This document shows, piece after piece, positions 1 to 55,795 of a DNA stretch of 55,795 nt. A program made the translations under genes and the position numbers. The stretch is from the IMG/VR virus record IMGVR_UViG_3300029267_001302; one strand, written 5' to 3'. Numbering within the stretch: the first letter of the stretch is position 1; every line of letters begins with the position of its first letter. The notes beneath the pieces are model-generated. The model was not told the origin of the DNA. It did no database searches and saw nothing but the letters and a program-made list of their open reading frames with translations. This DNA comes from a virus.

Positions 1-144
1 ACTCGTTCTTTTTCGATTGTTCTTTTTATTTTCCTGTGAACGGGATTTGATTAATTCCCGTAGGCGGGAAACGATTAATTCCCGTCAATGGGAATTTGGT
101 AGTTTCCGTTGATATAACGGCATATACATCTTTTTCGAATGACC
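1..144. repeat. Terminal redundancy, left copy (identical to 55652..55795)
   Basis: Bases 1-144 recur verbatim at 55652-55795, so the unique length is 55,651 bp. This is either a circular-assembly overlap or a short direct terminal repeat. Confidence 0.95.
41..112. promoter_or_regulatory. Three tandem imperfect palindromes (GGGAA-N-TTCCC type), candidate protein-binding sites
   Basis: cgggatttgattaattcccg (41-60) and cgggaaacgattaattcccg (65-84) are 24-nt-spaced copies of one 20-mer with CGGGA/TCCCG arms. tcaatgggaa..tttccgttga (85-112) is a third, looser palindrome that overlaps the stop of ORF 85..489. Confidence 0.6.
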
Positions 145-489
145 ATGCCACGGTACTCTTTTCGTAATCAATACGCCTTCTGACACGAGTATGTCGAATA
201 ATCCTTTAATGCGGTCGCCGTGAATGCCAGTATCTTCGCGTATTTGTTTAACGCTTGGAAACGCCCACAAGTACGCTTCATTTTCGCTTTGACCGTTTGT
301 ATAAGCGTGTATATACATATATAGCGTCAAGCAATCTCGTGCCGTTTGCCCGTCATATTTCGCAGTTAGTTCCGGTAAAAGTTCGCGATATATCCAATGT
401 GGAATTGGCGAATAATGACCGTTGTCCAGCACCGCTTGTTTTTGACGCAGCGCCTCGCGTTGTTCATTCGTTAATTTTTCCTCGTTCAT
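85..489 (-). CDS. Winged-helix DNA-binding protein (replisome-organizer/DnaD-like candidate); paralogue-like to 29027..29470
   Basis: 134-aa ORF with the pattern LTLYMYIH..FPSVKQIREDTGI..IKGLFDILVSEGVL, typical of wHTH replication/organizer N-domains. It lies directly upstream of palindromes and iterons. The function is inferred. Confidence 0.45.
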   Translation of the reverse strand: MNEEKLTNEQREALRQKQAVLDNGHYSPIPHWIYRELLPELTAKYDGQTARDCLTLYMYIHAYTNGQSENEAYLWAFPSVKQIREDTGIHGDRIKGLFDILVSEGVLITKRVPWHGHSKKMYMPLYQRKLPNSH

Positions 490-523
490 TCCTTAATCAA
501 TCCTTTCGCTTAATTTTTCGTCT

Positions 524-700
524 TTACTTCGCTAATTTATCGTATTCAGCCAGCGCTTCATCTAGCGCTTTGCCACGCTCAAATACCCAAAATAGACGAT
601 CCGTTTTCGGGTGCTTGGCGTATGTGATAAATTGCAATCCTTTCTCGCGGATTAAAAAGTCGGCAAGCCGTTTCGAATAAACGAATTTATATTTGCTCAT
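524..700 (-). CDS. Small hypothetical protein (DUF5659-like pattern)
   Basis: The ATG at 700 is preceded by AAAGAGGGA. The 58-aa product resembles its neighbour 763..945 in pattern (..LA.FL...G.......W.F.....L...L.EY). Confidence 0.6.
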   Translation of the reverse strand: MSKYKFVYSKRLADFLIREKGLQFITYAKHPKTDRLFWVFERGKALDEALAEYDKLAK

Positions 701-762
701 TGACGTATCCCTCTTTCGCATAAATTAGCAGCACCACTCAGGCGCCACCGTAATTTTTCAAC

Positions 763-945
763 TTAACGGTTTGGATTATTCGCTGTGTATTCCGCTAGTA
801 AACATTCGAATTCAGGCGTGCGCTTATACTGCCAAAACTTGCGCATTGTATTTTCGTTAAGACCAGCGCAAATGTAACGCTGTCCATTTGCACGCAAGAA
901 CTCGTGTAAATTCGGCGAGTAACAATAGAAAAATTCATTATTCAT
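763..945 (-). CDS. Small hypothetical protein (DUF5659-like pattern)
   Basis: 60-aa ORF. It is a tandem paralogue-like neighbour of 524..700 and overlaps the stop of 938..1447. Confidence 0.6.
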   Translation of the reverse strand: MNNEFFYCYSPNLHEFLRANGQRYICAGLNENTMRKFWQYKRTPEFECLLAEYTANNPNR

Positions 946-1447
946 TTAACGACACTCCGTTTCCGTAAATGTTTACAACCGTATAAAATAACGGATCAGT
1001 TAGCGTTCGATGCTCGCCTTTGTCGGTAATAAACGTAAGTTGACCGTCGATTTCTTTTACATCGACGATTCGTTGTAATGTACAAACGCTTCCTAATTGC
1101 GAATCGAGCTCCGTATAAGGTATTGCATTAACGATTTCTCGCGCCTCTTTTTTCGTTGGCGCAAATACAATCCGCATTTTGTTTAACGGCTTAAACGAGT
1201 AGTAACTGAACGCTTTCTTCGACGTGAAATCAACACAAGTTTGCTCGAAGAATATTGCGTTGAATACATCGCAAAACACTTCTCGAACACGGTCTTTACT
1301 TGCGTTTAATTGTAGTTGCTTGTAAAAATCGATGACCATTTTCTCGATAAAAGCGTCCGTTTTCCCGTTATCTACCGCTTTTTTAAACGAAGTAATATCG
1401 ACGTTCTGTTTAATAAAAAACTCCATATAAAGCGTTAATTTGTCCAT
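938..1447 (-). CDS. Hypothetical protein
   Basis: 169-aa ORF on the gene strand. GGAGCG lies upstream of the ATG at 1447. Confidence 0.7.
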   Translation of the reverse strand: MDKLTLYMEFFIKQNVDITSFKKAVDNGKTDAFIEKMVIDFYKQLQLNASKDRVREVFCDVFNAIFFEQTCVDFTSKKAFSYYSFKPLNKMRIVFAPTKKEAREIVNAIPYTELDSQLGSVCTLQRIVDVKEIDGQLTFITDKGEHRTLTDPLFYTVVNIYGNGVSLNE

Positions 1448-1471
1448 TTAACATCGCTCCTGTCAATTTAA

Positions 1472-1500
1472 ATTAAAAAAGCCCGCCAATTTGGCGAGCA
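1472..1500 (-). terminator. Rho-independent terminator (minus strand)
   Basis: The minus strand reads GCTCGCCAA-ATT-TTGGCGGGC followed by TTTTTTAATTT, downstream of the methylase gene. Confidence 0.75.
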
Positions 1501-1586
1501 ATTAACCATTTTCATATATAGCGCAGACATTTATCGATAAAGTAAGCCGTTTTCAATCATTTCTCGTAAAATATGGAAATATTACG

Positions 1587-2621
1587 TTACATTTCGTTGT
1601 CTTGCGTCAACTTTCGCTCAGCTTCCGTATCCCACACGTTTTCCAACCGCTGATTCGCAAGCCTAACGTATTCGGGTTCACGCTCAAACCCGATAAAATT
1701 CCGGCCTAGCCTCGCCGCAGCCACCGCTGTAGTTCCGCTTCCCATAAAGCAATCGAGTACGATCGCGCCTTCGTTTGAGCTATGACGAATGATATTTTCG
1801 ATTAGTTCGACGGGCTTTGGCGTGATGTGGCCGAGTTTCGGGGCGACTTCGTAATTCCAAACGGAATGGTGCGTTTTTTGATTATTGAAGACGTAGCGTA
1901 AGTTTTCGTATTCTTGGCGTAATTGTTCGTATTCAGCACGAAGCGAATCGTATGAACGCGGCTCGAAATCCGCTCGCCGCGGTAATTTTAGCAAATCCTC
2001 ATACGTTTCTAGCGTTGGTAAATCCCATTGAGCTGAGTTCCAACGAAAGCAATGATCGGCGCGCTGGCCTATTCGATCAATGATCGCTTTCTTCGTTAGT
2101 CCAAGCGCTTCTTGAAACTCGCGAAAGTAGTTTCGTAGAGTCGTAAAATTGTCGAGTGAGTGTTTAACGCGAGTCAGCCCCGTCTCATCCTGAAACGTAT
2201 AAAACAAACAATATTCCGCCATTTGCTGATAATTTCGAAGTCCGCCCGTTTCTACAAACCCGTCGAGAAATCCTTTATTCCGCGCGCCTTCAAACCGTTT
2301 ATTCCATACGATAAACTGCTTAAATACAAGCGATGTATTTTCGTTAATAGCCCGATGCAACTCGACGATCTGCTCGAAATCATTATGAAACCAGTAAAAC
2401 GACCCGTTCGGCTTCAACACGCGCTCACATTCGCGAAAAACTTCCGTCATCCACGCCACATAATCATCAACGCTCCGCCACTTGTCCCAACGTTGGTCCT
2501 TGCCGATGTTATAAGGCGGGTCTATTACGATAAGGTCAACGCTATCATTCGGCAACAAACGCATGCCTTCGATACAATCCATCTGATAAATCCGGTTTAA
2601 TTCTAATCTCTTTTCGCTCAT
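1587..2621 (-). CDS. Beta-class N6-adenine/N4-cytosine DNA methyltransferase
   Basis: The DPPY motif (IVIDPPYNIG) is N-terminal and the SAM-binding FMGSGTT motif is C-terminal. This is the beta-class motif order. No cognate nuclease is present. Confidence 0.85.
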   Translation of the reverse strand: MSEKRLELNRIYQMDCIEGMRLLPNDSVDLIVIDPPYNIGKDQRWDKWRSVDDYVAWMTEVFRECERVLKPNGSFYWFHNDFEQIVELHRAINENTSLVFKQFIVWNKRFEGARNKGFLDGFVETGGLRNYQQMAEYCLFYTFQDETGLTRVKHSLDNFTTLRNYFREFQEALGLTKKAIIDRIGQRADHCFRWNSAQWDLPTLETYEDLLKLPRRADFEPRSYDSLRAEYEQLRQEYENLRYVFNNQKTHHSVWNYEVAPKLGHITPKPVELIENIIRHSSNEGAIVLDCFMGSGTTAVAAARLGRNFIGFEREPEYVRLANQRLENVWDTEAERKLTQDNEM

Positions 2622-3026
2622 TTACCGCTCCCCTTTTTTCGACTTGTACTTCCGATCCATATACGCATTCTCCGCCTTACTTCGCTTTCTTCGCGTCGGC
2701 TTTTCGTGCTTGCGCCCGTCACTAGCGACATATTCAAGCGGCGCCATGCCGACTTCGTGCCTTTCGATTTCCTCGCGCTGCCTTTCGCTGTGTATCGGAT
2801 GTTCGGTGTTGCGCGTTTTCCACGGCGTTGCGTCCGTCACCTCCTCGTACAAGCAAAGCGTTGCCAGCCGGTCAAGATGCGACGGATCAGGCCGACGACC
2901 AGTTGCGTCGATGTACTCGTCCGTCAGCCGTTCAATTGCGGCGAACCGGTCAGCGCGCGACAGTTTGCCCGCCTTTGTTTGCGTCCATAGATCGTTGATT
3001 CGTGCGTTAAATTGTTCGAAATTCAT
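2622..3026 (-). CDS. Hypothetical basic protein
   Basis: 134-aa ORF packed between the two methylase genes. It overlaps its upstream neighbour by 4 nt. Confidence 0.65.
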   Translation of the reverse strand: MNFEQFNARINDLWTQTKAGKLSRADRFAAIERLTDEYIDATGRRPDPSHLDRLATLCLYEEVTDATPWKTRNTEHPIHSERQREEIERHEVGMAPLEYVASDGRKHEKPTRRKRSKAENAYMDRKYKSKKGER

Positions 3027-4234
3027 TGTGCAACCTCCCCTGTTCGCGCTTCGATAATTTCAACGTACTCTTCTTCGCGTTCAATTCCGATAAACCCAAA
3101 ACCTTCGCGCTTGGCTGCTACTAACGTACTTCCGCTTCCCGCAAACGGATCGAGTACGGTGCCGCCAGGCGGAGTGACTAAGCGAACAAGCCACGCCATG
3201 AGATCAACGGGTTTGACCGTTGGGTGCGTGTTGCGGTTGAATGTCTGCTTACCTAGCGAACCGTCAGCGCGCCCCTTTAATCCACCAGCTACGCGCTCAT
3301 CTAATGCAATTTCATCACCGCGCCAATCGCTATTTCGGTCGCGCTTGCTTGCTTTTTTCGAAAGTTCTTGCGGTGTCACGTTGCAGTATTTCGACCAAAA
3401 GGCGTCGGGTTCGGTTGTGACGATGTTTGCGGGGAAGCGTCCTGTATTAACGGAAGGATTCGGCGCCTGCCTATCTGTTCTCCCCTCAGCTTCTCTCCAT
3501 GCGTTGGATACTTCGCCGCTACTGCGTATTTCATCGTCTCCAATCCTACACCCATTCATATTAATTGCGCCTGTGCCGTATTTCTCCACGTTGTCGCATA
3601 CCGTGCCTTCTAACGGTTTTCTCGCGACAATAATCGGTTCATGTGCCGGCTTTAATGCCGTTCCCCAGCCGTCCCATTTCTTCGCTAATTCGGTTGCTGG
3701 GGCGGTTATTTTTACCGTCCTACTAGCGCGACTTTTACCATTATTCCAATTATAACGACCCTCTCCGTTATCGCTTCCTACACCGTCATTACGAGTCCCG
3801 ATAACTTCCCTTTCCGCGCCCGCTCGCTTATCAAACGCCTTGCTCACGTCCATCGACTTAGGGAAGCCGCTAAAATACAGCCATTCGATCACGTCACGCA
3901 CTTCAAAGCCCGCCAATCGCAAGCTAATCGTCATTAAGTCTTGCGTTCTTGTTCCAGCAAACACAAGCGCATGTCCGCCCGGCTTTAACACTCGGTACAC
4001 TTCGCGCCAAATATCAGGATGTGGCACAAAAGAATCCCAGCGCTTACCCATAAAGCCGCCATGCCCGTGATCGTAAGGCTCGCCGTTGATCCATTTCGTT
4101 AGCACCTCGACAATGTCCGGTTCTTTTGATAAGCCGTATGGCGGATCTGTTACGACGCTATCTACGCTGCTGTCTGGTAACTCTTTCAATCGATCGATAC
4201 AGTCGCCTTTTAAAATCGTGTATTCTTTCGTCAT
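3023..4234 (-). CDS. Beta-class N6-adenine/N4-cytosine DNA methyltransferase
   Basis: Motifs VVTDPPYG near the N-terminus and DPFAGSGST near the C-terminus. I place the start at ATG 4234, which is preceded by AAGGGGGAG. The longer track ORF (to 4396) would overlap 4249..4551. Confidence 0.85.
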   Translation of the reverse strand: MTKEYTILKGDCIDRLKELPDSSVDSVVTDPPYGLSKEPDIVEVLTKWINGEPYDHGHGGFMGKRWDSFVPHPDIWREVYRVLKPGGHALVFAGTRTQDLMTISLRLAGFEVRDVIEWLYFSGFPKSMDVSKAFDKRAGAEREVIGTRNDGVGSDNGEGRYNWNNGKSRASRTVKITAPATELAKKWDGWGTALKPAHEPIIVARKPLEGTVCDNVEKYGTGAINMNGCRIGDDEIRSSGEVSNAWREAEGRTDRQAPNPSVNTGRFPANIVTTEPDAFWSKYCNVTPQELSKKASKRDRNSDWRGDEIALDERVAGGLKGRADGSLGKQTFNRNTHPTVKPVDLMAWLVRLVTPPGGTVLDPFAGSGSTLVAAKREGFGFIGIEREEEYVEIIEARTGEVAQ

Positions 4235-4248
4235 TTTATCGCTCCCCC

Positions 4249-4551
4249 TTATTCGCTTGTAATTGCGCACCATTCGCCCATTCTCGCCCACACTTCGTAC
4301 ACACGCGCCACCTTCGCCGTTGCCACCGTAACCAGCCGATTGACGGTTTGCTTGCTGGCGCCCATCCGCTCGCCCGCTTCCACCTGCGATAAGCACTCGA
4401 AATACACTAGCGTAAGTGCCTCACGCTGGCGCTTCGTTAAGCCGGCCTTTTCGATCGCCGTATCCAAGTCAACGAGCAAGATAACTGCGTCATAGTCGCC
4501 GTTATATTGACGCTCAACTAGCGCGTGATAGTCGCGTAATAAGCGTTTCAC
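4249..4551 (-). CDS. Sigma-70 region-4-like HTH regulator (ArpU/RinA-type late-activator candidate)
   Basis: LTKRQREALTLVYFECLSQVEAGERMGASKQTVNRLV matches the region-4 HTH pattern of small phage sigma-like regulators. Confidence 0.5.
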   Translation of the reverse strand: MKRLLRDYHALVERQYNGDYDAVILLVDLDTAIEKAGLTKRQREALTLVYFECLSQVEAGERMGASKQTVNRLVTVATAKVARVYEVWARMGEWCAITSE

Positions 4552-4603
4552 GCCATCTGGATTATCGAGTGCGTAGCGTTGTTCAAGTGCCCGTTCTTTT
4601 GCG

Positions 4604-4786
4604 TTAGTATCGATCGGTAATCGCCTCCTTCCGTTTTACATAACCCTTTTCAATCCACGATTGTCGCGGAAAGTACTCTGTTGCTCCTTCCGTTAAAAAG
4701 CCCGTTGGTACTGTTTCGCCTGATTTTCGGTCTGGCTTCTTTTCTTCCGCCAATTCCGTCCATACCCACGGATTACTTTTTTGCAA
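4604..4786 (-). CDS. Hypothetical protein
   Basis: 60-aa ORF on the gene strand. Confidence 0.5.
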   Translation of the reverse strand: MQKSNPWVWTELAEEKKPDRKSGETVPTGFLTEGATEYFPRQSWIEKGYVKRKEAITDRY

Positions 4787-4806
4787 ATTGAATCGCCACC
4801 TTTCGC

Positions 4807-4835
4807 TTGATTTTCGTTTAAAAATCGATTATACT
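4807..4835 (+). promoter_or_regulatory. SigmaA-like promoter for the plus-strand gene 4863..5240
   Basis: TTGATT (4807-4812), a 17-nt spacer, then TATACT (4830-4835). AGGAGGTG and the TTG start follow. Confidence 0.55.
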
Positions 4836-4862
4836 TATCGTAAAATATCAGGAGGTGTACGT

Positions 4863-5240
4863 TTGAAAAAGGAATATAGCGATATGCTTGACGGTTTCGA
4901 GTTCGTGCCTGCTGACGGTGCGCCGTTTATTACGCTCGACAATCAGCGCCGTTTTTACATAAATAGAACCGCGCGGAAACTATTGGACGTCAAACCGTAC
5001 GACCGCCTTGCCGTTGCTTTTCGTGCTGACAACAGAGCGCTTGCCATCGTCAAGCCCGGCGTAATTGACGACATTCATGCCGATTTAGCGCAGTACGTCA
5101 TTGACAAACGATACTATATGTCGGCAAAGCGATTCGTTAAGCAACATCCGTTTCCGATCGAAGAAGCTCCGTACAAATTCGCGTATGATCGTGGCTCAAG
5201 CGACGGGAAAGTGTTTATTTTTCGGTTAACTGACGAATAA
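4863..5240 (+). CDS. Hypothetical protein, possible SpoVT/AbrB-like DNA-binding motif
   Basis: The TTG at 4863 lies 7 nt after GGAGG. The segment RFYINRTARKLLDVKPYDRLAVAFRADNRALAIVKP loosely resembles AbrB/MazE swapped-hairpin sequences. This is the only plus-strand gene inside a minus-strand operon. Confidence 0.5.
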   Translation: MKKEYSDMLDGFEFVPADGAPFITLDNQRRFYINRTARKLLDVKPYDRLAVAFRADNRALAIVKPGVIDDIHADLAQYVIDKRYYMSAKRFVKQHPFPIEEAPYKFAYDRGSSDGKVFIFRLTDE

Positions 5241-5766
5241 CCTTGTCAACCTTCGCACACAATTCATCAACCGTCCCGTCATTCGCTACTTCGTAATCAA
5301 CTTCGAACGAATCGACGAAAGTTTCTGTTTCGTGTACCAAGTCCGCCTCGGCAAAGTCATCGCCATCTTTTTTCGCACGCTCAATCCGCAATTCATCTGG
5401 CGCAGTAATTCGCACAAATACGAAGCCTTCTCGTTTCAGCCGGTCATATTCGTTTTGTTGTCGCACGTCCTCGATCAAAATTCGCAAGCAATTTTGCGAC
5501 AAATACTCGCCAACCTTTCGCATGGTTGCGTCAATCCACACGTTTTCGTCAATCGTCGTTCGCGCCCATTGACCGAACGACTGGTAATAGGCGCGTGGCT
5601 TCGGTTGTCGCGGTATTTGCGGAAAAGCACGGTGAAACGCGTTTTTGAGCGCGTCGCCAAAGGCAAACGGTTGAAAGTCGTGCATAAGCGACAAGTAACC
5701 GGCAACTAGCGACTTGCCAGAACGAAGTTTACCGCAAAGGGCGAGTTTGATTGGCGATTTATTCAT
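5215..5766 (-). CDS. Deoxynucleoside-monophosphate kinase-like P-loop kinase
   Basis: Walker A motif CGKLRSGKS at the N-terminus, about 180 aa, nucleotide-metabolism context. Confidence 0.6.
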   Translation of the reverse strand: MNKSPIKLALCGKLRSGKSLVAGYLSLMHDFQPFAFGDALKNAFHRAFPQIPRQPKPRAYYQSFGQWARTTIDENVWIDATMRKVGEYLSQNCLRILIEDVRQQNEYDRLKREGFVFVRITAPDELRIERAKKDGDDFAEADLVHETETFVDSFEVDYEVANDGTVDELCAKVDKVIRQLTEK

Positions 5767-6460
5767 CGCCCTTCACCGCCTTTACTAGCGTTACTAACGG
5801 TTGCGTACGTTCGTCTAACGTGACAATATCGTCAAGCGTCATTTCCACTTTGCTATCAACTTCTGTAAGGTTTCGTTCTAACTCCGTCACCCGCTGCGCT
5901 AAATTGGCGAGCAAGTCAAGTACGGTCTTGGACGTTTCGGTTTCGTCGTCGCTTTCTTCGGCTGGCTCAACGGGTTCAAGAACGAGGTATTGAAAATGAT
6001 AAATAGCGCCTTTTTTACCGAAATCATGCGGCCTTATCATTTCGCCGAAACTGCTGCCGTCTGTTTCGATGATTTCAACTATTTCGCCGACATTTCTATA
6101 GACTAACGTATCGTTTGCTACAACAACGATAACCTTTTCACCGACTTTGGCGTTACGACCAACCATGCGGTATCGTACGCCGTCGATGTGTACGATACTA
6201 GTCGGTTCTAACGTTTGATATTCGTATTTATTAATTATGTCAAACTTTTCGCAGTAAACGTCACCGTCTTCGAATGCTTTCACAACCGTCATGATTGTAC
6301 CTTGTGTATAGTCATCCCCGAATTGAAAAGTGCTAGGGTTGACGATAACGATTTTATCGCCCACTTCCGCCTTCCGATCAACATCGACAAACTCGCGCAA
6401 CACACCGCCTAAGTTTTCGTCTGGTAAGATATGGACGTTAGTCCCGTGAATTTTGCTCAT
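5759..6460 (-). CDS. Hypothetical protein with SH3/KOW-like repeats and an acidic coiled-coil tail
   Basis: 233 aa. Repeated segments VGDKIVIV / VGEKVIVV and RVTELERNL recall ORF 19676..20659. Confidence 0.65.
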
Positions 6461-6843
6461 TCCGATTCCTCCTTGGCTTTAATAAAATCAACTGATTCCG
6501 AATAATATCCGTTTGACGTTCCGTACCATCGAATTGTCACGTAACCTTTATTAGTCGCGAATTTATAAAATGTCCACGTATAGCTTTCATCCCATTTATC
6601 AAGAGGCGGACGTTCTTCGATAACTTCCTCCGCCATTACAATCGGACTTCCGATTAAATCGTCTAAGTCACCGCAAATATCTTCGATAAATACGGATTCG
6701 CAACAGTCTTGCTCGTGGTACATTATATAAACTTCGCCATCTTCCGTGTAAAAACGGATTTCGTCTCCTTCGTCGCTGGTGCTCTTAACGATTTTTGTCA
6801 ACGTCTTTCCGATTAGTTCGCTAATGTTCAAGTATTCGCTCAA
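6457..6843 (-). CDS. Hypothetical protein
   Basis: 128 aa with a TTG start that overlaps the upstream stop (TTGA). Conserved-looking [15 protein letters not shown] pattern. Confidence 0.7.
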
Positions 6844-6935
6844 TCCGATTCCTCCTTCGTTTCACATAGCGTTACATGCTCGAAAAACTCGTCAAAACCG
6901 TCGAATAATCCATCGCAATGAGGACAAATAAACAT
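6840..6935 (-). CDS. Small Cys/His zinc-ribbon-like protein (31 aa)
   Basis: Absent from the ORF track. AAAGGAGGAATCGGAAAATG provides the SD, the product is [31 protein letters not shown], and its stop overlaps the next start (TTGA). Confidence 0.55.
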
Positions 6936-6950
6936 TTTCCGATTCCTCCT

Positions 6951-7709
6951 TTAAGCTTGCTCGAAAAACACGTCCGTCCACGGTTCAACTTCAACGACTG
7001 CTTTCCGTAATTCTTCAGCTAATTCCGCAATCTCCGCTTGAGCTCCGCGTCCTTTACGTCGCTTACCGTAAAAATCGAGCAAAGCGCGTAAGTTTGCGGT
7101 CATGACAAGGTTCGTTGTGGCGGCGTTTGGTAAAAGCATCCTGCAATCTTCCGGCGGTATCCCTAACTCGCGCAATGTATCGTATTTTTCTTGAATTTCT
7201 CCCATGAAGTCATGAAACAAACTGTTTGCGCCAATATGTCGGCGAATCGAATCTGGCACAACGTAATCAAAACCGCCTGTCTTGTCGTCCGAGCCAAAGC
7301 GATTGTATCTCTGTGACTGCACACTGTATGAAAACCCGACGCGGTGACGTGTTAGTTGCGCCAATAACGCTCGGCTCACGCCTTCGATCGCAAAAGTGAA
7401 CGTTAGGTGCTCCAAAGTCGACGTATGACCTGATCGAACGATCATGCGGAACAGACGGTCAGCTTCCGTTCCTGCTTCGCCATCGGTTGCTTTACTGCCG
7501 AAATATTTAGCGCCTTCTTTTGCAACGATTTCGCTCGGTTTGTTGGCGCTGTAGCACGTTCGAATTGCGGTGAGTGCAACCGCTTGGCCGTCGGTTACAT
7601 CTAAATCATCCAATTTATTACCGCTATATTCTAAAAATTCGTTATATTTATCGAAACTATCGTAAAATTCTTCGCTTAATTTCGTGTGAGCGATTAAGTT
7701 TACTTTCAT
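6951..7709 (-). CDS. thyX: Flavin-dependent thymidylate synthase ThyX
   Basis: ThyX signature LTRHRVGFSYSVQSQRY (RHR...S..SQRY). The ATG at 7709 follows GGAGGGAGG. Confidence 0.9.
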   Translation of the reverse strand: MKVNLIAHTKLSEEFYDSFDKYNEFLEYSGNKLDDLDVTDGQAVALTAIRTCYSANKPSEIVAKEGAKYFGSKATDGEAGTEADRLFRMIVRSGHTSTLEHLTFTFAIEGVSRALLAQLTRHRVGFSYSVQSQRYNRFGSDDKTGGFDYVVPDSIRRHIGANSLFHDFMGEIQEKYDTLRELGIPPEDCRMLLPNAATTNLVMTANLRALLDFYGKRRKGRGAQAEIAELAEELRKAVVEVEPWTDVFFEQA

Positions 7710-7870
7710 GCGCCTCCCTCCAATGCACAACCGATAAAATACGCAATAAGAATCCCTAAAATGACGTATGCTACTACATTTCCGTTTACAAGACCGTTTA
7801 TCAGTGTAATAATCGCAATTACGAGTAATAAGAACATCGTTCCTAAAACGAATCTAGCGATATGTTTCAT
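7706..7870 (-). CDS. Small membrane protein (54 aa)
   Basis: Absent from the ORF track. ATGA overlaps occur at both ends (7867-7870 and 7706-7709). Two hydrophobic segments. Confidence 0.55.
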   Translation of the reverse strand: MKHIARFVLGTMFLLLVIAIITLINGLVNGNVVAYVILGILIAYFIGCALEGGA

Positions 7871-8049
7871 TCGTCACCCTCCTTGTATTTCAAAGTATCT
7901 CGTACATCATTCCAGTAATCTATTGTCTCCTGTTTGAAATTCGTTTTTACACCGTTCCCAGACTTCTCGTACCATTTCGCGAATATGTGCAGGAAATAAA
8001 ACGGGATACAGAATATAACGCATAATACTTTAACGGTTATAAGTCGCAT
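7867..8049 (-). CDS. Small membrane protein
   Basis: 60-aa ORF with the hydrophobic N-terminal half VKVLCVIFCIPFYFLHIF. Confidence 0.55.
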   Translation of the reverse strand: MRLITVKVLCVIFCIPFYFLHIFAKWYEKSGNGVKTNFKQETIDYWNDVRDTLKYKEGDE

Positions 8050-8087
8050 TCCGCCCTCACCCCGCCATTTTCGAAATCAAATTCGAG

Positions 8088-8606
8088 TTATTTATATAAC
8101 GTTCCCGAACTACCGAACCCGCCTTCGCCGCGCTCTGTTTCGTCCAGCTCGTCAACCTCGATAAAGTGCGCCTGCTCGACCGGCTTGATTACCGCTTGCG
8201 CGATTTTTTCGCCTTTACGAATCAAGTACGTATCGTTTGGGTACATTTCGCCGTCTGTACGATAATCTAAACCGTCAATATATGTTAGATATTGCGATTC
8301 ATTACCGCACGGGTCTTCCGCAATATTATCGACAATCACACCGATTTCTCCACGGTAACTCGAATCAACCGTGCCAAGCACAACTCGTAATTTCGTCCGC
8401 AGGCTGATACCGCTGCGTGGTCGCACTTGTAATTCGTAGCCCGGCGGTAGTTCGAACGCCAAGCCTGTGCGGACTAACTTCGTTTCGCCCGGCTCTATCA
8501 CCGTATCTTCGATTGCGACAAGGTCAAAGCCGGCATCGCCTTCGTGTGCGTATCGCGGAATAACTGCGTCAGGGTGTATGCGTTTGATTTTAACGTTCAC
8601 TTTCAT
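8088..8606 (-). CDS. dut: dUTP pyrophosphatase (trimeric dUTPase)
   Basis: Motifs GDAGFDL, RPRSG, GTVDSSYRGEIGVIV and RGEGGFGSSG. The ATG at 8606 follows GGAGGAG. Confidence 0.9.
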   Translation of the reverse strand: MKVNVKIKRIHPDAVIPRYAHEGDAGFDLVAIEDTVIEPGETKLVRTGLAFELPPGYELQVRPRSGISLRTKLRVVLGTVDSSYRGEIGVIVDNIAEDPCGNESQYLTYIDGLDYRTDGEMYPNDTYLIRKGEKIAQAVIKPVEQAHFIEVDELDETERGEGGFGSSGTLYK

Positions 8607-8739
8607 CCGTATCTCCTCCATCGCTTAATTTTCGTAAGCCATCGCTATTTCTCTCGATTACTTTCGCAGCAATTTTTCGGACTTTTTCTGTTCGCTCATC
8701 TTGTTCGTTAGTCCAGCGCCATAAATCATCGTTTGTCAT
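8590..8739 (-). CDS. Small hypothetical protein (49 aa)
   Basis: Absent from the ORF track. Its ATG overlaps the stop of the C5-MTase (ATGA at 8736-8739). Confidence 0.45.
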   Translation of the reverse strand: MTNDDLWRWTNEQDERTEKVRKIAAKVIERNSDGLRKLSDGGDTDESER

Positions 8740-9947
8740 TCGCTATCAACTCTTGTTTTTGCGTTGTTTAACTGTTCGGCAAGCGCTACCCCTAGCTTAT
8801 AAGCCACTAGCGAAGGAATACCGCTGCATCTTTCGTACTGTTTTTCTAATGGAATATCGTCAGAAAAAGAGAACCAATCTGGGACTGATTGTATTCGGAG
8901 ACATTCCCGGACGGTAAATCTACGTGGCGGAGGTACGTCGTATTCGTCCATTTTTCTTATGTCGTAATTAGGCGGCTCGGGATGTAAAGGTAATTGTCTT
9001 GCACATGAGACGATTGTAAAACTCGGTTCGTCCCATTGTTTTTGTCTGTTTCGCGACTTATACCTCGATGAAAATCCGCCGTCGTAGTATTTATCGTGAT
9101 TATCGATAATTTGAGCGTTGTTCTTTCCGTTCATTACAGAGGTAATCGTGTAAGCAGGCTTATCAAACGAGACTTTTCTCAAAAATCCTGTTCTTCCACC
9201 TCCCGAATTGAAGGCTCCTCCTAAAAATTTGCGTTGATCTTCTTCCGGCAAGTCTCTCCAATTTCCACCAGGCGGTATTTTATCGATAAACGGTGCTTCA
9301 TCTTTTCGAATCCCATAACCTCTATGATTGTTAATTCCGTTTGGCTCGGGTAAGTCTCCTATTACGTCACGCAGCACTTTTCGTTCGTTTTCAGGAACTG
9401 GCTCAGGGAATTTATATTTAATCTCGATGTCTTTTCGAATACCAACAATGAAAACTCTCTCTCGTAATTGTGCAACCCCATAGTCAAAGCAGTTAATTAA
9501 TTTCCATTCAACGTTATAGCCGGCATTTGTAAAGTTCTCGATCAACTCATTGAAAAAAGTACGGTGCTTTTTCGATATAATCCCTTTTACGTTCTCGCCA
9601 ATAAATGCTTTCGGTTGATTGTCTCGAACTAAACGGAATAAATGATAACCTAAATCACCATTTTTCTTATCCTTTACCCCTTCACCTTTTCCGGCAAAGC
9701 TAAACGGAGTACAAGGGAACCCGCCGACATAAACATCAGCATATGGCACTTCCGAGCTTTTTAATTTTCTAATATCTGCGACCCTCGCGTGATTTCCGAT
9801 GTTTCTGTTGTACGTATCAACCGCATATTTTTTAATATCAATCGCATCGATAATCGTATAACCCGCTAATTTAAACCCCACCGCTCCGATACCGGCGCCA
9901 CAGAATAAGTCAACCATTGTAAGACCATTGCTTTCTAATTGCTCCAA
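8736..9947 (-). CDS. C5-cytosine DNA methyltransferase-fold enzyme with atypical motif X (candidate DNA carboxymethyltransferase)
   Basis: Motifs I FCGAGIG, IV GGFPCTPFSFAG, VI ENVKG, VIII QLRERVFIVG and IX RRFTVRECLRIQSVPDWF are present. Motif X reads YERCSGIPSLVA instead of ..QxGN(A/S)VP... The likely start is TTG 9947, 8 nt after GGAGG. The track ORF extends to 10031 and an ATG at 9917 is an alternative start. Confidence 0.85.
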   Translation of the reverse strand: MEQLESNGLTMVDLFCGAGIGAVGFKLAGYTIIDAIDIKKYAVDTYNRNIGNHARVADIRKLKSSEVPYADVYVGGFPCTPFSFAGKGEGVKDKKNGDLGYHLFRLVRDNQPKAFIGENVKGIISKKHRTFFNELIENFTNAGYNVEWKLINCFDYGVAQLRERVFIVGIRKDIEIKYKFPEPVPENERKVLRDVIGDLPEPNGINNHRGYGIRKDEAPFIDKIPPGGNWRDLPEEDQRKFLGGAFNSGGGRTGFLRKVSFDKPAYTITSVMNGKNNAQIIDNHDKYYDGGFSSRYKSRNRQKQWDEPSFTIVSCARQLPLHPEPPNYDIRKMDEYDVPPPRRFTVRECLRIQSVPDWFSFSDDIPLEKQYERCSGIPSLVAYKLGVALAEQLNNAKTRVDSE

Positions 9948-9960
9948 AGTAGACACCTCC

Positions 9961-10653
9961 TCACTTGATAGCGATAAGTCCGACAAAGTTATTCCATTTG
10001 AAAAACATGTCAATATCTTTAAAACCTGCATTTTCTAGCAAATTAATGTTTTCGTTAACGGTAAGAGGACGTAAAACTCCACGAATTGATCGAGCTTTCT
10101 TGAATACTTCCTCCTCGGTAACGCCGTTTTTTAACTTTAATTCGTGACACAATTCGACCCACATTTCATTAAATCGGGCGTTATTACCGATGACTTTCTC
10201 GACTAGGATAAATCCGCCGCCTTCGTTTAGACCGTCGAATACCTTGTTTATTAGTGACTGTCTGTAACGTTGAGGTACGAATTGGAGCGTTAAGACGGAA
10301 GTCACTAGACAAGCGTCAATTATTTTAAACGTTTCATTTGTTATATCATCTAGGACGATTCTTACACGACTGTCGCCTTTAAAAGTATTTTTTGCTTTTT
10401 CGACCATTTCTCGAGACAAGTCTATTCCGATATATCTCACCTCTTTTGTCGGATATTTTCGGGTTAAGTTCGAAATAACTTTTCCTGTAGAAGTTCCGAT
10501 GTCGTAAACGCATGAACCGTCTTCTATAAACCACCCCGCCAATTCCGCAACTAGATGGTGTATTTCTTCGTATAAAGGAACGTGTTGTTTTACATGCTCA
10601 TTAAAAATCGGTGTCACGTTTTCGTCGAACTTCCAAATAGAAACTCCGCTCAA
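9961..10653 (-). CDS. cmoA: Carboxy-S-adenosyl-L-methionine synthase homologue (CmoA family)
   Basis: Full-length pattern match to E. coli CmoA, aligned from memory. Shared blocks are WKFDENVTPIF..VPLY, VYDIGTSTG, LTLQFVPQRYRQSLINKVFDGLNEGGGFILVEK and the C-terminal FKWNNFVGLIAIK. The TTG start overlaps the upstream stop (TTGA). Confidence 0.8.
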   Translation of the reverse strand: MSGVSIWKFDENVTPIFNEHVKQHVPLYEEIHHLVAELAGWFIEDGSCVYDIGTSTGKVISNLTRKYPTKEVRYIGIDLSREMVEKAKNTFKGDSRVRIVLDDITNETFKIIDACLVTSVLTLQFVPQRYRQSLINKVFDGLNEGGGFILVEKVIGNNARFNEMWVELCHELKLKNGVTEEEVFKKARSIRGVLRPLTVNENINLLENAGFKDIDMFFKWNNFVGLIAIK

Positions 10654-10787
10654 TCACTATCAACCTCCTCTTTAATTTCGCGCATCATTTCGCGCCATGT
10701 CTTTTTCGGAATCTTACCTTCTCGCATCAGCTTCAATTCGTTTAACGCTTCGATAAGTGATTTTCGCAAATCTCGTTTATCCGTCAT
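10650..10787 (-). CDS. Small hypothetical protein (45 aa)
   Basis: Absent from the ORF track. GAGGTTGAGAG lies before ATG 10787, and the stop overlaps the CmoA-like start. Confidence 0.5.
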   Translation of the reverse strand: MTDKRDLRKSLIEALNELKLMREGKIPKKTWREMMREIKEEVDSD

Positions 10788-10853
10788 TCGCTCTCAACCT
10801 CCGTAATATCTCGTTCATTTACGCGCTTTACGGCGTGCCCGTCATCGCCGGAC

Positions 10854-11570
10854 TTAAACATTCCCTCTCGCTTCCAACTCCGCAAATTCCGGCGCCATCT
10901 CGTGATTTCGCAAAATATCCTCAACGATTTCCACAACCGGATGGCGCTGAACTTCCGTTAAGTTAATATGATCGAAATATTCGTATGCTTCTCGCTCATA
11001 TAAACCGGCAAGCAACCGGTAAAGCCCATTCGTTTTCGTGTTCCGTAGTTTCGTGTTGTCAATTTGCGCGAAGTTCCCGATGAATACGAATTTCGAACCA
11101 ATTGTCGGTCTTGTTGCGATCGCTGCGATTGTATGAACGTCGAGGTTCTGCGCTTCATCTAGCATGAGAAATGCGTGATTGATTGATCGTCCACGAATCG
11201 TTTGAATCGAATCGAAAAATATCTTGCGTTTGTCGTCGTCGCCTTCCGCAAAGTATTTCTTCAATTCGCTAGGTTTGGCGGTCATAACTTCAAGATTATC
11301 CATGAACGGTGCGACGAACGGATAAGTCTTTTCGTTTAAGTCGCCAGGCAATGCGCCAACGTCCATGCCTAACTGCGTTTGAAGTCGTGTGTAAATCAAT
11401 TTGCGGTAGCGTCGCGTTTCAATCGTATGTTCCAGCCCGACTGCTTGCGCGATTAAGGATTTACCGGTACCTGCGGGCCCCGTTAGAAACGTGAAAGGCT
11501 TGTCGTTAATCAACGCCTGCATGGCTCGTTTTTGAGCGTCATTTTTCGCCGATATTCCGAAAAACGCCAA
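10854..11570 (-). CDS. phoH: PhoH-like ATPase
   Basis: Walker A GPAGTGKS, Walker B FLMLDEAQN, and a PhoH-type C-terminus. Confidence 0.85.
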   Translation of the reverse strand: MAFFGISAKNDAQKRAMQALINDKPFTFLTGPAGTGKSLIAQAVGLEHTIETRRYRKLIYTRLQTQLGMDVGALPGDLNEKTYPFVAPFMDNLEVMTAKPSELKKYFAEGDDDKRKIFFDSIQTIRGRSINHAFLMLDEAQNLDVHTIAAIATRPTIGSKFVFIGNFAQIDNTKLRNTKTNGLYRLLAGLYEREAYEYFDHINLTEVQRHPVVEIVEDILRNHEMAPEFAELEARGNV

Positions 11571-11741
11571 TTAGTTTGCCTCCCTCACATCTCCTTTTTC
11601 GTCAAAGTAAAACCCGTTGCGCTCGGCAATACGTTCAACCTCCGAATAGTCTGGCTCGCGACTGTCGGCAATAATCGCCAGCAGCCGCTTGAAATCCTGT
11701 TTAATGCGTGAGTTGCGAATTTTGATCGGTTTATCGTTCAT
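11571..11741 (-). CDS. Small hypothetical protein (56 aa)
   Basis: Absent from the ORF track. AAAGGAGGAACGCCAATG provides the SD, and the stop abuts the phoH TTG start. Confidence 0.55.
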   Translation of the reverse strand: MNDKPIKIRNSRIKQDFKRLLAIIADSREPDYSEVERIAERNGFYFDEKGDVREAN

Positions 11742-11754
11742 TGGCGTTCCTCCT

Positions 11755-12714
11755 TTAGTCGAAAATAAAATCCTCGTCGCGAATCGGTTCGACTTTCGCT
11801 TTTTTGTAGCCGTTTCCTTTCATCGAAAAGAAATCGTGCGACTTCGTTTTCGTCGAAAGCCCGTTTATTACAATCGGATTCACGTCGTCATGTTCGAATT
11901 GAGGCTCAAAACCTAAATTTGAAAGCGCCTTGTTCGCGTTATATCGAACGAAATTAAGAACGTCATAAGTTAGCCCAACCTCGTCGTATAATTCGTGAGT
12001 GTAATCAACTTCGTTTTCATATAGTTGCATAATCAAATTCGTTACAAAGTCGTATAGTTCTCGTTTAACTTCGTCAGGCTGCTTATTATACAACTCCTGC
12101 GCCAGCAGTCCGACATAAACGCCATGAATCGCTTCGTCGCGAATGATAAGATTTATAATTTCACCGCAATTCATTAACCGTCCTTGTCCGTAAAAGTACA
12201 ACGGATAGTAGAAACCGGAGTAGAAAAGGAAACTTTCTAGGAATACCGACGCTACCATTGCTTTATAAAGCGATATATCGTCAGTAATCGTTTTATATAG
12301 TTCGCCTATGATTTCCGCCTTCCGTTGCAAAAACGGATTATCATGCGCCCATTTGAATAGTTCGTTTATTTCTTCCATCGAACATAACGTAATAAAGATG
12401 TTCGAGTAAGATTTTGCGTGAACCGCGTTTTCCATTGCTGCCATAAAAGACAGCAAGGCTTTTCGTTGGTGTCCGTCCACATGTCGTAAAATCGAGTTCA
12501 TTCCAACGTCTCCTTGAAGTGTGTCAAGCAACGTCAGACCTGCCAACACTCGCGAATATGTTTGTCGTTCAGCGTCCGTAAGTAATTTCCACGAATGAAT
12601 ATCGCCAGTTAACGATATTTCTTCCGGCAACCAAAACTGCCGAGTGTTTTGTGCGTAAAATAATTGCGTAAAATGATCGTCAGGCTGCGCCCAATTTGCT
12701 GCTGTATATGACAA
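11755..12714 (-). CDS. nrdF: Class Ib ribonucleotide reductase beta subunit NrdF
   Basis: 319 aa with di-metal ligand patterns (EAIHG region). It lies immediately downstream of nrdE and nrdI. Confidence 0.9.
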
Positions 12715-12726
12715 ATAATCTACCTC

Positions 12727-14814
12727 CTAAACTGCACAAGATAAACATTCAGATTGGCCTGTATCTTTCGTTCTAGCGTAATATAACGTTTTGATTCCGC
12801 GATAGTGAGCGTATAAATCAACTCTCGTTAAATCCCGCGTTGTATGTGTATCCTTCATGAATAACGTGAAGCTAATCGCTTGGTCAACGTGTCGTTGAAT
12901 TGTCGCGATCATGTCGACAACTCTGAACATATCCATGTCGTATGCTTCTTTGTATAAGAACCATGTTTTCGGCGAAAGACCCGGCATTGGGTAATATGTT
13001 TTCGAATTACCATACGTGCGTTCCTCAATTCGCTCCATAATCGGCATAACGCTTGCTGTCGCTGACTGAACGTAACTAATTGAACCGGTCGGTGCAATTG
13101 CTAATCGATAAGCGTGATATAACCCATGTTTCATTACAGATTCTTTCAGCTTCGCCCAATCATCGCGAGTAGGTAATGTAATACCTTCGAATAGTTTCGC
13201 CACACGTTCGCTTTTCGGTGTGAAATCCTCATTAAGGTACATGTCGAAATACTCGCCGGTGTGATACTTCGAGCCTTCAAACCCGTAGAAAGTTTCGCCA
13301 CGTTCTTGCGCTATTTCGTTGGAACGAATTAGCGACCAGTAGTTCATCGCCGCAAAAAACACGTCAGCAAACTCGCGAGCCGTTTCGCTTTCGTAAGGGA
13401 TACCGTTTTGTGCTAAATAGCCGTGCAAATTCATTGCGCCAAGTCCAACGGAATGCATTAATCGATTTGCTTTAGCAACTGCCGGTGCATTCACGATATT
13501 TGTCGAATCTGAAACCATCGTTAAGGCATCCATTGCCAACTTAACGGATTTTTCAATCGACTTGTTCGCCATAACATTAGCGATGTTTAACGAACCTAGA
13601 TTACAAGAAATGTCTAAGCCGATTTTGTCAGGCTGGCCATAGTCGGTGTATTCCGACAAAATACTTACCTGAGCGATCTCGGTACAAAGGTTGGAAAACT
13701 TAACTTTTCCAACGTTATCTAGCGCATGAACACGGTTAACGTTGTCCTCGAACACAATAAACGGATACCCCGATTCAAACCGTAAAGCCGATATTTTTTC
13801 TAACAATTGACGTGGGTTTGCTTTTTTCTTACGAACTGCCGGATTTTCTACCAATTCGTCGTACATTTCGGTTAAATTCATGTCGTCAAAATGACGTCCG
13901 TACGCTTTATAAACAGTGTGCGGGTAAAACAAATACACGGGCTTGTTTTCTCGCGCCAATTCAATGAATTTATCCGGTATAATAACGCCAATACTTAGCG
14001 TTTTAACACGAAAGTCCTCGTCAGCGTTAATTTTTTTCGTTTCCAAAAATTCGTTAATGTCAGCGTGGAAAATATTAAGATACGCTGCGCCTGCCCCCGG
14101 TCGTTGACCCATCTGATCGGCATACCGAAACGCATGGTCAAGCATTTTCATTACACCAACGACGCCCTTTGCGACACCTTCGATTTCTTTTATTGATTCG
14201 CCTTTTGCACGAATTTTTGATAAATTAAGCGAAACGCCGCCGCCGATTTTAGAAAGCTGTTTTGCGATCGATTCCGCCATATTTATGTCGTTAAGACTGT
14301 CGCCAACTTCGAGCAAGAAACACGAAACTAATTCGCCACGACGGGCGCGTCCAGCGTTGAGGAACGTTGGTGTTGCGGGCTGATACTCTTGATTGATTAA
14401 TAGTTTCGCAAACTCAACGGCTTTGTCCGCGTTGCCATCGGCAAGAAATAACGCGACAATTGCGATTCTATCTTCGTACCGCTCTAGTATCTTCTTTTTA
14501 TCGTTTGTTTTCAGCGCATAATCGTTATAAAATTTAAAAGCGCTCATGTACGATGGAAACCGGAACTTTTTCGCATAAGCCGTTTCATAAACACGCTTGA
14601 TTTCGTCAAATGTATATTTATCTAGCACGGTTTTATCGTAGTAATTATTTTCGACTAAGTAATCGAGTTTTTCGCGTAGGTTATGGAAAAACACGGTGTT
14701 TTGATTTACGTAGTCGATAAAATAGGCTTTGACAGCTTCTTTGTCTTTTTCAAGCTGTAAGTCTCCGTTTTCATCACGCTGCATGATTTCGTTGTTTAGT
14801 TCGATATACCGCAC
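12727..14814 (-). CDS. nrdE: Class Ib ribonucleotide reductase alpha subunit NrdE
   Basis: 695 aa with the active-site motif FSNLCTEI and the C-terminal Cys pair ECLSCAV. The gene is uninterrupted, with no intein-sized insertion. Confidence 0.92.
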   Translation of the reverse strand: MRYIELNNEIMQRDENGDLQLEKDKEAVKAYFIDYVNQNTVFFHNLREKLDYLVENNYYDKTVLDKYTFDEIKRVYETAYAKKFRFPSYMSAFKFYNDYALKTNDKKKILERYEDRIAIVALFLADGNADKAVEFAKLLINQEYQPATPTFLNAGRARRGELVSCFLLEVGDSLNDINMAESIAKQLSKIGGGVSLNLSKIRAKGESIKEIEGVAKGVVGVMKMLDHAFRYADQMGQRPGAGAAYLNIFHADINEFLETKKINADEDFRVKTLSIGVIIPDKFIELARENKPVYLFYPHTVYKAYGRHFDDMNLTEMYDELVENPAVRKKKANPRQLLEKISALRFESGYPFIVFEDNVNRVHALDNVGKVKFSNLCTEIAQVSILSEYTDYGQPDKIGLDISCNLGSLNIANVMANKSIEKSVKLAMDALTMVSDSTNIVNAPAVAKANRLMHSVGLGAMNLHGYLAQNGIPYESETAREFADVFFAAMNYWSLIRSNEIAQERGETFYGFEGSKYHTGEYFDMYLNEDFTPKSERVAKLFEGITLPTRDDWAKLKESVMKHGLYHAYRLAIAPTGSISYVQSATASVMPIMERIEERTYGNSKTYYPMPGLSPKTWFLYKEAYDMDMFRVVDMIATIQRHVDQAISFTLFMKDTHTTRDLTRVDLYAHYRGIKTLYYARTKDTGQSECLSCAV

Positions 14815-15155
14815 TTAACCACCCTTTCTTTAAATGTTTTAACATCGTCGTCTGTGCCGGCCAGTTCGAACTTTAAAAGTAACGGAACGTTGTATTTATT
14901 CGTGATAATATCGCCTGCTTTTCCGAAGGAATCGCCCCAATTACGATTACCACTCACCGCCACGCCGCGAAGTAAGTCGCTGTTTTGCTCTAAAAACTCA
15001 TCGACAATTTGCGGAACTTGACCGAAACCTATCGTATAAGTAACAAGTACGAAAGGCTCGATCGCTTTTATACCACGCTTTATTTCAACCGCAGGCAATC
15101 CCGTTTTCTTAACGAACCTTCGTGTGTTACCTGTAAGCGAAGAATAGTAAATCAC
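14796..15155 (-). CDS. nrdI: NrdI flavodoxin-like protein
   Basis: MIYYSSLTGNTRRF N-terminus, 119 aa, upstream of nrdE. Confidence 0.88.
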   Translation of the reverse strand: MIYYSSLTGNTRRFVKKTGLPAVEIKRGIKAIEPFVLVTYTIGFGQVPQIVDEFLEQNSDLLRGVAVSGNRNWGDSFGKAGDIITNKYNVPLLLKFELAGTDDDVKTFKERVVKCGISN

Positions 15156-15323
15156 TTAACCACCTACCGTAAACAACCGAATTAGCGTATCGATAAACGG
15201 AATAATAACCAACGATATTAAAACGATTTTACCTACGATTAACTGTTCATTTCCTTTTGTATCCATATCGATGTATATAAATAAAAGTAACGTTAAACAA
15301 ACGATAGAAAATATCGTTAACAA
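15156..15323 (-). CDS. Small two-TM membrane protein (55 aa)
   Basis: Absent from the ORF track. TTG 15323 lies about 8 nt after GGAGGTG, and the stop abuts the nrdI GTG start. Confidence 0.45.
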   Translation of the reverse strand: MLTIFSIVCLTLLLFIYIDMDTKGNEQLIVGKIVLISLVIIPFIDTLIRLFTVGG

Positions 15324-15511
15324 CCATTATTCACCTCCGTGTTCAACAAATCACGTAAGTCGCGCAAATGCTTTTCATGTTCGTCACGTTCTCGTTTGAG
15401 TTCCGTTAATTTTCGTTCTACTCGCCTAATTTCGTATTCGATGTCGGCAAGTGTTTGTTCTTCGTCAGCCACTAATCGGCGCAATAAGGCGTAGTCAATC
15501 ACATCGACCAC
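15317..15511 (-). CDS. Small coiled-coil protein
   Basis: 64-aa ORF that overlaps the end of the RuvC-like gene. Confidence 0.55.
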   Translation of the reverse strand: MVDVIDYALLRRLVADEEQTLADIEYEIRRVERKLTELKRERDEHEKHLRDLRDLLNTEVNNGC

Positions 15512-16011
15512 CTACCGCCCTCCTTAATTAAACCTTTTTCAATCGCCCAAGCCAACGCTACCGCCACCGCGTCGCTACAATCATCAGTCGCAAACTCGCC
15601 AGTGTAACCGGTCAACCGACGAACCGCCGCTTCCACTTCGTCTTTTTCCGCTTTACCCTTGCCGACAACTAAACGTTTAACTTTCGATTGGCTTATCGGT
15701 TTTTCCGTAAAGTTTAAGTTAAACTCGGCAAGTGCGCGGTCAATTGCCGACCAAGCTGCGAAAACCGGATGGTTTTGCACGCTTGACCGTCCTTGAAAGT
15801 CCTCACGAACAATTACGTCAAACTTTGCGCCGTGTTCGTGAATGAATGCGACCGCCCATGCATAAACAATTTGCGTCCTAAGTGCGTGTGATTGCTTGCT
15901 GTCGGTTTTTACGTGGCTGACGGCGATAATATACGGTTTATTGCGCTTGATTTCGACTAACGCAACGCCTGGCGACGAAAGCGAGGTGTCAAAAGCTAAT
16001 ATCCGTGTCAT
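15499..16011 (-). CDS. ruvC: RuvC-family Holliday junction resolvase
   Basis: ILAFDTS..G N-terminal catalytic Asp, VRED, KVKRLVVGKGKAEKDEV, and DDCSDAVAVALAW. Confidence 0.8.
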   Translation of the reverse strand: MTRILAFDTSLSSPGVALVEIKRNKPYIIAVSHVKTDSKQSHALRTQIVYAWAVAFIHEHGAKFDVIVREDFQGRSSVQNHPVFAAWSAIDRALAEFNLNFTEKPISQSKVKRLVVGKGKAEKDEVEAAVRRLTGYTGEFATDDCSDAVAVALAWAIEKGLIKEGGRWSM

Positions 16012-17003
16012 TCCTTCACTTCCTTTTCACGCACCTCACGAATATACTCAAACGCGTCATAATACGCCTGCTTGCGCCATTCCTGCAACCTCGATCTTAA
16101 CGCTCGTTTAACAAACGCCTTGATTTCGTCAAATTCTTCGTCAGTAAGACTTAAAGCACACGCAGTCTTGTAATTGTTGAACGTGAACTTGTCAATGTCT
16201 AGTTTTGGCGGCTTACGTTCGCGAACGGCACGGTTAATGCCAGCCAGTCTATCGAACAATTCCGCTCGATCGTCGTCAGTAATATGCAGGCAAAATGCTC
16301 GCATGTCCGGCGTTTTTTCGTATTGCTCATCGGTCACTTCCCACGCTTGCTTTGCGGCATTAACGTAGAGTATGACGTAATAATCACAATCAAACATGGC
16401 GCTGTAAGCAACGACTTGTTTAGCGTGTTTATAGTCAGGCGCAATCATCGAGTGTAAACTCGTTTTAGCTGGCGTTGTTTGCTTCGACTTGATCTCGAGG
16501 CCAACACGTATAACCTCACCATCGTCCGTTGTATAGCGCATAATTCCGTCCGGCGCGCCGTAAAGGTAAAACCGCTCGCCGCCCCACTCGACAAGATGAT
16601 TCTTTTTCGCAAAATCCTCGAACATCGGCCGTCCGTCAGGCGTGCGCTCGAACACGAAAGGCGGTTTATTGCCTGTATTCTTTTCGAAATGTTTTTCGAT
16701 AAACAAAATGTCGCGCTGAATGACGCCGCCGATCGCTGTTCCGATTCGTTGCCAACGTCCTTGATGTGGTTGCTGTTTCGTCTTGTCGCGCTCAGCCCCG
16801 ATCGCTTTCATATAAAGTTCGCGCGGGCAAGCGTCGGCAGCTGATGGGCTGAAATATGGCCGCTTCGGATATACCGATTCGACTTTCGCGTACCATTCGT
16901 GAATTTGCGAATCTAATTCGTTGTCCCAAACCTCTGGCAACGAGTGCCATTCGTCTAACATTGCGATTAAGTCTCCTTCAATTTGCGCTTGTAAGTTCGT
17001 CAA
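16008..17003 (-). CDS. PD-(D/E)XK superfamily nuclease (RecB/YqaJ-like exonuclease candidate)
   Basis: GAPDGIM ... VGLEIKSK gives a D...E-x-K arrangement. 331 aa, next to RuvC and the polymerase. Confidence 0.5.
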   Translation of the reverse strand: MTNLQAQIEGDLIAMLDEWHSLPEVWDNELDSQIHEWYAKVESVYPKRPYFSPSAADACPRELYMKAIGAERDKTKQQPHQGRWQRIGTAIGGVIQRDILFIEKHFEKNTGNKPPFVFERTPDGRPMFEDFAKKNHLVEWGGERFYLYGAPDGIMRYTTDDGEVIRVGLEIKSKQTTPAKTSLHSMIAPDYKHAKQVVAYSAMFDCDYYVILYVNAAKQAWEVTDEQYEKTPDMRAFCLHITDDDRAELFDRLAGINRAVRERKPPKLDIDKFTFNNYKTACALSLTDEEFDEIKAFVKRALRSRLQEWRKQAYYDAFEYIREVREKEVKE

Positions 17004-17049
17004 TTGTCATCACCCGGTTTCGTAGTTTTATAGACTGTTGTTTCAATCA

Positions 17050-17851
17050 TCACGCAATCATCCCTTTCTCTTTTCTCGCAAACCACTCGTCAACCGTCAT
17101 ACCTTCGCCCCACCTTAGCGACAACTCAATGTCCGTCTTGTTCGGCACGTTACCGAAACGATACGTATTAATCATCACATCCTCAAATTCCGCAATATCT
17201 TCGCGAGTAATAGTGTTTGGAACTAACAAAAGCACCTCGTCGTGTATAGTCGCGAGCAATCGCCAACCTTTTCGTTTACATAATTCATGTAGTCGCACGA
17301 TCGTTGTCTTCGTTTGAATTGCGCTTGTTCCTTGAATGACGGCATTTGGGCCTTGTCGCAATGCTCTCGACACATCTGCGTCATAACCAAACGTTCGCTT
17401 TTTCGCTTCTGGCAACCGCCGTTTTCGTTGTTGCTTATCCATCCAAACGAATCCATTCTTACGACAAAACGCCTGTGTTTCGTCAATCCAACGTTTAACG
17501 TTAGCGTGTTTTTTGAAAAATTTGTTGAGAAAGTCCTTCGCTTCTTCAACGGTGCAGCTAAGCTGTTGCGAAAGAGTTGTCGGCCCCGTTCCGTATAGCG
17601 CCGCAAGCACGCCTGTTTTCATTGCTTTTCGCTCCGGTGTGCCGTCGCCGCATTCTTCGTATGGCTTCCCGTAAAAATCAGATGCCATTGAAGCGTAAAC
17701 GTCGCGACCTTCGGCATAAGCGTTAAGCAATACTGGTTCTTGTGTAAAATAAGCAGCGCAACGAATCTCTTGTTGCGAAAAGTCTCCGCCCAAAATAACC
17801 CAACCTTCCGGTGCAACAAACAGTTTTCGAGCAGATTTCGGCTGATTTTGT
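17050..17851 (-). CDS. polA: DNA polymerase I family (family A), exon 2
   Basis: It begins (L)QNQPKSARKLFVAPEGWVILGGDFSQQEIR, which matches the Pol I NLQNIP...DYSQIELR motif A region, and continues through the palm and finger motifs to a stop at 17050. Confidence 0.85.
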
Positions 17852-18185
17852 CCAATTGTTATTAACCGTCGGCTCTTTATCCGACGCTCCGGAGGTTTCC
17901 CTCATTTTCATCGACCGGTCAATTCCGGTCCGGTGTAGACTATATCATCGACTGTCAAGGTAAACGAATCTAAAGCCAGCTGGCTTTTAATTTGACAGTC
18001 GCCCCGCTTTCGTGCCGCTTTACCGCCGTCGACTTTACGTTACGGCTCCATGCGGTAGTCGTTGCACCTTCCGTGGGTTTCCCCATCGGCTTGGCTCATG
18101 GTTGCCCTCGACTTTAATCGTTAGGGGTTTCCATGAATTAACGGGGTACTGCACACATAGTCGCCTATGTGCCGCCCTTTTCTAA
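17852..18185 (-). ncRNA. Group I self-splicing intron (ORF-less, 334 nt) in the DNA polymerase gene
   Basis: Exon 1 ends ..AACCU and the intron ends ..CAAUUGG (omega-G). Removal restores GNGVNL-QNQP in frame. It contains GACUA and GAUAUAGUC (the P7/J8-7 R and S consensus blocks) and several GNRA-capped hairpins (GCGA, GAAA x2). Confidence 0.8.
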
Positions 18186-19525
18186 AGGTTAACGCCATTA
18201 CCACCGCTCGAAAACCGCCCCGTCCGCGCGCCCATCGGATTGAATCGTGCGTGTAACCGTCCAGTATTCGGATGAATCAACTCTGGCAAAACGCTAATAT
18301 AAGTTGAATAAAGTTTGACGAGTTCTTTGTATTCTAGAAGTTCCGCAATTACCGGAAATTTATTTTTCAACGGTTTTAATACTTTCTTTGCATCCGTTGA
18401 TTCAAGCGAATGACCAACGATCTTTTCGAGCGCAGGCTTCAATTGTGCCGGACTGTTTAGATTTATGTCGCCTAGTTTCGATTTCAGCGACCGTTCCTTT
18501 TCCTCAATGTCACGCATCATTTCATTGCCATACTTTTTCGCATAGTCAACGTCAATAAGAAAGCCTGTCTGCTCCATGTCAACAATCGCGTCAAGCAACG
18601 GAACCTCAACCGTTTCGTAATAACGCAACATATTCGGAAATTTCGCCATATGATGACGTTGAAACTCATACAAACGCCATGTCAAATGAGTGTCTTTCGC
18701 CGCGTAAACAAGCGCAACATCTAACGGTATTTCTGCGAATTTAGCGTTTTTACCAAATAGTTCATCGAAAGTGTCCGACGGTTCACGTAAATATTTCGTT
18801 GCTAAATTTTTTAAGGCAAACGACGGTTCGTTTTCGTTCAGCATCGACATTGCTGTTTGTGTATCCCATCGCAAGCCCTGCACGCGAATTCCGTGCCGAA
18901 TAAACATATGAATATCGAAAATGGCGTTATGAAGCACTTTGCCAATCGTTGCGCTTTCGAGATACTCACACAAACCTTCGAGTACATATTCACGATCAAG
19001 CTGCTCGCCTTGTGTATGTCCAATCGGAATATAAACGTGTTTGTCTGCGTTCGGAAGTGTAATAGAAATACCGACTATTTCATCAGCGAAATGGTCAACG
19101 CCTGTTGTTTCGGTATCAAGCGCAATGATCGGTTCGTTCGTCAATTCGTCTAATAACGCTTGAAACTGCTCATCAGTCGTTATCAATTTGTAGTTACTCG
19201 GCGTTTCTTCAACCATGCGCCGTAACGTTTCTTCGCGCTTTCGTTCCTGCAAATCTTGCCACAAGCGAAGTGCCTCCGCTTTGCTAAACGCTTTAGGTCG
19301 ACCGGACTTCGTTACACAATCTTGCGGGTTACGACCGATCAAGCCGGCGTCCATCGCTTCTTTAACTTCCGTTAATTTCCTCCGGTCAGATTCAGTCAAT
19401 TTCATTACGAAAATCCGCCGCCAAGCGTCAGCGAGCGATTCGCTCGCCACGTTTCGTCGCTCATTCGCTTGACGTGCGCGTTCAGTTGCGTTAGAATCGA
19501 TTTTAAGCGAAAGTTTCAAATTCAA
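18186..19525 (-). CDS. polA: DNA polymerase I family, exon 1 (3'-5' exonuclease domain plus N-terminal polymerase domain)
   Basis: Exo motifs IIALDTETTG, HNAIFDIHM and YAAKDTHL. The exon ends RTGRFSSGGNGVN-L. The probable start is TTG 19525, which lies 9 nt after AAGGAG and overlaps the upstream stop; the track start is 19534. Confidence 0.85.
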
Positions 19526-19683
19526 CGCAACCAACTCCTTTTGTATTCGTCAACAAACGTTTCGTGAAACCATTCTTCGAAACATGATTCATCGCAAAAA
19601 TATTGCTCGGAGAATCGGTCGTAAATGGCGAGTGTGTCGTCTAGTATTACGCCGCACACGACACACTCTACGCCGTCAGTCAA
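19522..19683 (-). CDS. Small TRASH/MYM-type zinc-finger-like protein (about 53 aa)
   Basis: Absent from the ORF track. The cysteine spacing is C-x2-C-x19-C-x3-C (ECVVCG...YFCDESC). Its stop overlaps the polymerase TTG start (TTGA). The start codon is uncertain (TTG 19683, TTG 19689 or GTG 19692). Confidence 0.45.
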   Translation of the reverse strand: MTDGVECVVCGVILDDTLAIYDRFSEQYFCDESCFEEWFHETFVDEYKRSWLR

Positions 19684-20659
19684 GGTCAACACGGCTTTCG
19701 ACTGGCGCGACTAGTTCGAATTCTGCAAGCCAAGCTTCACCGTCAAAAGTTACATACTCTGTATTTCCCATATGACCGCTTATTTCGTATAAACAGCCTT
19801 CCACCAAAGGACTGCCGCAACTATCGAGTACACGAACAATGTCGCCTTTTTTAAATTCGGACGCAAGCCGGTCGATTTTAGAATCCACTTTCTCTAATTG
19901 GTCCGGTCTAGCATAACCGGGTCTTCCACCTTTTTCGACTATTTCTATCAATTTATTGTAAGGACCTGCTTCGTGTTCGTAGTTATTATCACCTACTTCG
20001 TAAACTTCTCCGTCATAAAAACCGTACAACGGATATTTGTCGCCGCCACTAACTAAACGTACCTTATCGCCCTTCTTGAATTTTGACCGTTCAACCTCGT
20101 CAATATGCTCCGTATATTTTTCTAACGATGAAGGTCGTGCGTAATCATAATCAGAACCGTCAAGTAACTCGATTTTATAAATCCCGTCTTCGTCTAAATA
20201 ACTTGCGATCTCAACAATTTGGTTTTCCGTAATACCGCCATAAATCGTATCTCCGACAACTCGCGCGTAATCTCTGACTTTTAAACGCTCTGACTGGCGT
20301 TCGATCGCAGATAATCGACGTTCCAACTCGGCAACTCGTTTTTCGATGTCTTTATCAGCCGTTTCTATCGCGCGGAAAAGTACGAGTTCGTCGGACCAAC
20401 TGATGTAAGTACGCTCATCATCATCGTCATCGGCGAAAACCAAATCGTCATATTCATCTTCGTATAATTCGTAAAAAGCGCCTGATTCAACGCCCTCAAT
20501 AGCCTCCGCAACTTCGTTCGTAACTAGAACCAAATCGCCAGCATTCGCTTTCTCGCTAACTCTCTCGTAAATCTTACCGTTATATTGAATGTGGGTAATC
20601 TCACCGTAACTCATTTCGAGAACTTTCACGTTTTCTAATTTCGCCATATTATCGGCCAC
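19676..20659 (-). CDS. Hypothetical protein with repeated SH3/KOW-like modules and a coiled coil
   Basis: 327 aa. Repeats KKGDKVRLVSGG..YEVGD and KKGDIVRVLDS..YEISG. RVAELERRLSAIE resembles 5759..6460. Confidence 0.7.
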   Translation of the reverse strand: MADNMAKLENVKVLEMSYGEITHIQYNGKIYERVSEKANAGDLVLVTNEVAEAIEGVESGAFYELYEDEYDDLVFADDDDDERTYISWSDELVLFRAIETADKDIEKRVAELERRLSAIERQSERLKVRDYARVVGDTIYGGITENQIVEIASYLDEDGIYKIELLDGSDYDYARPSSLEKYTEHIDEVERSKFKKGDKVRLVSGGDKYPLYGFYDGEVYEVGDNNYEHEAGPYNKLIEIVEKGGRPGYARPDQLEKVDSKIDRLASEFKKGDIVRVLDSCGSPLVEGCLYEISGHMGNTEYVTFDGEAWLAEFELVAPVESRVDLD

Positions 20660-20682
20660 CTTCCGTTTTATTTTCGATCAAG

Positions 20683-21105
20683 CTAAACCACCTTGCTGTC
20701 GCTTTCGTAAATACCTCGATTCAACCATAAAGGTAACTCAACCCACCGCTTACTTGCGCTTGTTTCACTCGCCCAATACTCGCCGCAACCAACGTTTTCA
20801 AAATACCATACGCGAGGGATTTCGCCCTCTTCGCCCAACACGCCAATAATGTAATCAGCGTCGGGCTTGGCGTATGGTATGCCGCGCCCGTTCTTAGCGT
20901 ACACAACCAATTCATTATTGCGATCAGATCGCTTCCGAATCGTTTTGCATTGAAACGTGTACCACTCACGATTAATCGGGTCGCGAGCAACGAAGTCGTA
21001 AGTTTCGTCTGTTTCCGTTTCTGCGACTTCCCAGCCGTTTGCCATGAGCGCGGCTTTGGCGATCACTTGCGAGTATTTACCAACTACTTCGGTAATATGC
21101 GCCAA
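20683..21105 (-). CDS. PD-(D/E)XK endonuclease (PDDEXK_5/archaeal-Hjc-like pattern)
   Basis: AKAALMANGWEV....YDFVA....W.TFQCKT gives a D...Q-x-K arrangement. 140 aa. Confidence 0.55.
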   Translation of the reverse strand: MAHITEVVGKYSQVIAKAALMANGWEVAETETDETYDFVARDPINREWYTFQCKTIRKRSDRNNELVVYAKNGRGIPYAKPDADYIIGVLGEEGEIPRVWYFENVGCGEYWASETSASKRWVELPLWLNRGIYESDSKVV

Positions 21106-21119
21106 TTAGTCCGCCTCCT

Positions 21120-21821
21120 TTAAAACGGTAAATTTTCGTCTTTGTCGCTTTCCGCACCATCAACACCTAATAGGCTAACGTCAAACCCGAACGCTTTCAG
21201 GTCTTCGATTTGCTCTGCTTCGGTCTTCATATACAATACTTTTTCGAATAATTCCGCCGGAAACTCTTTACCGTCTGCTTTCGCGAAGTTTTCACGCTCC
21301 GTATCTGTCAGATCTTCGTCCATGTCGAGAACAGGCGAGAAACTAACGACTGTAGATGTGCCAGTTCCGCTTTTCGATAATTCAAAAGCGACTTTTCCGA
21401 TTTTCTTTTCGTACTTGTCTAATGCTTGGTAAACGACTTGCGCTTGCGCTTTCGACAAGTCGACAACGATTGGCTCGCCGTTTTCGAGATTGATAAACCC
21501 GAACAAATAACGTGGTTTCGGTTTTAGCTGGCGCGCTTGCGTTTTTAGTTCTTCGGCTTCGGCATCGGATTTCGCCTTTTTCGCCTGCTCAAATAAAATG
21601 TTCGCCGCTTTTTGATAAAGATTGTCAGGCGCGACTGGTGTTGTGTTGAATACTTTAAACACGCTAGCTGCGAAATACTCCGCGCTATCGTCTTTCGATA
21701 ATACGCGTACTTTCAGTGTCGTACCGCTCTTCAACGTTACCAACGCTTTACTAGCGTCTTGTTGTTGCTCGGCTGTTGCCGACTTGGCAGCGTCAACGCC
21801 ACGTTTAGAGATGTAACTCAT
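21120..21821 (-). CDS. Putative single-stranded DNA-binding protein (gp2.5-like, acidic C-terminal ..DENLPF tip)
   Basis: 233 aa in the replication module. The acidic tail ends in an aromatic residue, as in SSB and gp2.5 tails. The function is inferred. Confidence 0.45.
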   Translation of the reverse strand: MSYISKRGVDAAKSATAEQQQDASKALVTLKSGTTLKVRVLSKDDSAEYFAASVFKVFNTTPVAPDNLYQKAANILFEQAKKAKSDAEAEELKTQARQLKPKPRYLFGFINLENGEPIVVDLSKAQAQVVYQALDKYEKKIGKVAFELSKSGTGTSTVVSFSPVLDMDEDLTDTERENFAKADGKEFPAELFEKVLYMKTEAEQIEDLKAFGFDVSLLGVDGAESDKDENLPF

Positions 21822-21849
21822 TCAATCGCTCTCCTTCCGTTAATTCAGT

Positions 21850-22091
21850 TTGTAAAAGCCGGTTCTCCAAACCCTTCGCTTGAACCGGCGGGGCGCGGTA
21901 CGTTGTGGCGTACCGACAGCGTTTTTAGTATCCCGAGCTCAACCACAACTCGCGCGGGCGGGTTTTTGGGGCGCAGCGTCCCACGCCCGTCGCAAAGCGC
22001 GAACTAGCAGCCGAAACGACGGATAGCTTTAGCGTTCCGCCGCGACAATCTTACTTAACGACTGCCTTCACGTCCTCCGGCGGGCGGACGA
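21850..22091 (-). ncRNA. GC-rich, ORF-free structured element (candidate ncRNA or attenuator) ending in a terminator-like hairpin
   Basis: No gene-strand ORF of 60 aa or more. There is an 11-bp G/C helix with two bulges (21952-21962 with 21980-21993). Hairpins are GGTACG/CGTACC (21897-21914), CGTCC/GGACG (22071-22090) and GCCGGTTC/GAACCGGC (21858-21889). The last is followed on the minus strand by UUUUAC. Confidence 0.5.
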
Positions 22092-22598
22092 CTATTTAGC
22101 CGCCTCAACTCCAAATCTTTTCGCCGCCAATTCAATTTTCTTAATTTCGTCCTCTACCAACGCTTTATAATCGATCGCGTCGGTTAATTTCGCTTTAATA
22201 CGCTCTTTCGTGTGCGGATTGCGCGCTTTTAAAAAGTTTAACTGCGCTTCCGCAACGGCTATTTCTGCTTTGCGAAGTTCTCGTTTGTAAGCCGCCAATA
22301 ATTTCGATGTTTCTTTCGACAGCAATTCGCGAAAGAATCCTAAATACTGATTCGCTTGCTCGGCGGGCTTTACCGTAACAACACGTACCCCGTCGCAAAT
22401 AATTTCAAAAGTATCTGTAATGTAATGCGTTTTGTTGCCGTCACGCTTGGTTTCGGTTGCTTGCGAAATAACATCGTTGACCCACGAAACCGCCACAGAT
22501 TCCGAAATAATGCCAACTCGTTGTCGTATCCGTTCTTTAGCATGATCGGAAAGAACTAATAAACCGGCCTGTTTCATTGCGTCGCCTAGCGTTTTCAT
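22092..22598 (-). CDS. Hypothetical protein
   Basis: The ATG at 22598 overlaps the upstream small-ORF stop (ATGA). 168 aa with a coiled-coil C-terminal half. Confidence 0.7.
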   Translation of the reverse strand: MKTLGDAMKQAGLLVLSDHAKERIRQRVGIISESVAVSWVNDVISQATETKRDGNKTHYITDTFEIICDGVRVVTVKPAEQANQYLGFFRELLSKETSKLLAAYKRELRKAEIAVAEAQLNFLKARNPHTKERIKAKLTDAIDYKALVEDEIKKIELAAKRFGVEAAK

Positions 22599-22699
22599 CT
22601 CTTGCACACCGCCTTATCGTATGTCGTGCCATAAAACGCTATATATTGTGCAATGATTTTCTTGCGCCGAATTTCACGCAAATCGATAACCTTCGCCAT
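22595..22699 (-). CDS. Small hypothetical protein (34 aa)
   Basis: Absent from the ORF track. GAGGGAGGGG lies before ATG 22699, and the stop is coupled to the next gene. Confidence 0.4.
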   Translation of the reverse strand: MAKVIDLREIRRKKIIAQYIAFYGTTYDKAVCKR

Positions 22700-22700
22700 T

Positions 22701-22799
22701 TTAACGCCCCTCCCTCGTCTGTTTGTCGTCGTTTCCGCAAACATAGCCTATGAAGAACGATATGAAACACGCGACTAGCGATAATAATATTTCCGTCAT
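22701..22799 (-). CDS. Small hydrophobic peptide (32 aa)
   Basis: Absent from the ORF track. AAGGCGGTGAAG lies before ATG 22799. One TM-like segment. Confidence 0.35.
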   Translation of the reverse strand: MTEILLSLVACFISFFIGYVCGNDDKQTREGR

Positions 22800-22822
22800 A
22801 CAAACTTCACCGCCTTAAAGTG

Positions 22823-22852
22823 TTGACAAGCCATACTAAAATATGTTAAATT
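22823..22852 (+). promoter_or_regulatory. SigmaA-like promoter on the plus strand (drives a short intergenic transcript)
   Basis: TTGACA (22823-22828), a 17-nt spacer, then TTAAAT (22846-22851), with TG at 22844-22845. Confidence 0.5.
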
Positions 22853-22902
22853 TATAACCGTGTTAAGTTTAATTTTAGTAAATTATGCGCTATAATATAG
22901 AT

Positions 22903-22942
22903 GAGGGCATACTACGCCAATTTTATTAACGCCCTCGTTTTT
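22903..22942 (+). terminator. Plus-strand hairpin plus T-run
   Basis: GAGGGC (22903-22908) pairs with GCCCTC (22931-22936) and is followed by GTTTTT. The 22-nt loop is large, so efficiency is uncertain. Confidence 0.45.
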
Positions 22943-22956
22943 AACAGTCAGAGACG

Positions 22957-23559
22957 TTACGCCAACCGTCTCTGACATTCGATTCGAAAGCGTTGGATGA
23001 ATTTGCGATGTCCATTTTCTGACGTTTCTGGGAAAGAACACGCCAATTCTTTCGCCAGTTGAAGATCATTCGTCTCGCCTTCACTCCACGCTTTCAGAAT
23101 CGCCAATCGCCGTGGGTCGCCTTTCGCCAAAAGGGCGACCTTTTCCATTAAACCTTGGTTACTTATAGTAATCGTTTCGACGTCCGCCAAAACGTCGACA
23201 ACTTCTAAGTATGCCTGATTTCCTTCGTGGTCAGTTAAAGGTTCGTCAAGTGAAACAACATCTGATAATTTCCGCTTTCTTCTTGCGAGGAAGTCGTATT
23301 TTTCTCGCATGATTATGTTCGTTACTAAACTTCTGAAACTTCCTTTGCGTCGATCAAAGTTCGCCAAAGCTTTTTTTATCTTAAGAAGGCATCTGCACTC
23401 AAATTCCGTTTGATTTTCTATTTTGTGCCAAATTTGTTCCGAGTGCCATTGTATTACTGGAAGAAACATTTTGCATAAAGTATTCAACGCTTCTTCACTT
23501 CCATCGCGAAACTCTTCGACCAAAATATTTAGTTTTTCTTCATTTACCAATATCATCAC
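22957..23559 (-). CDS. Sigma-70-family-like factor (phage sigma/ECF-like)
   Basis: 200 aa. FDRRKGSFRSLVTNIIMREKYDF resembles sigma region 2, and an HTH-like region follows at the C-terminus. It is the first gene after a conserved promoter-like element. The true start may be the second ATG (23556). Confidence 0.5.
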   Translation of the reverse strand: MMILVNEEKLNILVEEFRDGSEEALNTLCKMFLPVIQWHSEQIWHKIENQTEFECRCLLKIKKALANFDRRKGSFRSLVTNIIMREKYDFLARRKRKLSDVVSLDEPLTDHEGNQAYLEVVDVLADVETITISNQGLMEKVALLAKGDPRRLAILKAWSEGETNDLQLAKELACSFPETSENGHRKFIQRFRIECQRRLA

Positions 23560-23563
23560 TCCT

Positions 23564-23613
23564 TTTTAACCCTTACACTTTATTAACCAAAATTTTTTTG
23601 GATTTTGCGACAT
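23564..23613 (-). promoter_or_regulatory. Conserved about 50-nt upstream element, copy 1 (second copy at 30836..30886)
   Basis: TTTTAACCCTTACACTTTATTAACCAAAAT..TTGCGACAT aligns with TTTTAACCCCTACACTTTTAATAACCAAAAT..TTGCGACAT at 30836-30886. Each copy lies just upstream of a minus-strand operon start. Confidence 0.6.
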
Positions 23614-23730
23614 GTTTTTTGAAACTTTTTAAAAATTTATTTCGTAAAAATAGTGTAAAAGGTTTAATTGTAGTTAATCATATAATAAACTAAATGTTCC
23701 TATTTGGCAACATTTTTTGGAGGTATTTTT

Positions 23731-23931
23731 ATGATTTCTTACGAACCTCTATTCAAAACGTTAGAAGAGAAAAATTTAAAGCCGTCTGTTTTACGTAGCA
23801 AAGGAATTATTGACGGTAAAACAATCGCTAAGATGCGTAGAGGCGAAAGTGTTCGTCTTTCAACAATAGAAAGAATTTGTGCGTTTCTTGACGTGCCAAT
23901 CGAAAAGGTTGTCGAATACAGGCGTGAATAA
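23731..23931 (+). CDS. XRE/Cro-type HTH transcriptional regulator (66 aa)
   Basis: The ATG at 23731 follows GGAGG. MISYEPLFKTLEEKNLKPSVL..TIAKMRRGESVRLSTIERICAFLDVPIEKVVEY is the small HTH_26-like pattern. It is divergent from the sigma-like gene. Confidence 0.8.
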   Translation: MISYEPLFKTLEEKNLKPSVLRSKGIIDGKTIAKMRRGESVRLSTIERICAFLDVPIEKVVEYRRE

Positions 23932-24849
23932 TTCTGCCTTATCACGCAGTACATCAACGCCGCACTCATTCGCGTCTTTTTTATCGCCATAATCCACCTT
24001 CATCAAACGCACATACCCACGCATTTTCCGCTTCACCGCTTCATTCAGTTTCGCGCCTGCTTTGTCGTTATCCGCGCCAAGCACAAGCGTTTCAATCGGC
24101 GACATTTTGATGATGTCCGCTTGTTTGTCGGAAAAGTTCACGCCCCCAACCGCAATCGCCGGCACGCCAGCACTCCACCACGTCAATGCATCGATCGGCG
24201 CTTCACAAAGTACCGCTAATCTCGCCCGCTCTCGATAAATCAAATCGATTCCCCACACTAATTCGCGAATTGGCCAACCGCCTTTTTCGTAGAAGAAAAG
24301 TTTACCACGTACTGCACGATACATAACGTTTGCCAATTCGCCACGAGCCGTCCGCCATGGTATCGCTACAAAACCTTTGTGTCGACTGCGACCAACGCCT
24401 GCCAACAACTGTGCCTGCTCGCTAATGCCGCGACTGGTCAAGTACGGACTAATCGCCGGATCAATCAACGATTCAGACAACGGTTCAAAACGACGCGGCA
24501 ACCTCAAGTCCAGTCGTAATTTTAGATCGCCGCCGCTTGATCGGCCATACGTCATAAGCAAATACTCTTCGGTTTCTTCGTAAGTTTCCGACCGCAGGAA
24601 CGACAGTAACTTAACGAAATTTCCGCTCCGCCACTCTTCGTCATACGCGCCACTATCCGACCAAACGCCGGCAGGATATTGGCCGTATGGTTGCAAGCGA
24701 ACGAAAAATGACGGTTTTCGATCATATCGAAAAGGGCTTGCAGCGATCAACTTTTCTTCCGTCCACGTCGCACGTTCCCACTCAAACTGCTCTAATTCAG
24801 AACGAACGTCAATATCGATCGGTTGGCCACGTACTTCAATCGTTGGCAT
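23860..24849 (-). CDS. DNA primase (Toprim domain, DnaG-like core)
   Basis: Toprim motifs LCEAPIDALT and LVLGADNDKAGAKL. 329 aa, downstream of the DnaB helicase. Confidence 0.75.
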   Translation of the reverse strand: MPTIEVRGQPIDIDVRSELEQFEWERATWTEEKLIAASPFRYDRKPSFFVRLQPYGQYPAGVWSDSGAYDEEWRSGNFVKLLSFLRSETYEETEEYLLMTYGRSSGGDLKLRLDLRLPRRFEPLSESLIDPAISPYLTSRGISEQAQLLAGVGRSRHKGFVAIPWRTARGELANVMYRAVRGKLFFYEKGGWPIRELVWGIDLIYRERARLAVLCEAPIDALTWWSAGVPAIAVGGVNFSDKQADIIKMSPIETLVLGADNDKAGAKLNEAVKRKMRGYVRLMKVDYGDKKDANECGVDVLRDKAELFTPVFDNLFDWHVKKRTNSFYC

Positions 24850-25001
24850 TAATACTCAACATCCTTAGCTGTCGAAATATATTCACCAATAAACTCCCAA
24901 CACCATTCGCAAATCCATCCGAAAACCCACCAACTATATTGAAGAGGTGCGTTTTCACGTTCACAAACCTCGCACGTACCAATTTTATCTCCGTATTTCA
25001 T
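24849..25001 (-). CDS. Small zinc-ribbon protein (50 aa), possibly a detached primase zinc-binding module
   Basis: Absent from the ORF track. AAAGGAGGGTGAAACTTATG provides the SD. It carries CEVC...CEWC, and its TAATG junction overlaps the primase start. Confidence 0.55.
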   Translation of the reverse strand: MKYGDKIGTCEVCERENAPLQYSWWVFGWICEWCWEFIGEYISTAKDVEY

Positions 25002-25016
25002 AAGTTTCACCCTCCT

Positions 25017-26360
25017 TTAAAATTCGAATTGACCGGCGACTGCTTCGCCCGTTTCCGGTTCTCTCACGATACCATATTGCGGAATATACAAAATTTCCTG
25101 CGTTTCGCCTTCACCGCCATCACGTCCTTTGTTTAAACCGATCAGTCCGCGCCCTTGCTTGTAATCGGTATCGACGCCGATTAACAAGTACGCATCTTCA
25201 AGTAACTGCTTCGTTTTCTTCACGTCCTCACGCGAAGGTAATTTAAGTTCTCGCTGACCATCGTCATCACGGTTTTCTTTCGTTTCTTCCGCTTGGGTTA
25301 TCGCGAAAATAACAGACTGTGTCCGTCCTGCTAAGTGACGCAATTTCATTGACGTTGCCGCTGCGTCGCCACCCGCTGTTTTGGACGTGTTTCGTTCATA
25401 ATGTAGGTAGTAAAACGGGTCTAGCACGATGACATCGGCATTTGTTGCGAGAATGTCCGCTTCTAATGACCGCAAATTTCTAAATTGGAAATCTTCGTCG
25501 TCAACCGCACGAACAATTATGTTACCGGAAATTTGTTCGTTTACACCGTCAAGAAAAAATTTAAACGCAGTTTCAAATTCATAAGGAAGTTTGCCGTTTC
25601 GCAATGCGCTAGAATCAAAGCCTGCGTTCATGTCCACGCCGTCAATATTGGCGGTTGTAATACCTTGCCGACCGCTCAAGCTGACGAATATACGAACCCA
25701 AACCTCAAACCAACCCATTTCCATCGCCCAAATCAACACATTCGCGCCTTGCAATGCCGCTTCAATCGCTTCTTCAAGCGTAATAATCGACTTACCTCGA
25801 CCGCTTTTTCCGTAAACAACATAAACGTTTCCGCTAATATATCCGCCGACACTCCGATTGATAAAGTCGAATTTCGACTTCCAAACACGGAATGATTCGC
25901 CTGATTTCCGACGCTCGTATTCCGCAAGAAACTGACTTTTGACGTTGTGCAAGTCCGTTCCGAACGATTTACGAACATCTGTTCTTATTTTAATCAATTC
26001 GACATTTTTCTGCAAGTCCTCAAGAAGCTTTTCGCCACGCTCACCTGAATTAAATTTTTCGGCAAATTTCGACAAATATTGATTGATCGCAACTTTTGCG
26101 GCTTTATCTTTTATTTCCCGCGCCAAGAACTCGTAGCTGTCCTCGACGCCCGGCATCGGCACGAACGAAGGACATTCCGCAGCTACTACTTCGAACGATG
26201 GCGTTCGACCGCAATTTTGTTCCGCGTAATTGACAATAAAACGATAAACCTCGCGTTCACCTTCCGTTGCGAAGTCGTCCTCGGTAATGTTGTATCGTTT
26301 AAGGGCAGTAACATTGTTATCGTCAATTATTTTCGAAAATAGCATGTGTGAGTAACTCAA
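25017..26360 (-). CDS. dnaB: Replicative DNA helicase (DnaB family)
   Basis: 447 aa. Walker A GKSGRGKS and a RecA-like C-domain (VIVLDPFYYL). TTG start after AAAGGAGG. Confidence 0.85.
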   Translation of the reverse strand: MSYSHMLFSKIIDDNNVTALKRYNITEDDFATEGEREVYRFIVNYAEQNCGRTPSFEVVAAECPSFVPMPGVEDSYEFLAREIKDKAAKVAINQYLSKFAEKFNSGERGEKLLEDLQKNVELIKIRTDVRKSFGTDLHNVKSQFLAEYERRKSGESFRVWKSKFDFINRSVGGYISGNVYVVYGKSGRGKSIITLEEAIEAALQGANVLIWAMEMGWFEVWVRIFVSLSGRQGITTANIDGVDMNAGFDSSALRNGKLPYEFETAFKFFLDGVNEQISGNIIVRAVDDEDFQFRNLRSLEADILATNADVIVLDPFYYLHYERNTSKTAGGDAAATSMKLRHLAGRTQSVIFAITQAEETKENRDDDGQRELKLPSREDVKKTKQLLEDAYLLIGVDTDYKQGRGLIGLNKGRDGGEGETQEILYIPQYGIVREPETGEAVAGQFEF

Positions 26361-26399
26361 TCGGTATCAACCTCCTTTACTCTAGCATCAGAATTTATA

Positions 26400-26594
26400 T
26401 TAATCTTCTACTTTTTCTACAACCAGTTTTTCAATTTGCGGTTCGTCAATTTCTTTTGAACAATGATAACAAATAGAAATGTAGGCATTTTCAGAATCCC
26501 AAGCCAATTGTTCAGCTTCTTCTTTGTTATGCGTTTCAAATTCCCCAATATATTTTGTTCCTACTACAACCCCATAAACTTTGTATTTCGGCAT
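26400..26594 (-). CDS. Hypothetical protein
   Basis: The ATG at 26594 follows AAGGTG. 64 aa. Confidence 0.55.
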   Translation of the reverse strand: MPKYKVYGVVVGTKYIGEFETHNKEEAEQLAWDSENAYISICYHCSKEIDEPQIEKLVVEKVED

Positions 26595-26609
26595 AACAAT
26601 CACCTTTTC

Positions 26610-26816
26610 TTATAATTTCCGTAACTTCTCTTTTACACGTTCTATCCTTTCCGCATATTCAGCGTCACCGAACGTTTCATAAAGCCTCCTGTAATCGTTC
26701 ATTTCGTCTAGCAATCTATCGATTTCCTCGTTCCGTTCCCGCCTTTTCCTCGCTCGCTCGATTTCCGGTCTAGGATTCGGTTTGTCATCGGAATGTTCCC
26801 AAAAAAGGTAATACAC
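26610..26816 (-). CDS. Hypothetical basic coiled-coil protein
   Basis: The GTG at 26816 follows GGAGGGGG. The longer track ORF would overlap the loader gene. Confidence 0.5.
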   Translation of the reverse strand: MYYLFWEHSDDKPNPRPEIERARKRRERNEEIDRLLDEMNDYRRLYETFGDAEYAERIERVKEKLRKL

Positions 26817-26817
26817 G

Positions 26818-27588
26818 CTACCCCCTCCGTTTCCCCCTTTTACTTTCACCAACAAACTCGACAACAACGCACATGTCACGCATACGGTCGTAAAGCCTTT
26901 CGTCAAATATTCGAGCCATGTCCTCGATTGGAAAGTTCGACGTATAAACCGTCGGCAGTCCGTTTGTCACGCGGTGATTAATAATAGAGTGCAAATCGCC
27001 GCGAAAGCCTTCCGTTGCTTGCCTAACACCGATATCGTCAAGCACGGCAAACGGTGCTTGTTTCGCTGCTTGCAATTGACGATAATATTCACGGCTTGCA
27101 CGCTCGGCAATGTCTTCCGGCACATGTGATCGGTTAAACTCGTTGTACAACGTTTGCCATTCGTTCACGTCCAAAAAGTACGCCGGCTGTTGCAATGGTT
27201 GTCGACCACGCTTTAGCGAACCGAGATAATGTGCGACAAGCCAATCGTTCAGTAAAGCAGCAGCCGTCGTTGTTTTACCGGTTCCGGGCGACTTCGACCA
27301 CATATAGACCGACTTGATTCGATCACCAATTTCGTCAAACTGTCGCCCAAATGTCGCCGAGTATTTGTCGAGTATTTCATAAATTTTCGGCTGGCTTGCG
27401 CGTACCGGCGAGTTTGTGAGCGTAACTAGCCGGTAGTCGCTCGGAACGCCCGCCATACCGACCCGGCCGCCTTTTGCGTTCATTCCGTGCAAAGCGATAA
27501 AGTGCGGACATTGGTTGTTACATGCCGAACCGCCCGCCAGTTGGCAACGGTACGCGAGTAAGCAACGATTTGCGTTTGATTGCGTCAA
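26818..27588 (-). CDS. DnaI/DnaC-like helicase loader ATPase
   Basis: Walker A SPGTGKTTTAAAL, Walker B FAVLDDIG, and a Cys-rich N-terminus (C..C..C...C) as in DnaI. Confidence 0.75.
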   Translation of the reverse strand: MTQSNANRCLLAYRCQLAGGSACNNQCPHFIALHGMNAKGGRVGMAGVPSDYRLVTLTNSPVRASQPKIYEILDKYSATFGRQFDEIGDRIKSVYMWSKSPGTGKTTTAAALLNDWLVAHYLGSLKRGRQPLQQPAYFLDVNEWQTLYNEFNRSHVPEDIAERASREYYRQLQAAKQAPFAVLDDIGVRQATEGFRGDLHSIINHRVTNGLPTVYTSNFPIEDMARIFDERLYDRMRDMCVVVEFVGESKRGKRRG

Positions 27589-27604
27589 GCGCTGTCACCT
27601 CCGT

Positions 27605-28003
27605 TCACAACCATTCCTCCAATTCTTCGTAATTAATTTCGTTATCTTTTCGTCGACTTTCCGCTGCAACTTCCGCTTGTGCCTGCGCGAAATATCGATC
27701 CATGTACGAATACATAAACATCCACGTTGGGTACGGAAATTGCTCAGGCTTTGTCGTCCGATACTCACGCCAGCAAATGTCGATGAACCGTTTCAGCACC
27801 GCATTGCCATACCGTTCTTGCGCCTGTTTCAACATGCCACGTTCGCGCGCCCATCGTTGCTGCTTCGAACCACTACCGCCGGGCGAATATTCAACGCCGT
27901 ATCGTTCGAGCGTGTTGTCGACAATGTACGCAAGAAACGTATTTGCGTTCCAATCGTCTAGGTTGCGGTTTTGCCAGTCGTATTGCGAAGGTTTTTTAGG
28001 CAT
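27605..28003 (-). CDS. Hypothetical replication-module protein
   Basis: 132-aa ORF immediately upstream of the loader. Confidence 0.6.
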   Translation of the reverse strand: MPKKPSQYDWQNRNLDDWNANTFLAYIVDNTLERYGVEYSPGGSGSKQQRWARERGMLKQAQERYGNAVLKRFIDICWREYRTTKPEQFPYPTWMFMYSYMDRYFAQAQAEVAAESRRKDNEINYEELEEWL

Positions 28004-28269
28004 TAGAAATCGCCTCCGTTAACATCAACGATCTTTCCGAACTCTTCGCCTTGAACCGCTATAAAATCTACCCAATTTTTCTCGTTCAACGGAACTATAA
28101 TATCCTTTTTAGGAAAAATCTCGTTGCCATCGTCATCAACATAATAATCTTGGACAACGAATTGAAAATAAGAAGTCGAGTAGTGAACCGATAAAATACA
28201 TTTAGGCGAATCGGACGGCATTGTATAAATGTTACCCTTCGAATCCTGTACGGCAATGATTTTATTCAT
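28003..28269 (-). CDS. Hypothetical protein
   Basis: 88-aa ORF with coupled junctions. Confidence 0.6.
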   Translation of the reverse strand: MNKIIAVQDSKGNIYTMPSDSPKCILSVHYSTSYFQFVVQDYYVDDDGNEIFPKKDIIVPLNEKNWVDFIAVQGEEFGKIVDVNGGDF

Positions 28270-28637
28270 TCCTCAACACCTTCCTTTCGATTTAAAACGT
28301 CAATAATACTTCCGTAAGCACGCGCTTCATCTGACGTACATGCCGTTGCATAACCTTCCGCTGCAACTTCACGTATTACGTTGATTACCGCTTCTAATTC
28401 CGCAATATGATCGAGTAACGACGGAATATCTTCGCGGGCATGTGCGATGAATTCTGCGTCATCCGCACTACATCCGTCTAATTTAGCGATAGTTCCTCCA
28501 TTATTATGGAAACCACGTAGCTTAGGCGAAAATATAACTATATCTCCGAACTTATCACCTTCCCACAACCATTTTCCGCCTGACGCTTTTCCCGCACGTT
28601 CTTTGATTTCGTTTAACTCCGCTTGTGTTAACGGCAT
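28266..28637 (-). CDS. Ead/Ea22-like protein
   Basis: GGKWLWEG....DAEFIAHAREDIPSLLDHIAELE is the typical Ea22-like pattern. The ATG follows GGAGGTGG. Confidence 0.55.
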   Translation of the reverse strand: MPLTQAELNEIKERAGKASGGKWLWEGDKFGDIVIFSPKLRGFHNNGGTIAKLDGCSADDAEFIAHAREDIPSLLDHIAELEAVINVIREVAAEGYATACTSDEARAYGSIIDVLNRKEGVEE

Positions 28638-28896
28638 TATTCGTCCACCTCCGTCACAACTTTTTCGCTCATTTTTCGTGCCCCTTTCACTTAAAATTAG
28701 CGTGAAATTACCGTGTTTTATACTTCCGAATAGAAAACCATTAGGTACGGATAAAATCGTCTGTATCGCGCCGATAGACGCCTTAAAACGTGTGTTAGTT
28801 GTTGACGCCTTCGATATAAAGCGTCGGCGGCGCGCGACAGTTTCACATTTTCCATCTTTGTAATACCTCTTATAAATCTTTTATTTATTAATCTTA

Positions 28897-29012
28897 TCTG
28901 CGACCATGTATGAGTTTACGAATACATGGCGCAAAGTATTTATTCTTTTTAAGTAATTCTTTTTAATATATTCTTTTTCATTAACGCTTCTGTAGATAAT
29001 AAACTACAGAAG
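28897..29012. promoter_or_regulatory. Origin-like cis module, copy A (hairpin, 3 x TTCTTTTT iterons, palindrome)
   Basis: The inverted repeat is GCGACCATGTAT (28900-28911) with ATACATGGCGC (28922-28932). AAAGTATTTA follows, then TTCTTTTT at 28943, 28957 and 28971 (14-nt period). A perfect 9-bp palindrome CTTCTGTAG/CTACAGAAG follows at 28987-29012. A homologous module lies at 55573-55678. Confidence 0.6.
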
Positions 29013-29026
29013 TAAAGATTGTATCT

Positions 29027-29470
29027 TCACGCAAGTAGTTTAATTCCTTTTTCCTTGCCTAGAAGCTTTCCGATATTTTCGTATTTTCGCGCAACTTCGG
29101 CCAGCTTCCGGTATATATCCGCCTCCCTCTCTCGAAACTTTTCGCGCTCTAACGGGTCGTGAACGATATAGATGATCTTATCCCTACCGCGACCGACCGG
29201 TTTGTGTTCGATCGTCACTAATTCGGCTGCTTCGAGTATTGCGTCGAGTATCGGCAATGTTGAGTACGATAGTTGAAACTTTTCGGTAACGGACGCTCGG
29301 CCTTTCCACGCTCGACCTTCATCATTGTTACGGTATCTTAACAAGTACAAATAGTACAGTGTCGCTTTGTCGCCGATGTACGGATGGTATAAGTCGAAAA
29401 TTTCGTGGAACATTAGCGAAAAGCCGGTTCGGGTCGTTCCTGTTCGTATATATGCGTTTTGTTGCGTCAT
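29027..29470 (-). CDS. Winged-helix DNA-binding protein (replication initiator/organizer candidate)
   Basis: 147 aa. KATLYYLYLLRY....ASVTEKFQLSYSTLPILDAILEAAELV parallels the pattern in ORF 85..489. It sits at the head of the replication module and directly upstream of cis module A. Confidence 0.45.
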   Translation of the reverse strand: MTQQNAYIRTGTTRTGFSLMFHEIFDLYHPYIGDKATLYYLYLLRYRNNDEGRAWKGRASVTEKFQLSYSTLPILDAILEAAELVTIEHKPVGRGRDKIIYIVHDPLEREKFREREADIYRKLAEVARKYENIGKLLGKEKGIKLLA

Positions 29471-29471
29471 T

Positions 29472-29966
29472 TTAAGCCCCTTTCTTTTTCAGTTTAGTAA
29501 ACTTATATTGTTTTGCGAACTCGTATACTTCTTTATAATCAAAAACTAGTAGTACAGTATCCATTTTTCTGTACGGATACTTACCATCGCCTTTATTCGG
29601 GACTTTTTCTATACGTTCCTTATGCAGCAGCGACAATGGTTTTCCGAATTTTATTTCTAATTCAGTGTAGAACGGTCGTAAAGATGACGGGTGATTATGT
29701 CCTATTTTTTCAAATAAAATCGATAGTATTTCATTTGCTTTCTTTTCATCAGGAAGTCCTTTTAACTCTGGAGTAACTGTTATTTCATCCGACTTATTTT
29801 TCTTGTATTCATTCAGTTCATCTAACACTAACGGTAAAAAATCTTTTATTAATAAATGTTTTACTTCATTCACCACTTCTGTTAAAATAGGTTTTACCAA
29901 TGCCTCAAGTTCTTTTTCATTAACACGCGGAGCAATTTCGTTTTTTCTCAAAAAATTAAACGCCAT
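29472..29966 (-). CDS. Hypothetical protein
   Basis: 164-aa ORF in a visibly AT-rich stretch. Confidence 0.6.
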   Translation of the reverse strand: MAFNFLRKNEIAPRVNEKELEALVKPILTEVVNEVKHLLIKDFLPLVLDELNEYKKNKSDEITVTPELKGLPDEKKANEILSILFEKIGHNHPSSLRPFYTELEIKFGKPLSLLHKERIEKVPNKGDGKYPYRKMDTVLLVFDYKEVYEFAKQYKFTKLKKKGA

Positions 29967-29969
29967 GAA

Positions 29970-30782
29970 TCATCCCTCCATAGTGATAATAGTTTCATTT
30001 TTAAATAACGTTTTTGTAAACAATTTCCAAAAATCATCAAATTCGTCTAGTTTCCCGCAAGCATCTTCGTCATATTCGATTGCTTTTCTTAATTTAGCGC
30101 CTTCCAACGCAATAGATCCGTATTTTTTACGAATGTAATCTAGTTCGTTAATAAAATCGATATAAAATTTCTTTCGCTTTTCTTCGTCTATTATCCGAAC
30201 ATTATCGCTTTCTTCTTTTTCGATATATACATATTCCGTTCTAACTTCTACTTCAGGTTCGCGACTTTCTAATTCTTCTAATCTCTTTCTTATTATCTCT
30301 TCGCTTCGTTCCGCCATATTAGCCCGTTCTTCTGCTTGTCGCCGAGCTTTTTCCGCCTGTTCTTTCGCTTGCTGTGCTTCTTTCAGCGCACGCTTAACTT
30401 CCCGCAACTCCCGTACCGTCATTTCATCGACCGTTTTGACTTCGCCTGTTGACGGGATTGTGTGCGGCTTCGTGCGTTCGGCTGGCGGTAGGGTTGCGAT
30501 TTCGTAGAGTACATTCAGTCCCAAATGTGACGACGTCGTCATTTTTCCGTCTAGCTCGTCGACAACCTTCATAAAACGATTGGCCTGCCTGTACGGTATT
30601 CCTGCGTCATTTTCGCACCAGCTCACAAACTCTCCATGCGTCAAGTCGTTTTCTTTGACGTGTTTTAGCCGTCTACCAATCTCGAAAATTGCCTCGCCTG
30701 CTACCTGTTTGTATGCGTTGATTTCTGCTGTAATTACGTTGATGTCATTCGATAATTCAGTATGAGCTTTCGCTAATTCCAT
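29970..30782 (-). CDS. DUF3102-like protein with a long charged coiled coil
   Basis: The N-terminus AGEAIFEIGRRLKHVKENDLTHGEFVSWCENDAGIPYRQANRFMKV fits the DUF3102 pattern. It is the first gene after conserved element copy 2. Confidence 0.5.
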   Translation of the reverse strand: MELAKAHTELSNDINVITAEINAYKQVAGEAIFEIGRRLKHVKENDLTHGEFVSWCENDAGIPYRQANRFMKVVDELDGKMTTSSHLGLNVLYEIATLPPAERTKPHTIPSTGEVKTVDEMTVRELREVKRALKEAQQAKEQAEKARRQAEERANMAERSEEIIRKRLEELESREPEVEVRTEYVYIEKEESDNVRIIDEEKRKKFYIDFINELDYIRKKYGSIALEGAKLRKAIEYDEDACGKLDEFDDFWKLFTKTLFKNETIITMEG

Positions 30783-30835
30783 TACGATTTCACCTCCGTA
30801 TGTTTTATTTTTACGAATGTAGATTATTGGGTAGT

Positions 30836-30886
30836 TTTAACCCCTACACTTTTAATAACCAAAATAATGAGGCAAATTGCGACATC
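30836..30886 (-). promoter_or_regulatory. Conserved about 50-nt upstream element, copy 2
   Basis: See 23564..23613. An extra TGCGACAT box lies at 30943-30950. Confidence 0.6.
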
Positions 30887-30954
30887 ATGATGTAAAATTT
30901 TTTCGCCTTTCACTTATGTAGGATACAGGCGTTTAAAAAAATGCGACATTTTTG

Positions 30955-30992
30955 CGAAAAAAAATAAAAAGCCCACGCATTTTTGCGTGAGC
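30955..30992 (-). terminator. Rho-independent terminator (minus strand)
   Basis: The minus strand reads GCTCACGC-AAAAA-GCGTGGGC followed by TTTTTATTTTTTTT, just after the stop of 31000..31431. Confidence 0.85.
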
Positions 30993-30999
30993 CTTTACG

Positions 31000-31431
31000 T
31001 TACTTCAATCCGAACTGCGCTTTATTTTGTAATTTTCCGCCTTGAAACGTGAAATTAGCGTTAGCGCCTATCTCGCCCTCGCCATCCCACGAATATATGA
31101 TCGTATGCAAATCCGTACCTTCTTCACCGGTTTCGCTCATAACCTCGCCTTCGCTGCCGATAATTTTAACGACTTCTTCGTATGTCATGCCGGTTTTAAT
31201 CGCGTCAAACTCGGCTTTGCTAATCGTCGGCTTGTTTTCCGGCTCGGCTGGCTCGGACTTTTCCTCGGTTTTCTTCGGTTGTGTTTCGGCTTCTTTCTGC
31301 TGTTCCGTACTCGCTTGCTCAGTAGTGTTCGTTTCTTCCTCACCGCCGCCCACTGCGCCAATTCCCGCGATAACCAACACAACGATTACCCAAAACCACC
31401 ACCGCTTGAATATCGACTTTTTCTTTTCCAT
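31000..31431 (-). CDS. Membrane-anchored protein with a BLIP/DUF3862-like C-domain (prophage-expressed candidate)
   Basis: N-terminal TM segment WWFWVIVVLVIAGIGAVGG, a Glu/Thr/Pro-rich linker, then ..KTGMTYEEVVKIIGSEG... It is co-oriented with and downstream of the integrase. Confidence 0.6.
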   Translation of the reverse strand: MEKKKSIFKRWWFWVIVVLVIAGIGAVGGGEEETNTTEQASTEQQKEAETQPKKTEEKSEPAEPENKPTISKAEFDAIKTGMTYEEVVKIIGSEGEVMSETGEEGTDLHTIIYSWDGEGEIGANANFTFQGGKLQNKAQFGLK

Positions 31432-31491
31432 TTTTAACCTCCGTTTCCTCTTTTTCCGACAAATTTATTATAAACAATTTTTAATATTTTC

Positions 31492-32469
31492 TCAATTTCC
31501 ATCTTCCATTACTTTTCGATACTGCTCAGACACATCGTCGTTCGTATAGTCAAGATATATCTGCGTTGTTGTAATGTCGCTATGACCGAGTATCATTTGC
31601 AGCGATCTAATGTCTCCACCACGTTTTAAGTAGTTAACTGCGAATGTGTGTCGCAAACTATGTGGGCTTGCTCGACACTCGTCCTTTAGTCCTGCAATAC
31701 GAGCGTACTTATCCATACGCTTACGTATATGGTCATTGCGCATTGGCTCTCCGTATTGATTCGTAAAAACGTGTTTCACGTCTGTTCCGAAATATTCTTG
31801 TGTTTCCGCAACTAAATCGTAAAGACAATCACGCACTTCTTTTGTAATTGGTACAACTCGCGTTTTACGGTTTTTGTTCTTTGCGCCCGGCAGCAAAATT
31901 ACACAATTCTCAAAGTCAATGTCGTTAATTTCCAATGCGTTAATTTCATTAGATCGTAAGCCACATTTCAACATAGTCAGCATTGCGCAGTAATCACGAA
32001 ACCCTGCGAAAGTATCTCGATCAATAACGCTGAAAAGTCGTTTAATTTGCTTGTCAGTCAATGTAAATATTCGTTGTTCATCCGTTTTTAGTTTCGGAAC
32101 TTTTTGCGCTGGGTTTTCATTAATAATATCGTTTGCGGCGAGTTTACTAAAAATAGATTTAACACCACCTAACCGAATGTTTATCGTAACTGGCGAAAGT
32201 TTCCTTACATTCAGTAGTGTATCAATATACAGTCTGAAATGATCTACTGTTATGTCGCCAATATTATCGGTTTCACGTACGCCGATTGTTTCGATAAATT
32301 CCGACCAATAATTACGATAGTCGTTGATCGTTCTTTCACGATATCCTTCCGTTTGAAAAATCGTCATAACACGGTTAAGTGCATCAATTATTGTTATGTA
32401 CGCCGTTGGCGTTCTTGTGACCGAAAATTCTCTTCGTTTATAAACCCCTCTTCGTATTTTTCGTGGCAT
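31492..32469 (-). CDS. int: Tyrosine integrase (XerC/D-type site-specific recombinase)
   Basis: C-terminal catalytic pattern HSLRHTFAVNYL...LGHSDITTTQIYLDY. The ATG at 32469 follows GGGAGG. The track ORF start (32586) runs into the terminator and attP region. Confidence 0.9.
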   Translation of the reverse strand: MPRKIRRGVYKRREFSVTRTPTAYITIIDALNRVMTIFQTEGYRERTINDYRNYWSEFIETIGVRETDNIGDITVDHFRLYIDTLLNVRKLSPVTINIRLGGVKSIFSKLAANDIINENPAQKVPKLKTDEQRIFTLTDKQIKRLFSVIDRDTFAGFRDYCAMLTMLKCGLRSNEINALEINDIDFENCVILLPGAKNKNRKTRVVPITKEVRDCLYDLVAETQEYFGTDVKHVFTNQYGEPMRNDHIRKRMDKYARIAGLKDECRASPHSLRHTFAVNYLKRGGDIRSLQMILGHSDITTTQIYLDYTNDDVSEQYRKVMEDGN

Positions 32470-32582
32470 AAAATAACCTCCCGTCAAACAATAACGAAAG
32501 GACCCGTTTACCTGCGTTAAAACGGACGCGAACCTTGCGAAAAACTTATCGGTCGTTTTTACGGTGTTCGCGTCCTTACTCG

Positions 32583-32619
32583 ACAAAATAAAACGGAGTT
32601 TCCGCTAAGAAACCCCGTT
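32583..32619 (-). terminator. Rho-independent terminator following the tRNA 3' fragment
   Basis: The minus strand reads AACGGGGTTTC-TTAGCG-GAAACTCCGTT followed by TTTATTTTG. Confidence 0.65.
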
Positions 32620-32632
32620 AAATCAACGCTTA

Positions 32633-32660
32633 CGCGCTCGGAGGGACTCGAACCCCCGAC
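32633..32660 (-). other. tRNA 3'-end fragment (T-arm plus acceptor strand), putative attP core
   Basis: The minus strand reads GTCGGGGGTTCGAGTCCCTCCGAGCGCG. This comprises a T-stem, a TTCGAGT loop, a 7-nt acceptor 3' strand and a discriminator. No D-arm or anticodon arm lies upstream. The fragment is adjacent to int. Confidence 0.65.
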
Positions 32661-32886
32661 GGACGTGGTACCGGAAACCTTTTGCGAAATATAAACGCTG
32701 ATTTAAACGGGAACCTTTTCGTTAACATATTTTATGATTCGGTCTCGAAAAATACGAGACGCGGTTACTGACGTTATTATACCGAAATTTTAACCGAGAT
32801 TCAAGCGTGTTTGAAACGAACAAATAATATAGAGTAGATATTAATTCGAATGAGTAGATTTTATGCAAAAAATTTCAAAAAAGGTG

Positions 32887-32940
32887 TTGACTTAATGCGT
32901 TATCGCACTTATAATAAAATTAGAAAATGCGATAACGCAT
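32887..32940 (+). promoter_or_regulatory. SigmaA consensus promoter bracketed by a perfect 13-nt inverted repeat (operator)
   Basis: TTGACT (32887-32892), a 17-nt spacer, then TATAAT (32910-32915). ATGCGTTATCGCA (32895-32907) and TGCGATAACGCAT (32928-32940) are exact reverse complements flanking the -10 element. Confidence 0.8.
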
Positions 32941-32966
32941 AAAAATAAAAAAAGGAGGAAGTAACG

Positions 32967-33401
32967 ATGCAAAACGTAATGACGCTTGCTTGGGAGATTG
33001 CTCGGAAAGGACAAAAAAAGTTTGGAGGAAAAGTGAAAGAGTATATCGCTGAAGCTTTGCGTCAAGCGTGGCGCATCGTGAAAAAAGCCATGACAACACC
33101 TGAAAAATTTGGATTCGTTGAATTGCAAAGAAAAAACGGGGTTATCTTTTTCATTGTCGACCATGTTGACGGTATGACCGTCACCCTTCTTGACCGAAAC
33201 CCATACAACGGCCAAGTGAACAAATTAGTCATCAACGACTACAAACTAGGCACAAACAAAAAATCTGGAAAAGAAGCGCGTTTGTATGATGTTGCCATCC
33301 ACGCAGGCGACATCGAAATAAAATTAGGGAACGACGTTATGGTTATCCCTAACAGCCTGAACAGAGATCAATTTAAAACAAAAAAGAGATGGGAAAAATA
33401 A
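32967..33401 (+). CDS. Hypothetical protein (moron operon gene 1)
   Basis: 144 aa. The ATG follows AAGGAGGAAG. Confidence 0.7.
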   Translation: MQNVMTLAWEIARKGQKKFGGKVKEYIAEALRQAWRIVKKAMTTPEKFGFVELQRKNGVIFFIVDHVDGMTVTLLDRNPYNGQVNKLVINDYKLGTNKKSGKEARLYDVAIHAGDIEIKLGNDVMVIPNSLNRDQFKTKKRWEK

Positions 33402-33461
33402 AAACCGGAGTCAGCGAGATGGTAAAACCTCTCTGCTGCCCTAAAACGAGGAGGAATAAAA

Positions 33462-33908
33462 ATGAATCGAGATATCAAATTCGGAAGATTGTTGGCGATC
33501 GCAAACATTTTGAGCGAAAGAGTGTTTGAAGAAGGAAAACAGTCTGTAGTACAAAAATATATGTCTCGATACAGCCAAAAGCCGGCCAAAACATTTCAAA
33601 AAATACATGAGGAATTGTTGGAATATGCTCAGCAATTTGGATCAGATGAAATGGTTTTGCTAGATATGTTTGGCGAAATACTTGCGGAAATGGAAGAATC
33701 TGAATTCACAAACGAACCTCTTACAGAAAAATATTTACATGCTTTTCATTCACAACAACACCGACTGTCAAATCTCATAGGTGTTGAAGAAGCCGCAAAA
33801 ATCTTAGGGTTATCCCCTGGAACGGTCAAAAATAAATGCGCTGCCGGTGAGTTACCGGCGGTAAAGATAGGTAAAACGTGGGTTATGGATAAAACTTTAC
33901 TTGATTAA
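33462..33908 (+). CDS. Two-domain protein: helical N-domain plus C-terminal excisionase/MerR-type HTH
   Basis: The ATG follows GAGGAGG. The C-terminus IGVEEAAKILGLSPGTVKNKCAAGELPAVKIGKTWVMDKTLL matches the excisionase-family HTH pattern. The N-domain is discussed in the findings. Confidence 0.7.
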   Translation: MNRDIKFGRLLAIANILSERVFEEGKQSVVQKYMSRYSQKPAKTFQKIHEELLEYAQQFGSDEMVLLDMFGEILAEMEESEFTNEPLTEKYLHAFHSQQHRLSNLIGVEEAAKILGLSPGTVKNKCAAGELPAVKIGKTWVMDKTLLD

Positions 33909-33937
33909 GCACGACCGAAAGGCCGTGCTATTTTTTA
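33909..33937 (+). terminator. Rho-independent terminator (plus strand)
   Basis: GCACGACC-GAAA-GGCCGTGC followed by TATTTTTTATTT, immediately after the stop at 33908. Confidence 0.8.
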
Positions 33938-34915
33938 TTTCACTCGCAATTTTTGGCCAACGTAAATTTTGTTTACGTCTTTTAGTTTGTTCCAAGATTT
34001 AATTTGTGCGATGGTGCTGCCGTATTTAGCAGCCAATTCGGAAACGGTATCACCTTTTTTGACAATGTGGTAACGGGCGGCGGTAGTTGTATTTGCTTTC
34101 GGTTTGCCCGGCACTTTCAGTTTCTGACCTACAAAAATAAGATTAGGGTTCTTGATTTTATTTATTTTCGCGAGTTCGCTGACGGTTGTTTTGTATTTTT
34201 GAGCAATTTCTGAAAGGGTGTCGCCTTTTTTGACTGTATATACTGAGACTGATGATGTTGTCTCTTTAGTACTACTTTTTGCAGAATTAACTTTTTTTAC
34301 CGGTGCTGCGCTTTTCGTTCCCTCTGTAAAATATTCCAGCTTTTTATCACTAATAATCATATTCAAGTCCAGATCTCCGTTGTACCCATCAAGTCGCCCA
34401 ACGCTTGTATATTGCCAGATGTCGCACGGGAAGTCCGGTTTGGTTTGCGGTTTACCGTTATTCGTTCCATATCTCGGTATCCAAATGGTGTCAAAGTCGC
34501 TCATATCTAAATTGAATTTCTTGTATAAATGATGAGCAATATAAACGCCGACTTTTTTTGCTCCTAATGCTCGCAACTTTTTGACGTAAGCTTTAACCCC
34601 AGCCCTCATGTCTTTCATAGACTCTTCTTCGACGTCCAAAAACCAAAACGTTGGTTCAACGGCGTCTAACGTGCGTTTGTAGAAATATTCCGCCTCTTTT
34701 CGCATGTCCTCGATAGAAACACCGCGAACCCATGCATATGCAGCTGTCGGAACACCACGTTTTCGCAATTCAGCATGGTGAGTTTTGTAATACTTGTCGA
34801 TTGTTTTAGAGCCATATTGCGTGCGAATTATTACAAAATCGAGTTGTTTCGCGAATTTATCATAGTTAATATCTGACGGTTTTTGATGATGCGATAAATC
34901 AACGATATAACCCAT
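33935..34915 (-). CDS. Endolysin: GH25 muramidase plus two LysM domains
   Basis: The N-terminus [10 protein letters not shown]...[10 protein letters not shown] is GH25-type. Two C-terminal LysM repeats are present ([16 protein letters not shown]..., [17 protein letters not shown]...). Confidence 0.9.
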
Positions 34916-35071
34916 TACTTACCATCCCCTTCGCTTTTTTCGTTTTGAACAAAAGAAAAGAGAGCGAACGTTCTCCGTTCACTCTCCGTTTTCGTTCAAG
35001 CGATTTGTAATCGGTAAGGGCTTCGGATGCGCCCGATAAATTTGTTACGATTAGCAAAACGTCTCCTCCTT

Positions 35072-35296
35072 TTATCTCGGCGAAACACTGCCTCCTCGGA
35101 ATACTGAAATTTTCCTTTTCTTTATAAAATCAGCACAAGTATCATCGACGCGAGTTTTAATCAAATGGATTTGACAAACCTTTTGTCTATTGTGATAGAG
35201 ACACTGTTGACAAGCTTCTTTTTCAGATTTACTTTTACTTATACCTTTTGTAATTTTAAAGTAATATCTTTCCTCTTTTCTCATATCATTCCCCAT
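35072..35296 (-). CDS. Hypothetical Cys-containing protein (AT-rich insert in the lysis cassette)
   Basis: 74-aa ORF with a weak SD. It lies downstream of its own terminator/promoter-like region. Confidence 0.35.
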   Translation of the reverse strand: MGNDMRKEERYYFKITKGISKSKSEKEACQQCLYHNRQKVCQIHLIKTRVDDTCADFIKKRKISVFRGGSVSPR

Positions 35297-35333
35297 ATAT
35301 CAATTATTAGTTACTAAAATTTTATAACAATTT

Positions 35334-35364
35334 GATAAAAAAGGGAATATATTTCATTTCCCTA
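35334..35364 (-). terminator. Rho-independent terminator (minus strand)
   Basis: The minus strand reads AGGGAA-ATGAAATATA-TTCCCT followed by TTTTTATC. Confidence 0.7.
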
Positions 35365-35409
35365 AAGCAATCGTGCTACATCCTTTTATCAAGATAAAAC
35401 ACTACCGCA

Positions 35410-35643
35410 TTATTCCGCAGGGAATGAACAATCAAGATAAGCGTAAGCGTTTCCTGCGCTAATTGCCGGTTGAATCATCACGTTACCATTGTTGCTAATT
35501 ATCAACCAACTAATCATACTATTTGTTCCGTTATTTGTAATTATTGTTTTAGATACTGCTTCTTTCGGTCTGTACCCAACGGGAAGATTGAAAATTGGAG
35601 AGCCTATTGTCCCACTTTTAACTAATCCTTTTATATGAACCAC
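35410..35643 (-). pseudogene. Orphan tail-fibre C-terminal knob-like fragment
   Basis: ..YGVVHIKGLVKSGTIGSPIFNLPVGYRPKEAV.. resembles the C-terminal receptor-binding knob of Firmicutes phage fibres. There is no SD, the frame stays open upstream into the holin 3' end, and a terminator follows. Confidence 0.4.
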
Positions 35644-35686
35644 ACCGTATTCTTTTTTGTAACTTGCTTTTGCGTAACCTTCGCCG

Positions 35687-36091
35687 TCATTTACCCTCTC
35701 CTTCGCTTTTTTCGTTCAAAATATCGATAGCTTTTTTGAGCGCGCCCGGAACCGGGACACCAATTCTACCGGCGTTTTCGAGGATAGACAGCGCTTCGTT
35801 TGCCAAAAAGAAAAAGATTGTAGCATCACGTAAAATATGTCCGTCGTAACCGAGCGCAACGTCCATCATGTGAGCCACAGCAACAACAAAAAAGACCGCC
35901 ACTTTTTTGGCGATCCCCCTCATACCATTACTGCTGTTCAATTTTCCTTCGATCCCCGCCGCAACGAATCCTGATACGTAATCTATTACGACGAATGCTA
36001 GTAAGATACTTAACAATGTGCTCCATCCCCCAAACGCAAATGAGATAACTGCTCCGAATACAGCTGAAATATATTTAATGACGTTTTCCAC
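35687..36091 (-). CDS. Holin (Phage_holin_4_1 / TcdE-like family)
   Basis: 134 aa with 3-4 TM segments. VIDYVSGFVAAG...GIAKKV..F.VVAVAHMMD...NEALSILENAGRIGVPVP is the family signature. Confidence 0.9.
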   Translation of the reverse strand: MENVIKYISAVFGAVISFAFGGWSTLLSILLAFVVIDYVSGFVAAGIEGKLNSSNGMRGIAKKVAVFFVVAVAHMMDVALGYDGHILRDATIFFFLANEALSILENAGRIGVPVPGALKKAIDILNEKSEGEGK

Positions 36092-36093
36092 GC

Positions 36094-36303
36094 TTATTCT
36101 CCTTTCTTCTCTAACTCTTCCACTTTTCTTTTTAGTTCTGCAATTTCTTTTTCTCTTTCCTGCAAATCTTTCTTCATCTGTTCGTTTTCTTGAAATAATT
36201 CAGTAATTTTCGAATCCCTTTCCGCAATTTTCATACTTGCTTCTGCCAATTGGTTTTGAAACGAAAAGATGATATATTCGGCGTTATGCTTCGCTTTTTC
36301 CAT
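36094..36303 (-). CDS. Small coiled-coil protein
   Basis: 69-aa ORF between the tail genes and the holin. Confidence 0.55.
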   Translation of the reverse strand: MEKAKHNAEYIIFSFQNQLAEASMKIAERDSKITELFQENEQMKKDLQEREKEIAELKRKVEELEKKGE

Positions 36304-36422
36304 CCATATCCCTCTTTCTCAACATTTTAGTTTTTTGGCGCTTCCGCTTGTTTTTGTTGTTTTTCTTCGTCCAATACGATTGAAATAGGTTTTTGCTCTT
36401 TTACGTTCACGCCATTCACCTC

Positions 36423-38429
36423 CTATGCTCTCGGTTCGTAAATAATAATAAGCTGTAGTTGAATTTGTGTTGCGCTCGGCGTATCAGAAGCGTCGTTTTT
36501 CGCAACATACACGTCAAAACCTGATGCAGAGATGTTATAGGCTCTTGCGTTATAATAAATAGAATTGCTACCCATTGGTTGCACAAAAACAGCAAAGACA
36601 TTTTCAGCGTTATTCATATTATAGCGACCGGATTGATAACGCACATTTGGGTCGACATTAAAATTCCAAATATCGACGAACAACAAAGCGTTTCCGTTTA
36701 ATGAACCTCTCAAATTACTGACATTAGAATCAATACCGATGCCTAGCGCATTATAATAATATCCGTCCCTATATTTTAGGTATGATTTACCAGGAAGCCA
36801 CGCTTCGTCAGTGTTCAAAAAAGTCCTAGATTCGGAAAAATCAATTTCAAAAAAAGTGTTAGCTGTTACTTCGTTTTGCATAAGTCCTATATAAAAGTAA
36901 TCCTTGTATCCAACAATACCGAATCCTCTTTTAATAGGATTATCAATCTTCCAAGACGAACTTAACGTTGCGGTTACTCCGTAGTCGGGAGACGGCGATG
37001 CAGTTCCCGGATCATAAAAATAAATCTCATAATCGTAAATTTTAACCATGTCTCGATTGTTAATTTTACTAACCAATGAACCCGATTCAATCGTTACGGA
37101 ATTACCTTGTCCGTCATCCGATATTATCGTAATTCCTCGCAATGTTCCGGCGGTGATTACGTCCGCCACGATACCAGAACCCGTCATTGCTGTGCGGAAC
37201 GTCTGTCCGCCATCATCAGATATACCGATTCCGGCTGCGTTAAACACGACAATTTTGTTTGGGTCATTTTTATCAACCGCCATAAGTCCGCCATTTGGCG
37301 GCACTTTCAATTCGCTCATTACGCCTTGCAACTCTTTCGTCGCCTGAATGACCGCATTATCAAGTACGGAAAACGGTATCTTTGTACGACCGTCCATAAT
37401 TTCGTTCACACGCTCAACTGCCGTCTGTAGGTTCGATTGATAACGTTTAGTAATAGACGGCGTGCCGAACGTTAGATTTAAGTCAATGACGTTGCCTTGC
37501 CAATCCTTTGTGATCGAAATTTGAACGACACGAACTTCCGTGTCAAGACCAATTCGTTCATCAATTAAGAAAACGCGATCACCCAATTCCGGCTGCGCCA
37601 ACGCATAACCCTGCCGTCTTAAGTCGTGAATATCGGCGGAAACGCTAATTTTTAACGATTCATCAACAAGCGTTTTAAGTCGTTCGTCCATCGTCTCGAC
37701 TTGCGTAATGCGACCGTCCATAATCGGCGGTGCTTCACGGATGCCGATTCCGGGAATTTGCGCAAGTGGAGACGTATATTCACGAATCAAATTTGCCCAC
37801 TGCCAACCATCCTCGTCCGAATAGTCGCCGTACCCTTTTGCATACGTGTAAAACTCGCTTGCATCGTTTTCCTGCACGATATTTGAAGCGTTCAGGCGGT
37901 GTCGGTACATAAAACCCGTGTCGCGACCGATTTGTGATTCCAAATAGACGGTATTTCCGAGAATACGAAACTCGCATTTATAGCGTTCGATGCCTTTCTT
38001 AAACATTGACAAACGTGTTTCTCCGCCACCTAGACCCTCCCAGTCTACAGCCGCAAACGAATTGACAAGAATGAAATCAAAGCCAGTATCGGCGAAAACA
38101 AGCGAGAAAAACTCACGTGCCGTCATGTGTTCGTTGTATTCCGTGTAAATACGCATTGTATCGAGTTTGTCAAAAAATAAAGGAACCGCCTTGACTTCGA
38201 CTGTCAGACGATTCCCTTTTCCTTGCTTTTTCACGTATACAATTTTATGAGTAACTCCGTCGTGGTCAACGACTTCCCACATGCGGTCGATATTGTCGAT
38301 AAAAAGATCGTTTACTTTGTTTGAAATGAACGTTGCCGAAAGCGATTGGTTGCCGTTGAGTTCCAACTCTTTTGTTGACGTTGCTTGCGCTGGATATTCG
38401 TTTCCTTCTAAGTCTCGGACATAGAGCAA
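36423..38429 (-). CDS. Tail-associated lysin / distal tail tip protein (Tal; prophage tail endopeptidase N-domain family)
   Basis: 668 aa. The N-terminus MLYVRDLEGNE..ELELNGNQSLSATF...W.VVDHDG..HKIVYVKKQGKG matches the phage minor structural protein N-terminal region. Confidence 0.7.
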   Translation of the reverse strand: MLYVRDLEGNEYPAQATSTKELELNGNQSLSATFISNKVNDLFIDNIDRMWEVVDHDGVTHKIVYVKKQGKGNRLTVEVKAVPLFFDKLDTMRIYTEYNEHMTAREFFSLVFADTGFDFILVNSFAAVDWEGLGGGETRLSMFKKGIERYKCEFRILGNTVYLESQIGRDTGFMYRHRLNASNIVQENDASEFYTYAKGYGDYSDEDGWQWANLIREYTSPLAQIPGIGIREAPPIMDGRITQVETMDERLKTLVDESLKISVSADIHDLRRQGYALAQPELGDRVFLIDERIGLDTEVRVVQISITKDWQGNVIDLNLTFGTPSITKRYQSNLQTAVERVNEIMDGRTKIPFSVLDNAVIQATKELQGVMSELKVPPNGGLMAVDKNDPNKIVVFNAAGIGISDDGGQTFRTAMTGSGIVADVITAGTLRGITIISDDGQGNSVTIESGSLVSKINNRDMVKIYDYEIYFYDPGTASPSPDYGVTATLSSSWKIDNPIKRGFGIVGYKDYFYIGLMQNEVTANTFFEIDFSESRTFLNTDEAWLPGKSYLKYRDGYYYNALGIGIDSNVSNLRGSLNGNALLFVDIWNFNVDPNVRYQSGRYNMNNAENVFAVFVQPMGSNSIYYNARAYNISASGFDVYVAKNDASDTPSATQIQLQLIIIYEPRA

Positions 38430-38499
38430 ATTTTATCACCTTCTTTAAATGTAAGATCAATTAAAAGCGTCATTTTATAATAAAAAAGACATATTTTAT

Positions 38500-40641
38500 T
38501 TAGAAATTCTTATATTCCGTTATCCATCCAAGACTTGTTGCGAATAATCGAATCACATTGCCTTTTGTTGGCATAGTAATACTTGTAGTACCTCCGTCTA
38601 TGGTATCCCCCGTTTTAGGGAAGATAACAGGTGAGCCACTTTCTCTTTGGTGGAAAAATGTAAGTTTTCTTCCGATATTTGAGGAACTCAATGGTAAGAT
38701 AACACTTCCATTTGTAAATATAATGTCTTTTTCTGTTTTTCCTATCTCGAATGTTCCGCCTGTGCTAATCAATCGTTGACCTACATTCAAAAGAGAGTCA
38801 AATCCTTTATTTTCTCCAAAAATAGTTGGATACCTTGTTACTTCATTCTTGTAAATGATGTAGTTTTTTCCTGCCGCATCTTCTGATACCACGCCGTTAA
38901 CTTCACTGACAAGTATACCTCCGGTCGCCTGTATAGAACCGATGGTTAAATCTAAGGAAGATGTGTATAAATCGTACTGTTTAGATTTAACAGTATCATA
39001 GCGAACGCTATTCACGTTTTTTATCGTTCCTTTTTTGGCTTTTACGTACAAAGAAGCACTTGGTAAATTGGTTGCATCTCCATCAACATCATAGCCGTTA
39101 TCATAACTTACGATTCCGTCAATATAGTACTGATCGACACCGACACCAAGGTTCATTCCGTGACTCTTGTTTTTGCCCAAGATTAACCCTTTTATCATCA
39201 CTTTCTTTAACTCTGTTTCTGTTGCGTTAACACCTTCACCTTTATTTAGCGTGGATTCAACATTAATCATTTCTAAGTAAATGTTGTAATTATTGTAATT
39301 AGTAGTCCGTAACCTAATCCCGTGACTTCCACTTTCTTTAGACTTCACATTATTTAATTTAATGCGCTGTCCGTTCCCGTAAATATTGACGCCATAAGTT
39401 GTGGATTTGTTGAATGTGCAGTTATTTAATTCGACGTCATACCACAATGAACCGATATAAAATCCGTTCAAGCAACTATAACTATGGCAATTATCCAGTT
39501 TAATCTTTTCAGGGTAGCATGTTTCTACACCTGATCCGCCCTCAAAGTGGAAACCGTGTCCGATGTTACCTGTTGTCGTGTATCCAGCTTCATAGGCGAT
39601 GCAATTTTGAAATTTAATATCTTCACCGCCTTCAACTACAAAGCCGCTTTCTCTTGTTCTATAGGTTTCACAGTCTTTGTATAAAATCCCGATTGGTCTA
39701 GCAGAATAATCAGTTTGATTAACTTGACGGTGATTGAATCCGTGACCTCTTGTGTTTTGAACTTTACAATTAATAAACTGGATGTTTTTACAAAACTGTC
39801 TTGTGTAAACGGCAGAATCATCAATGTATCCCGTTAAAGTTTTAGCAGTGAGGTTACCATCATAAACAAGACCTTCAAAAATAATATCTTGGCAGTTCGT
39901 TAACTGAATTCCATTTCCTCGCAAAAATGTATCCTTTTCCAAAAGGATAGCGCCCTTGTCAAAGACGATTTTTATGTTTGTTTTTCCATCAAGTTTCAAC
40001 GCTCCATGTACGCTTCTTTGAGAGGTATCAATAGCGCTGATTAAATCATCAGAAATTAGATAAGTGCCTTTTGGAAAACGTAGTACATCCCCGCTTTTAA
40101 GAGCATCAAAAGCACTTTGGATAGCAGAAGTCGATAATGTTGCTCCGGTATTGTCTGCACCAAATTCCAAAACACTAAATTCGATTGGCGCTCTTTTCGA
40201 TAAAATTCCAATTTTATCGTCAACATCGTTCAATCTATCCCGCAAAACCGGAAACGTCGTCCCATCCGCTTTTGTTCTCGCTTGTTCGATCTCTTGTTTA
40301 TTTTCTTCAATTTCCGCGCTCAATCTTGTATCTATTTCATTTACCGGACCTGCATCAATTTGTTGTATTTCCATCCAAGCCCCATCATAAAAACGATAAA
40401 CTTTACCGGTATCCCTAACGAAAACAGTATGACCTGTTTCTGGATTTGGGTATGTTGTCGCAATATCAGCAAAAGTGTTAACGGGCTCAAGCCACACCAA
40501 CTTTGCGCTATCAACAATTGCTTTCGTCGCTTCTTCAATCGCTCTGTCTTGTACATCATACAATTCTTTGAAATTTTCGTTTATATTATTGCGGTTTTCT
40601 CGATCCCATCTAGTTCCGATCTCTCTTCGTGCCATTGACAT
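38500..40641 (-). CDS. Receptor-binding tailspike with a pectate-lyase-like right-handed beta-helix (depolymerase candidate)
   Basis: 713 aa. FGADNTGATLSTSAIQSAFDALKSGDVLRFPKGTYLI is the Pectate_lyase_3-type start of a beta-helix. Repeated N-x-x-[FI]-x-[ND]C rungs follow. The gene is visibly AT-rich. Confidence 0.7.
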   Translation of the reverse strand: MSMARREIGTRWDRENRNNINENFKELYDVQDRAIEEATKAIVDSAKLVWLEPVNTFADIATTYPNPETGHTVFVRDTGKVYRFYDGAWMEIQQIDAGPVNEIDTRLSAEIEENKQEIEQARTKADGTTFPVLRDRLNDVDDKIGILSKRAPIEFSVLEFGADNTGATLSTSAIQSAFDALKSGDVLRFPKGTYLISDDLISAIDTSQRSVHGALKLDGKTNIKIVFDKGAILLEKDTFLRGNGIQLTNCQDIIFEGLVYDGNLTAKTLTGYIDDSAVYTRQFCKNIQFINCKVQNTRGHGFNHRQVNQTDYSARPIGILYKDCETYRTRESGFVVEGGEDIKFQNCIAYEAGYTTTGNIGHGFHFEGGSGVETCYPEKIKLDNCHSYSCLNGFYIGSLWYDVELNNCTFNKSTTYGVNIYGNGQRIKLNNVKSKESGSHGIRLRTTNYNNYNIYLEMINVESTLNKGEGVNATETELKKVMIKGLILGKNKSHGMNLGVGVDQYYIDGIVSYDNGYDVDGDATNLPSASLYVKAKKGTIKNVNSVRYDTVKSKQYDLYTSSLDLTIGSIQATGGILVSEVNGVVSEDAAGKNYIIYKNEVTRYPTIFGENKGFDSLLNVGQRLISTGGTFEIGKTEKDIIFTNGSVILPLSSSNIGRKLTFFHQRESGSPVIFPKTGDTIDGGTTSITMPTKGNVIRLFATSLGWITEYKNF

Positions 40642-40649
40642 CCCTCCGG

Positions 40650-41036
40650 TTATAAGTAGTAAAATCTAAAGTCAAATTCTACAGTCGCTCTACTAGCGCC
40701 ATAAATTTGAAAATCATTCCAACCGGGCGACAGCTCGATAAATCCCTTATTCGTTTTTCGCAAAAAATTAAGACCGTTTGATGTGATATTCGGGCCGTCT
40801 AAAACGATTGTTTGCGCGCTTGAAACAGCTTCATTTACACGGAAGACTGTTCCGTTTGTAAGATTACGTAACTCAAAATAACCAGTCGAGCCTAAAACTT
40901 GTTTAATCGTAATCTTTAAATCTTGTTGGAACGGATGAATCGGCACGTTTCCAGCGTTGTACACACGAAAAGAAGTTTTATCATAAACTGTGTACATTGT
41001 TTGTTTCAATCTTGCAAATTCTGCCCATGTCGTCAT
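40650..41036 (-). CDS. Distal tail protein (Dit), C-terminal half
   Basis: FRVYNAGNVPIHP...ITI....G.FELRNLTNGTVF....TIVLDG....NGLNFLRKTNKGFIELSPGWNDF matches the C-terminal half of Sipho_tail-family proteins. The ATG at 41036 follows GGAGAG and overlaps the fibre stop (ATGA). Confidence 0.6.
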   Translation of the reverse strand: MTTWAEFARLKQTMYTVYDKTSFRVYNAGNVPIHPFQQDLKITIKQVLGSTGYFELRNLTNGTVFRVNEAVSSAQTIVLDGPNITSNGLNFLRKTNKGFIELSPGWNDFQIYGASRATVEFDFRFYYL

Positions 41037-41743
41037 AATTCTGCTCTCCAAACAAGCGTTATATTATCCGTCCCTGCCGGAAGTGCCGTTTTGAATGTAA
41101 CTGTAATATTTGTAGCGTCGACGGTAACGAAACTAATATCGGCAGTTCCAGCGTCTGCGCTTGCTTCTTGCACTTGATAAAATGATGGTACAACACCTAA
41201 TCCATGTGCGATATTTACCGTCGTTGCCGATCCATCTCCGGAAATAGTGAATGTTCCTTTCGCAATTCCTAGCAACTTGTTATTAACCTCATTGATTGCG
41301 TTAACAAGGTTCGTTTTATCAGTTGTGTTCAAATTCAATAGCGTTCCAATGTTTGTTGTGTTTGTGTCAACTTTTCCTTTAACCTCATTAATCGCATCAA
41401 CCAAGCTGTTTTTGTTCGTTGTTGTTAAGTTAGACATTGTACCAATGTTCGTGGAGTTGGTAACGGTATTTCCTTTTACTTCGTTAATTGCCGCTACCAC
41501 CGTTGACTTATTCGATGTTGTAAGTGACGATAAATTGCCGATCTCGCTGTCATGCTCATTAATTGCAGAGACTAAATCACTTTTTGATGTTGTTGTCAAA
41601 TTCGATAAGATTCCGACTTCACTTGCTCTATTTTTTATTTGTGTATCTATTTTAGAAAAGTTATCACTTAGCGACTGAGCAACTTCTATATCATCATTTT
41701 CGTTTGGTAAATACAAGTTATAATTCGGTGTATAAGAAGCCAT
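41033..41743 (-). CDS. Tail fibre protein with four LSNLTTTxKxxLVxAINE-type repeats
   Basis: The N-terminus MASYTPNYNLYLPNENDDIEVAQSLSDNFSKID is the common fibre start. Four repeats of about 28 aa follow. The ATG overlaps the upstream stop (TAATG). Confidence 0.7.
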   Translation of the reverse strand: MASYTPNYNLYLPNENDDIEVAQSLSDNFSKIDTQIKNRASEVGILSNLTTTSKSDLVSAINEHDSEIGNLSSLTTSNKSTVVAAINEVKGNTVTNSTNIGTMSNLTTTNKNSLVDAINEVKGKVDTNTTNIGTLLNLNTTDKTNLVNAINEVNNKLLGIAKGTFTISGDGSATTVNIAHGLGVVPSFYQVQEASADAGTADISFVTVDATNITVTFKTALPAGTDNITLVWRAEL

Positions 41744-42327
41744 TAGATCTCACTCCATTTCTTAGACCCGACATGATACCATCTTGTAGGCACATATTCG
41801 ACATCTCCCATTTCCTCGATCAATCCCATGCCGAAACCCCACAACTCGTCTTCGGCGCTAATTCCGTTTTCTTGAATGTCTTGCGTTGTGCCGACGGATT
41901 CGGCGAATGGTATATCGGTTGTTTCAAACGACAACTCACCAAACCCGTATTTATACGTTTGTTCAATATCAAACGAATTTACCAACCGTACTAAATACCG
42001 TTTGCCTCCGACATACTTATTGTCGCCGATTTGAAAAACATCGCGCCGCAATTCGCGAACATAAAATGGTTCAGTGTCTACCGTCAACTCGAACAGTAAG
42101 TCGCGAAGCAACGGGTAATCGAGTAGGTCATTCGCTTTAAAATAAAAAGGCACGCTAATTGCCCGCGTGCCATAAGTAGCACCCATATTAACGCGCCCGT
42201 GACGCCCCTCTATTTCGCTGTATGTCGGAAGTATTTCGATTGATCCGACGATAAAATCACGAACGGTTATGTCATAGTCGCTTAATTTAAATATCTTTCC
42301 GTTTTGTTTCGTTATTTCAACGTCCAT
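41743..42327 (-). CDS. Distal tail protein (Dit), N-terminal half
   Basis: 194 aa directly after the tape measure gene (TAATG junction). It shows the Sipho_tail N-domain pattern and ends soon after DELWGFGMGL. Confidence 0.65.
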   Translation of the reverse strand: MDVEITKQNGKIFKLSDYDITVRDFIVGSIEILPTYSEIEGRHGRVNMGATYGTRAISVPFYFKANDLLDYPLLRDLLFELTVDTEPFYVRELRRDVFQIGDNKYVGGKRYLVRLVNSFDIEQTYKYGFGELSFETTDIPFAESVGTTQDIQENGISAEDELWGFGMGLIEEMGDVEYVPTRWYHVGSKKWSEI

Positions 42328-45300
42328 TAACCGAAATACCTCCTTATTGTAGCATCAACCGCATTTCCTTCGTTTACATATCCGCGAACAAGATGACCGA
42401 CACGTTCTCCGTCCATTACGATTGTCATACCGTCAAGTGACCGTTCTAACCGATCAATCGCAGCCGCTAGTATTTCGTCGCGCGAATCAACGTCGACTGT
42501 TCCGTTTACTGCGCTAGATAACGAACCATAAACGCCTGTAGGTGTCGAGTAAGCAAGCGACACCGCCGGCACATCAGGCGTTGCCCATTTAGTCATTTGT
42601 TCGGCTGCGCTAATTACGTCATTTTTCATTCGTTTGATACCTGCGACAAGACCTAACGGCAAATATTTACCGACCTCATCGCGCATAAGACGAGACGGCG
42701 AATGTATGCCGAAAAAACTTTTAATCGACTTTAAGATACTGTCTGTAAATCCGCCGATTTTTCCAATTATCCAGTCTTTAACGGAATTAATACCGTTCCA
42801 CAAACCTTTAATTAAATCTGCACCGACATTAAATATGTCGCCAACTTTGTCGCCGATAGCGCCAGCCAATTTCTTGACCAAATCCCAACCAAGCGACAAC
42901 AACTTCGGAATTAATTTCGCTATTCCGTCAAGTAATGCAAGTAAAATTTTTCCTCCTGCTACAATTATTTTCGGCAAGTTGTCGACTAACGCGCCAGCCA
43001 GCTTTACGATGAGCGTTAAGCCTGCGGCAAGTAATTGTGGCAAAATCTTCATGATTCCTTCGATTAGCGCCGTCAACACCTTAATGCCCGCGTCAATAAT
43101 CTTCGGCAAGTTCGCAATTAATGCGCCAAATAACGCTAAAATAAGCATGATTCCGGTGTTAATTAACTGTGGTAAAATCGAAATAATTCCGTTAATTAGC
43201 GCGTCAAGTATTTTAATACCCGCGTCAATAATTTTCGGCAGGTTGTCAACAACCGCCTGTACAATCGTCAATATAATTGACAATACTGCATCAATAATCG
43301 CCGGTATAAGCGTAATAATCCCCTCAATAAGTGCAGTTATTATCGTAATTCCCGCTGTGATAATACGTGGTAAATTTTCTGCAATCACGCTTAAAATCGT
43401 CGTGACTAACGTCAAAATTGCATTTACAATCAACGGGAATGAGTTAACAATTCCGTTTAATAGGTTTGTCAAAACGGTTACGCCCGCTTGAACAAATTGT
43501 GGGAAAAACTGTGCAAGCGTCGTTATCAATGTTGTTACAATCGTGATAACTACCGGCAAGATTAGTGGAATTGCCGTCGTCAGACCTTCGATTAGTTTCG
43601 TTAGCACATCAACACCCGACTGCACAAACATCGGTAAATACGTGGTTATCGCGGTTATGATGTTAGTTATAACCGCTGTAATACCATTAAGCAGCGCCGG
43701 TAAATTCTGTTGCATTCCTTCTGCGATTGCCGGCAAAAATCGCGCACCGGTTAAGATTAGCGCAGGAATTCCGCCGACTAATACGCCGATAATTGACGGC
43801 ACTAGCTGTCCTAGCGTTTGTGCTATTCCGCTAAAGTCGCCGCTAAAAGCCCGAGATATCGCGTCCGCTAAACTTTCAAAGAACGGTACAATTTTCGTCT
43901 TTGCTATCTCGCCGAATACGTCTTTTAAACGTGATAAAACTTCGCTCGCTTTTTCGACGCCGGCTATAAACGCGCCTTTAAGCGCTGCACCGATTTTATT
44001 TACTGATTCTCGGAACGGCTCGGAGTGTTTGTATAGCGCAACAAACCCAGCAATTAATGCACCGATGGCAATAACAACAAGGCTAATCGGGCTCGTTAAA
44101 AATGTAAACAAGCCGCCAACTACTTTTAATTTTCCGCCTAGTTTCGTCAGAAACGGCAATAATGGCGCAATGGACATCATAAACAAGCCAATTCCGGCGG
44201 CAACCGTTCCCACAACGGCAATAAATCCAGTCAGCGTCGTAAGCACTAACGCCGCAACCGATATAAACTTCTGTAATTTCGGCGGTGCATTATTAAACGC
44301 TTCAATCAGCTTGGTTATCCATTCCACAAAGCGTTGTATGATAGGTGCTAAATGATCGCCGATTATTATTTGCATAGTTTCAAACGCGCCGTTCATCTGC
44401 TCAATTGCACCACCGAGACCACCCATCATTTGTTCTGCGGCTTTTTGCGATGCTCCTGCCGAATTTTCTAACGACTTCGTCATAGCGTCAATCTTATCAG
44501 GACCTGCCGACACTAGCGCCATCATACCAGATACGGCTTCCGTTCCGAATATAGCCGCTAATGTTGACGCCTTTTGAGCGTCCGTATAGCCGTCCATTGC
44601 CTTTGAAAGATCTCCGATAATTTCGCTTAATGACTTCATATTGCCGTTGTTGTCCGTTACTTTTACGCCTAACTCGTCTAATGCGTTCGCCGCTTGTTTA
44701 GGCGGATTTACTAAACGGAGTAATGACGCACGAAGCGCTGTTCCCGCTTGTTCTCCTGCTAGACCATTATCGACCATAATACCGACCGCAGCCGCTAAAT
44801 CTTCAATTGAATACCCAAGTTGCGCCGCAGGTCCGGCAGCATATTTGAACGCATATTGCATGTCCACAACACCTGCCGCTGACTGATTAGCCGCTTGTGC
44901 TAATATGTCAGCAACTCTCGAAGCTTCACTCGCCTCAAGTCCGAACGCATTTAGTGCCGATGAAACAGTGTCAGCCGTCAGCGCCAAGTCCTCGCCGGAC
45001 GCTTCTGCTGCCGCAATTATCCCCGGCATGGCGGCAATTATTTGATTAGCGTCGTATCCTTTCGCCGCCATTTCCGTCATAGCCGTCGCTACTTCGCTTG
45101 CACTTTTAGTCGTAGATGCACCGAGATCAAGCGCCGTTTGTCTAAGCGCGTCAAATTCTTCCGATGTTGCTCCGGCGATTGCGCCTGCTCTACGCATAGC
45201 TGAATCAAAATCCACGGATGTCTGTACCGCTTGTTTCAACGGAAGCGCAATACCGGTCGCAATTGCGCCGAACGACATCGCGATTCCGCCAGCAGTGTCG

Positions 45301-45425
45301 CGCAAACCTTTCCCTAAATTGTTCATTCGCATGCCAAAATCGGAAACTTCTTGTTTCGCTCTCCCCATCTCACGCGCGAGATCGCTTATGTCTGCGCCAA
45401 CTCGGACTGTAATATTTTCTTCCAA
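42327..45425 (-). CDS. Tail tape measure protein
   Basis: 1032 aa in the canonical position after the G/GT chaperones. It is alpha-helical and hydrophobic with a repeat core. TTG start after GGAGGGGG. Confidence 0.9.
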   Translation of the reverse strand: MEENITVRVGADISDLAREMGRAKQEVSDFGMRMNNLGKGLRDTAGGIAMSFGAIATGIALPLKQAVQTSVDFDSAMRRAGAIAGATSEEFDALRQTALDLGASTTKSASEVATAMTEMAAKGYDANQIIAAMPGIIAAAEASGEDLALTADTVSSALNAFGLEASEASRVADILAQAANQSAAGVVDMQYAFKYAAGPAAQLGYSIEDLAAAVGIMVDNGLAGEQAGTALRASLLRLVNPPKQAANALDELGVKVTDNNGNMKSLSEIIGDLSKAMDGYTDAQKASTLAAIFGTEAVSGMMALVSAGPDKIDAMTKSLENSAGASQKAAEQMMGGLGGAIEQMNGAFETMQIIIGDHLAPIIQRFVEWITKLIEAFNNAPPKLQKFISVAALVLTTLTGFIAVVGTVAAGIGLFMMSIAPLLPFLTKLGGKLKVVGGLFTFLTSPISLVVIAIGALIAGFVALYKHSEPFRESVNKIGAALKGAFIAGVEKASEVLSRLKDVFGEIAKTKIVPFFESLADAISRAFSGDFSGIAQTLGQLVPSIIGVLVGGIPALILTGARFLPAIAEGMQQNLPALLNGITAVITNIITAITTYLPMFVQSGVDVLTKLIEGLTTAIPLILPVVITIVTTLITTLAQFFPQFVQAGVTVLTNLLNGIVNSFPLIVNAILTLVTTILSVIAENLPRIITAGITIITALIEGIITLIPAIIDAVLSIILTIVQAVVDNLPKIIDAGIKILDALINGIISILPQLINTGIMLILALFGALIANLPKIIDAGIKVLTALIEGIMKILPQLLAAGLTLIVKLAGALVDNLPKIIVAGGKILLALLDGIAKLIPKLLSLGWDLVKKLAGAIGDKVGDIFNVGADLIKGLWNGINSVKDWIIGKIGGFTDSILKSIKSFFGIHSPSRLMRDEVGKYLPLGLVAGIKRMKNDVISAAEQMTKWATPDVPAVSLAYSTPTGVYGSLSSAVNGTVDVDSRDEILAAAIDRLERSLDGMTIVMDGERVGHLVRGYVNEGNAVDATIRRYFG
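42845..43655 (-). repeat. About six tandem 44-aa (132-nt) repeats inside the tape measure gene
   Basis: The unit NLPKIIDAGIK[IV]L.ALI.GI..ILPQL...G..L...L.GAL. recurs with variation through the protein. Coordinates are approximate. Confidence 0.65.
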
Positions 45426-45429
45426 TCCG

Positions 45430-45831
45430 TCACCCCCTCCGTTCTGTTCTCAACGTCGAAAGCCATGCGTTGATTTCGTCAACTTCTTTTCTTCGTTCAT
45501 TTATCGTCTTTTTGTCGTGAGTTTGTTCGTTAGGTCGCTTGAACAAATCCGTTATTTTCGGCCGTTTTTCCCGGTGTGCCTTTTCGATCATAAGCGCTTG
45601 AACTGCCATCCGCTCATAATCGTCATATCGTCGTTCATTTTCCGCTCGCATAAGAATCTCAAACTCGCGCGGTGTTAGCGATTTTACTTCGTGTGGGTTT
45701 AATCCTAGATACCGCCAACCGTTAAATATCGCTTGATCGTATTCGTCTCTTATTTCAGAAGTTGTTCCATCGCTTTCTTCGCTTCTTTGTTCTCTTTCAG
45801 CAGTTTCTCCACTGTCTTTTTGTAGAAAAAA
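45430..45831 (-). CDS. Tail assembly chaperone -1 frameshift extension (gpT-like part of the G/GT pair)
   Basis: The -1 frame is open from the slippery heptamer T_TTT_TTC (45831-45825, zero frame agT TTT TTC) across the TAC stop to 45430. C_AAA_AAG (45822-45816) is an alternative slip site. Confidence 0.65.
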   Translation of the reverse strand, partial: FFLQKDSGETAEREQRSEESDGTTSEIRDEYDQAIFNGWRYLGLNPHEVKSLTPREFEILMRAENERRYDDYERMAVQALMIEKAHREKRPKITDLFKRPNEQTHDKKTINERRKEVDEINAWLSTLRTERRG

Positions 45832-46115
45832 CTATTCGTAACAATTTCGTTAGACAATTTAACAATTCCGTCGAGATCGAGTTTTTCGTTTTGAATTGCT
45901 TCATCAATTGCTTTTTCAATGTCTTTTAACGCGAAATTTTCGCCAGTGTGGAACAGTGCAGCATGAATAACGTGCGGGAAAGTGTTGAGGTCGCCCATAA
46001 TCGCTTTTCCGATAACTTCAAACGAACCACCTTCGAATAAACCATTTAAGTATTTAACGCTTTCAAATGTTAACTTCAATTCGTACTCTTTTCCGTTTAT
46101 TTCAAAACGTGCCAT
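45750..46115 (-). CDS. Tail assembly chaperone (gpG-like)
   Basis: 121 aa between the major tail and tape measure genes. It carries the slippery site near its 3' end. Confidence 0.75.
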   Translation of the reverse strand: MARFEINGKEYELKLTFESVKYLNGLFEGGSFEVIGKAIMGDLNTFPHVIHAALFHTGENFALKDIEKAIDEAIQNEKLDLDGIVKLSNEIVTNSFFYKKTVEKLLKENKEAKKAMEQLLK

Positions 46116-46140
46116 ACGTTATTACCTCCGTCATTATTTT

Positions 46141-46172
46141 AATAAAGAAAAGACGGGCGATTGCCCGCCGTC
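46141..46172 (-). terminator. Hairpin plus T-run after the major tail gene (attenuating terminator)
   Basis: The minus strand reads GACGGCGGGC-AATC-GCCCGTC followed by TTTTCTTTATT. Confidence 0.6.
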
Positions 46173-46174
46173 AA

Positions 46175-46618
46175 TTAATCGATAGATGTTGCGCCTTCTG
46201 GAACTTCCGTCAATGTCTCCTTCGTCGTACTTCCTACCAACGTCGCTTCAAACGAGAAAGTGGCATTTTCTTCGTCAGGGTATTCGAATTCAAGCGAGGA
46301 AATCATGTATTTCCCGACTTCCGCTTCTTTTGTATCAACGTTGATTTCCAGAATTTCTGCAAATTTCTTGTTTTTAATGCAATCTCTCAAATGTTCAAGC
46401 GCAGGATCATCTATCCCAACTAAGCCTTCGAAAGAAATCGTTTCAGTGACGGCTCCATAGTCCACACCGTCAATGTCCTTCGTATTTACTTCAATTTCAT
46501 CCGCTTCATACGAACGACCGCCCGTTGTTTGATAAAGAACGCGCAAAATTTGTTGTTGAGATTGTTCGTCGGTAAAACGGACTGCATAGACAATTTTTTC
46601 GCCTTTTAAAACCGGCAT
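46175..46618 (-). CDS. Major tail protein
   Basis: 147 aa directly upstream of the chaperone pair. The pattern is phi13-family-like. Confidence 0.7.
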   Translation of the reverse strand: MPVLKGEKIVYAVRFTDEQSQQQILRVLYQTTGGRSYEADEIEVNTKDIDGVDYGAVTETISFEGLVGIDDPALEHLRDCIKNKKFAEILEINVDTKEAEVGKYMISSLEFEYPDEENATFSFEATLVGSTTKETLTEVPEGATSID

Positions 46619-46625
46619 TTATTAG

Positions 46626-47078
46626 TCACTCCTTCGTTTTTGTTTCGATGTTTTGAACAAACACGTCAAAATAAACACGGTGGTATTGAGATTTTTCTGT
46701 GATGTCATCTACCGGCATAGGAACGATACGCTCGACAGTGCAATTAAAAAAGCCAACCGATGGAAATCCCGGCTGGCTCGTATCAAGCAACGCAAAATCG
46801 TCGTAAAGAAAAATTTTACGTACATTTTCTTGTAATTTAGACCGTTCTGCTGCTGTTTTTGCGAATAATCCGACTTGAAAACGGTATATCGTTTCGACTG
46901 CTTCGCGTTGTTTCGCAAGTATTGTTATATCGTCTTGCATTTGTTCAATCGTTACATACGGCTTTTGCGTTTCGTCCGGCAACGTCACGCCGTCGAAAAT
47001 CCAAATAACGCGTAAACCTGTTTTCTGCTCTAGGTGACGTATGATTGACGCTTGAATATCGTACTGCAAATTCGTCAC
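46626..47078 (-). CDS. Tail terminator / tail completion protein candidate
   Basis: 150 aa. The call rests on position, immediately upstream of the major tail gene. Confidence 0.45.
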   Translation of the reverse strand: MTNLQYDIQASIIRHLEQKTGLRVIWIFDGVTLPDETQKPYVTIEQMQDDITILAKQREAVETIYRFQVGLFAKTAAERSKLQENVRKIFLYDDFALLDTSQPGFPSVGFFNCTVERIVPMPVDDITEKSQYHRVYFDVFVQNIETKTKE

Positions 47079-47437
47079 CCTTTCGTTATTCGATTGCGTA
47101 TTGCTTCGCGGTATTTCGTTCGATTATTCCAAATCGCTTTACGCACGAACCCTTTTTTCGATTTATGCTCGTATTCTTGTCGTGTTGCATACGGCAAATT
47201 AGAACCCCATTCCCACGCAATTTCTTCGCCTTCTGCTTTTCTCGGCGATGACGAAATTGAATTTTTTAATGCACCGGTATCAACCGGTGCCATTTCTGCG
47301 GATTCACTCGCCATTTTCCGAGCGTATGTTTCCGTTATTTTTTCAAGATCACGTTTCGCAGGCTCTCCGCCTGTTTCGGCGAACTTTTTTAATACATCGT
47401 CAATCCCGAAAACTTGTACGTTGAGTTTGCGTGCCAT
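47075..47437 (-). CDS. HK97 gp10-family neck/tail component
   Basis: The PVDTGALKNSI motif is typical of the HK97 gp10 family. Confidence 0.6.
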   Translation of the reverse strand: MARKLNVQVFGIDDVLKKFAETGGEPAKRDLEKITETYARKMASESAEMAPVDTGALKNSISSSPRKAEGEEIAWEWGSNLPYATRQEYEHKSKKGFVRKAIWNNRTKYREAIRNRITKG

Positions 47438-47844
47438 TACGAAATCACCCGCCCTAATACTTCAATACGATTGATTTCGCCGATACCTTTTTTGTCGATA
47501 GCGAGAATCTCGTACTGCTTGCCGTCATATTCAATGCGCTCAATTTTACCGGCAATGTCGGCAACGTCATCAATCGCAATCGATAGCCAAATGTCGCCAT
47601 CTTCGACTTCTATCCCGTTTTCCAATCGTCGATCAGCGCCTGCTCCGGTTGTCGAACTTATTTCGGTGACTACGCTCTGTACCGTTCGAATTACTTCCGT
47701 TTCTCCAATCGGCTCGTTCGTAAACGGGTCGCGTTCGGTAACGTCCTTGTACTTTACGATGATTGTTGACGTGCGATTTGCGACCAGTTCCGCACGATTC
47801 GCTTTCATCCACGTTATATCATGTTCGGTTAGCAACGTAATCAC
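47437..47844 (-). CDS. Head closure / head-tail adaptor candidate
   Basis: 135 aa. The call rests on position within the connector cluster. Confidence 0.45.
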   Translation of the reverse strand: MITLLTEHDITWMKANRAELVANRTSTIIVKYKDVTERDPFTNEPIGETEVIRTVQSVVTEISSTTGAGADRRLENGIEVEDGDIWLSIAIDDVADIAGKIERIEYDGKQYEILAIDKKGIGEINRIEVLGRVIS

Positions 47845-47847
47845 CTC

Positions 47848-48663
47848 CTACAAATATTCGTCTTTTAGAACCGGAACAATGAACGCTGAGCACTGCGGGT
47901 GTGGCGAGTAAATTTCGGTATCAGTCGGCTTGAAAATTCCGCGTCCTTTGCCATATCGATCTTCGCGTGCTAACTCATAGCAACGGTGTTGTTGATGTCG
48001 AGGGTGACGGCTTCCGTTTTCAACGATTCGCACCCAGTCCGCAACTTCGCTCCGTTCAATACTCATCGCGTTGGCTGTTCGGTATGCCGTGTTGCCTTCC
48101 GTTACGACCAACCGCCGAATCATCCACGTTTCGTTCTCGTAGATTCGACGTATGTTCCGCACCATCGCACTAACCGATTCGCCTTTAATTATGTCGGAGC
48201 GAAGCTGTGACGCAATAGCGTCGCGAATTTCTCCCGACATCGTCCAAATGCGATCTGATAGCACTAGTCCATCGTCACCAAATCGTGTAGCGACGTACTC
48301 AATGACATTCCGGTTAATTACGGTAATTCCGTCTCTAACAAGTGGAACGCCGATCACGGACTTCATCGCGTCGTTCACTTGGTCAACCGCGAAACTTGCG
48401 GATTCTTCGATAACAGAGTTCAATGATTCTTCGCCATATCTACGCATGGCCGCCTCGACCGATTCAAGCTCGCGCAACAGTCGCATTAAACGTTGACGCT
48501 GGATTGTTCCGTCAGAATCCGCAAAATCCGCAAGCAAGTCCGCAAGATCAGCGCGAATGCGTCCGATTTCGCGAATGGCGAACGCGACTTGTTTTTCATT
48601 GAGCTTGCCGTACTCGTTGGCGATTCTGCGGAAAATTGCGTCTAATTTTTCTTGTGAATTCAT
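47848..48663 (-). CDS. Minor capsid/morphogenesis-like protein (weak MuF/gp7-like C-terminal pattern)
   Basis: 271 aa. The C-terminus carries H/C-rich segments (RHPRHQQHRC...PHPQCSAFIVP). Confidence 0.4.
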   Translation of the reverse strand: MNSQEKLDAIFRRIANEYGKLNEKQVAFAIREIGRIRADLADLLADFADSDGTIQRQRLMRLLRELESVEAAMRRYGEESLNSVIEESASFAVDQVNDAMKSVIGVPLVRDGITVINRNVIEYVATRFGDDGLVLSDRIWTMSGEIRDAIASQLRSDIIKGESVSAMVRNIRRIYENETWMIRRLVVTEGNTAYRTANAMSIERSEVADWVRIVENGSRHPRHQQHRCYELAREDRYGKGRGIFKPTDTEIYSPHPQCSAFIVPVLKDEYL

Positions 48664-49031
48664 GGTCGATCAATCCGTTTCATAATAAAAAAACTAGAGC
48701 CACTTTTTCGCGCTTTTTCCACTTCGTACTGTCCGCGAATGTCTTGCGCTAGTTTTCGATATTGCTCAGAAACGTTGGATTTGTCGACCGATTCCTCGCC
48801 GTCCTGATAAGAAAAATAGTGCGCGGTAGCTAGAGCAATTTGCCAAGCGCCTTCGGCTTGTGCGTAAAGCAAAATTAAATTTACGTCAGATTCGGGAACG
48901 TTACTTGATGACGCAAAGCCGTGAACCTGCATCGCGTCATCAACGAGTTCCTCAGCGTCTGTTAGTTGAAAATTCGGAACGCCTTTAAACCGTCTTAACA
49001 ACCGCTGTGCAAGTTCCGTCTTTGTCGCCAT
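48660..49031 (-). CDS. Head-tail connector (gp6-like) candidate
   Basis: 123 aa. The call rests on position downstream of the capsid gene. Confidence 0.45.
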   Translation of the reverse strand: MATKTELAQRLLRRFKGVPNFQLTDAEELVDDAMQVHGFASSSNVPESDVNLILLYAQAEGAWQIALATAHYFSYQDGEESVDKSNVSEQYRKLAQDIRGQYEVEKARKSGSSFFIMKRIDRP

Positions 49032-49045
49032 TCAGCGTTCCCTCC

Positions 49046-49249
49046 TTACTTCGTAGACGTGTTGCGCTTTTTGGTTGCGGGCTTTTTCGGCGCTGACGAA
49101 CCTTTTTCACCCGTAACCTCCTGCGCAAGAATACGAACGTAGCCGATTTTTTCGAGATATTTTGCGCTACGTTCGTCAATTTCGATTTTTGAGCCGATAG
49201 GACGACCGTCAACGATCGCTCCTATCGTTTCTACTAAGACTTTAGCCAT
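49046..49249 (-). CDS. Hypothetical protein with a basic tail
   Basis: 67-aa ORF directly after the capsid gene. Confidence 0.5.
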   Translation of the reverse strand: MAKVLVETIGAIVDGRPIGSKIEIDERSAKYLEKIGYVRILAQEVTGEKGSSAPKKPATKKRNTSTK

Positions 49250-50265
49250 TATGGCGTGAATACGTCAGCGTGGAAGATTAGTCCTGGCGCTTCGATTGCT
49301 GGGAATCCAGCAGCCACCGCGCGTAAAACGGATTGAATTGGCTCTTGCTTGTCATATGCTTGCAACACAATTCCCGGTTGGAAATTGTTTTCAACAGTTG
49401 GACCGAGCAAGAAGTTACCAACGCCTTCGCTTAACATTACAACGCGATTTACCGGGAAGTATTCAACCACTTCATCGTCGCCAGTGTAAATGTCTTTAAC
49501 CGTTACTTTGCGGTCAGTAACAATCTGAATCGGAGGCAACCCAAATCCGTCAAGTACCGCGTTTAGTTCTGCTTGACTTACGCGAGTAGAACCTTCCGGA
49601 CGACCTGCTTCGGTAACGATCACTTTGTTCCGTAATAATTTCGCTTGAACTTCACGGCTCATTAGAATTACGTCTGGCGATTTTCCGTTAGTGTTTTCGT
49701 AAATTTCGACCCAATTTAGTAAATCGGCAATAACATCACGGTCAACGTTATTCCAATCATCTGGCGATGTTAAAGCAACTTTGTGTTCAGCTGGAATACC
49801 GAAATCAACGTTTACTTTTACGCCGTTTTTGTTATATGAGAAGTTACCCTTCGCTAATGCTTCCATTTTGATTACGCCAATACGACGTTGAATAGCTTGA
49901 ACGAGATCAACGCCTTTAAGCGCTAAACGCTCAATCATCGCAGCTTTTTCGCCATTATTACGCGCTTGGTTTAACGCCAGTAATTCTTCCTCTGTCGCGA
50001 TATATTTAATACCCATTTTCGCGATTTCGCCCATACGGGAAGCAACTGCGTCACGGTCAACAACTGGAGGCTCTGAACCGTATCCGATCATCGCACCAAT
50101 GTGTTTAGATTTTTTAATAATGTCGTATGCGAACGTATTTGAATAGATTTCTGCGTTCGGTAAGAAACGATCGCCTAACGTTGGTTCAGCTTCTTGCAAA
50201 GTTTCGTCTACTAAACCGCGCAATGCCGGCTCTTTAAATTCTTCTAAATGTGTGATACCTGCCAT
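49249..50265 (-). CDS. Major capsid protein (lambda gpE-like family)
   Basis: 338 aa. The N-terminal pattern ..RFLP......T.F.YD......IGAMIGYGSEPPV fits Phage_cap_E. It lies after the scaffold and decoration genes. Confidence 0.85.
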   Translation of the reverse strand: MAGITHLEEFKEPALRGLVDETLQEAEPTLGDRFLPNAEIYSNTFAYDIIKKSKHIGAMIGYGSEPPVVDRDAVASRMGEIAKMGIKYIATEEELLALNQARNNGEKAAMIERLALKGVDLVQAIQRRIGVIKMEALAKGNFSYNKNGVKVNVDFGIPAEHKVALTSPDDWNNVDRDVIADLLNWVEIYENTNGKSPDVILMSREVQAKLLRNKVIVTEAGRPEGSTRVSQAELNAVLDGFGLPPIQIVTDRKVTVKDIYTGDDEVVEYFPVNRVVMLSEGVGNFLLGPTVENNFQPGIVLQAYDKQEPIQSVLRAVAAGFPAIEAPGLIFHADVFTP

Positions 50266-50326
50266 AACTCTATTCCTCCTAAATTATTAATTTTTAAGAC
50301 GCATCCACACCGAAAGCGCCTTTACG

Positions 50327-50713
50327 TTAAATGTGTTTTACATATCTAATGTTTTTGTTTGCTTCTTTAAAAGCATCAGTAGCACCAATAATTTTCGCAT
50401 CGTAAACAGAACCGCGAACAATAACCTCGCCGACTACTACGTCATTTACTCCGTCAACGTCAACGTTCACGTTTAAAATTGCGAATTCATCAAAGCCTGG
50501 TTCGAGTGTTCCCGGAGTTGTTTCGCTGTACTCCTCGAATTTACCTGTTGTAGTATTACGAGCGATTGCTGTTCCGGCTTCTAGTGTTTTAGCGCCGATC
50601 GCAACCGCGTCAAGTGTTGCGCCTCCTTCGATGAATTGAAAATGCTCAGACGCTAAAATGTTTTTACCGCTTTTAAACGGCTGCTCAGTGATTTTTAAAG
50701 TGTAACCTGCCAT
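50327..50713 (-). CDS. Head decoration protein candidate (gpD-like position)
   Basis: 128 aa between the scaffold and a gpE-type capsid gene. Confidence 0.5.
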   Translation of the reverse strand: MAGYTLKITEQPFKSGKNILASEHFQFIEGGATLDAVAIGAKTLEAGTAIARNTTTGKFEEYSETTPGTLEPGFDEFAILNVNVDVDGVNDVVVGEVIVRGSVYDAKIIGATDAFKEANKNIRYVKHI

Positions 50714-50729
50714 TTAATGACCCTCCTAA

Positions 50730-51269
50730 TTATCTAATTTTTCCTTTTTCTTTCAGGCGTTTGAATATATTACGCCCGATTTCCGCCTCATCTTTCGGTT
50801 TCGGCTGTTGCTTTTCAGTGTTGCCTGCGCTTGGATCAACGCCTACTGCCCTTTTCGGCGGAATATCCGCGATTAATGTTTCGAGTGATGCTTTAAGTTC
50901 GTCCTCATTTTCGCCAGTTAAATACTTACGGTACCGTTCGATTTGCTCGCTTGTGTAACCTGCTTGTGCGAGTAATGCATCTTTTTTCGCGTCAAGCGCA
51001 CTCATTTTTATTTTTTCAAGCTCCGCTTGCGCTTTTTCGTACAAGGCCTTGTATTCGTTTTGTTCCTCAAGTTTCTTGCGCTCTGCTTCATCGCGCTCTT
51101 TTTCGATTTCCGCCAACTTACGTTTTAACTCGTTGACTTCATCTACTTTTTGTTTAAAACGCTCATACGGAATTTTGTTGTCGACTTGCGGTTTTTCCGC
51201 CTCCGCTGGCGATTGATTGTCGACTTGTTCCGTTTGTTGCGTTTGTTCTTTTTTCATTTCTTCGCTCAT
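50730..51269 (-). CDS. Capsid scaffolding protein (DUF4355-like)
   Basis: 179 aa, highly charged coiled coil, located between the portal and capsid genes. Confidence 0.7.
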   Translation of the reverse strand: MSEEMKKEQTQQTEQVDNQSPAEAEKPQVDNKIPYERFKQKVDEVNELKRKLAEIEKERDEAERKKLEEQNEYKALYEKAQAELEKIKMSALDAKKDALLAQAGYTSEQIERYRKYLTGENEDELKASLETLIADIPPKRAVGVDPSAGNTEKQQPKPKDEAEIGRNIFKRLKEKGKIR

Positions 51270-51289
51270 TCATAAACCTCCGTTTAACG

Positions 51290-52831
51290 TCACGCGGACG
51301 AAGTTTCGTTGTATGGATCTGTTGTTTGTCTTCGTTGTGCAATTTCGTTAGTAATCTCTTGTTTTTTCGCGTTTACATTTTCGACGCCTAATCGCTGCAT
51401 TGCTCCTGCCGTTGATTCAAAACCTGCGCTTGTTTCAAGCGTCAGTAATTCGACTAACTCTTTACGATTGTCCGGTAAAGGTAAAACAAATTTAATTTCG
51501 TTGTCATAATCGTCACCAATTAGTTTTACGACTTCTCGGTCGTAAGCGAATACCGGACGATCAACACGAGCCTGCAAATATCGAATTGTTTTCTCGTGTA
51601 GTTCCTCTAATCGCGGACCCCACGAAAGCCAATGTTCCTCTGTTTCTTGAATTATGTCGTGAAATAAAACGTGCAACGCTTCGCCATTAAGTCCGCCGAA
51701 ATTCAATTCCTGCGGAACGATTTGCGGTAAACTAGTTATCTCGTGAAGCGCTGCTTTAATGCGAGCATATTGATCTTTAAACGCCTCTTTCCAACGGAAG
51801 CCTGATTCAACCTTTTTAATTTCCGGCGCTCTACTGTCTGCCGCACCGCGAGCCTCAACAACCGCGCCTGGCGCAATCGCCATTTTAGCCGCCGTTCCTT
51901 CCGGTGCGTCTAGTACCGCAGTCATCGGGAACATTTCGAACTTCAACGAATCGATTGCATCTTCGTTCATTTCGTTTAAAATGTCGGTTTGCTCTTTCAT
52001 GTCGTTTACTTCGGAATAATCTACTGACTCGCCTGATAAATCATTGACTGGGAACAGTACAACCGGAATGAAATCGAGTCCCATCGATTGTTTCGGCGTG
52101 ATTTGCTCGACTAAATCTAGGTTGTAATCATAAACCGCTTCTTCGAGGAAGCACTCGCCATTTTCGAGCGAGAATGTCTGTTTTCGAATAAATTCTTCGC
52201 CTGTTTCTTCGTTGTCGATGAACGACACGAAATGAACCGCAACCAATTCCTCGTAATCATCATCGCTGTAAACCGGTACTATTTCGTAGTCGGGACGAAA
52301 CACCCATTTAATTTTTCCGGTGTTTGGATTAAATACGATTTTACAACCGACACGTCCCGCGATTAAACGATCACGCGCCGCTGCGAGCAACTTTTCTCGC
52401 ATTTTGTTTTCGCGCCAAAGCTGGTATAACAAACGCTCATACGCTTCCGCCCGTTCGTTTTCGCGACGTTGTGCTTCGCTAGGCTCATAGTCTGGTTTTG
52501 TCGCTTCTATCGGGTCGTCAATTTGTTTTGGTGTGACAGATATTCCATGCTTTCCGCCCATTTGCCAACGGGCTTTGCGTTTGATAAACGCTTTGAAGTA
52601 GTTTGTTGCGTACCGCGTCGGGTCGTAGTCGAGACCAGATGGTCGTGGTAACTCTGACGCCTTGACGAGTTGACCTGTGTCCGGGTGAACGTGTTGCTTA
52701 CCGTCGTAATAGTCATAGTTTCGTAGTTGCTGATTAATACGTTGCCACGTTGAGCGCCCTAACGCTTGTTGATACGGCGAAAACAGCAATTCGTCCATAC
52801 TCTGCGGGCTTAATAAATTGTAATCCGCCAA
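51290..52831 (-). CDS. Portal protein (SPP1 gp6-like)
   Basis: 513 aa directly after terL, with an acidic C-terminus. Confidence 0.8.
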   Translation of the reverse strand: MADYNLLSPQSMDELLFSPYQQALGRSTWQRINQQLRNYDYYDGKQHVHPDTGQLVKASELPRPSGLDYDPTRYATNYFKAFIKRKARWQMGGKHGISVTPKQIDDPIEATKPDYEPSEAQRRENERAEAYERLLYQLWRENKMREKLLAAARDRLIAGRVGCKIVFNPNTGKIKWVFRPDYEIVPVYSDDDYEELVAVHFVSFIDNEETGEEFIRKQTFSLENGECFLEEAVYDYNLDLVEQITPKQSMGLDFIPVVLFPVNDLSGESVDYSEVNDMKEQTDILNEMNEDAIDSLKFEMFPMTAVLDAPEGTAAKMAIAPGAVVEARGAADSRAPEIKKVESGFRWKEAFKDQYARIKAALHEITSLPQIVPQELNFGGLNGEALHVLFHDIIQETEEHWLSWGPRLEELHEKTIRYLQARVDRPVFAYDREVVKLIGDDYDNEIKFVLPLPDNRKELVELLTLETSAGFESTAGAMQRLGVENVNAKKQEITNEIAQRRQTTDPYNETSSA

Positions 52832-52844
52832 CTACACCACCTCC

Positions 52845-54551
52845 TTATCGCAAATTCCGTTTGTATGTTTTTACGTACACATTTCCGCTTTTGGCTGCGT
52901 CGTAGCACATCGACACAGCGTCCGGAAAATCGTCGTGCTTGTGCATCGGGTATAATTCGAATTGCTCAAGCGCCAATTTGTCAGTACGTCTAAATCGAAT
53001 ACGACCCGCTTGAATGTCCGGCAACAATGCCTCAATACGCAACGCTTTCCGCGTGCGTTGCTTAATATATTTTAAGCGCGTATGGCTCGGATAACCGTGT
53101 TTACGAAGTTCCTCTGCCAGTTTGTCTGCGATAAACTCTTGTGCCATTTGCGCCTCAACCGCTAGTCTTTCGTATTGGAATTGCAATGTCCGCTTAACAG
53201 CTTCGCGCAATAATACGTCCGGGTGACAGCGCTCCATGAACACGTCATAAACGTAACAAACGCCTGTTTCGTTATTACGCGCCATTGTGACAATAACCGA
53301 ATAGTCACCGCGCTCCTTACCCATTGCCAAGTCAATAGCGCCAAAAAACGAGATATCCTTGCCTTCGAGGTCTTTATCGTCAAAATACGTAAAATACTCG
53401 GGCTTGAAAATTTGCCGTTCCTCGTCAGTCGGCTCGTTTTGGTATTCTTGGTTGAACGCTTTTGTGCCGTTTTCTTCGAGTTTGACCATGAACTCGTAAT
53501 ACGTGAAATACTCCGGCCACAAAATCGACGCGCCCTCGATCATTTCCGCTTCGTGTTCCTCGTAGAACTTACGCGCTTTTTCCGCTGCTTCGGGGTCGTC
53601 GCTGCGGTAAATTTCGCGCCAACGTTGCCACAAGTCCTGACGTTTCGCCCACGATTTCACCGCCGAAAACTTTTTCGATTTGAAGTCGCGTCGTTCGCGA
53701 ATCACGTAATCGAGCAAGCTATCGAAACATAAAATTGTACCAAGGTAAATGCAAATACCGTCGCGACTCAACGCCGGCAACATTTCCTCGCGAAACCACG
53801 CTTTAGACTTTTCGATTAAATCACTCGTGTTCGTTGAGTCTTTCGATTCTAAATCGTCGAGAATAAATAAGTCCGGTCGCGTGTTGCCGTGGCGAAGTCC
53901 ACGCATTTGCGTGCCGAGTCCTTTCGCTTCTACTTTCGTGCCGCTTGACGTGATAAACTCGTATTTATTATCAACTTCGTTCTTGGACGGCCGCGGATCG
54001 AGTAACTCACCAAAGTCTTCGCGAAGTTTTGCGTTAAATTTTAGCTGATAACGCGTCCATGTAATGAAGTCGCCTGCTACGTCCGTTGTTTCCGAAATTT
54101 CCACAATGTATTTGCGGTGTCGATAAACGACCTGGTGCGCGAGGAAAATATTCGATAAATAAGCTGTTTTAGCGTGACCCCGCGGACAGGCCCACGCAAC
54201 GTGTTCGCGCTGTTTACCGGTTATTACGTCGTTTAGCAAGTCACAAAGCGTTTTGTGAAAGTCGGCTGCGTTTTCGTAGTTAACGCCCGACGGAATTAAA
54301 TTGCCTTCGTTTTCAGGGTTACCGTTATCGCTAAAATATTCCATCGCGAAGTACAGCACGTCACGTTCGCCGCGGTGAACACGTTCTAACTTTTCAAGCA
54401 ACGTCAAATTCGCTTCCAGCCGGTCAAGATCGTAGTCAACCGCTTTATTCGTTTCGATCAACCGGCGAATCAAGTTGTTTTCTTCGCGAATTTCGTTTAT
54501 TAGTCGTTCGCGCGCCGGTCGATCGAGCCATTTACCGTCTACAAACGCCAA
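52845..54551 (-). CDS. terL: Terminase large subunit
   Basis: 568 aa. ATPase motifs CPRGHAKT and LFILDDLE are followed by a C-terminal nuclease-like domain. The TTG start abuts the terS stop. Confidence 0.9.
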   Translation of the reverse strand: MAFVDGKWLDRPARERLINEIREENNLIRRLIETNKAVDYDLDRLEANLTLLEKLERVHRGERDVLYFAMEYFSDNGNPENEGNLIPSGVNYENAADFHKTLCDLLNDVITGKQREHVAWACPRGHAKTAYLSNIFLAHQVVYRHRKYIVEISETTDVAGDFITWTRYQLKFNAKLREDFGELLDPRPSKNEVDNKYEFITSSGTKVEAKGLGTQMRGLRHGNTRPDLFILDDLESKDSTNTSDLIEKSKAWFREEMLPALSRDGICIYLGTILCFDSLLDYVIRERRDFKSKKFSAVKSWAKRQDLWQRWREIYRSDDPEAAEKARKFYEEHEAEMIEGASILWPEYFTYYEFMVKLEENGTKAFNQEYQNEPTDEERQIFKPEYFTYFDDKDLEGKDISFFGAIDLAMGKERGDYSVIVTMARNNETGVCYVYDVFMERCHPDVLLREAVKRTLQFQYERLAVEAQMAQEFIADKLAEELRKHGYPSHTRLKYIKQRTRKALRIEALLPDIQAGRIRFRRTDKLALEQFELYPMHKHDDFPDAVSMCYDAAKSGNVYVKTYKRNLR

Positions 54552-54552
54552 A

Positions 54553-54972
54553 CTACTCGCCGTCCTTTTCGCCTAAACGCGCAAGTAACGCCGCTTTACG
54601 CTCTTCGAACGACTGGCTGTCGCGATTATCGTTAAGTGTGATTTCGGTTTTGTCGTCAAGATCGCCGACGCGCTTCAAGAACAATTCGATTCCTTTCATC
54701 GAGCCACGCGAAATACCGTCGATTAGTTTTTTGTAAACGAACGGCAAATACGTGTTGACGTACGTGCTGGCAACGTAATTTTTATAAGCGATAAAGTTTT
54801 CGTCGCCCGTTTCCCATCGATGTAGCGTCATGCGTGAGACGCCGACCTCAGCAGCGATTTCCTCTTTCGTTTTGCGCTCGTCCTTATCGGTAAAATCGTA
54901 TTCAACGAGTAAGACCGCCGCTTCCTTTTGACCGGGCTTTAGTTTCGTTTCGTCGTATTGAAAACGTTGCAT
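54553..54972 (-). CDS. terS: Terminase small subunit (HTH type)
   Basis: 139 aa. HTH segment KEEIAAEVGVSRMTLHRWETG. It lies upstream of terL, and the ATG follows AAAGGAGGAAC. Confidence 0.75.
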   Translation of the reverse strand: MQRFQYDETKLKPGQKEAAVLLVEYDFTDKDERKTKEEIAAEVGVSRMTLHRWETGDENFIAYKNYVASTYVNTYLPFVYKKLIDGISRGSMKGIELFLKRVGDLDDKTEITLNDNRDSQSFEERKAALLARLGEKDGE

Positions 54973-54991
54973 TAGCGTTCCTCCTTTCGTG

Positions 54992-55026
54992 GAATAAAAT
55001 AACGGAGGGCATCGTAGCCACTCCGC
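54992..55026 (-). terminator. Hairpin plus T-run 20-50 nt upstream of terS
   Basis: The minus strand reads CGGAGTGGC-TACGAT-GCCCTCCG followed by TTATTTTATT. Confidence 0.5.
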
Positions 55027-55119
55027 TTAGCCTTCGAGTTTTAAAATTTTGTAAGCAAGTAGGCTCCGTCAGGCTGCGAATTTCGAAAAACCGATACCCC
55101 CGGGGCTATTTCGGCGAAC

Positions 55120-55360
55120 ATGCGTTCTTTGCATAACGGTGAATTGAATATTCATCGCTAGTTTACATAAAAACCATTATGTTATATACATACGTTGCAT
55201 AAACGTTGATATAACGCCATTTCACAAAGTTATGCGAATTATCGTTTATGCACGATTTTATGCAAACGTTGATATGACGCTAGTTTGCGGCGTGTTTGCG
55301 AGTTTGTGAATCGGTTGCCGAATGCATAAATTTCGAATTCGAGATAACGCCAACCCCTCG
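55120..55360. repeat. Repeat-dense non-coding region upstream of terS (candidate pac/TerS-binding or late-promoter region)
   Basis: TGCATAAACGTTGATATAACGCC (55197-55219) and TGCAAACGTTGATATGACGC (55261-55280) are near-identical, with a partial third copy (55323-55351). There are six (T)TRTGCR boxes. GTTTGCG-GCGT-GTTTGCG-A-GTTTGTG occurs at about 55283-55310. Confidence 0.55.
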
Positions 55361-55572
55361 AGTTTTCGGCGGTCTGTCCGTCGTGAACGCATTGCCCGGT
55401 GAAATCGACCGTTCTCGTAACGGACAAACACGTGACTATTCCGATAAGTTTCATTATTATATTGGCGAATAGGCAGCGTGTTACATCGGCACGGAAAAGG
55501 CGGCCAAATGCGGCGCGCCTAACGTTTGTTTTTATCTATATACTTCTTCGAATAATCTTTCATATAATTTCT

Positions 55573-55763
55573 TCTGCGACCATACCATATATCGCATAGA
55601 CTAGTTCGCGACCATGTATTTAAACATGGGCGCAAAGTATTATTCTTTTTCACTCGTTCTTTTTCGATTGTTCTTTTTATTTTCCTGTGAACGGGATTTG
55701 ATTAATTCCCGTAGGCGGGAAACGATTAATTCCCGTCAATGGGAATTTGGTAGTTTCCGTTGA
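55573..55763. promoter_or_regulatory. Origin-like cis module, copy B (hairpin, 3 x TTCTTTTT iterons, GGGAA/TTCCC palindromes)
   Basis: TCTGCGACCAT lies at 55573. The inverted repeat is GCGACCATGT (55608-55617) with ACATGGGCGC (55624-55633). AAAGTATTA follows, then TTCTTTTT at 55643, 55657 and 55671 (14-nt period), then the three palindromes (equivalent to 41-112). It is homologous to 28897-28978. Confidence 0.6.
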
Positions 55764-55795
55764 TATAACGGCATATACATCTTTTTCGAATGACC
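55652..55795. repeat. Terminal redundancy, right copy (identical to 1..144)
   Basis: Verbatim repeat of bases 1-144. Confidence 0.95.

Follow-up and report, generated by a model that had tools for sequence, protein, structure and literature searches.

The window, a 55,795-nucleotide stretch of viral DNA (IMG/VR record IMGVR_UViG_3300029267_001302), encodes a CmoA homologue directly followed by a homologue of C5-cytosine DNA methyltransferases. This gene pair is predicted to give a temperate siphophage of the Bacillus type a self-contained cassette for DNA modification, which would produce carboxy-S-adenosyl-L-methionine (Cx-SAM) and use it to install 5-carboxymethylcytosine (5cxmC), probably at GGCC. 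Based on the sequence evidence, the probability of this reading is estimated at about 75%. The CmoA homologue would convert SAM and host prephenate into Cx-SAM, as its homology suggests. The adjacent enzyme would then move the carboxymethyl group of Cx-SAM onto the C5 of cytosine in duplex DNA, through covalent catalysis by Cys79. This transfer step is suggested by the gene linkage and by changes in the active site.

The concept of a phage cassette leading from Cx-SAM to 5cxmC is not new. It was published in December 2025 by Yang et al. (Nat Commun, PMC12783734), who demonstrated the chemistry in the Synechococcus phage S-B43 for CmoA and CmoX, often accompanied by a CmoY ligase. The statement in a preliminary description of the window that no characterised natural phage cassette was known is thus out of date. 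SpCmoA is a Cx-SAM synthase, and SpCmoX takes only Cx-SAM and yields 5cxmC, a base that blocks HhaI digestion. When the phage CmoA is absent, the host CmoA is required. CmoY, an asparagine-synthetase-like ATP-dependent amide ligase, has 5cxmC as its substrate. The same authors recognize CmoX enzymes by the SPPC form of motif IV (S95-P96-P97-C98) and by R350, which contacts the carboxymethyl group of Cx-SAM (PMC12783734). What is new here is a CmoA-linked methyltransferase of the M.HaeIII/SPbeta-like type that has neither SPPC nor Arg350.

Organization of the gene pair

Both genes of the cassette are located on the minus strand. The cmoA-like gene (9961..10653), which has a TTG start and encodes 230 aa, is predicted to specify a Cx-SAM synthase acting on SAM and prephenate. 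It is followed, 13 nt on, by the methyltransferase gene (8736..9947), whose 403-aa product belongs to the M.HaeIII/SPbeta-like lineage of C5-cytosine DNA methyltransferases and is a predicted C5-carboxymethyltransferase. Direct reading of the sequence reveals a Shine-Dalgarno-like GAGGAGG (10664..10670, minus strand) 10 nt 5' of the cmoA-like TTG, and an earlier start of this gene is excluded because of an in-frame TGA at 10654-10656. A GGAGG ribosome-binding site (9956..9960, minus strand) abuts the cmoA-like TGA stop (9961-9963), leaving a 7-nt spacer to the in-frame TTG of the methyltransferase (9945-9947). This placement points to translationally linked, operon-like expression. No promoter or terminator was found between the two genes in a scan for such sites, which returned nothing above shuffled expectation.

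The ribosome-binding site, the in-frame TTG and all other features listed in the preliminary description were found again in the sequence, on the minus strand. The same is true for the nucleotide-metabolism setting and the two further methyltransferases. The neighbouring genes encode a dUTPase (8088..8621), ThyX (6951..7730), PhoH (10854..11570) and NrdF/NrdE/NrdI (11755..15155), and the additional N6/N4 DNA methyltransferases are located at 1587..2621 and 3023..4396. A megablast search with positions 8000-11600 returned no nucleotide-level relatives among GenBank phages.

The CmoA homologue

The product of the cmoA-like gene matches the CmoA family TIGR00740 over profile positions 14-239 of 239 (E=2.3e-48, 165 bits), the next-best family reaching merely 6e-08. 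The CmoA/YecO structures of E. coli and H. influenzae in the PDB match it end to end (8e-33 and 3e-31), which corroborates the earlier claim of CmoA identity along the whole ORF. Its PHROGs match is phrog_4752, and the ORF contains the blocks WKFDENVTPIF, VYDIGTSTG, LTLQFVPQRYRQSLINKVFDGLNEGGGFILVEK and FKWNNFVGLIAIK. It is 34% identical to SpCmoA and 47% identical to the CmoAs of the Staphylococcus phages vB-SscS-F1, SPbeta-like and PhiSepi-HH3, the closest ones among GenBank phages. The score of 165 bits does not reach the curated equivalog cutoff of TIGR00740 (193.3 bits), which is tuned to the proteobacterial CmoA of the tRNA pathway. Validated SpCmoA scores 115.6 bits, and all tested homologues from phages and mobile genetic elements lie between 115 and 180 bits. 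The sub-cutoff score was considered as an argument against synthase function and rejected, as the validated enzyme scores even lower.

In E. coli CmoA, Arg-199 is the sole side chain contacting the Cx-SAM carboxylate, and Phe-133 provides a backbone segment, TLQF (PMC4482062). This segment is conserved in the window homologue and common to SpCmoA. In a MAFFT alignment, the Arg199 column is occupied by Ala in the window homologue, and an Arg is present at the column of E. coli Glu203 instead. This residue is Arg191 (codon 10081..10083, minus strand), within S-I-R-G-V-L. The Glu203 column lies at i+4 from Arg199, one helical turn on and on the same helix face. An Arg is also found at this position in validated SpCmoA (E-L-R-D-M-L) and in all aligned homologues except L180 and the weak L178. 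The putative carboxylate-binding Arg is thus one helical turn over in the CmoAs of both the window and S-B43.

The classical role of CmoA is the synthesis of cmo5U in tRNA together with CmoB, and phage homologues are labelled 'tRNA methyltransferase' in PHROGs and GenBank. It is nonetheless very improbable that the window homologue feeds a cmo5U-type wobble modification of RNA rather than DNA. No CmoB was found among the ORFs scanned with Pfam and PHROGs, which lie outside the structural-gene half of the window, and ARAGORN detected no tRNA gene in the window. Furthermore, Gram-positive bacteria carry mo5U, not cmo5U (PMC6158493, PMC10516636), which makes a host CmoB unlikely. For the same reason, such hosts are not expected to make Cx-SAM. 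The Bacillus-like Gram-positive host of the window would therefore not supply the cofactor, a difference from S-B43. The CmoA/CmoB pathway, TglE and MccS resemble the proposed cassette in that a member of the Cx-SAM synthase family feeds a dedicated, co-encoded partner transferase. Whereas those partners are CmoB, TglF and MccB, the one in the window is a DNA C5-methyltransferase, with the C5 of cytosine in DNA as acceptor.

The methyltransferase belongs to the M.HaeIII/SPbeta-like lineage

Pfam PF00145 (C5 DNA methylase) matches the 403-aa ORF at E=8e-67, above its cutoff, and an independent gene caller chose the same product (public protein P0001, 100% identity). The full set of C5-cytosine methyltransferase motifs that had been reported for this ORF is indeed present: FCGAGIG, GGFPCTPFSFAG, ENVKG, QLRERVFIVG and RRFTVRECLRIQSVPDWF. 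Motif I corresponds to FCGAGIG, motif IV to GFPC, motif VI to ENV, motif VIII to QLRER and motif IX to RRFTVRECLRIQ.

M.HaeIII is the best solved relative in a phmmer search (6e-54), in which SpCmoX (8yf3) reaches just 1e-15. A fold search with an AF2 model confirmed the HaeIII-like fold, with TM-scores of 0.65-0.71 against M.HaeIII and M.HhaI (the best being M.HaeIII, 0.69-0.71) and 0.64 against 8yf3. The mean pLDDT of this model is 67, with a confident catalytic domain and values below 50 in the recognition domain. The window enzyme and SpCmoX (PDB 8YF3) are ~26% identical, and the former is HaeIII/SPbeta-like, not SpCmoX-like.

Motif IV, GGFPCTPFS (9699..9725, minus strand), includes the catalytic Cys79 (codon 9711-9713) and reads G-F-P-C, without the SPPC form. 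The Thr after Cys79 (PCT for PCQ) was considered as a second space-opening change. It was rejected as a discriminator, as T, K, Q, N, S and A all occur at this position in the clade of the window enzyme, called RCS here for its motif X, and the residue does not track CmoA linkage. PVCK is common to the GN sister group, which lacks CmoA, and to its CmoA-linked RCS sister.

By sequence and fold, the closest characterised relatives are M.HaeIII and the multispecific methyltransferases of SPbeta and phi3T, whose catalytic motifs are the same and whose GGCC recognition region is homologous. The enzymes of SPbeta/phi3T have an anti-restriction role in Bacillus phages. In contrast to the window enzyme, these relatives are SAM-dependent producers of 5mC with the canonical motifs PPCQ and GN, and they were never found beside CmoA in the surveyed loci. 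This kinship with SAM-dependent enzymes, the retention of all catalytic motifs and the lack of both R350 and SPPC would also fit an ordinary SAM-dependent orphan methyltransferase that makes 5mC, probably at GGCC, as in SPbeta/phi3T. CmoA would then serve otherwise, for example as a SAM drain against SAM-dependent defences; SAM depletion by CmoA was raised as a possibility by Yang et al. (PMC12783734). Such an orphan is considered unlikely, as it leaves the tight translational coupling of the two genes unexplained and conflicts with the distribution of CmoA described below.

Motif X and the putative cofactor pocket

Motif X of the window methyltransferase is a variant, QYERCSGIPSL (8808..8840, minus strand). 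The alignments place Ser375 at the position of the canonical Asn. The Asn is gone, the loop is shorter by one residue and Arg373 (8829-8831) is gained (QYERC-SGIPS in the window, QYEIVGNGIPS in close canonical relatives and YKMIGNAVP in M.HaeIII). The position of HhaI N304 and SpCmoX R350 corresponds to Ser375 in the window enzyme, or to Gly376 if the alignment is ungapped. Arg373 is the Arg nearest to the R350 position and aligns with SpCmoX R347. The enzyme thus resembles SpCmoX in lacking the motif X Asn next to a phage CmoA, and differs from it by GFPC for SPPC, a Ser at the R350 position, a shortened loop and an Arg 2-3 residues upstream. The RCS-type motif X is present in 98 of the 120 closest homologues, with an invariant Arg. 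An Arg at -3 is also found in GR-type CmoX enzymes (ERVGR, ERAGR, ERLGR), and it was seen in no GN relative. Intermediate forms occur in P0023 (RCGGG) and P0033 (MCGNG), whose contigs end 110-530 bp upstream of the gene.

The canonical motif X Asn packs against SAM's methyl group. The pocket of the window enzyme would be remodelled in a way unlike that of the published CmoX: the Ser in place of Asn and the shorter loop may create room, and the proposed carboxylate binder is the invariant Arg, which precedes the lost Asn by two to three residues. In engineered M.MpeI, CxSAM was used best when the motif X Asn was exchanged for a cationic residue, and mutations that open space let in bulky SAM analogues (PMC13288465). 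M.MpeI N374K and M.MedI N377K, from the Kohli and Yuan laboratories, resemble the window enzyme by a changed motif X Asn and by a cationic residue placed, in the window enzyme putatively, close to the group being transferred. These are laboratory point mutants with CpG specificity and a Lys at the Asn position, whereas the window enzyme is natural, combines a Ser with a one-residue deletion and takes its cationic residue from another position. Changing R350 of SpCmoX to Asn abolishes all activity (PMC12783734), indicating that the pocket is easily disturbed. Because the window methyltransferase is without the published Cx-SAM determinant, we infer its cofactor use rather than read it from a known signature.

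A widened pocket could also accept both SAM and Cx-SAM. The product would then be a mixture of 5mC and 5cxmC, in a ratio set by the Cx-SAM supply from CmoA. Wild-type M.MedI, with its canonical Asn, methylates with SAM and weakly carboxymethylates with Cx-SAM, the engineered N377K mutant still methylates with SAM, and the Asn position itself carries an Arg in SpCmoX but not in the window enzyme. Natural SpCmoX is, however, strictly specific for Cx-SAM (PMC12783734), and the near-obligate linkage to CmoA suggests that SAM alone gives no useful product. A promiscuous enzyme is thus judged improbable.

Association with CmoA across loci

The linkage between CmoA and the methyltransferases was surveyed at ~250 loci by alignment-based scans. 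Single-sequence scans of IMG/VR and genomes found almost nothing, and a broad alignment of 19 CmoA sequences proved too diverse as a starting point for one. At 19 of the 24 loci with an RCSGIP methyltransferase, a CmoA gene is present, nearly always directly upstream in the same orientation. Of the five remaining loci, three have <250 bp of upstream sequence. No CmoA was found within ~5 kb at the RCS-type loci L173 and L177. In comparison, a CmoA gene is present at none of the 171 loci with the canonical GN motif. The two genes, which had been read as a two-gene cassette in the preliminary description, are therefore co-conserved. This clade linkage, the CmoA score above that of SpCmoA (165 vs 115.6 bits) and the S-B43 precedent lend strong, though indirect, support to the predicted route from Cx-SAM to 5cxmC.

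In a crude neighbour-joining tree built with motif X masked, a GN subclade falls inside the RCS clade. The sister of this subclade (B. cereus P0054, 58% identical) has CmoA, whereas the GN members P0092 and P0088 do not. As the co-occurrence signal comes mostly from one large clade, it reflects few independent evolutionary events. The pair moves as a unit while its flanks differ, locus L246 having ThyA and an HNH gene in place of ThyX, and plasmids and integrative elements carry it as well. Its near-obligate character would result from the lack of Cx-SAM in Gram-positive hosts. The same CmoA lineage (57-60% identical) is elsewhere paired with GR-type and GG-type methyltransferases. At locus L267, an RCS-type methyltransferase and CmoA are accompanied by a CmoY-like PP-loop ligase. 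A methyltransferase that simply makes 5mC fails to explain why the loss of Asn and the gain of Arg track CmoA, even between 58%-identical sisters, or why an RCS-type enzyme adjoins a CmoY-like ligase, which needs a carboxyl substrate.

The Staphylococcus phages resemble the window in being Gram-positive phages in which CmoA is directly followed by a C5-methyltransferase without the motif X Asn. As in the window, the SPbeta-like phage has two genes only, while phage F1 has an extra CmoY-like ligase. Their methyltransferases belong to another lineage (~26% identity), in which Asn is replaced by Gly (YDVVGGVINQ), no Arg is nearby and PCQ is kept. On balance, we lean towards the RCSGIP clade being a second, independently evolved solution to the use of Cx-SAM within the HaeIII/SPbeta-like lineage, based on the exchange of Asn for Ser, a one-residue deletion and the Arg at -3, and paired with its own CmoA. 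This solution may have spread in Bacillus, Brevibacillus, Paenibacillus, Aneurinibacillus and clostridia, carried by phages and prophages as well as by plasmids and conjugative elements.

Target site and final modification

The target-recognition region (residues 276-341; 8925..9122, minus strand) is homologous to the recognition domain of M.HaeIII (GGCC). The second stretch aligned by phmmer covers residues 276-386 of the query and 203-317 of M.HaeIII (E=8e-15), and one clade member carries the NCBI name fnuDIM. Since the recognition domain resembles that of M.HaeIII, GGCC is probably the target of the window methyltransferase, as opposed to GC in S-B43. Among the 16 palindromic tetramers, GGCC is the most depleted one in the window (observed/expected 0.35), where 38 sites remain. 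Modification of these sites would shield them from HaeIII/BsuRI-type restriction, and the presumed anti-restriction role is the same as in S-B43, as is the predicted chemistry (SAM and prephenate to Cx-SAM to 5cxmC).

A BLASTP search (E<=1) of the window ORFs of >=50 aa gave no match to SpCmoY or to the CmoY-like protein of Staphylococcus phage F1, and the Pfam/PHROGs scan outside the structural-gene half returned no ligase. As there is no CmoY-type amide ligase in the window, unamidated 5cxmC is predicted as the final modification. This differs from S-B43, which has a glycine amide; a ParB-domain gene was not detected in the window either.

Alternatively, 5cxmC could be a mere intermediate, which an unrecognised phage or host enzyme amidates, esterifies or decarboxylates to another hypermodification. 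The virion DNA of S-B43 contains the glycine amide only and no free 5cxmC (PMC12783734), CmoY-like ligases occur at related loci (L004, L264-267), and ORFs without known function are found near the cassette, such as 5759..6460 (phrog_27882) and a DUF7448 ORF at 6457..6843. We give this possibility little chance, not only for the missing CmoY homologue: just the two genes are present at the majority of RCS-type loci and in the SPbeta-like Staphylococcus phage, and Yang et al. tallied 2251 ligases against 5615 CmoX (PMC12783734).

Implications

The published rule for CmoX (SPPC and Arg350) seems too narrow, as the HaeIII-like clade appears to reach the cofactor switch by another remodelling of the pocket. 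At least ~100 different public sequences of the RCS clade are found in the top matches. For enzyme engineers, the clade would add a second template of natural origin, whose target is probably the 4-bp GGCC, for 5cxmC-writing tools in methylation sequencing and footprinting. The system would also be extended to Gram-positive hosts without Cx-SAM, in which the mark would be fully orthogonal to host metabolism. The ligase-free, two-gene versions predict free 5cxmC as the final base, unlike the native DNA of the sole phage studied. If the RCSGIP clade is indeed a second solution, the published sequence definition of CmoX misses a whole branch of enzymes, and mobile elements of Gram-positive bacteria, along with the chromosomes that carry them, would bear unamidated 5cxmC, probably at GGCC, as a stable mark with an epigenetic or anti-restriction function.

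Organization of the Cassette and Its Phage Background

The CmoA-like gene (9961..10653, minus strand) codes for 230 amino acids from a TTG start. An earlier start is ruled out because an in-frame stop lies directly before this TTG; GAGGAGG is located ten bases upstream. Its TGA stop codon (9961-9963) is followed by GGAGG (9956-9960) and, seven bases further, by the TTG (9945-9947) opening the minus-strand gene of a 403-aa C5-cytosine methyltransferase, which ends at 8736. The public protein P0001 is exactly this 403-aa product, indicating that an independent gene caller picked the same TTG. A scan revealed no promoter-like or terminator-like site between both genes. The two genes and every peptide block quoted for them in the preliminary description are present. 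The neighbors that it named (dUTPase, ThyX, PhoH and NrdF/E/I) were confirmed, and a dNMP kinase gene was also found in the surroundings. The two additional methyltransferases that it mentioned are N6/N4 DNA methyltransferases, both on the minus strand (1587..2621, PF01555, E = 1.5e-54; 3023..4396, E = 3.8e-33), bringing the DNA-modifying transferases of this phage to three.

The window represents a temperate Bacillus-type siphophage. It encodes an integrase (31492..32586), and the protein encoded at 52845..54551 shares about 60% identity with unannotated proteins of Bacillus phages phBC6A51, PHBA67-T and Mgbh1, and 41-45% with annotated large terminase proteins of other Bacillus phages. The family A DNA polymerase gene appears as two ORFs (17050..17793 and 18182..19534) because of an intervening group I catalytic intron at 17915..18201 on the minus strand (Rfam RF00028, 72.7 bits, E = 1.4e-16). 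A 331-aa protein without Pfam match (16008..17003, minus strand) corresponds to phrog_1706, “CRISPR/Cas system associated” (E = 3e-61), and is adjoined by a RuvC-like resolvase (15499..16011).

The CmoA-Like Protein

The conversion of cytosine to 5-carboxymethylcytosine (5cxmC) with carboxy-SAM (Cx-SAM) is already known from phages. Yang et al. (Nat Commun, 7 Dec 2025, PMC12783734) showed that the CmoA of Synechococcus phage S-B43 (SpCmoA) makes Cx-SAM. CmoX (SpCmoX), a C5-methyltransferase homologue accepting Cx-SAM as its only cofactor, writes 5cxmC at GC sites, and CmoY, an asparagine-synthetase-like ligase, amidates the carboxyl group with glycine. What the preliminary description proposed for the window is thus demonstrated in another phage.

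The 230-aa protein is assigned to the CmoA family, as had been claimed. It matches TIGR00740 over the whole model (E = 2.3e-48), the best non-CmoA family being forty orders of magnitude weaker, and the crystal-structure sequences of E. coli and H. influenzae CmoA align with it end to end. Its score of 165 bits is below the NCBI equivalog cutoff of 193.3. The biochemically validated SpCmoA reaches only 115.6 bits and other phage and mobile-element homologues 155-180 bits. As SpCmoA itself scores below it, the cutoff reflects the proteobacterial tRNA-pathway clade and not a loss of function.

The Cx-SAM carboxylate in the E. coli enzyme is touched by a single side chain, that of Arg-199 (PMC4482062). 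In our alignment, this column contains Ala in the window protein, with an Arg four residues further, at the E. coli Glu203 column (SIRGVL). SpCmoA has an Arg at the same place (ELRDML), and the swap is found in 13 of the 15 aligned sequences. Since it is common to SpCmoA and related homologues, the window protein appears to match the form of the validated phage enzyme.

A C5-Methyltransferase with a Variant Motif X

The 403-aa protein is identified as a complete C5-cytosine methyltransferase (PF00145, E = 8e-67). The nearest solved relative is M.HaeIII (6e-54), and SpCmoX (8yf3) matches at only 1e-15, over the N-terminal half alone. In an AlphaFold2 model, where confidence was good for the catalytic domain and poor for the recognition domain, the ranking by fold was identical to that by sequence. 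In the CmoX crystal structure, the carboxylate ligand is Arg350, replacing the motif X Asn (HhaI N304), and 5,615 candidate CmoX sequences were gathered on the criteria of an SPPC motif and R350 (PMC12783734). The engineered M.MpeI N374K and M.MedI N377K depend on the same Asn position. Aligned with SpCmoX and CmoA-linked Staphylococcus phage methyltransferases, the window enzyme displays GFPC instead of SPPC, and its motif X reads QYERCSGIPSL. Unlike SpCmoX, it belongs to a different methyltransferase lineage and lacks the published signature.

The pattern [YHF]x-R-[CT]-S-G-I-P, whose Arg is invariant, occurs in 98 of the 120 closest public homologues (RCS type), and the canonical QYEIVGNGIPS (GN type) in 19. 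Alignment of a 58%-identical RCS/GN pair reveals the changes I to R, V to C and N to S, together with the deletion of a G. Judging from these alignments, the window motif X has lost the Asn of the methyl-donor pocket, is one residue shorter in the loop and has gained an Arg at position -3. This Arg is common to GR-type CmoX enzymes (ERVGR in SpCmoX, ERAGR, ERLGR); all canonical relatives inspected have Gln, Met or Ile there. In published mutagenesis, a cationic side chain at the motif X Asn was best for Cx-SAM use, and space-opening changes let in larger cofactors; the window motif X appears to unite both. One RCS-clade methyltransferase (P0076, locus L172) is 668 aa long, with an inserted intein (Hint/intein domains PF13403 and PF14890).

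Linkage of CmoA to Motif X Type

Relatives of the methyltransferase were collected with 5-6 kb of flanking sequence from GTDB genomes, IMG/VR, JGI and ENA metagenomes and by exact-protein look-ups. At each locus, motif X was classified and the flanks were searched for CmoA homologues. A CmoA gene was found at 19/24 RCSGIP loci, with few exceptions immediately upstream and in the same orientation, versus 0/171 canonical GN loci, although the loci are related, one large RCS clade being formed in a neighbor-joining tree with motif X masked. The pairing noted in the window is thereby borne out. At three of the five RCSGIP loci without CmoA, the sequence extends less than 250 bp upstream; the other two (L173 and L177) genuinely have none within about 5 kb. 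In the same tree, a canonical GN subclade is nested inside the RCS clade. The nested members checked (P0092 and P0088) have no CmoA, whereas their sister RCS group (P0054) does, so the link between motif X type and CmoA persists through at least one change inside the clade.

Examples of CmoA linkage come from phages and prophages (B. pumilus, L254), plasmids (Aneurinibacillus, L007), a relaxase-encoding B. cereus element (L252) and a genome contig of Bacillus sp. M6-12 (L006). At nearly all loci whose CmoA shares 44% identity or more with that of the window, the next gene downstream codes for a C5-methyltransferase, and its motif X is non-canonical (GR, SR, GG or RCS type). Locus L246 (ENA ERZ795069 NODE_959), from a related phage, has an identical methyltransferase and a CmoA-like gene of the same length. 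In place of the window's ThyX (compared region 6951..8621), it encodes ThyA (PF00303) and an HNH endonuclease, implying that the cassette moves as a unit with module shuffling around it.

In L267 (IMGVR_UViG_3300042922_000152, 5932..9008), CmoA is accompanied by a short methyltransferase of the RCS type (QHERCSGIPP) and a PP-loop ligase resembling CmoY (SGGTDS). Nowhere else was the methyltransferase type of the window seen beside an amide ligase, and a carboxyl-requiring ligase at this place is the most direct hint of a 5cxmC product. An ordinary 5mC methyltransferase beside a functionally unrelated CmoA, serving for example in SAM depletion, an idea raised by Yang et al. (PMC12783734), would leave both this ligase and the correlation between motif X and CmoA unexplained, and is improbable.

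Other arrangements were also observed. L004 (IMGVR_UViG_3300007767_000004, 2760..6184) encodes a CmoA 60% identical to that of the window, a CmoY-like ligase and two consecutive non-canonical C5-methyltransferases, of the GR type (YERAGRTV) and a Staphylococcus-like GG type (YDVVGGVINQ), which suggests several carboxymethylation specificities within one phage. In L006 (7261..8298) and L007 (7271..8320), the CmoA/RCS pair is directly followed by a second C5-methyltransferase-like gene, in which Ser takes the place of the catalytic Cys (ASPPSNFFS) and the ENV motif is lost. It has the appearance of an inactive paralogue and might read the modified site; StiP/PELOTA, C-C bond lyase and PRTase_2/TRSP genes are located downstream.

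About 20 IMG/VR contigs (L275, L277-L285, L287-L297) encode CmoA homologues of 32-38% identity, with no C5-methyltransferase within 6 kb. In L275, the one locus scanned, a 500-aa protein two ORFs upstream matches ParB-N weakly (E = 3e-06) and a class I methyltransferase below the threshold. It adjoins the large terminase gene, an ORF layout common to L281 and L295, and could be another kind of DNA transferase using Cx-SAM, of which Yang et al. reported having found no example (PMC12783734). No DNA methyltransferase flanks the CmoA homologue (44% identity to that of the window) of L271 and L257 (human faecal phage contig MT835562, 4058..8104). Its neighbors are a saccharopine-dehydrogenase-like protein and two proteins that match the PEMT family (PF04191) weakly, one exceeding the Pfam cutoff and the other narrowly missing it; Cx-SAM may feed a non-DNA acceptor there.

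Proposed Function of the Cassette

The window carries two tightly coupled genes. Judged by sequence, the first encodes an intact enzyme of the CmoA family, similar in type to the validated phage one, and the second a C5-methyltransferase that is likewise intact and has its cofactor pocket remodelled. CmoA would convert SAM and prephenate into Cx-SAM. Cys79 of the methyltransferase would then attack C6, and the carboxymethyl group would be passed to cytosine C5. Ser375 and the shortened loop would provide room for Cx-SAM, with its carboxylate bound by Arg373. Mixed use of SAM and Cx-SAM, which has precedents in engineered enzymes that keep SAM activity, is possible but less likely.

The recognition region can be aligned with its M.HaeIII counterpart, one clade member is annotated fnuDIM, and GGCC is the most depleted of the 16 palindromic tetramers over the whole window (38 sites observed versus 110 expected, O/E 0.35). 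Together, these point to GGCC as the likely target. Low ratios were likewise obtained for AGCT (0.56) and CGCG (0.65), and an excess for CTAG (1.35).

No CmoB was found among the scanned ORFs of the replication and nucleotide-metabolism region, and no tRNA gene in the window, making a role of this CmoA in tRNA modification unlikely. As the window also has no CmoY homologue, free 5cxmC is predicted to be the final base. Several uncharacterised ORFs near the cassette could supply an enzyme processing 5cxmC further, which we consider a slim chance.

We estimate the probability that the cassette is the 5cxmC writer of this phage at roughly three in four. This interpretation, first put forward in the preliminary description, is supported by the correlation between motif X and CmoA and by the S-B43 precedent (PMC12783734).

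According to two reports (PMC6158493, PMC10516636), Gram-positive tRNA contains mo5U rather than cmo5U, so Gram-positive bacteria are not expected to make Cx-SAM. A host without Cx-SAM would explain the near-obligate pairing with CmoA in the RCS clade; in E. coli, CmoX alone can draw on host Cx-SAM (PMC12783734). The window methyltransferase is as tightly linked to CmoA as the published CmoX, but occurs in Gram-positive mobile elements and without a ligase. Rather than the type of system, what is new here is a variant methyltransferase lineage outside the published CmoX signature.

What the first reader, a model, noticed from the sequence alone, without database searches (positions are those of the whole stretch)
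8814..8840. Motif X of the C5-MTase lacks the canonical GN(A/S)VP and reads Q-Y-E-R-C-S-G-I-P
C5-cytosine MTases normally end with motif X, ..Q-x-G-N-(A/S)-V-P.., whose Asn lies next to the methionine moiety of SAM. Here the equivalent segment (cag tac gaa aga tgc agc ggt att cct on the minus strand) is QYERCSGIPSLVA. My best alignment puts Ser in place of Asn, Cys in place of Gly, and an Arg two residues upstream.

As I recall, substituting this motif X Asn (N374 in M.MpeI) with a basic residue is what converted an engineered CpG MTase into a Cx-SAM-using carboxymethyltransferase. A natural enzyme with a remodelled motix X carrying a nearby Arg, sitting next to a Cx-SAM synthase, fits altered cofactor specificity.
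Basis: partly seen in the sequence, partly recalled or inferred. Interest (0 to 1): 0.7.

Follow-up and report, generated by a model that had tools for sequence, protein, structure and literature searches.

The report
Variant phage DNA carboxymethyltransferase, Cx-SAM linked
A phage DNA cytosine methyltransferase lost the usual cofactor-contacting asparagine in a way that tracks almost perfectly with a neighbouring carboxy-SAM synthase gene, so it very probably adds carboxymethyl rather than methyl groups to DNA, by a different route from the one natural enzyme of this kind described so far.

Summary
Window 8814-8840 (-) encodes Q-Y-E-R-C-S-G-I-P in a C5-cytosine methyltransferase that keeps every other catalytic motif. 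There is no GN(A/S)V anywhere in its C-terminus.

Close canonical relatives read QYEIVGNGIP, which fixes the register:
- Ser replaces the Asn.
- The preceding Gly is deleted.
- Cys sits at -2 and Arg at -3.

The gene lies 13 nt downstream of a full-length CmoA (carboxy-SAM synthase) homologue, behind its own Shine-Dalgarno site.

Across 107 distinct related loci:
- 16 of 20 well-flanked R-C/T-S-G-I-P enzymes have cmoA beside them, and four have a CmoY-type amide ligase.
- 0 of 56 canonical GN relatives have cmoA nearby.

A natural phage carboxymethyltransferase is already published: CmoX, PDB 8YF3 (Nat Commun, Dec 2025). That paper defines the family by an SPPC motif plus Arg350 at the Asn position. 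This enzyme has GFPC and Ser there, is closest to M.HaeIII, and keeps only the Arg that aligns with SpCmoX Arg347.

It is therefore a new variant of a known kind, probably an independent recruitment to Cx-SAM. Cofactor use and the role of the Arg are inferred, not shown. The window has no CmoY, so plain 5-carboxymethylcytosine is the expected product.

The parts
8814..8840 (-). Remodelled motif X, Q398-Y-E-R401-C402-S403-G-I-P406 in 431-aa ORF numbering (R373 and S375 in the 403-aa protein). Ser is in the Asn column, the Gly is deleted, and Arg is at -3.
   Evidence: In the AF2 model this is the loop 401-406 between helices 395-400 and 407-430, with block pLDDT 89.
8736..9947 (-). C5-cytosine DNA (carboxy)methyltransferase gene, 403 aa, TTG start. 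The maximal ORF runs to 10031.
   Evidence: PF00145 225.9 bits. Database protein P0001 is 100% identical and 403 aa. The best solved relative is M.HaeIII (E 8e-54; Foldseek TM 0.88).
9954..9960 (-). Shine-Dalgarno sequence GGAGGTG for the MTase. It directly follows the cmoA stop codon (9961-9963) and lies 6 nt before the TTG start.
   Evidence: Sequence read. The position of the called start comes from P0001.
9961..10653 (-). cmoA-like gene for carboxy-S-adenosyl-L-methionine synthase, 230 aa.
   Evidence: TIGR00740 E 2e-48, 165 bits, full length. The biochemically validated SpCmoA scores only 115.6 bits on the same model. The best PDB matches are YecO (1im8) and E. coli CmoA (4gek), aligned end to end. 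It is 33% identical to SpCmoA.
9711..9722 (-). Motif IV, G-F-P-C, with the catalytic Cys107 (Cys79 in the 403-aa protein). It is GFPC, not the SPPC used to define published CmoX.
   Evidence: C107 is invariant in alignment A1.
9885..9905 (-). Motif I, F43-C-G-A46-G-I-G (cofactor loop). Ala46 is one of the eight columns that separate the cmoA-linked enzymes from the canonical sisters, which have Gly.
9117..9314 (-). Variable-region module A (about aa 240-305; GGNWRDLP...GGGRTGFLRKVSFDKPAYTITS). It is absent from M.HaeIII and from the ~320-aa relatives.
   Evidence: pLDDT is low.
8952..9089 (-). Variable-region module B (about aa 315-360; SRNRQKQWDEPSFTIVSCARQLPLHP). It resembles the M.HaeIII target-recognition region, so GGCC is the likely target.
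   Evidence: HMMER alignment of aa 304-414 to HaeIII 203-317. One relative is named fnuDIM by its source. GGCC is the most depleted 4-nt palindrome in the window.

Best explanation
The window is a temperate siphovirus-type phage genome that carries a two-gene cassette, cmoA followed by a C5-MTase.

Proposed mechanism:
- CmoA converts SAM (with prephenate) into carboxy-SAM.
- The downstream HaeIII-like C5-cytosine transferase uses carboxy-SAM instead of SAM.
- It applies the ordinary covalent Cys mechanism (Cys107 attacks C6, and C5 attacks the cofactor), and so writes 5-carboxymethylcytosine into phage DNA. The likely target is GGCC, possibly plus a second site read by the extra variable-region module.
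- The modification protects the DNA from host restriction.

The cofactor switch is encoded mainly in motif X. The Asn that packs against the SAM methyl or methionine moiety is replaced by the small Ser403. The preceding Gly is deleted. An Arg (R401) is introduced two residues upstream. Together these changes open room for the extra carboxylate and supply a positive charge.

What is shown: the sequence features, the operon structure, and the co-occurrence with cmoA and cmoY. What is inferred: Cx-SAM use, the product, the target site, and Arg401 as the carboxylate ligand. The window has no CmoY-type ligase, so 5cxmC itself would be the end product here.
For: 1. Precedent. A natural phage CmoA plus CmoX system makes 5cxmC, and its crystal structure shows an Arg on the Cx-SAM carboxylate (PMC12783734). 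Engineered N374K/R in M.MpeI, N377K in M.MedI and Y205K/R in M.CviPI do the same.

2. Operon. The cmoA stop codon, a GGAGGTG Shine-Dalgarno site and the MTase TTG start lie within 13 nt.

3. CmoA identity. It matches TIGR00740 and E. coli CmoA over their full length, and scores higher on TIGR00740 than the validated SpCmoA.

4. Association. Of 37 distinct R-[C/T]-S-G-I-P loci, 24 have cmoA in the fetched DNA, and 16 of the 20 with adequate flanks do. None of 66 distinct canonical GN loci has it (0 of 56 with adequate flanks). Fisher p = 4e-13. The linkage holds down to about 44% MTase identity and 27% CmoA identity, in phages, prophages and plasmids of Bacillus, Paenibacillus and Aneurinibacillus.

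5. CmoY. Four R-C-S loci (L026, L216, L230, L244) also carry a homologue of CmoY, the 5cxmC amide ligase (E 3e-12 to 1e-34).

6. Discriminating columns. Only eight alignment columns cleanly separate cmoA-linked enzymes from the nested canonical clade. Four of them are the motif X columns (R/I, C/V, gap/G, S/N) and one is Ala46 in the motif I cofactor loop.

7. Arg at -3 recurs. It is found in two other cmoA-linked lineages: 22 of 22 SPPC-type enzymes including SpCmoX read WER[LIV]GR..VPP, and L106 reads YRRPSRSV. It was never seen in the roughly 85 canonical loci, which have I, V or F there.

8. Other catalytic motifs are intact: FxGxG, PC, ENV, QxRxR and RE.
Against: - There is no biochemical or structural measurement for this protein or any member of its clade.
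- The validated enzyme uses Arg350 at the Asn column, and its R350N mutant, which keeps Arg347 (the residue aligned with R401), was inactive with both cofactors. Arg at -3 is therefore not sufficient in that scaffold.
- Four well-flanked R-C-S loci from marine assemblies (L207, L212, L217, L240) show no cmoA within 5 kb.
- Staphylococcus phage MTases linked to cmoA and cmoY read YDVVGGVIN, with no Arg at all. An Arg in motix X is thus not universal among candidate carboxymethyltransferases.
- I could not obtain model coordinates, so the distance from Arg401 to the cofactor was not measured.
- The window's CmoA scores below NCBIfam's curated cut-off (165 against 193.3 bits).
Confidence: 0.72

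Rival explanations
1. The enzyme is a carboxymethyltransferase, but Arg401 is not the carboxylate ligand. In this reading the shortened C-S-G loop provides the Ser hydroxyl and backbone amides as an anion pocket, or a residue outside motif X does so. Arg401 would then hold the methionine alpha-carboxylate of the cofactor, or serve a structural role, as Arg347 may do in SpCmoX.
For: SpCmoX R350N retains Arg347 and is dead. Staphylococcus phage enzymes linked to cmoA and cmoY have Gly at the Asn column and no nearby Arg. Small residues (S, G) at position 0 recur. Ala46 in motif I also co-varies with the cofactor type.
Against: Arg at -3 is invariant in the 105 R-C-S sequences of the tree set and recurs in three separate cmoA-linked lineages, yet was never seen in canonical relatives. 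The one-residue deletion brings Arg401 to i-2 of Ser403. Cationic side chains are what confer Cx-SAM use in three engineered enzymes.
Confidence: 0.3
2. The enzyme is an ordinary SAM-dependent GGCC methyltransferase with a tolerated degenerate motif X. In this reading the neighbouring CmoA serves another purpose, such as SAM depletion against host defences or tRNA modification.
For: All catalytic motifs except motif X are canonical and the fold is closest to M.HaeIII. Some natural C5-MTases lack Asn at this structural position; for example M.CviPI has Tyr205. Four R-C-S loci lack a nearby cmoA. 58 of 80 viral cmoA loci have no C5-MTase within 5 kb, so CmoA has other contexts.
Against: The variant is tightly and anciently linked to cmoA, and canonical sisters show no such linkage. 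A 5cxmC-specific ligase family co-occurs with the variant. The genes appear translationally coupled. The canonical GN state correlates with absence of cmoA even inside the same clade.
Confidence: 0.08
3. The enzyme is promiscuous and uses both SAM and Cx-SAM. The product would depend on how far CmoA has converted the SAM pool during infection.
For: Engineered N-to-K enzymes keep methyltransferase activity, and wild-type M.MedI shows weak carboxymethylation. Ser at position 0 does not obviously exclude SAM. Some clade members have no adjacent cmoA.
Against: Natural SpCmoX accepts only Cx-SAM. The strict conservation of R-C-S-G-I-P, and the change back to G-N where cmoA is absent, argue for specialisation.
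Confidence: 0.15

Closest known systems
CmoX of Synechococcus phage S-B43 (SpCmoX, PDB 8YF3) with phage CmoA and CmoY (Yang et al., Nat Commun 2025, PMC12783734)
   Same: Both are phage-encoded C5-MTase homologues next to a phage CmoA, and both have motif X remodelled so that the Asn is lost. Both carry Glu-Arg at -4/-3 (SpCmoX TERVGRMVP, window YERC-SGIP). Some relatives of the window enzyme also carry CmoY-type ligases. The expected chemistry is the same: Cx-SAM to 5cxmC through the catalytic Cys.
   Different: - Identity is only about 20%, the phmmer match covers the N-terminal half only (E 1e-15), and Foldseek ranks it 10th with TM 0.70.
- Motif IV is GFPC, not SPPC.
- The Asn column is Ser, not Arg350, and the loop is one residue shorter.
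- The target region is HaeIII-like (probably GGCC) rather than GC.
- The window has no CmoY.
- The enzyme falls outside the paper's operational definition (SPPC + R350).
M.HaeIII (GGCC C5-methyltransferase; PDB 1DCT, 3UBT)
   Same: It is the best sequence and fold match (E 8e-54; TM 0.88). Motifs I-IX are collinear, and the target-recognition segment SRNRxxQW(D/N)EP(S/A)FT(I/V) is closely similar.
   Different: HaeIII has the canonical YKMIGNAVP and uses SAM. The window enzyme has YERC-SGIP, a 74-aa extra module between motif VIII and the HaeIII-like recognition region, and a linked cmoA.
Engineered carboxymethyltransferases M.MpeI N374K, M.MedI N377K, M.CviPI Y205K/R
   Same: In each, cofactor specificity is redirected to Cx-SAM by changing the residue at the motif X Asn site and introducing a cationic side chain.
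   Different: In the engineered enzymes the cation replaces the Asn itself. Here the Asn site is Ser and the cation sits two residues upstream in a shortened loop. The engineered enzymes also keep SAM activity.
SPbeta/phi3T-type phage C5-MTases (for example Bacillus phage phi18-2 gp83 and phi3T)
   Same: They belong to the same broad family in phages and prophages of Bacillales, with 40-54% identity and modular variable regions.
   Different: They have the canonical QYRIVGNG(I/V)A motif X and no cmoA within 10 kb.

Membership tests
C5-cytosine DNA methyltransferase superfamily (PF00145 / TIGR00675) | Profile match above the curated threshold | tested here: met
   PF00145 225.9 bits against a cut-off of 22. 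TIGR00675 205.7 bits against 100.65.
C5-cytosine DNA methyltransferase superfamily (PF00145 / TIGR00675) | Catalytic motifs I (FxGxG), IV (PC), VI (ENV), VIII (QxRxR) and IX (RE) | tested here: met
   F43/G45/G47, P106-C107, E146-N147-V148, Q188/R190/R192 and R375-E376 are all invariant in the 40-sequence alignment A1.
C5-cytosine DNA methyltransferase superfamily (PF00145 / TIGR00675) | Motif X G-N-(A/S)-V with the cofactor-contacting Asn | tested here: not met
   The motif reads ERC-SGIP, and there is no GN in the last 60 residues.
CmoX as defined in PMC12783734 | 'SPPC' motif IV (S95 P96 P97 C98) | tested here: not met
   The window has G-F-P-C. All 21 SPPC-type enzymes found next to viral cmoA differ from it.
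CmoX as defined in PMC12783734 | Arg at the HhaI Asn304 column (R350) | tested here: not met
   That column is Ser403. The window's Arg401 aligns with SpCmoX Arg347. The identity of R350 was confirmed from the paper's mutagenic primer.
CmoX as defined in PMC12783734 | Genomic linkage to a phage cmoA (and often cmoY) | tested here: met
   cmoA ends 13 nt upstream. 16 of 20 well-flanked clade members are linked to cmoA, and four are linked to cmoY. The window itself has no cmoY.
CmoX as defined in PMC12783734 | Cx-SAM-dependent formation of 5-carboxymethylcytosine in DNA | not testable with these tools
   This needs an enzyme assay with LC-MS, or analysis of virion DNA.
HaeIII-like GGCC methyltransferases | HaeIII-type target-recognition region and overall fold | tested here: met
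   aa 304-414 align to HaeIII 203-317 (7.5e-15). Foldseek TM 0.88 to 1dct. The actual GGCC specificity was not tested.
CmoA, carboxy-SAM synthase (for the neighbouring gene) | TIGR00740 equivalog score above the curated cut-off | tested here: not met
   165 bits against a cut-off of 193.3. However, the experimentally validated SpCmoA scores only 115.6, so the cut-off excludes true phage CmoA.
CmoA, carboxy-SAM synthase (for the neighbouring gene) | Full-length homology to structurally characterised CmoA | tested here: met
   aa 5-230 align end to end to E. coli CmoA (4gek) and H. influenzae YecO (1im8), with E 3e-31 and 8e-33.

The most novel reading that the evidence does not exclude
This clade may be a second, independently evolved solution for using carboxy-SAM on DNA. 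It is HaeIII-like, has a modular variable region (possibly bispecific), and reads four-base sites.

In this reading, recognition of the carboxylate comes from Asn-to-Ser, a one-residue loop deletion and an Arg at -3, not from an Arg at the Asn site. The switch would also be evolutionarily reversible. A 20-member canonical G-N subclade and the singleton P0031 (EMCGNGIP) nest inside the R-C-S clade and have no cmoA beside them. That would give a natural minimal set of switch residues between methyl and carboxymethyl transfer.
Probability: 0.45. Interest if true: 0.7.

Novelty: new variant of a known kind. Interest (0 to 1): 0.55.

Why it matters
Natural DNA carboxymethylation was described only in late 2025, and its family was defined by one sequence signature (SPPC + Arg350). 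This locus suggests that the signature misses at least one whole lineage. That lineage is widespread in phages, prophages and plasmids of Bacillales and in metagenomes, and appears to reach the same chemistry with a different active-site arrangement.

If confirmed, it would:
- widen the census of 5cxmC in nature, especially in Gram-positive hosts that are not known to make Cx-SAM themselves;
- provide a natural carboxymethyltransferase with a longer recognition site (probably GGCC), which the CmoX authors named as an engineering goal;
- give a compact, naturally tested set of switch residues (Arg at -3, Gly deletion, Asn to Ser, plus Ala46 in motif I) for converting methyltransferases into carboxymethyltransferases used in epigenome-sequencing methods.

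Tried and rejected
- **Megablast of 8000-11000 against GenBank phages.** No match. The nearest cultured-phage MTase, Bacillus phage phi18-2, turned out to be canonical (QYRIVGNGIA) and has no cmoA.
- **Alignment to HhaI alone.** It suggested QYER = QFGN, with Arg at the Asn column (0.2 bits). I rejected this because close canonical relatives, HaeIII, SpCmoX and three independent MAFFT runs all place Ser at the Asn column with a one-residue gap.
- **Profile search of PDB with the family alignment.** It did not extend the 8yf3 match into motif X. I took the SpCmoX sequence from the S-B43 genome instead.
- **Search for a CmoY-type ligase in the window.** tblastn, phmmer at E<=10 and a PP-loop motif scan found nothing. 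Pfam scans of 25 window ORFs, including all those flanking the cassette, showed no amide ligase. About a dozen ORFs of 150 aa or more, mostly in the structural-gene region, were not Pfam-scanned.
- **Measuring the Arg401-to-cofactor distance.** The structure tools return no coordinates, so only secondary structure, pLDDT and fold matches could be used.
- **The intermediate variants.** P0025 (ERCGGGIP) and P0031 (EMCGNGIP) sit near contig ends. The 238 nt and 530 nt upstream are non-coding, so there is no adjacent cmoA, but a distant one cannot be excluded.
- **Literature.** I found no mention of Arg347, GFPC-type or Bacillus-type CmoX in the CmoX paper, its supplements or other held papers.
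- **CmoA catalytic residues.** I did not attempt a residue-level check because I could not verify the residue numbering from a source.
Full report
**1. The observation**

The minus strand of 8840..8814 reads CAG TAC GAA AGA TGC AGC GGT ATT CCT, which is Q-Y-E-R-C-S-G-I-P. It lies near the C-terminus of ORF 8736..10031 (431 aa). That ORF is a C5-cytosine DNA methyltransferase by Pfam (PF00145, 225.9 bits) and NCBIfam (TIGR00675, 205.7 bits).

The true start is almost certainly the TTG at 9947. An identical 403-aa protein (P0001) is called in public assemblies. A GGAGGTG Shine-Dalgarno site sits 6 nt upstream of that TTG and directly after the stop codon of the preceding gene. I keep the 431-aa ORF numbering used in the alignments; subtract 28 for the 403-aa protein.

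After motif IX (RECLRIQ) the sequence runs SVPDWFSFSDDIPLEKQYERCSGIPSLVAYKLGVALAEQLNNAKTRVDSE.

**2. The register**

M.HaeIII is the best solved relative (E 8e-54). HMMER aligns YERC-SGIP to YKMIGNAVP with a one-residue gap. A very weak HhaI alignment instead suggested QYER = QFGN, so I tested the register with close homologues.

- Of the 120 best database hits, about 95 read Q-Y-E-R-C-S-G-I-P (a few have QR, AR or R-T-S).
- About 22 hits, at 54-58% identity to the window enzyme, read Q-Y-E-I-V-G-N-G-I-P, which is one residue longer.
- Two look intermediate: P0025 reads ERCGGGIP and P0031 reads EMCGNGIP.

Three MAFFT alignments place the gap opposite the Gly and put Ser403 opposite the Asn. 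The register is therefore Arg401 at -3, Cys402 at -2, Gly(-1) deleted and Ser403 at 0. 'Cys for Gly' is an artefact of an ungapped alignment.

An AlphaFold2 model (mean pLDDT 76.7) puts residues 401-406 in the loop between helices 395-400 and 407-430, with pLDDT about 89. This is the usual place of motif X. Foldseek ranks M.HaeIII first (TM 0.88) and the carboxymethyltransferase 8YF3 tenth (TM 0.70, 20% identity).

**3. The neighbouring gene**

ORF 9961..10653 (230 aa) matches the CmoA equivalog TIGR00740 over its full length (E 2e-48, 165 bits). This is below the curated 193.3-bit cut-off. However, the biochemically validated phage enzyme SpCmoA scores only 115.6 bits on the same model.

The best solved relatives are H. 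influenzae YecO and E. coli CmoA, both aligned end to end. The gene is 33% identical to SpCmoA.

**4. What is already known**

It extends to M.MedI N377K and M.CviPI Y205K/R (PMC13288465; PMC12015181).

More importantly, Yang et al. (Nat Commun, Dec 2025, PMC12783734) showed the following:
- Synechococcus phage S-B43 encodes CmoA, a C5-MTase homologue (CmoX) and an amide ligase (CmoY).
- CmoX accepts only Cx-SAM and makes 5cxmC at GC sites.
- In the 1.9 A structure (8YF3), Arg350 replaces HhaI Asn304 and contacts the carboxymethyl group.
- The R350N mutant is inactive with both cofactors.

They then defined 5,615 candidate CmoX sequences by the SPPC motif plus R350. The general idea behind the finding is therefore already published.

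**5. How this enzyme differs from published CmoX**

I translated SpCmoX from the S-B43 genome. Its motif X is Q-T-E-R347-V-G-R350-M-V-P-P. The paper's R350N primer confirms which Arg is R350.

Aligned with the window enzyme, Arg401 matches Arg347, and Ser403 matches the key Arg350. Motif IV here is GFPC, not SPPC. The window enzyme thus fails both criteria of the published definition. It belongs to a HaeIII-like lineage that is only distantly related to SpCmoX (phmmer E 1e-15, N-terminal half only).

**6. Is the variant tied to Cx-SAM?**

I fetched related loci from IMG/VR, GTDB genomes and JGI/ENA metagenomes, and by exact protein look-up. I classified each by motif X and searched the flanks for CmoA and CmoY by tblastn. 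After collapsing identical C-termini there were 107 distinct loci.

| Motif X type | Distinct loci | With cmoA | Well-flanked loci | Well-flanked with cmoA | With CmoY |
|---|---|---|---|---|---|
| R-[C/T]-S-G-I-P | 37 | 24 | 20 | 16 | 4 |
| Canonical G-N | 66 | 0 | 56 | 0 | 0 |

Four further loci had other motif X forms, described below.

In R-C-S loci, cmoA usually lies immediately upstream, and sometimes immediately downstream. The four loci with a CmoY homologue are L026, L216, L230 and L244 (E 3e-12 to 1e-34). Fisher's exact test gives p = 4e-13. This is not corrected for relatedness, but the linkage persists down to about 44% MTase identity and 27% CmoA identity. It holds across phages, prophages and plasmids: a Bacillus cereus-group contig, a Paenibacillus tianjinensis prophage, an Aneurinibacillus plasmid and Bacillus sp. 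M6-12.

The four exceptions are L207, L212, L217 and L240, and L217 and L240 are nearly identical. All come from marine assemblies. Their hosts may supply Cx-SAM, as E. coli did for SpCmoX, or cmoA may lie further away.

Two R-x-G-G-G-I-P variants (L099, L210) have no adjacent cmoA. Their status is open.

**7. Which residues track the switch**

I compared 105 R-C-S sequences with the 20-member canonical subclade. Only eight columns are fixed differently:
- Ala46/Gly in the motif I cofactor loop;
- Gly104/Ser before motif IV;
- one insertion column;
- Phe389/Ile;
- the four motif X columns (R/I, C/V, gap/G, S/N).

In a neighbour-joining tree built without the motif X columns, the canonical subclade and the singleton P0031 fall inside the R-C-S clade, while SPbeta-type canonical enzymes fall outside. 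That pattern suggests reversion to methyl transfer after loss of cmoA, or repeated gains. An NJ tree without support values cannot decide between these.

**8. Arg at -3 as a recurrent mark**

A cmoA-anchored survey of 80 viral loci found 22 with a C5-MTase within 5 kb.
- 21 are SPPC-type and read W-E-R-[LIV]-G-R-x-V-P-P, with Arg at both -3 and 0.
- One, L106, is GFPC and HhaI-like. It reads Y-R-R-P-S-R-S-V, again with Arg at -3 and 0.
- None of the roughly 85 canonical loci has Arg at -3; they have I, V or F.

In contrast, the Staphylococcus phage MTases next to cmoA (with a cmoY homologue as well in phage vB-SscS-F1) read Y-D-V-V-G-G-V-I-N, with Gly at 0 and no Arg. Candidate carboxymethyltransferases therefore come in at least four motif X flavours. 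The window type is the only one seen here that combines a small residue at 0, a shortened loop and Arg at -3.

**9. Mechanism and its limits**

The best-supported reading is that CmoA makes Cx-SAM and the MTase homologue transfers the carboxymethyl group to C5 of its target cytosine by the standard Cys107 mechanism. Ser403 and the Gly deletion would create room, and Arg401 would supply the counter-charge.

The operon, the motif changes and the co-occurrence are shown. The cofactor, the product and the role of Arg401 are inferred.

The main counter-evidence is that SpCmoX R350N, which still has Arg347, is dead. An alternative is that the C-S-G loop itself binds the carboxylate while Arg401 does something else. 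I could not measure distances because the structure tools return no coordinates.

**10. Target and biology**

The segment aa 304-414 closely matches the HaeIII recognition region. One homologue is named fnuDIM by its source. GGCC is the most depleted four-base palindrome in the window, with 38 observed against 110 expected. These points are consistent with pressure from GGCC restriction and a GGCC-directed protective modification.

The variable region contains two tandem modules. Relatives carry only module B (about 320 aa) or only module A (P0117), so the window enzyme may read two sites.

No CmoY-like ligase is present in the window. 5cxmC would therefore be the final product.

The window itself is a temperate siphovirus-like genome. 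It encodes an integrase, terminase, SPP1-type portal, tail proteins, a GH25-LysM lysin, DnaB, primase, PolA, ribonucleotide reductase, ThyX, dUTPase and a dNMP kinase.

**11. Verdict**

The general phenomenon is already published. This lineage is a new variant that lies outside the published definition and probably arose independently. Biochemical confirmation is straightforward and is described under the next steps.

Noticed in passing
window 17915-18201 (-), between ORFs 18182-19534 and 17050-17793: A group I catalytic intron (Rfam RF00028, 72.7 bits, E 1e-16) interrupts the family-A DNA polymerase gene. The upstream ORF carries the 3'-5' exonuclease domain and the start of the polymerase domain. 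The downstream ORF carries polymerase profile positions 157-381.
   Followed up: partly
window 1587-2621 (-) and 3023-4396 (-): Two further DNA methyltransferase genes of the N6/N4 class (PF01555, E 1.5e-54 and 3.8e-33). The phage therefore carries three DNA-modifying transferases.
   Followed up: no
whole window: GGCC is the most depleted 4-nt palindrome (38 observed against 110 expected from trinucleotide frequencies, ratio 0.35). AGCT (0.56), CGCG (0.65) and GATC (0.72) are also low.
   Followed up: partly
window 8952-9314 (-), MTase aa ~240-360: The variable region consists of two tandem recognition-type modules. Relatives carry only the HaeIII-like module B (P0098, P0089, P0064) or only module A (P0117). 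This modular layout resembles multispecific phage MTases, and the window enzyme may modify two different sites.
   Followed up: partly
P0008, P0077; L206 124-2112; L235 133-2079: Several close homologues of the MTase (650-735 aa) contain an intein (PF14890 and Hint domain) inserted in the enzyme.
   Followed up: no
L002 6497-7504 (Staphylococcus phage vB-SscS-F1); L003 5681-6679 (Staphylococcus phage SPbeta-like): C5-MTases directly downstream of cmoA (with a cmoY homologue between them in F1) read GSPC in motif IV and Y-D-V-V-G-G-V-I-N in motif X. The Asn is replaced by Gly and there is no Arg nearby. This is another candidate carboxymethyltransferase type outside the published SPPC+R350 definition.
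   Followed up: partly
L106 5697-6917 (IMGVR_UViG_2811995030_000001): A GFPC, HhaI-like MTase next to the viral CmoA closest to the window's (57% identity) reads L-Y-R-R-P-S-R-S-V-S-I-P, with Arg at both the Asn column and -3. It also carries a Cys-rich C-terminal extension.
   Followed up: partly
L107-L185 (viral cmoA loci): 58 of 80 viral contig loci that encode a CmoA homologue have no recognisable C5-MTase within 5 kb. Phage CmoA may therefore have other partners or roles.
   Followed up: no
L099 239-1459 (P0025, ERCGGGIP); L210 1694-2779 (DRTGGGIP); L098 531-1805 (P0031, EMCGNGIP): These are full-length-loop variants that look like intermediates between the R-C-S and G-N states. None has cmoA in the available upstream sequence. 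They could mark the path of the cofactor switch or its reversal.
   Followed up: partly
L207, L212, L217, L240 (marine metagenome contigs): These enzymes are R-C-S-G-I-P type; L212, L217 and L240 read K-Q-H-I-R-C-S-G-I-P, while L207 reads K-Q-Y-E-R-C-S-G-I-P. They have 5 kb of flank on both sides but no detectable cmoA, and are exceptions to the linkage rule.
   Followed up: partly
L196 (JGI contig Ga0207865_103862, 6842 nt): A metagenome contig carries the same cmoA-MTase cassette at 100% (MTase) and 99.6% (CmoA) protein identity. The phage, or a very close relative, has therefore been sampled independently.
   Followed up: no

Follow-up and report, generated by a model that had tools for sequence, protein, structure and literature searches.

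Two intergenic regions of a single phage genome carry the same ordered module, in which a small winged-helix (wHTH) gene is followed by palindromic dyads, three A-rich repeats at a 14-nt period, a short linker and a hairpin with a GC foot. The layout of these elements, together with the homology of the genes around them, is consistent with modules A and B being two iteron-type origins of replication, each with its own initiator and both built on a common unwinding and priming core. We put the probability of this reading at about 0.45, somewhat short of even odds, and the evidence on either side of it is laid out below along with the other functions that such modules might serve.

Genome context

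The window, by which we mean the whole stretch of 55,795 nucleotides that was analysed, is the genome of a temperate siphophage of Bacillaceae (Bacillus-type) hosts and closes as a circle of 55,651 bp. Several genera of Bacillaceae harbor prophages of its lineage, among them those of the cultured strains Robertmurraya andreesenii DSM 23948 and Cytobacillus solani FJAT-18043. Almost every gene is encoded on the minus strand, and profile searches identified a phage-encoded replication set consisting of a DnaC-like loader, a DnaB helicase and a primase of the DnaG/Toprim type. The phage also encodes a 200-aa sigma-factor-like protein at 23559..22957, with matches to PRK08295 (1.8e-8), SigI (2e-6) and the ECF superfamily (2e-4).

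The two ends of the window are repeated:

1..144 = 55652-55795, no strand assigned: terminal redundancy, identical at both ends, cutting module B between its first and second octamers

As a result of this identity, module B wraps round the window ends. The 144-bp repeat is probably an overlap left by assembly rather than a sign of physical genome ends, because an independent assembly (L120, 55,681 bp) yields the same circle with its breakpoint elsewhere and runs uninterrupted through module B. The reading of the repeat as real genome ends within module B was rejected on the same ground.

Organization of the two modules

The features of module A and its surroundings are:

29027..29470, minus strand: wHTH-A gene from the open reading frame list, encoding a small winged-helix protein of 147 aa, pI 9.3
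28979..29026, minus strand: dyads A, with the inner palindrome CTTCTGTAG-N8-CTACAGAAG at 28988-29013
28933..28978, minus strand: core A, three AAAAAGAA repeats at a 14-nt period plus the linker TAAATACTTT
28897..28932, minus strand: hairpin A, with a GCG/CGC foot, one unpaired base and an 8-bp upper stem CCATGTAT/ATACATGG
28856..28896, minus strand: post-hairpin segment A, common to module B by alignment (ATGGTCGCAGA..AAAGATTAT)
28822..28839, minus strand: small GC-rich hairpin, then a T-rich tail, downstream of module A

Those of module B are:

85..489, minus strand: wHTH-B gene from the open reading frame list, 134 aa, pI 7.9, its 3' end repeated at 55736-55795
55683..55759 (= window 32-108), minus strand: dyads B, of the GGGAAT-N6-ATTCCC type
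55634..55678, minus strand: core B, three AAAAAGAA repeats at a 14-nt period plus the linker TAATACTTT
55606..55633, minus strand: hairpin B, with a GCG/CGC foot, a C/T mismatch and the upper stem CCATGT/ACATGG, the same stem as in A
55540..55605, minus strand: post-hairpin segment B, with a second ATGGTCGCAGA copy (55575-55583) and the shared AAAGATTAT stretch
55493..55520, minus strand: GC-rich hairpin then TTTTCC, terminator-like by folding, between module B and the late genes

Read in the direction of the genes, that is along the minus strand, each module runs from the stop codon of the small winged-helix gene through two to four dyads, the three repeats, a TAAATACWTT linker and the GC-footed hairpin, and so lies downstream of its own wHTH gene and upstream of the next gene block. 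On the plus strand, hairpin A has the arms TCTGCGACCATGTAT (28897-28911) and ATACATGGCGC (28922-28932) and core A reads AAAGTATTTA at 28933-28942 with TTCTTTTT at 28943, 28957 and 28971; core B reads AAAGTATTA at 55634-55642 with TTCTTTTT at 55643, 55657 and 55671. An earlier sequence-only reading had described a duplicated module at these two places, and the hairpins, linkers, 14-nt repeats, palindromes and both small genes were all found there. It had given copy A the span 28897-29012, of which the start holds and the end falls one base short, the palindrome running to 29013. That copy B abuts the stop codon of 85..489 is borne out by way of the terminal redundancy.

The duplication is far beyond chance. 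The exact 9-mer GCGACCATG occurs at two places in the window, in modules A and B only, and a scan of the window for a triple octamer at a 14-nt period returned the same two sites. No third copy of the core was found in the window with up to 3 mismatches allowed in a 14-nt core piece, and pattern scans elsewhere in IMG/VR yielded only members of this family and chance AT-rich matches. An alignment of A against B had been proposed as a check on the duplication; it matches the two over a stretch that begins with the first octamer and takes in the 3' side of the hairpin, and then again in the post-hairpin segment ATGGTCGCAGA..AAAGATTAT. Motifs related to the post-hairpin segment of A (AAAGATTAT, TCGCGAAAG) recur in relatives. 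Conservation among related phages, another check proposed, is likewise evident, the order of the module being kept in ~30 distinct related loci, down to 49% protein identity. In these relatives copy A always lies ahead of the helicase-loader, helicase and primase genes, and the usual place of copy B, where a terminase was found, is 1-2.5 kb upstream of its genes.

The conserved core

The repeats and linker are the best-conserved part of the locus across phages whose wHTH proteins have diverged to ~50% identity. Core A is identical at 46/46 bases in five relatives with a wHTH-A gene 86-91% identical to that of the window, and at 43-44/46 in relatives in which the gene is at 73%. The core A array is also the least stable 50-bp duplex window of the whole genome; the core B array, whose spacers contain G + C in this window, falls outside the 12 least stable windows. 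In B-type relatives the 14-nt period is kept by repeats of the AAT/CAAGAAC type in an AT-rich array, and the window's own core B resembles an A-type core. In all of this the 14-nt repeats are conserved in sequence and not merely AT-rich.

The sequence-only reading had taken the TTCTTTTT repeats for the iterons bound by an initiator and the palindromes for extras. The reverse assignment is more likely, for it is the dyads that vary with the protein. Because the TTCTTTTT repeats are the most conserved part of the locus despite the ~50% divergence of the wHTH proteins, they are more likely to serve as an unwinding element, or as a site for a conserved factor, than as initiator iterons. Sigma-H-like spacing of the repeats was also considered, by hand against the consensus, and does not fit.

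The hairpin

Hairpin A folds with z = -5.4 relative to shuffles, and the same shape with differing stem sequences is present in 20 related loci (20/20 sequences tested fold alike). Among 19 hairpins there are 13 different upper stems, in which 73/76 positions are Watson-Crick pairs and none is a G-T wobble, and non-cognate combinations of arms give 39% pairing. Judged by these comparisons, the hairpin is selected as a structure, and because the stems lack wobble pairs the selection appears to act at the level of DNA. The signs as to which strand forms the hairpin are mixed: in four loci (L076, L080, L109 and L151) a T-G pair takes the place of the internal mismatch when the plus strand is read, and outer-extension G-T pairs fall on the gene strand in four hairpins, namely both copies of the window (winA, winB), L107 and L115. 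The stems of A and B match each other in two of three genomes, this window and L151/L152; the third pair, L079/L093, has different hairpins.

An intrinsic terminator was rejected at both modules. On the gene strand AGATAAG or GAACTAG follows the hairpin with no direct T run, on the other strand AAAGTA separates the hairpin from the T-rich repeats, and a terminator scan calls neither hairpin. Rfam gave no match at either module, even at permissive thresholds.

The dyads

The palindromes are as variable as the core is constant. At the place of dyad A, relatives carry 2-3 units of CTAC-N6-GTAG at a period of ~22 bp, and other A-type dyads include TGTTCA..TGAACA (L103) and TACCCGTGGGTA (L096). Dyads B consist of CGGGAWWYGATTAATTCCCG at 55693-55712 and 55717-55736 and a looser palindrome at 55741-55759; within the window, exact GGGAATTAATC occurs only there. 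B-type relatives have three dyad units at a period of ~25 bp, with other sequences in some of them, such as AGTACT..AGTGATACT (L082/L084/L085) and ATACCG..CGGTAA (L086). The A dyads (CTAC/GTAG) and the B dyads (GGGAAT/ATTCCC) are unrelated, and each kind is found at its own site only.

Across relatives, the sequence of the dyads varies together with the adjacent wHTH protein, for A and B alike, as is expected of an initiator and its sites. The palindromic dyads are thus the likely binding sites of a putative initiator. Most module-bearing B-type relatives (L076, L078-L082, L084, L085 and L151, but not L086 or L087) have a further dyad ~110-130 nt downstream, so that the putative initiator sites would flank the AT-rich core.

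The winged-helix proteins

The two small genes had been described as paralogous, which BLASTP does not detect (E = 1.4). Profile-profile comparison gives a probability of 62% and E = 7e-5 over 94 colinear columns, and on that evidence wHTH-A and wHTH-B are remote homologues only.

Pfam gave no match for the wHTH-A protein of the window itself, and a precomputed match to PF25888 (WHD_DnaB) is recorded for its homologues; against PHROG 270, 'replication initiation protein', wHTH-A scores weakly (E = 2.7e-3). Its AlphaFold2 model (pLDDT 84.5) has as its best solved-structure match in Foldseek the primosomal DnaB N-terminal region 5wtn (TM 0.61), with RepA 4pt7 and 5kbj also listed. In the relatives L093, L096, L104, L106, L107 and L116 the integrase gene is followed by a strong terminator, with wHTH-A as the first gene beyond it. 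wHTH-B, a 15.7-kDa protein, is the last gene before terS and the packaging genes, a position not matched by wHTH-A. It matches the PHROG replication-initiator families 428, 345 (O-like) and 270 at E = 1.6e-4 to 1.8e-3, and Pfam HTH_36 is present in 15/19 members of its family. The top Foldseek matches of its AlphaFold2 model (pLDDT 81) are the RepA_N N-terminal domain 4pql, the Rep-DNA complex 5kbj and the DnaD N-terminal domain 2v79. Its family is small (58 clusters in 1.84 billion proteins) and almost all stand-alone, and domain fusions were discarded as a clue to function, the longer members having no informative extra domains.

The predicted folds of both proteins thus best match the winged-helix domains of replication initiators (DnaD N-terminal, primosomal DnaB N-terminal and RepA_N). 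These signals are weak for both (E ~1e-2 to 1e-4, TM 0.5-0.6), the winged-helix folds of the PadR and MarR transcription factors are also among the structure matches, and no significant sequence match to any solved structure was found for either protein. Both have only 134-147 aa and do not include the C-terminal partner-recruiting domain of DnaD, RepA or lambda O. A search of 50,697 deposited phage genomes returned no homologue of either, at the sequence or the protein level, and none was found in a large plasmid collection. No other candidate initiator emerged among 29 early-region proteins scanned.

A proposed model for initiation

A plausible order of events, each step of which is drawn from layout and homology, would begin with binding of the wHTH protein encoded just upstream to the phage-specific dyads. 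The array of three A-rich 14-nt repeats would then melt, and the GC-footed hairpin adjoining the array would form on the exposed single strand, where it could mark the point of entry or of priming for the loader, DnaB-type helicase and primase that the phage itself encodes. The main origin would be module A, which follows wHTH-A, with the loader, helicase and primase genes coming directly after it. Module B borders on the packaging genes and has a wHTH protein and dyads to itself; it might be a second origin, or else a site where bound initiator acts on replication forks late in infection, the role proposed for SPP1 oriR.

Several observations favor the origin reading. The split between variable dyads and conserved repeats and linker is the one that an origin would be predicted to have. 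Module A is not required as a promoter, because it is inside an operon: no terminator lies between wHTH-A and the replication genes, the nearest strong one upstream being at 30996..30967. A scan for sigma-A-like promoters found none in module A and canonical ones elsewhere in the genome. The sequence-only reading had seen an initiator-like gene in an origin layout, and the fold matches and the place of copy A upstream of the loader, helicase and primase genes support that much of it; the TTCTTTTT repeats are less likely to be the iterons.

Other observations count against it. The fold and homology signals of the wHTH proteins are weak, and a domain to recruit partners is absent. Module B sits where a late activator would, and the sigma-like gene product could read non-canonical promoters. 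The repeats are conserved in sequence, and core B is not among the least stable windows. Finally, a stem matched between A and B in two of three genomes would fit an RNA site read by one phage factor as well.

There may also be a two-part design behind the putative origins, in which an exchangeable specificity cassette (a stand-alone initiator-type wHTH protein with its dyads) is combined with a portable unwinding and priming core (repeats, linker and hairpin); the two mini-initiators, products of the first and last early genes, would differ and be made at different times. Theta replication would start from one origin, by the replication genes, and the other would start or redirect replication at the packaging border. 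We regard this as unlikely, yet tenable, because the window's core B resembles an A-type core, which fits interchangeable cores.

Comparison with known origins

Bacillus phage SPP1 has two separated sites, oriL and oriR, both with repeats and an AT-rich unwinding element, one among the replication genes and the other in the late region (PMC6316719). The likeness lies in two similarly organized sites in one Bacillus phage genome, in the replication and late regions, and to this extent the comparison with SPP1 made in the sequence-only reading stands. A single member of an initiator family binding two origins, as in SPP1, is unsupported here because the wHTH proteins are remote homologues with different dyads. 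In SPP1 the protein gp38 binds both sites and oriL is inside gene 38, whereas here each module has its own dyads and a remotely related protein, and initiator-binding repeats shared by both sites, as in SPP1, are not found. SPP1 is presumably among the 50,697 phage genomes without a wHTH homologue.

Lambda ori and the plasmid origins RK2 oriV, pSC101 and P1 oriR have initiator-binding repeats, dyad-symmetric in lambda, at a period of about two helical turns. Adjacent to these are AT-rich 13-14-mer repeats and then a GC-rich or palindromic element, and the initiator gene lies beside or around the origin. The modules resemble this arrangement in having dyads, then an AT-rich repeat array, then a hairpin, with a putative initiator gene alongside. 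The AT-rich, easily melted element of iteron origins has its counterpart in module A; the array of module B is less extreme in the window. They differ in that the protein is only a winged-helix domain of 134-147 aa, the site is downstream of the gene rather than within it, the sequence of the AT-rich repeats is strictly conserved across phages, and there are two modules with a protein each.

Among initiator proteins, the RepA of the staphylococcal plasmid pSK41 (RepA_N) and the N-terminal domains of Firmicute DnaD and primosomal DnaB provide the top structure matches (4pql, 5kbj, 4pt7, 2v79 and 5wtn), all weak (Foldseek E ~1e-2, TM 0.5-0.6), and the C-terminal domains by which those proteins recruit primase or helicase-loading partners are absent here. 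RSF1010 (IncQ) oriV has iterons, an AT-rich segment and ssi hairpins that are read by the plasmid's own primase. Its likeness to the present modules is the run from repeats to an AT-rich segment to a hairpin with a conserved foot, a possible recognition point for a priming enzyme encoded by the element itself. RSF1010, however, has two hairpins on opposite strands and a RepB'-type primase, and here there is one hairpin per module and a primase of the DnaG/Toprim type.

Alternative functions of the modules

The modules might instead be activator-dependent promoters that start two long lytic gene blocks, which we think possible but doubtful. Transcription-unit boundaries had been named earlier as one alternative, and they are a serious rival because copy B is at the late-activator position upstream of terS and the phage encodes the sigma-factor-like protein noted above. 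In this scheme wHTH-A, made from an early promoter, would bind its dyads and switch on the replication and nucleotide-metabolism block, and wHTH-B, as the last early gene, would switch on the packaging, structural and lysis genes in the manner of Ltr/RinA-type late activators; the A-rich repeats and linker would be the core promoter, maybe read by the phage sigma-like factor, and the hairpin would be the 5' end of the transcript. Late activators of Gram-positive phages are ~15-kDa proteins encoded upstream of terS and accompanied by a repeat-bearing promoter (PMC3753634). wHTH-B resembles the Ltr/RinA/ArpU proteins in size (134 aa, 15.7 kDa) and as the last gene before terS, and its place 1-2.5 kb upstream of the terminase genes, in relatives where these were found, with repeats after it, agrees with the positional criteria by which Ltr activators are defined (PMC3753634). 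Each module also heads a functional gene block and is oriented as the genes are, and in L080 and L082 the downstream dyad hairpin and the first late gene after it leave no space for another promoter. By hand count the nearest dyad centre is ~58 nt upstream of the hairpin foot, a workable distance for an activator, and a hand alignment finds in all members a weak -35/-10-like T(T/C)(A/G)A(A/C)A-16/17-AATAA(A/T) that ends ~7 nt before the foot. A promoter scan reports it as TCGAAA-17-AATAAT in module B, a weak 9/12 match, and reports none in A. That said, there is no convincing sigma-A consensus or recognizable -10 element, the -10-like hexamer mostly being without its key final T, and a second promoter inside the operon of module A would be unneeded. 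A terminator-like hairpin (55493..55520) and, after it, a better sigma-A-like sequence, GTAACA-17-TATAAT at 55484..55456, stand between module B and the late genes. The wHTH proteins have no sigma-70 region 4-like domain in Pfam, PHROGs or NCBIfam and no Ltr family match, their best matches being replication-initiator domains; unlike the sites of Ltr/RinA/ArpU proteins, the same core is also present upstream of replication genes; and three exact repeats at a 14-nt period and a wobble-free hairpin are foreign to known promoters.

Two further readings are less likely. The linker and hairpin could be an RNA site for processive antitermination, comparable to nutL/nutR with boxA and boxB and recognized by one phage-specific factor in the transcript of each long operon, near its start, which seems to us improbable. 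Each genome has exactly two copies, one close to the start of each of two blocks of >20 kb, and these long gene blocks contain strong internal minus-strand terminators (1499..1481, 34987..34959 and 46169..46152). A conserved linear box is followed by a hairpin whose stem and loop vary between phages and in two of three genomes hardly differ between A and B, and module A comes just after the first early gene, as lambda nutR lies after cro. This leaves unexplained the dyads and the three 14-nt repeats, the latter the most conserved part, and the absence of G-U pairs from all 76 stem positions is not the pattern of selection on RNA. The different hairpins of the third genome pair (L079/L093) also speak against this reading, and neither an N-like arginine-rich protein nor an Rfam match was identified. 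Less credible still, and very unlikely in our estimate, is a packaging or genome-end signal in module B, with wHTH-B as a terminase accessory and module A an unrelated or vestigial copy. Module B is ~660 nt upstream of the terS start (54972), the terminal repeat of the window starts inside it, and in lambda cosB three repeats are bound by a winged-helix small terminase. Nevertheless, the independent assembly closes the circle elsewhere, module A has the same core far from any packaging gene, and a separate repeat array nearer terS, at 55130-55270, could be the packaging site.

What the modules would mean

Were the modules origins, they would combine an initiator reduced to the minimum of a DNA-binding domain with a core for unwinding and priming that is strictly conserved. 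The phage would be a second natural example with two origins, here with two separate initiators, and control of the switch to concatemer synthesis by a late-region origin would become a testable idea. Were they promoters, their proteins would form a new family of activators, late and middle, on an initiator fold, and the modules themselves a type of promoter that carries a DNA hairpin. Either way, predictions that are simple and testable follow from the division between variable specificity and conserved core, as does a sequence signature for genome searches.

Other features of the window

GC skew falls steadily along the genome and is uninformative as an origin marker, because nearly all genes are on one strand. 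DnaA boxes are not enriched in the window, and the single near-match belongs to the module A dyad. The AT-rich intergenic regions at 22.6-23.0 kb and 23.56-23.86 kb were rejected as origins; they have a divergent Xre-like gene and a canonical promoter, and no iteron array. No tRNA genes were found in the window. The 45-codon open reading frame that overlaps the small hairpin at 28822..28839 is broken in the relative L117, so this stretch downstream of module A is taken to be non-coding.

Genome organization

The window covers a complete genome of phage type (55,651 bp) and has an exact 144-bp terminal redundancy, positions 1-144 being identical to 55652-55795. A second, independent public assembly, 55,681 bp long, encodes the same wHTH-B (the small winged-helix protein adjoining module B) among the same flanking genes, and in length it corresponds to the 55,651-bp unit with 30 bases of overlap added. 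Because this independent assembly breaks elsewhere and reads straight through module B, the terminal repeat of the window is most likely an assembly overlap and is no evidence of physical genome ends; with the circle closing at another breakpoint, the reading of the 144-bp repeat as real ends was rejected. Nearly all genes lie on the minus strand.

Features in gene direction
~55.6 kb: module B, then small and large terminase, portal, structural genes, holin and endolysin
After endolysin: two plus-strand genes
To 30996..30967: integrase, lipoprotein gene, strong terminator
29470..29027, minus: wHTH-A (147 aa), preceded by a DUF3102 gene and a 164-aa gene and followed by module A (~28.9 kb)
Downstream of module A: three small genes, DnaC-like loader, DnaB helicase, primase
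Next: plus-strand Xre-like gene with a canonical divergent promoter, then a sigma-factor-like gene
Next: DNA polymerase split by a group I intron, Cas4-like nuclease, RuvC, ribonucleotide reductase
489..85, minus: wHTH-B (134 aa), preceded by nucleotide-metabolism and methylase genes and three small genes, and leading back to module B

The self-splicing intron (17915-18201, minus strand; Rfam RF00028, 72.7 bits, E = 1.4e-16) separates polymerase ORFs at 19534..18182 and 17793..17050, both minus. A 148-aa protein (33462-33908, plus strand) matches the C-terminal region of type I-C Cas8c/Csd1 over its first 100 residues (TIGR01863, 4e-14) and ends in an excisionase-type helix-turn-helix; the phage may carry it as a mimic of a Cas subunit.

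The duplicated module and its conservation

Every element of the hairpin-and-repeat module listed by the sequence-only reading was found in place. Within the window the exact 9-mer GCGACCATG is restricted to the two hairpins and the triple TTCTTTTT octamer at a 14-nt period to the two modules, and no third copy of the 14-nt core piece was detected with three mismatches allowed. The modules align in two stretches, one spanning the first octamer to the hairpin inclusive and the other lying beyond the hairpin. The earlier description of copy B holds for its elements and is amended in that this copy wraps round the redundant window ends. The adjoining genes had been called paralogous, a relationship that BLASTP does not recover (E = 1.4); since a profile-profile comparison nevertheless aligns 94 columns colinearly (probability 62%, E = 7e-5), the two proteins are remote homologues.

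Homologues of both proteins occur in metagenomes and Bacillaceae genomes (Robertmurraya, Cytobacillus, Niallia, Terribacillus, Peribacillus, Neobacillus, Brevibacillus and Thermoactinomyces); none was found among 50,697 deposited phage genomes or among PLSDB plasmids. The flanking DNA of 30 A-type and 12 B-type loci from IMG/VR and GTDB, together with that on additional contigs from Logan and ENA, yielded ~30 distinct modules. Nearly all share one order directly after the stop codon (dyads, 14-nt repeats, linker, hairpin), the module being absent from one B-type locus (L083), and this architecture is conserved, with a clear division of labour between its parts. The two to four dyads per module have a phage-dependent sequence: mostly CTAC-N6-GTAG at a period of ~22 bp in A-type modules (alternatively TGTTCA..TGAACA or TACCCGTGGGTA), and ATTCC(C/T)-N6-GGGAAT at ~25 bp in B-type modules (alternatively AGTACT..AGTGATACT or ATACCG..CGGTAA). 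The array consists of three A-rich repeats, AAAAAGAA in A-type modules and in module B of the window, AAT/CAAGAAC in other B-type modules. It is followed by a conserved linker, TAAATAC(T/A)TT or AAAGATT, and by a hairpin. The hairpin combines a GCG/CGC foot, a single position that is unpaired or mismatched, and an upper stem (4-8 bp) that varies among phages. Most module-bearing B-type relatives (L076, L078-L082, L084, L085 and L151, with L086 and L087 as exceptions) carry an extra dyad ~110-130 nt downstream, inside a GC-clamped palindrome. A-type modules always lie upstream of the loader, helicase and primase genes, and B-type modules lie 1-2.5 kb upstream of the terminase genes at those loci where terminase was found.

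In five close relatives, whose wHTH-A genes are 86-91% identical, the repeats and linker are kept at 46/46 positions, the hairpin at 36/36 and the dyads at 44-48/48, while downstream non-coding DNA is merely 79-92% identical; the repeat array and linker are thus the best-conserved part of the locus. At 73% gene identity (loci L046 and L102), repeats and linker retain 43-44/46 and dyads 36-38/48, and the hairpin has been replaced (20/36). The module A array is also the least stable 50-bp duplex of the genome.

The hairpin

What is kept in the hairpin is its structure, not its sequence. Thirteen different upper stems occur among 19 hairpins, and cognate arms match at 73 of 76 positions, always by Watson-Crick pairs and never by G-T; arms from different loci show 39% pairing, with full pairing in no combination. 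All 20 sequences tested fold to one shape (z-scores about 0 to -6.7). That no wobble pairs occur speaks for a palindrome at the DNA level over a structure of RNA alone, and a loop that varies in length (4-20 nt) speaks against a protein-dimer site of fixed spacing. Three genomes have both modules readable, and in two of these the A and B stems are nearly identical, in one case together with the loop. The shared stem is CCATGT in the window, and a 49.6-kb contig has CAATAG-AAAAGCA versus CAATAAG-AAATGCA; in the third pair (L079/L093) the hairpins are unlike.

The winged-helix proteins

Neither protein of the window has an above-threshold Pfam match. Both match the N-terminal DNA-binding part of PHROG replication-initiator families, one O-like family included (E = 1.6e-4 to 2.7e-3). 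HTH_36 is present in 15 of 19 B-family members; A-family members carry precomputed WHD_DnaB (PF25888) assignments, and JGI has named several for the DnaB replication protein of Bacillus. AlphaFold2 gave confident models of both proteins (pLDDT 84.5 for wHTH-A, 81 for wHTH-B). At Foldseek E-values of only about 1e-2, wHTH-A is closest among solved structures to the N-terminal region of primosomal DnaB (TM 0.61), and RepA entries are listed for it too; wHTH-B best matches the N-terminal domains of RepA_N and DnaD and a Rep-DNA complex (TM about 0.5). PadR- and MarR-type regulators follow with lower TM-scores. These weak homology and fold signals are mutually consistent. With 58 clusters among 1.84 billion proteins the B family is small, and its members are almost all stand-alone proteins of 120-200 aa.

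Transcription around the modules

Canonical sigma-A-like promoters precede the lipoprotein gene and the plus-strand genes and also occur at the Xre/sigma-like switch (23710..23682, minus strand, TTGCCA-17-TATTAT). A promoter scan found none in module A, which sits within a transcription unit; the nearest strong terminator upstream is that at 30996..30967. Where the integrase lies directly upstream of wHTH-A (L093, L096, L104, L106, L107 and L116), wHTH-A is the first gene past the strong post-integrase terminator. The sole sigma-A-like match in module B scores 9/12 and runs across repeats two and three; GTAACA-17-TATAAT, a better match, lies at 55484..55456, after a terminator-like hairpin (55493-55520). 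Non-canonical promoters are conceivable because the phage encodes a 200-aa sigma-factor-like protein (23559..22957), whose matches (PRK08295 1.8e-8, SigI 2e-6, ECF 2e-4) are consistent and all below curated cut-offs.

Proposed twin origins and the alternatives

That modules A and B are twin replication origins, as the sequence-only reading proposed, is the best-supported interpretation, with a probability of about 0.45 and with some labels changed. An origin function would account for every part: the phage-specific dyads beside a protein of initiator fold, the conserved array of 14-mers (in module A the least stable 50-bp duplex of the genome) as a putative unwinding element, the DNA-level hairpin next to that array, and the genes for loader, helicase and primase that come straight after module A. 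No other initiator candidate was found among the early proteins scanned. The TTCTTTTT repeats, formerly labelled iterons, behave rather as a conserved unwinding element or a common-factor site, and the palindromes, formerly extras, are the putative specificity sites. SPP1 is a precedent for two origin sites in one phage (PMC6316719), but the single initiator carried over from it does not fit: SPP1 has one, whereas the window has two distantly related proteins with separate putative sites. The general layout of repeats, AT-rich element, palindrome and adjacent initiator is already known; new are the lineage, its stand-alone proteins resembling mini-initiators, the footed hairpin together with the strictly conserved core of three repeats, and the duplication of the module with two different putative specificity cassettes.

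It is possible, though less likely, that the modules are promoters, an attractive idea for module B since wHTH-B has the position and size that define late activators (PMC3753634). That said, a promoter at module A would be redundant, the consensus is missing from the modules, the wHTH folds are at odds with such a role, and the exact 14-nt repeats and wobble-free hairpin would go unexplained. Nut-like RNA sites would explain the matched A/B hairpins and the two copies but leave the dyads, the repeats and the lack of wobble pairs unexplained, and we regard them as improbable. A packaging site at module B is very improbable: it lost its main support with the reading of the terminal repeat as assembly overlap, and a different repeat array lies closer to terS. 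A small remaining share of the probability falls to none of these four readings.

Other candidate elements

That array (55130-55275, minus strand, between module B and terS) consists of GCATAA/TTATGC motifs in both orientations with two copies of CATATCAACGTTT and is a candidate packaging site. It lies in a mostly non-coding stretch of ~530 nt that precedes the small terminase gene, and the 71-aa ORF called there is doubtful.

The interval 30783-30966 (minus strand), upstream of the DUF3102 gene, is likely an early-promoter region; a scan gave no canonical sigma-A match there. Half-sites of the CTAC/GTAG type (GTGTAGGGGTTAAAACTACCCAATAATCTACA) in this interval resemble the module A dyads, and an AAAGTGT(G/A)(C/G)G(G/A) motif is common to most of the relatives compared (L093, L104 and L107; not L106 or L116), which might together reflect autoregulation by wHTH-A; a significance check on the full module A dyad sequence found no enrichment. 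At 22957-23931, a plus-strand 75-aa Xre/VanU-like gene (23704..23931) diverges from the minus-strand promoter, with inverted repeats nearby, in what looks like a regulatory switch. Strong intrinsic-terminator-like hairpins lie within long co-directional blocks (1481-1499, 34959-34987 and 46152-46169, minus strand), and genes downstream of them would need read-through or antitermination for expression.

The related phage L151 (a contig from Logan SRR21460705) carries a DNA methylase gene with Hint/intein domains (1-434) and, 1.2 kb upstream of wHTH-B, a 139-aa sigma-70 region 4/ECF-like gene (840-1259). The 134-aa protein at 2622..3026 of the window has no similarity to this sigma-like protein, which is a candidate late regulator distinct from wHTH-B.
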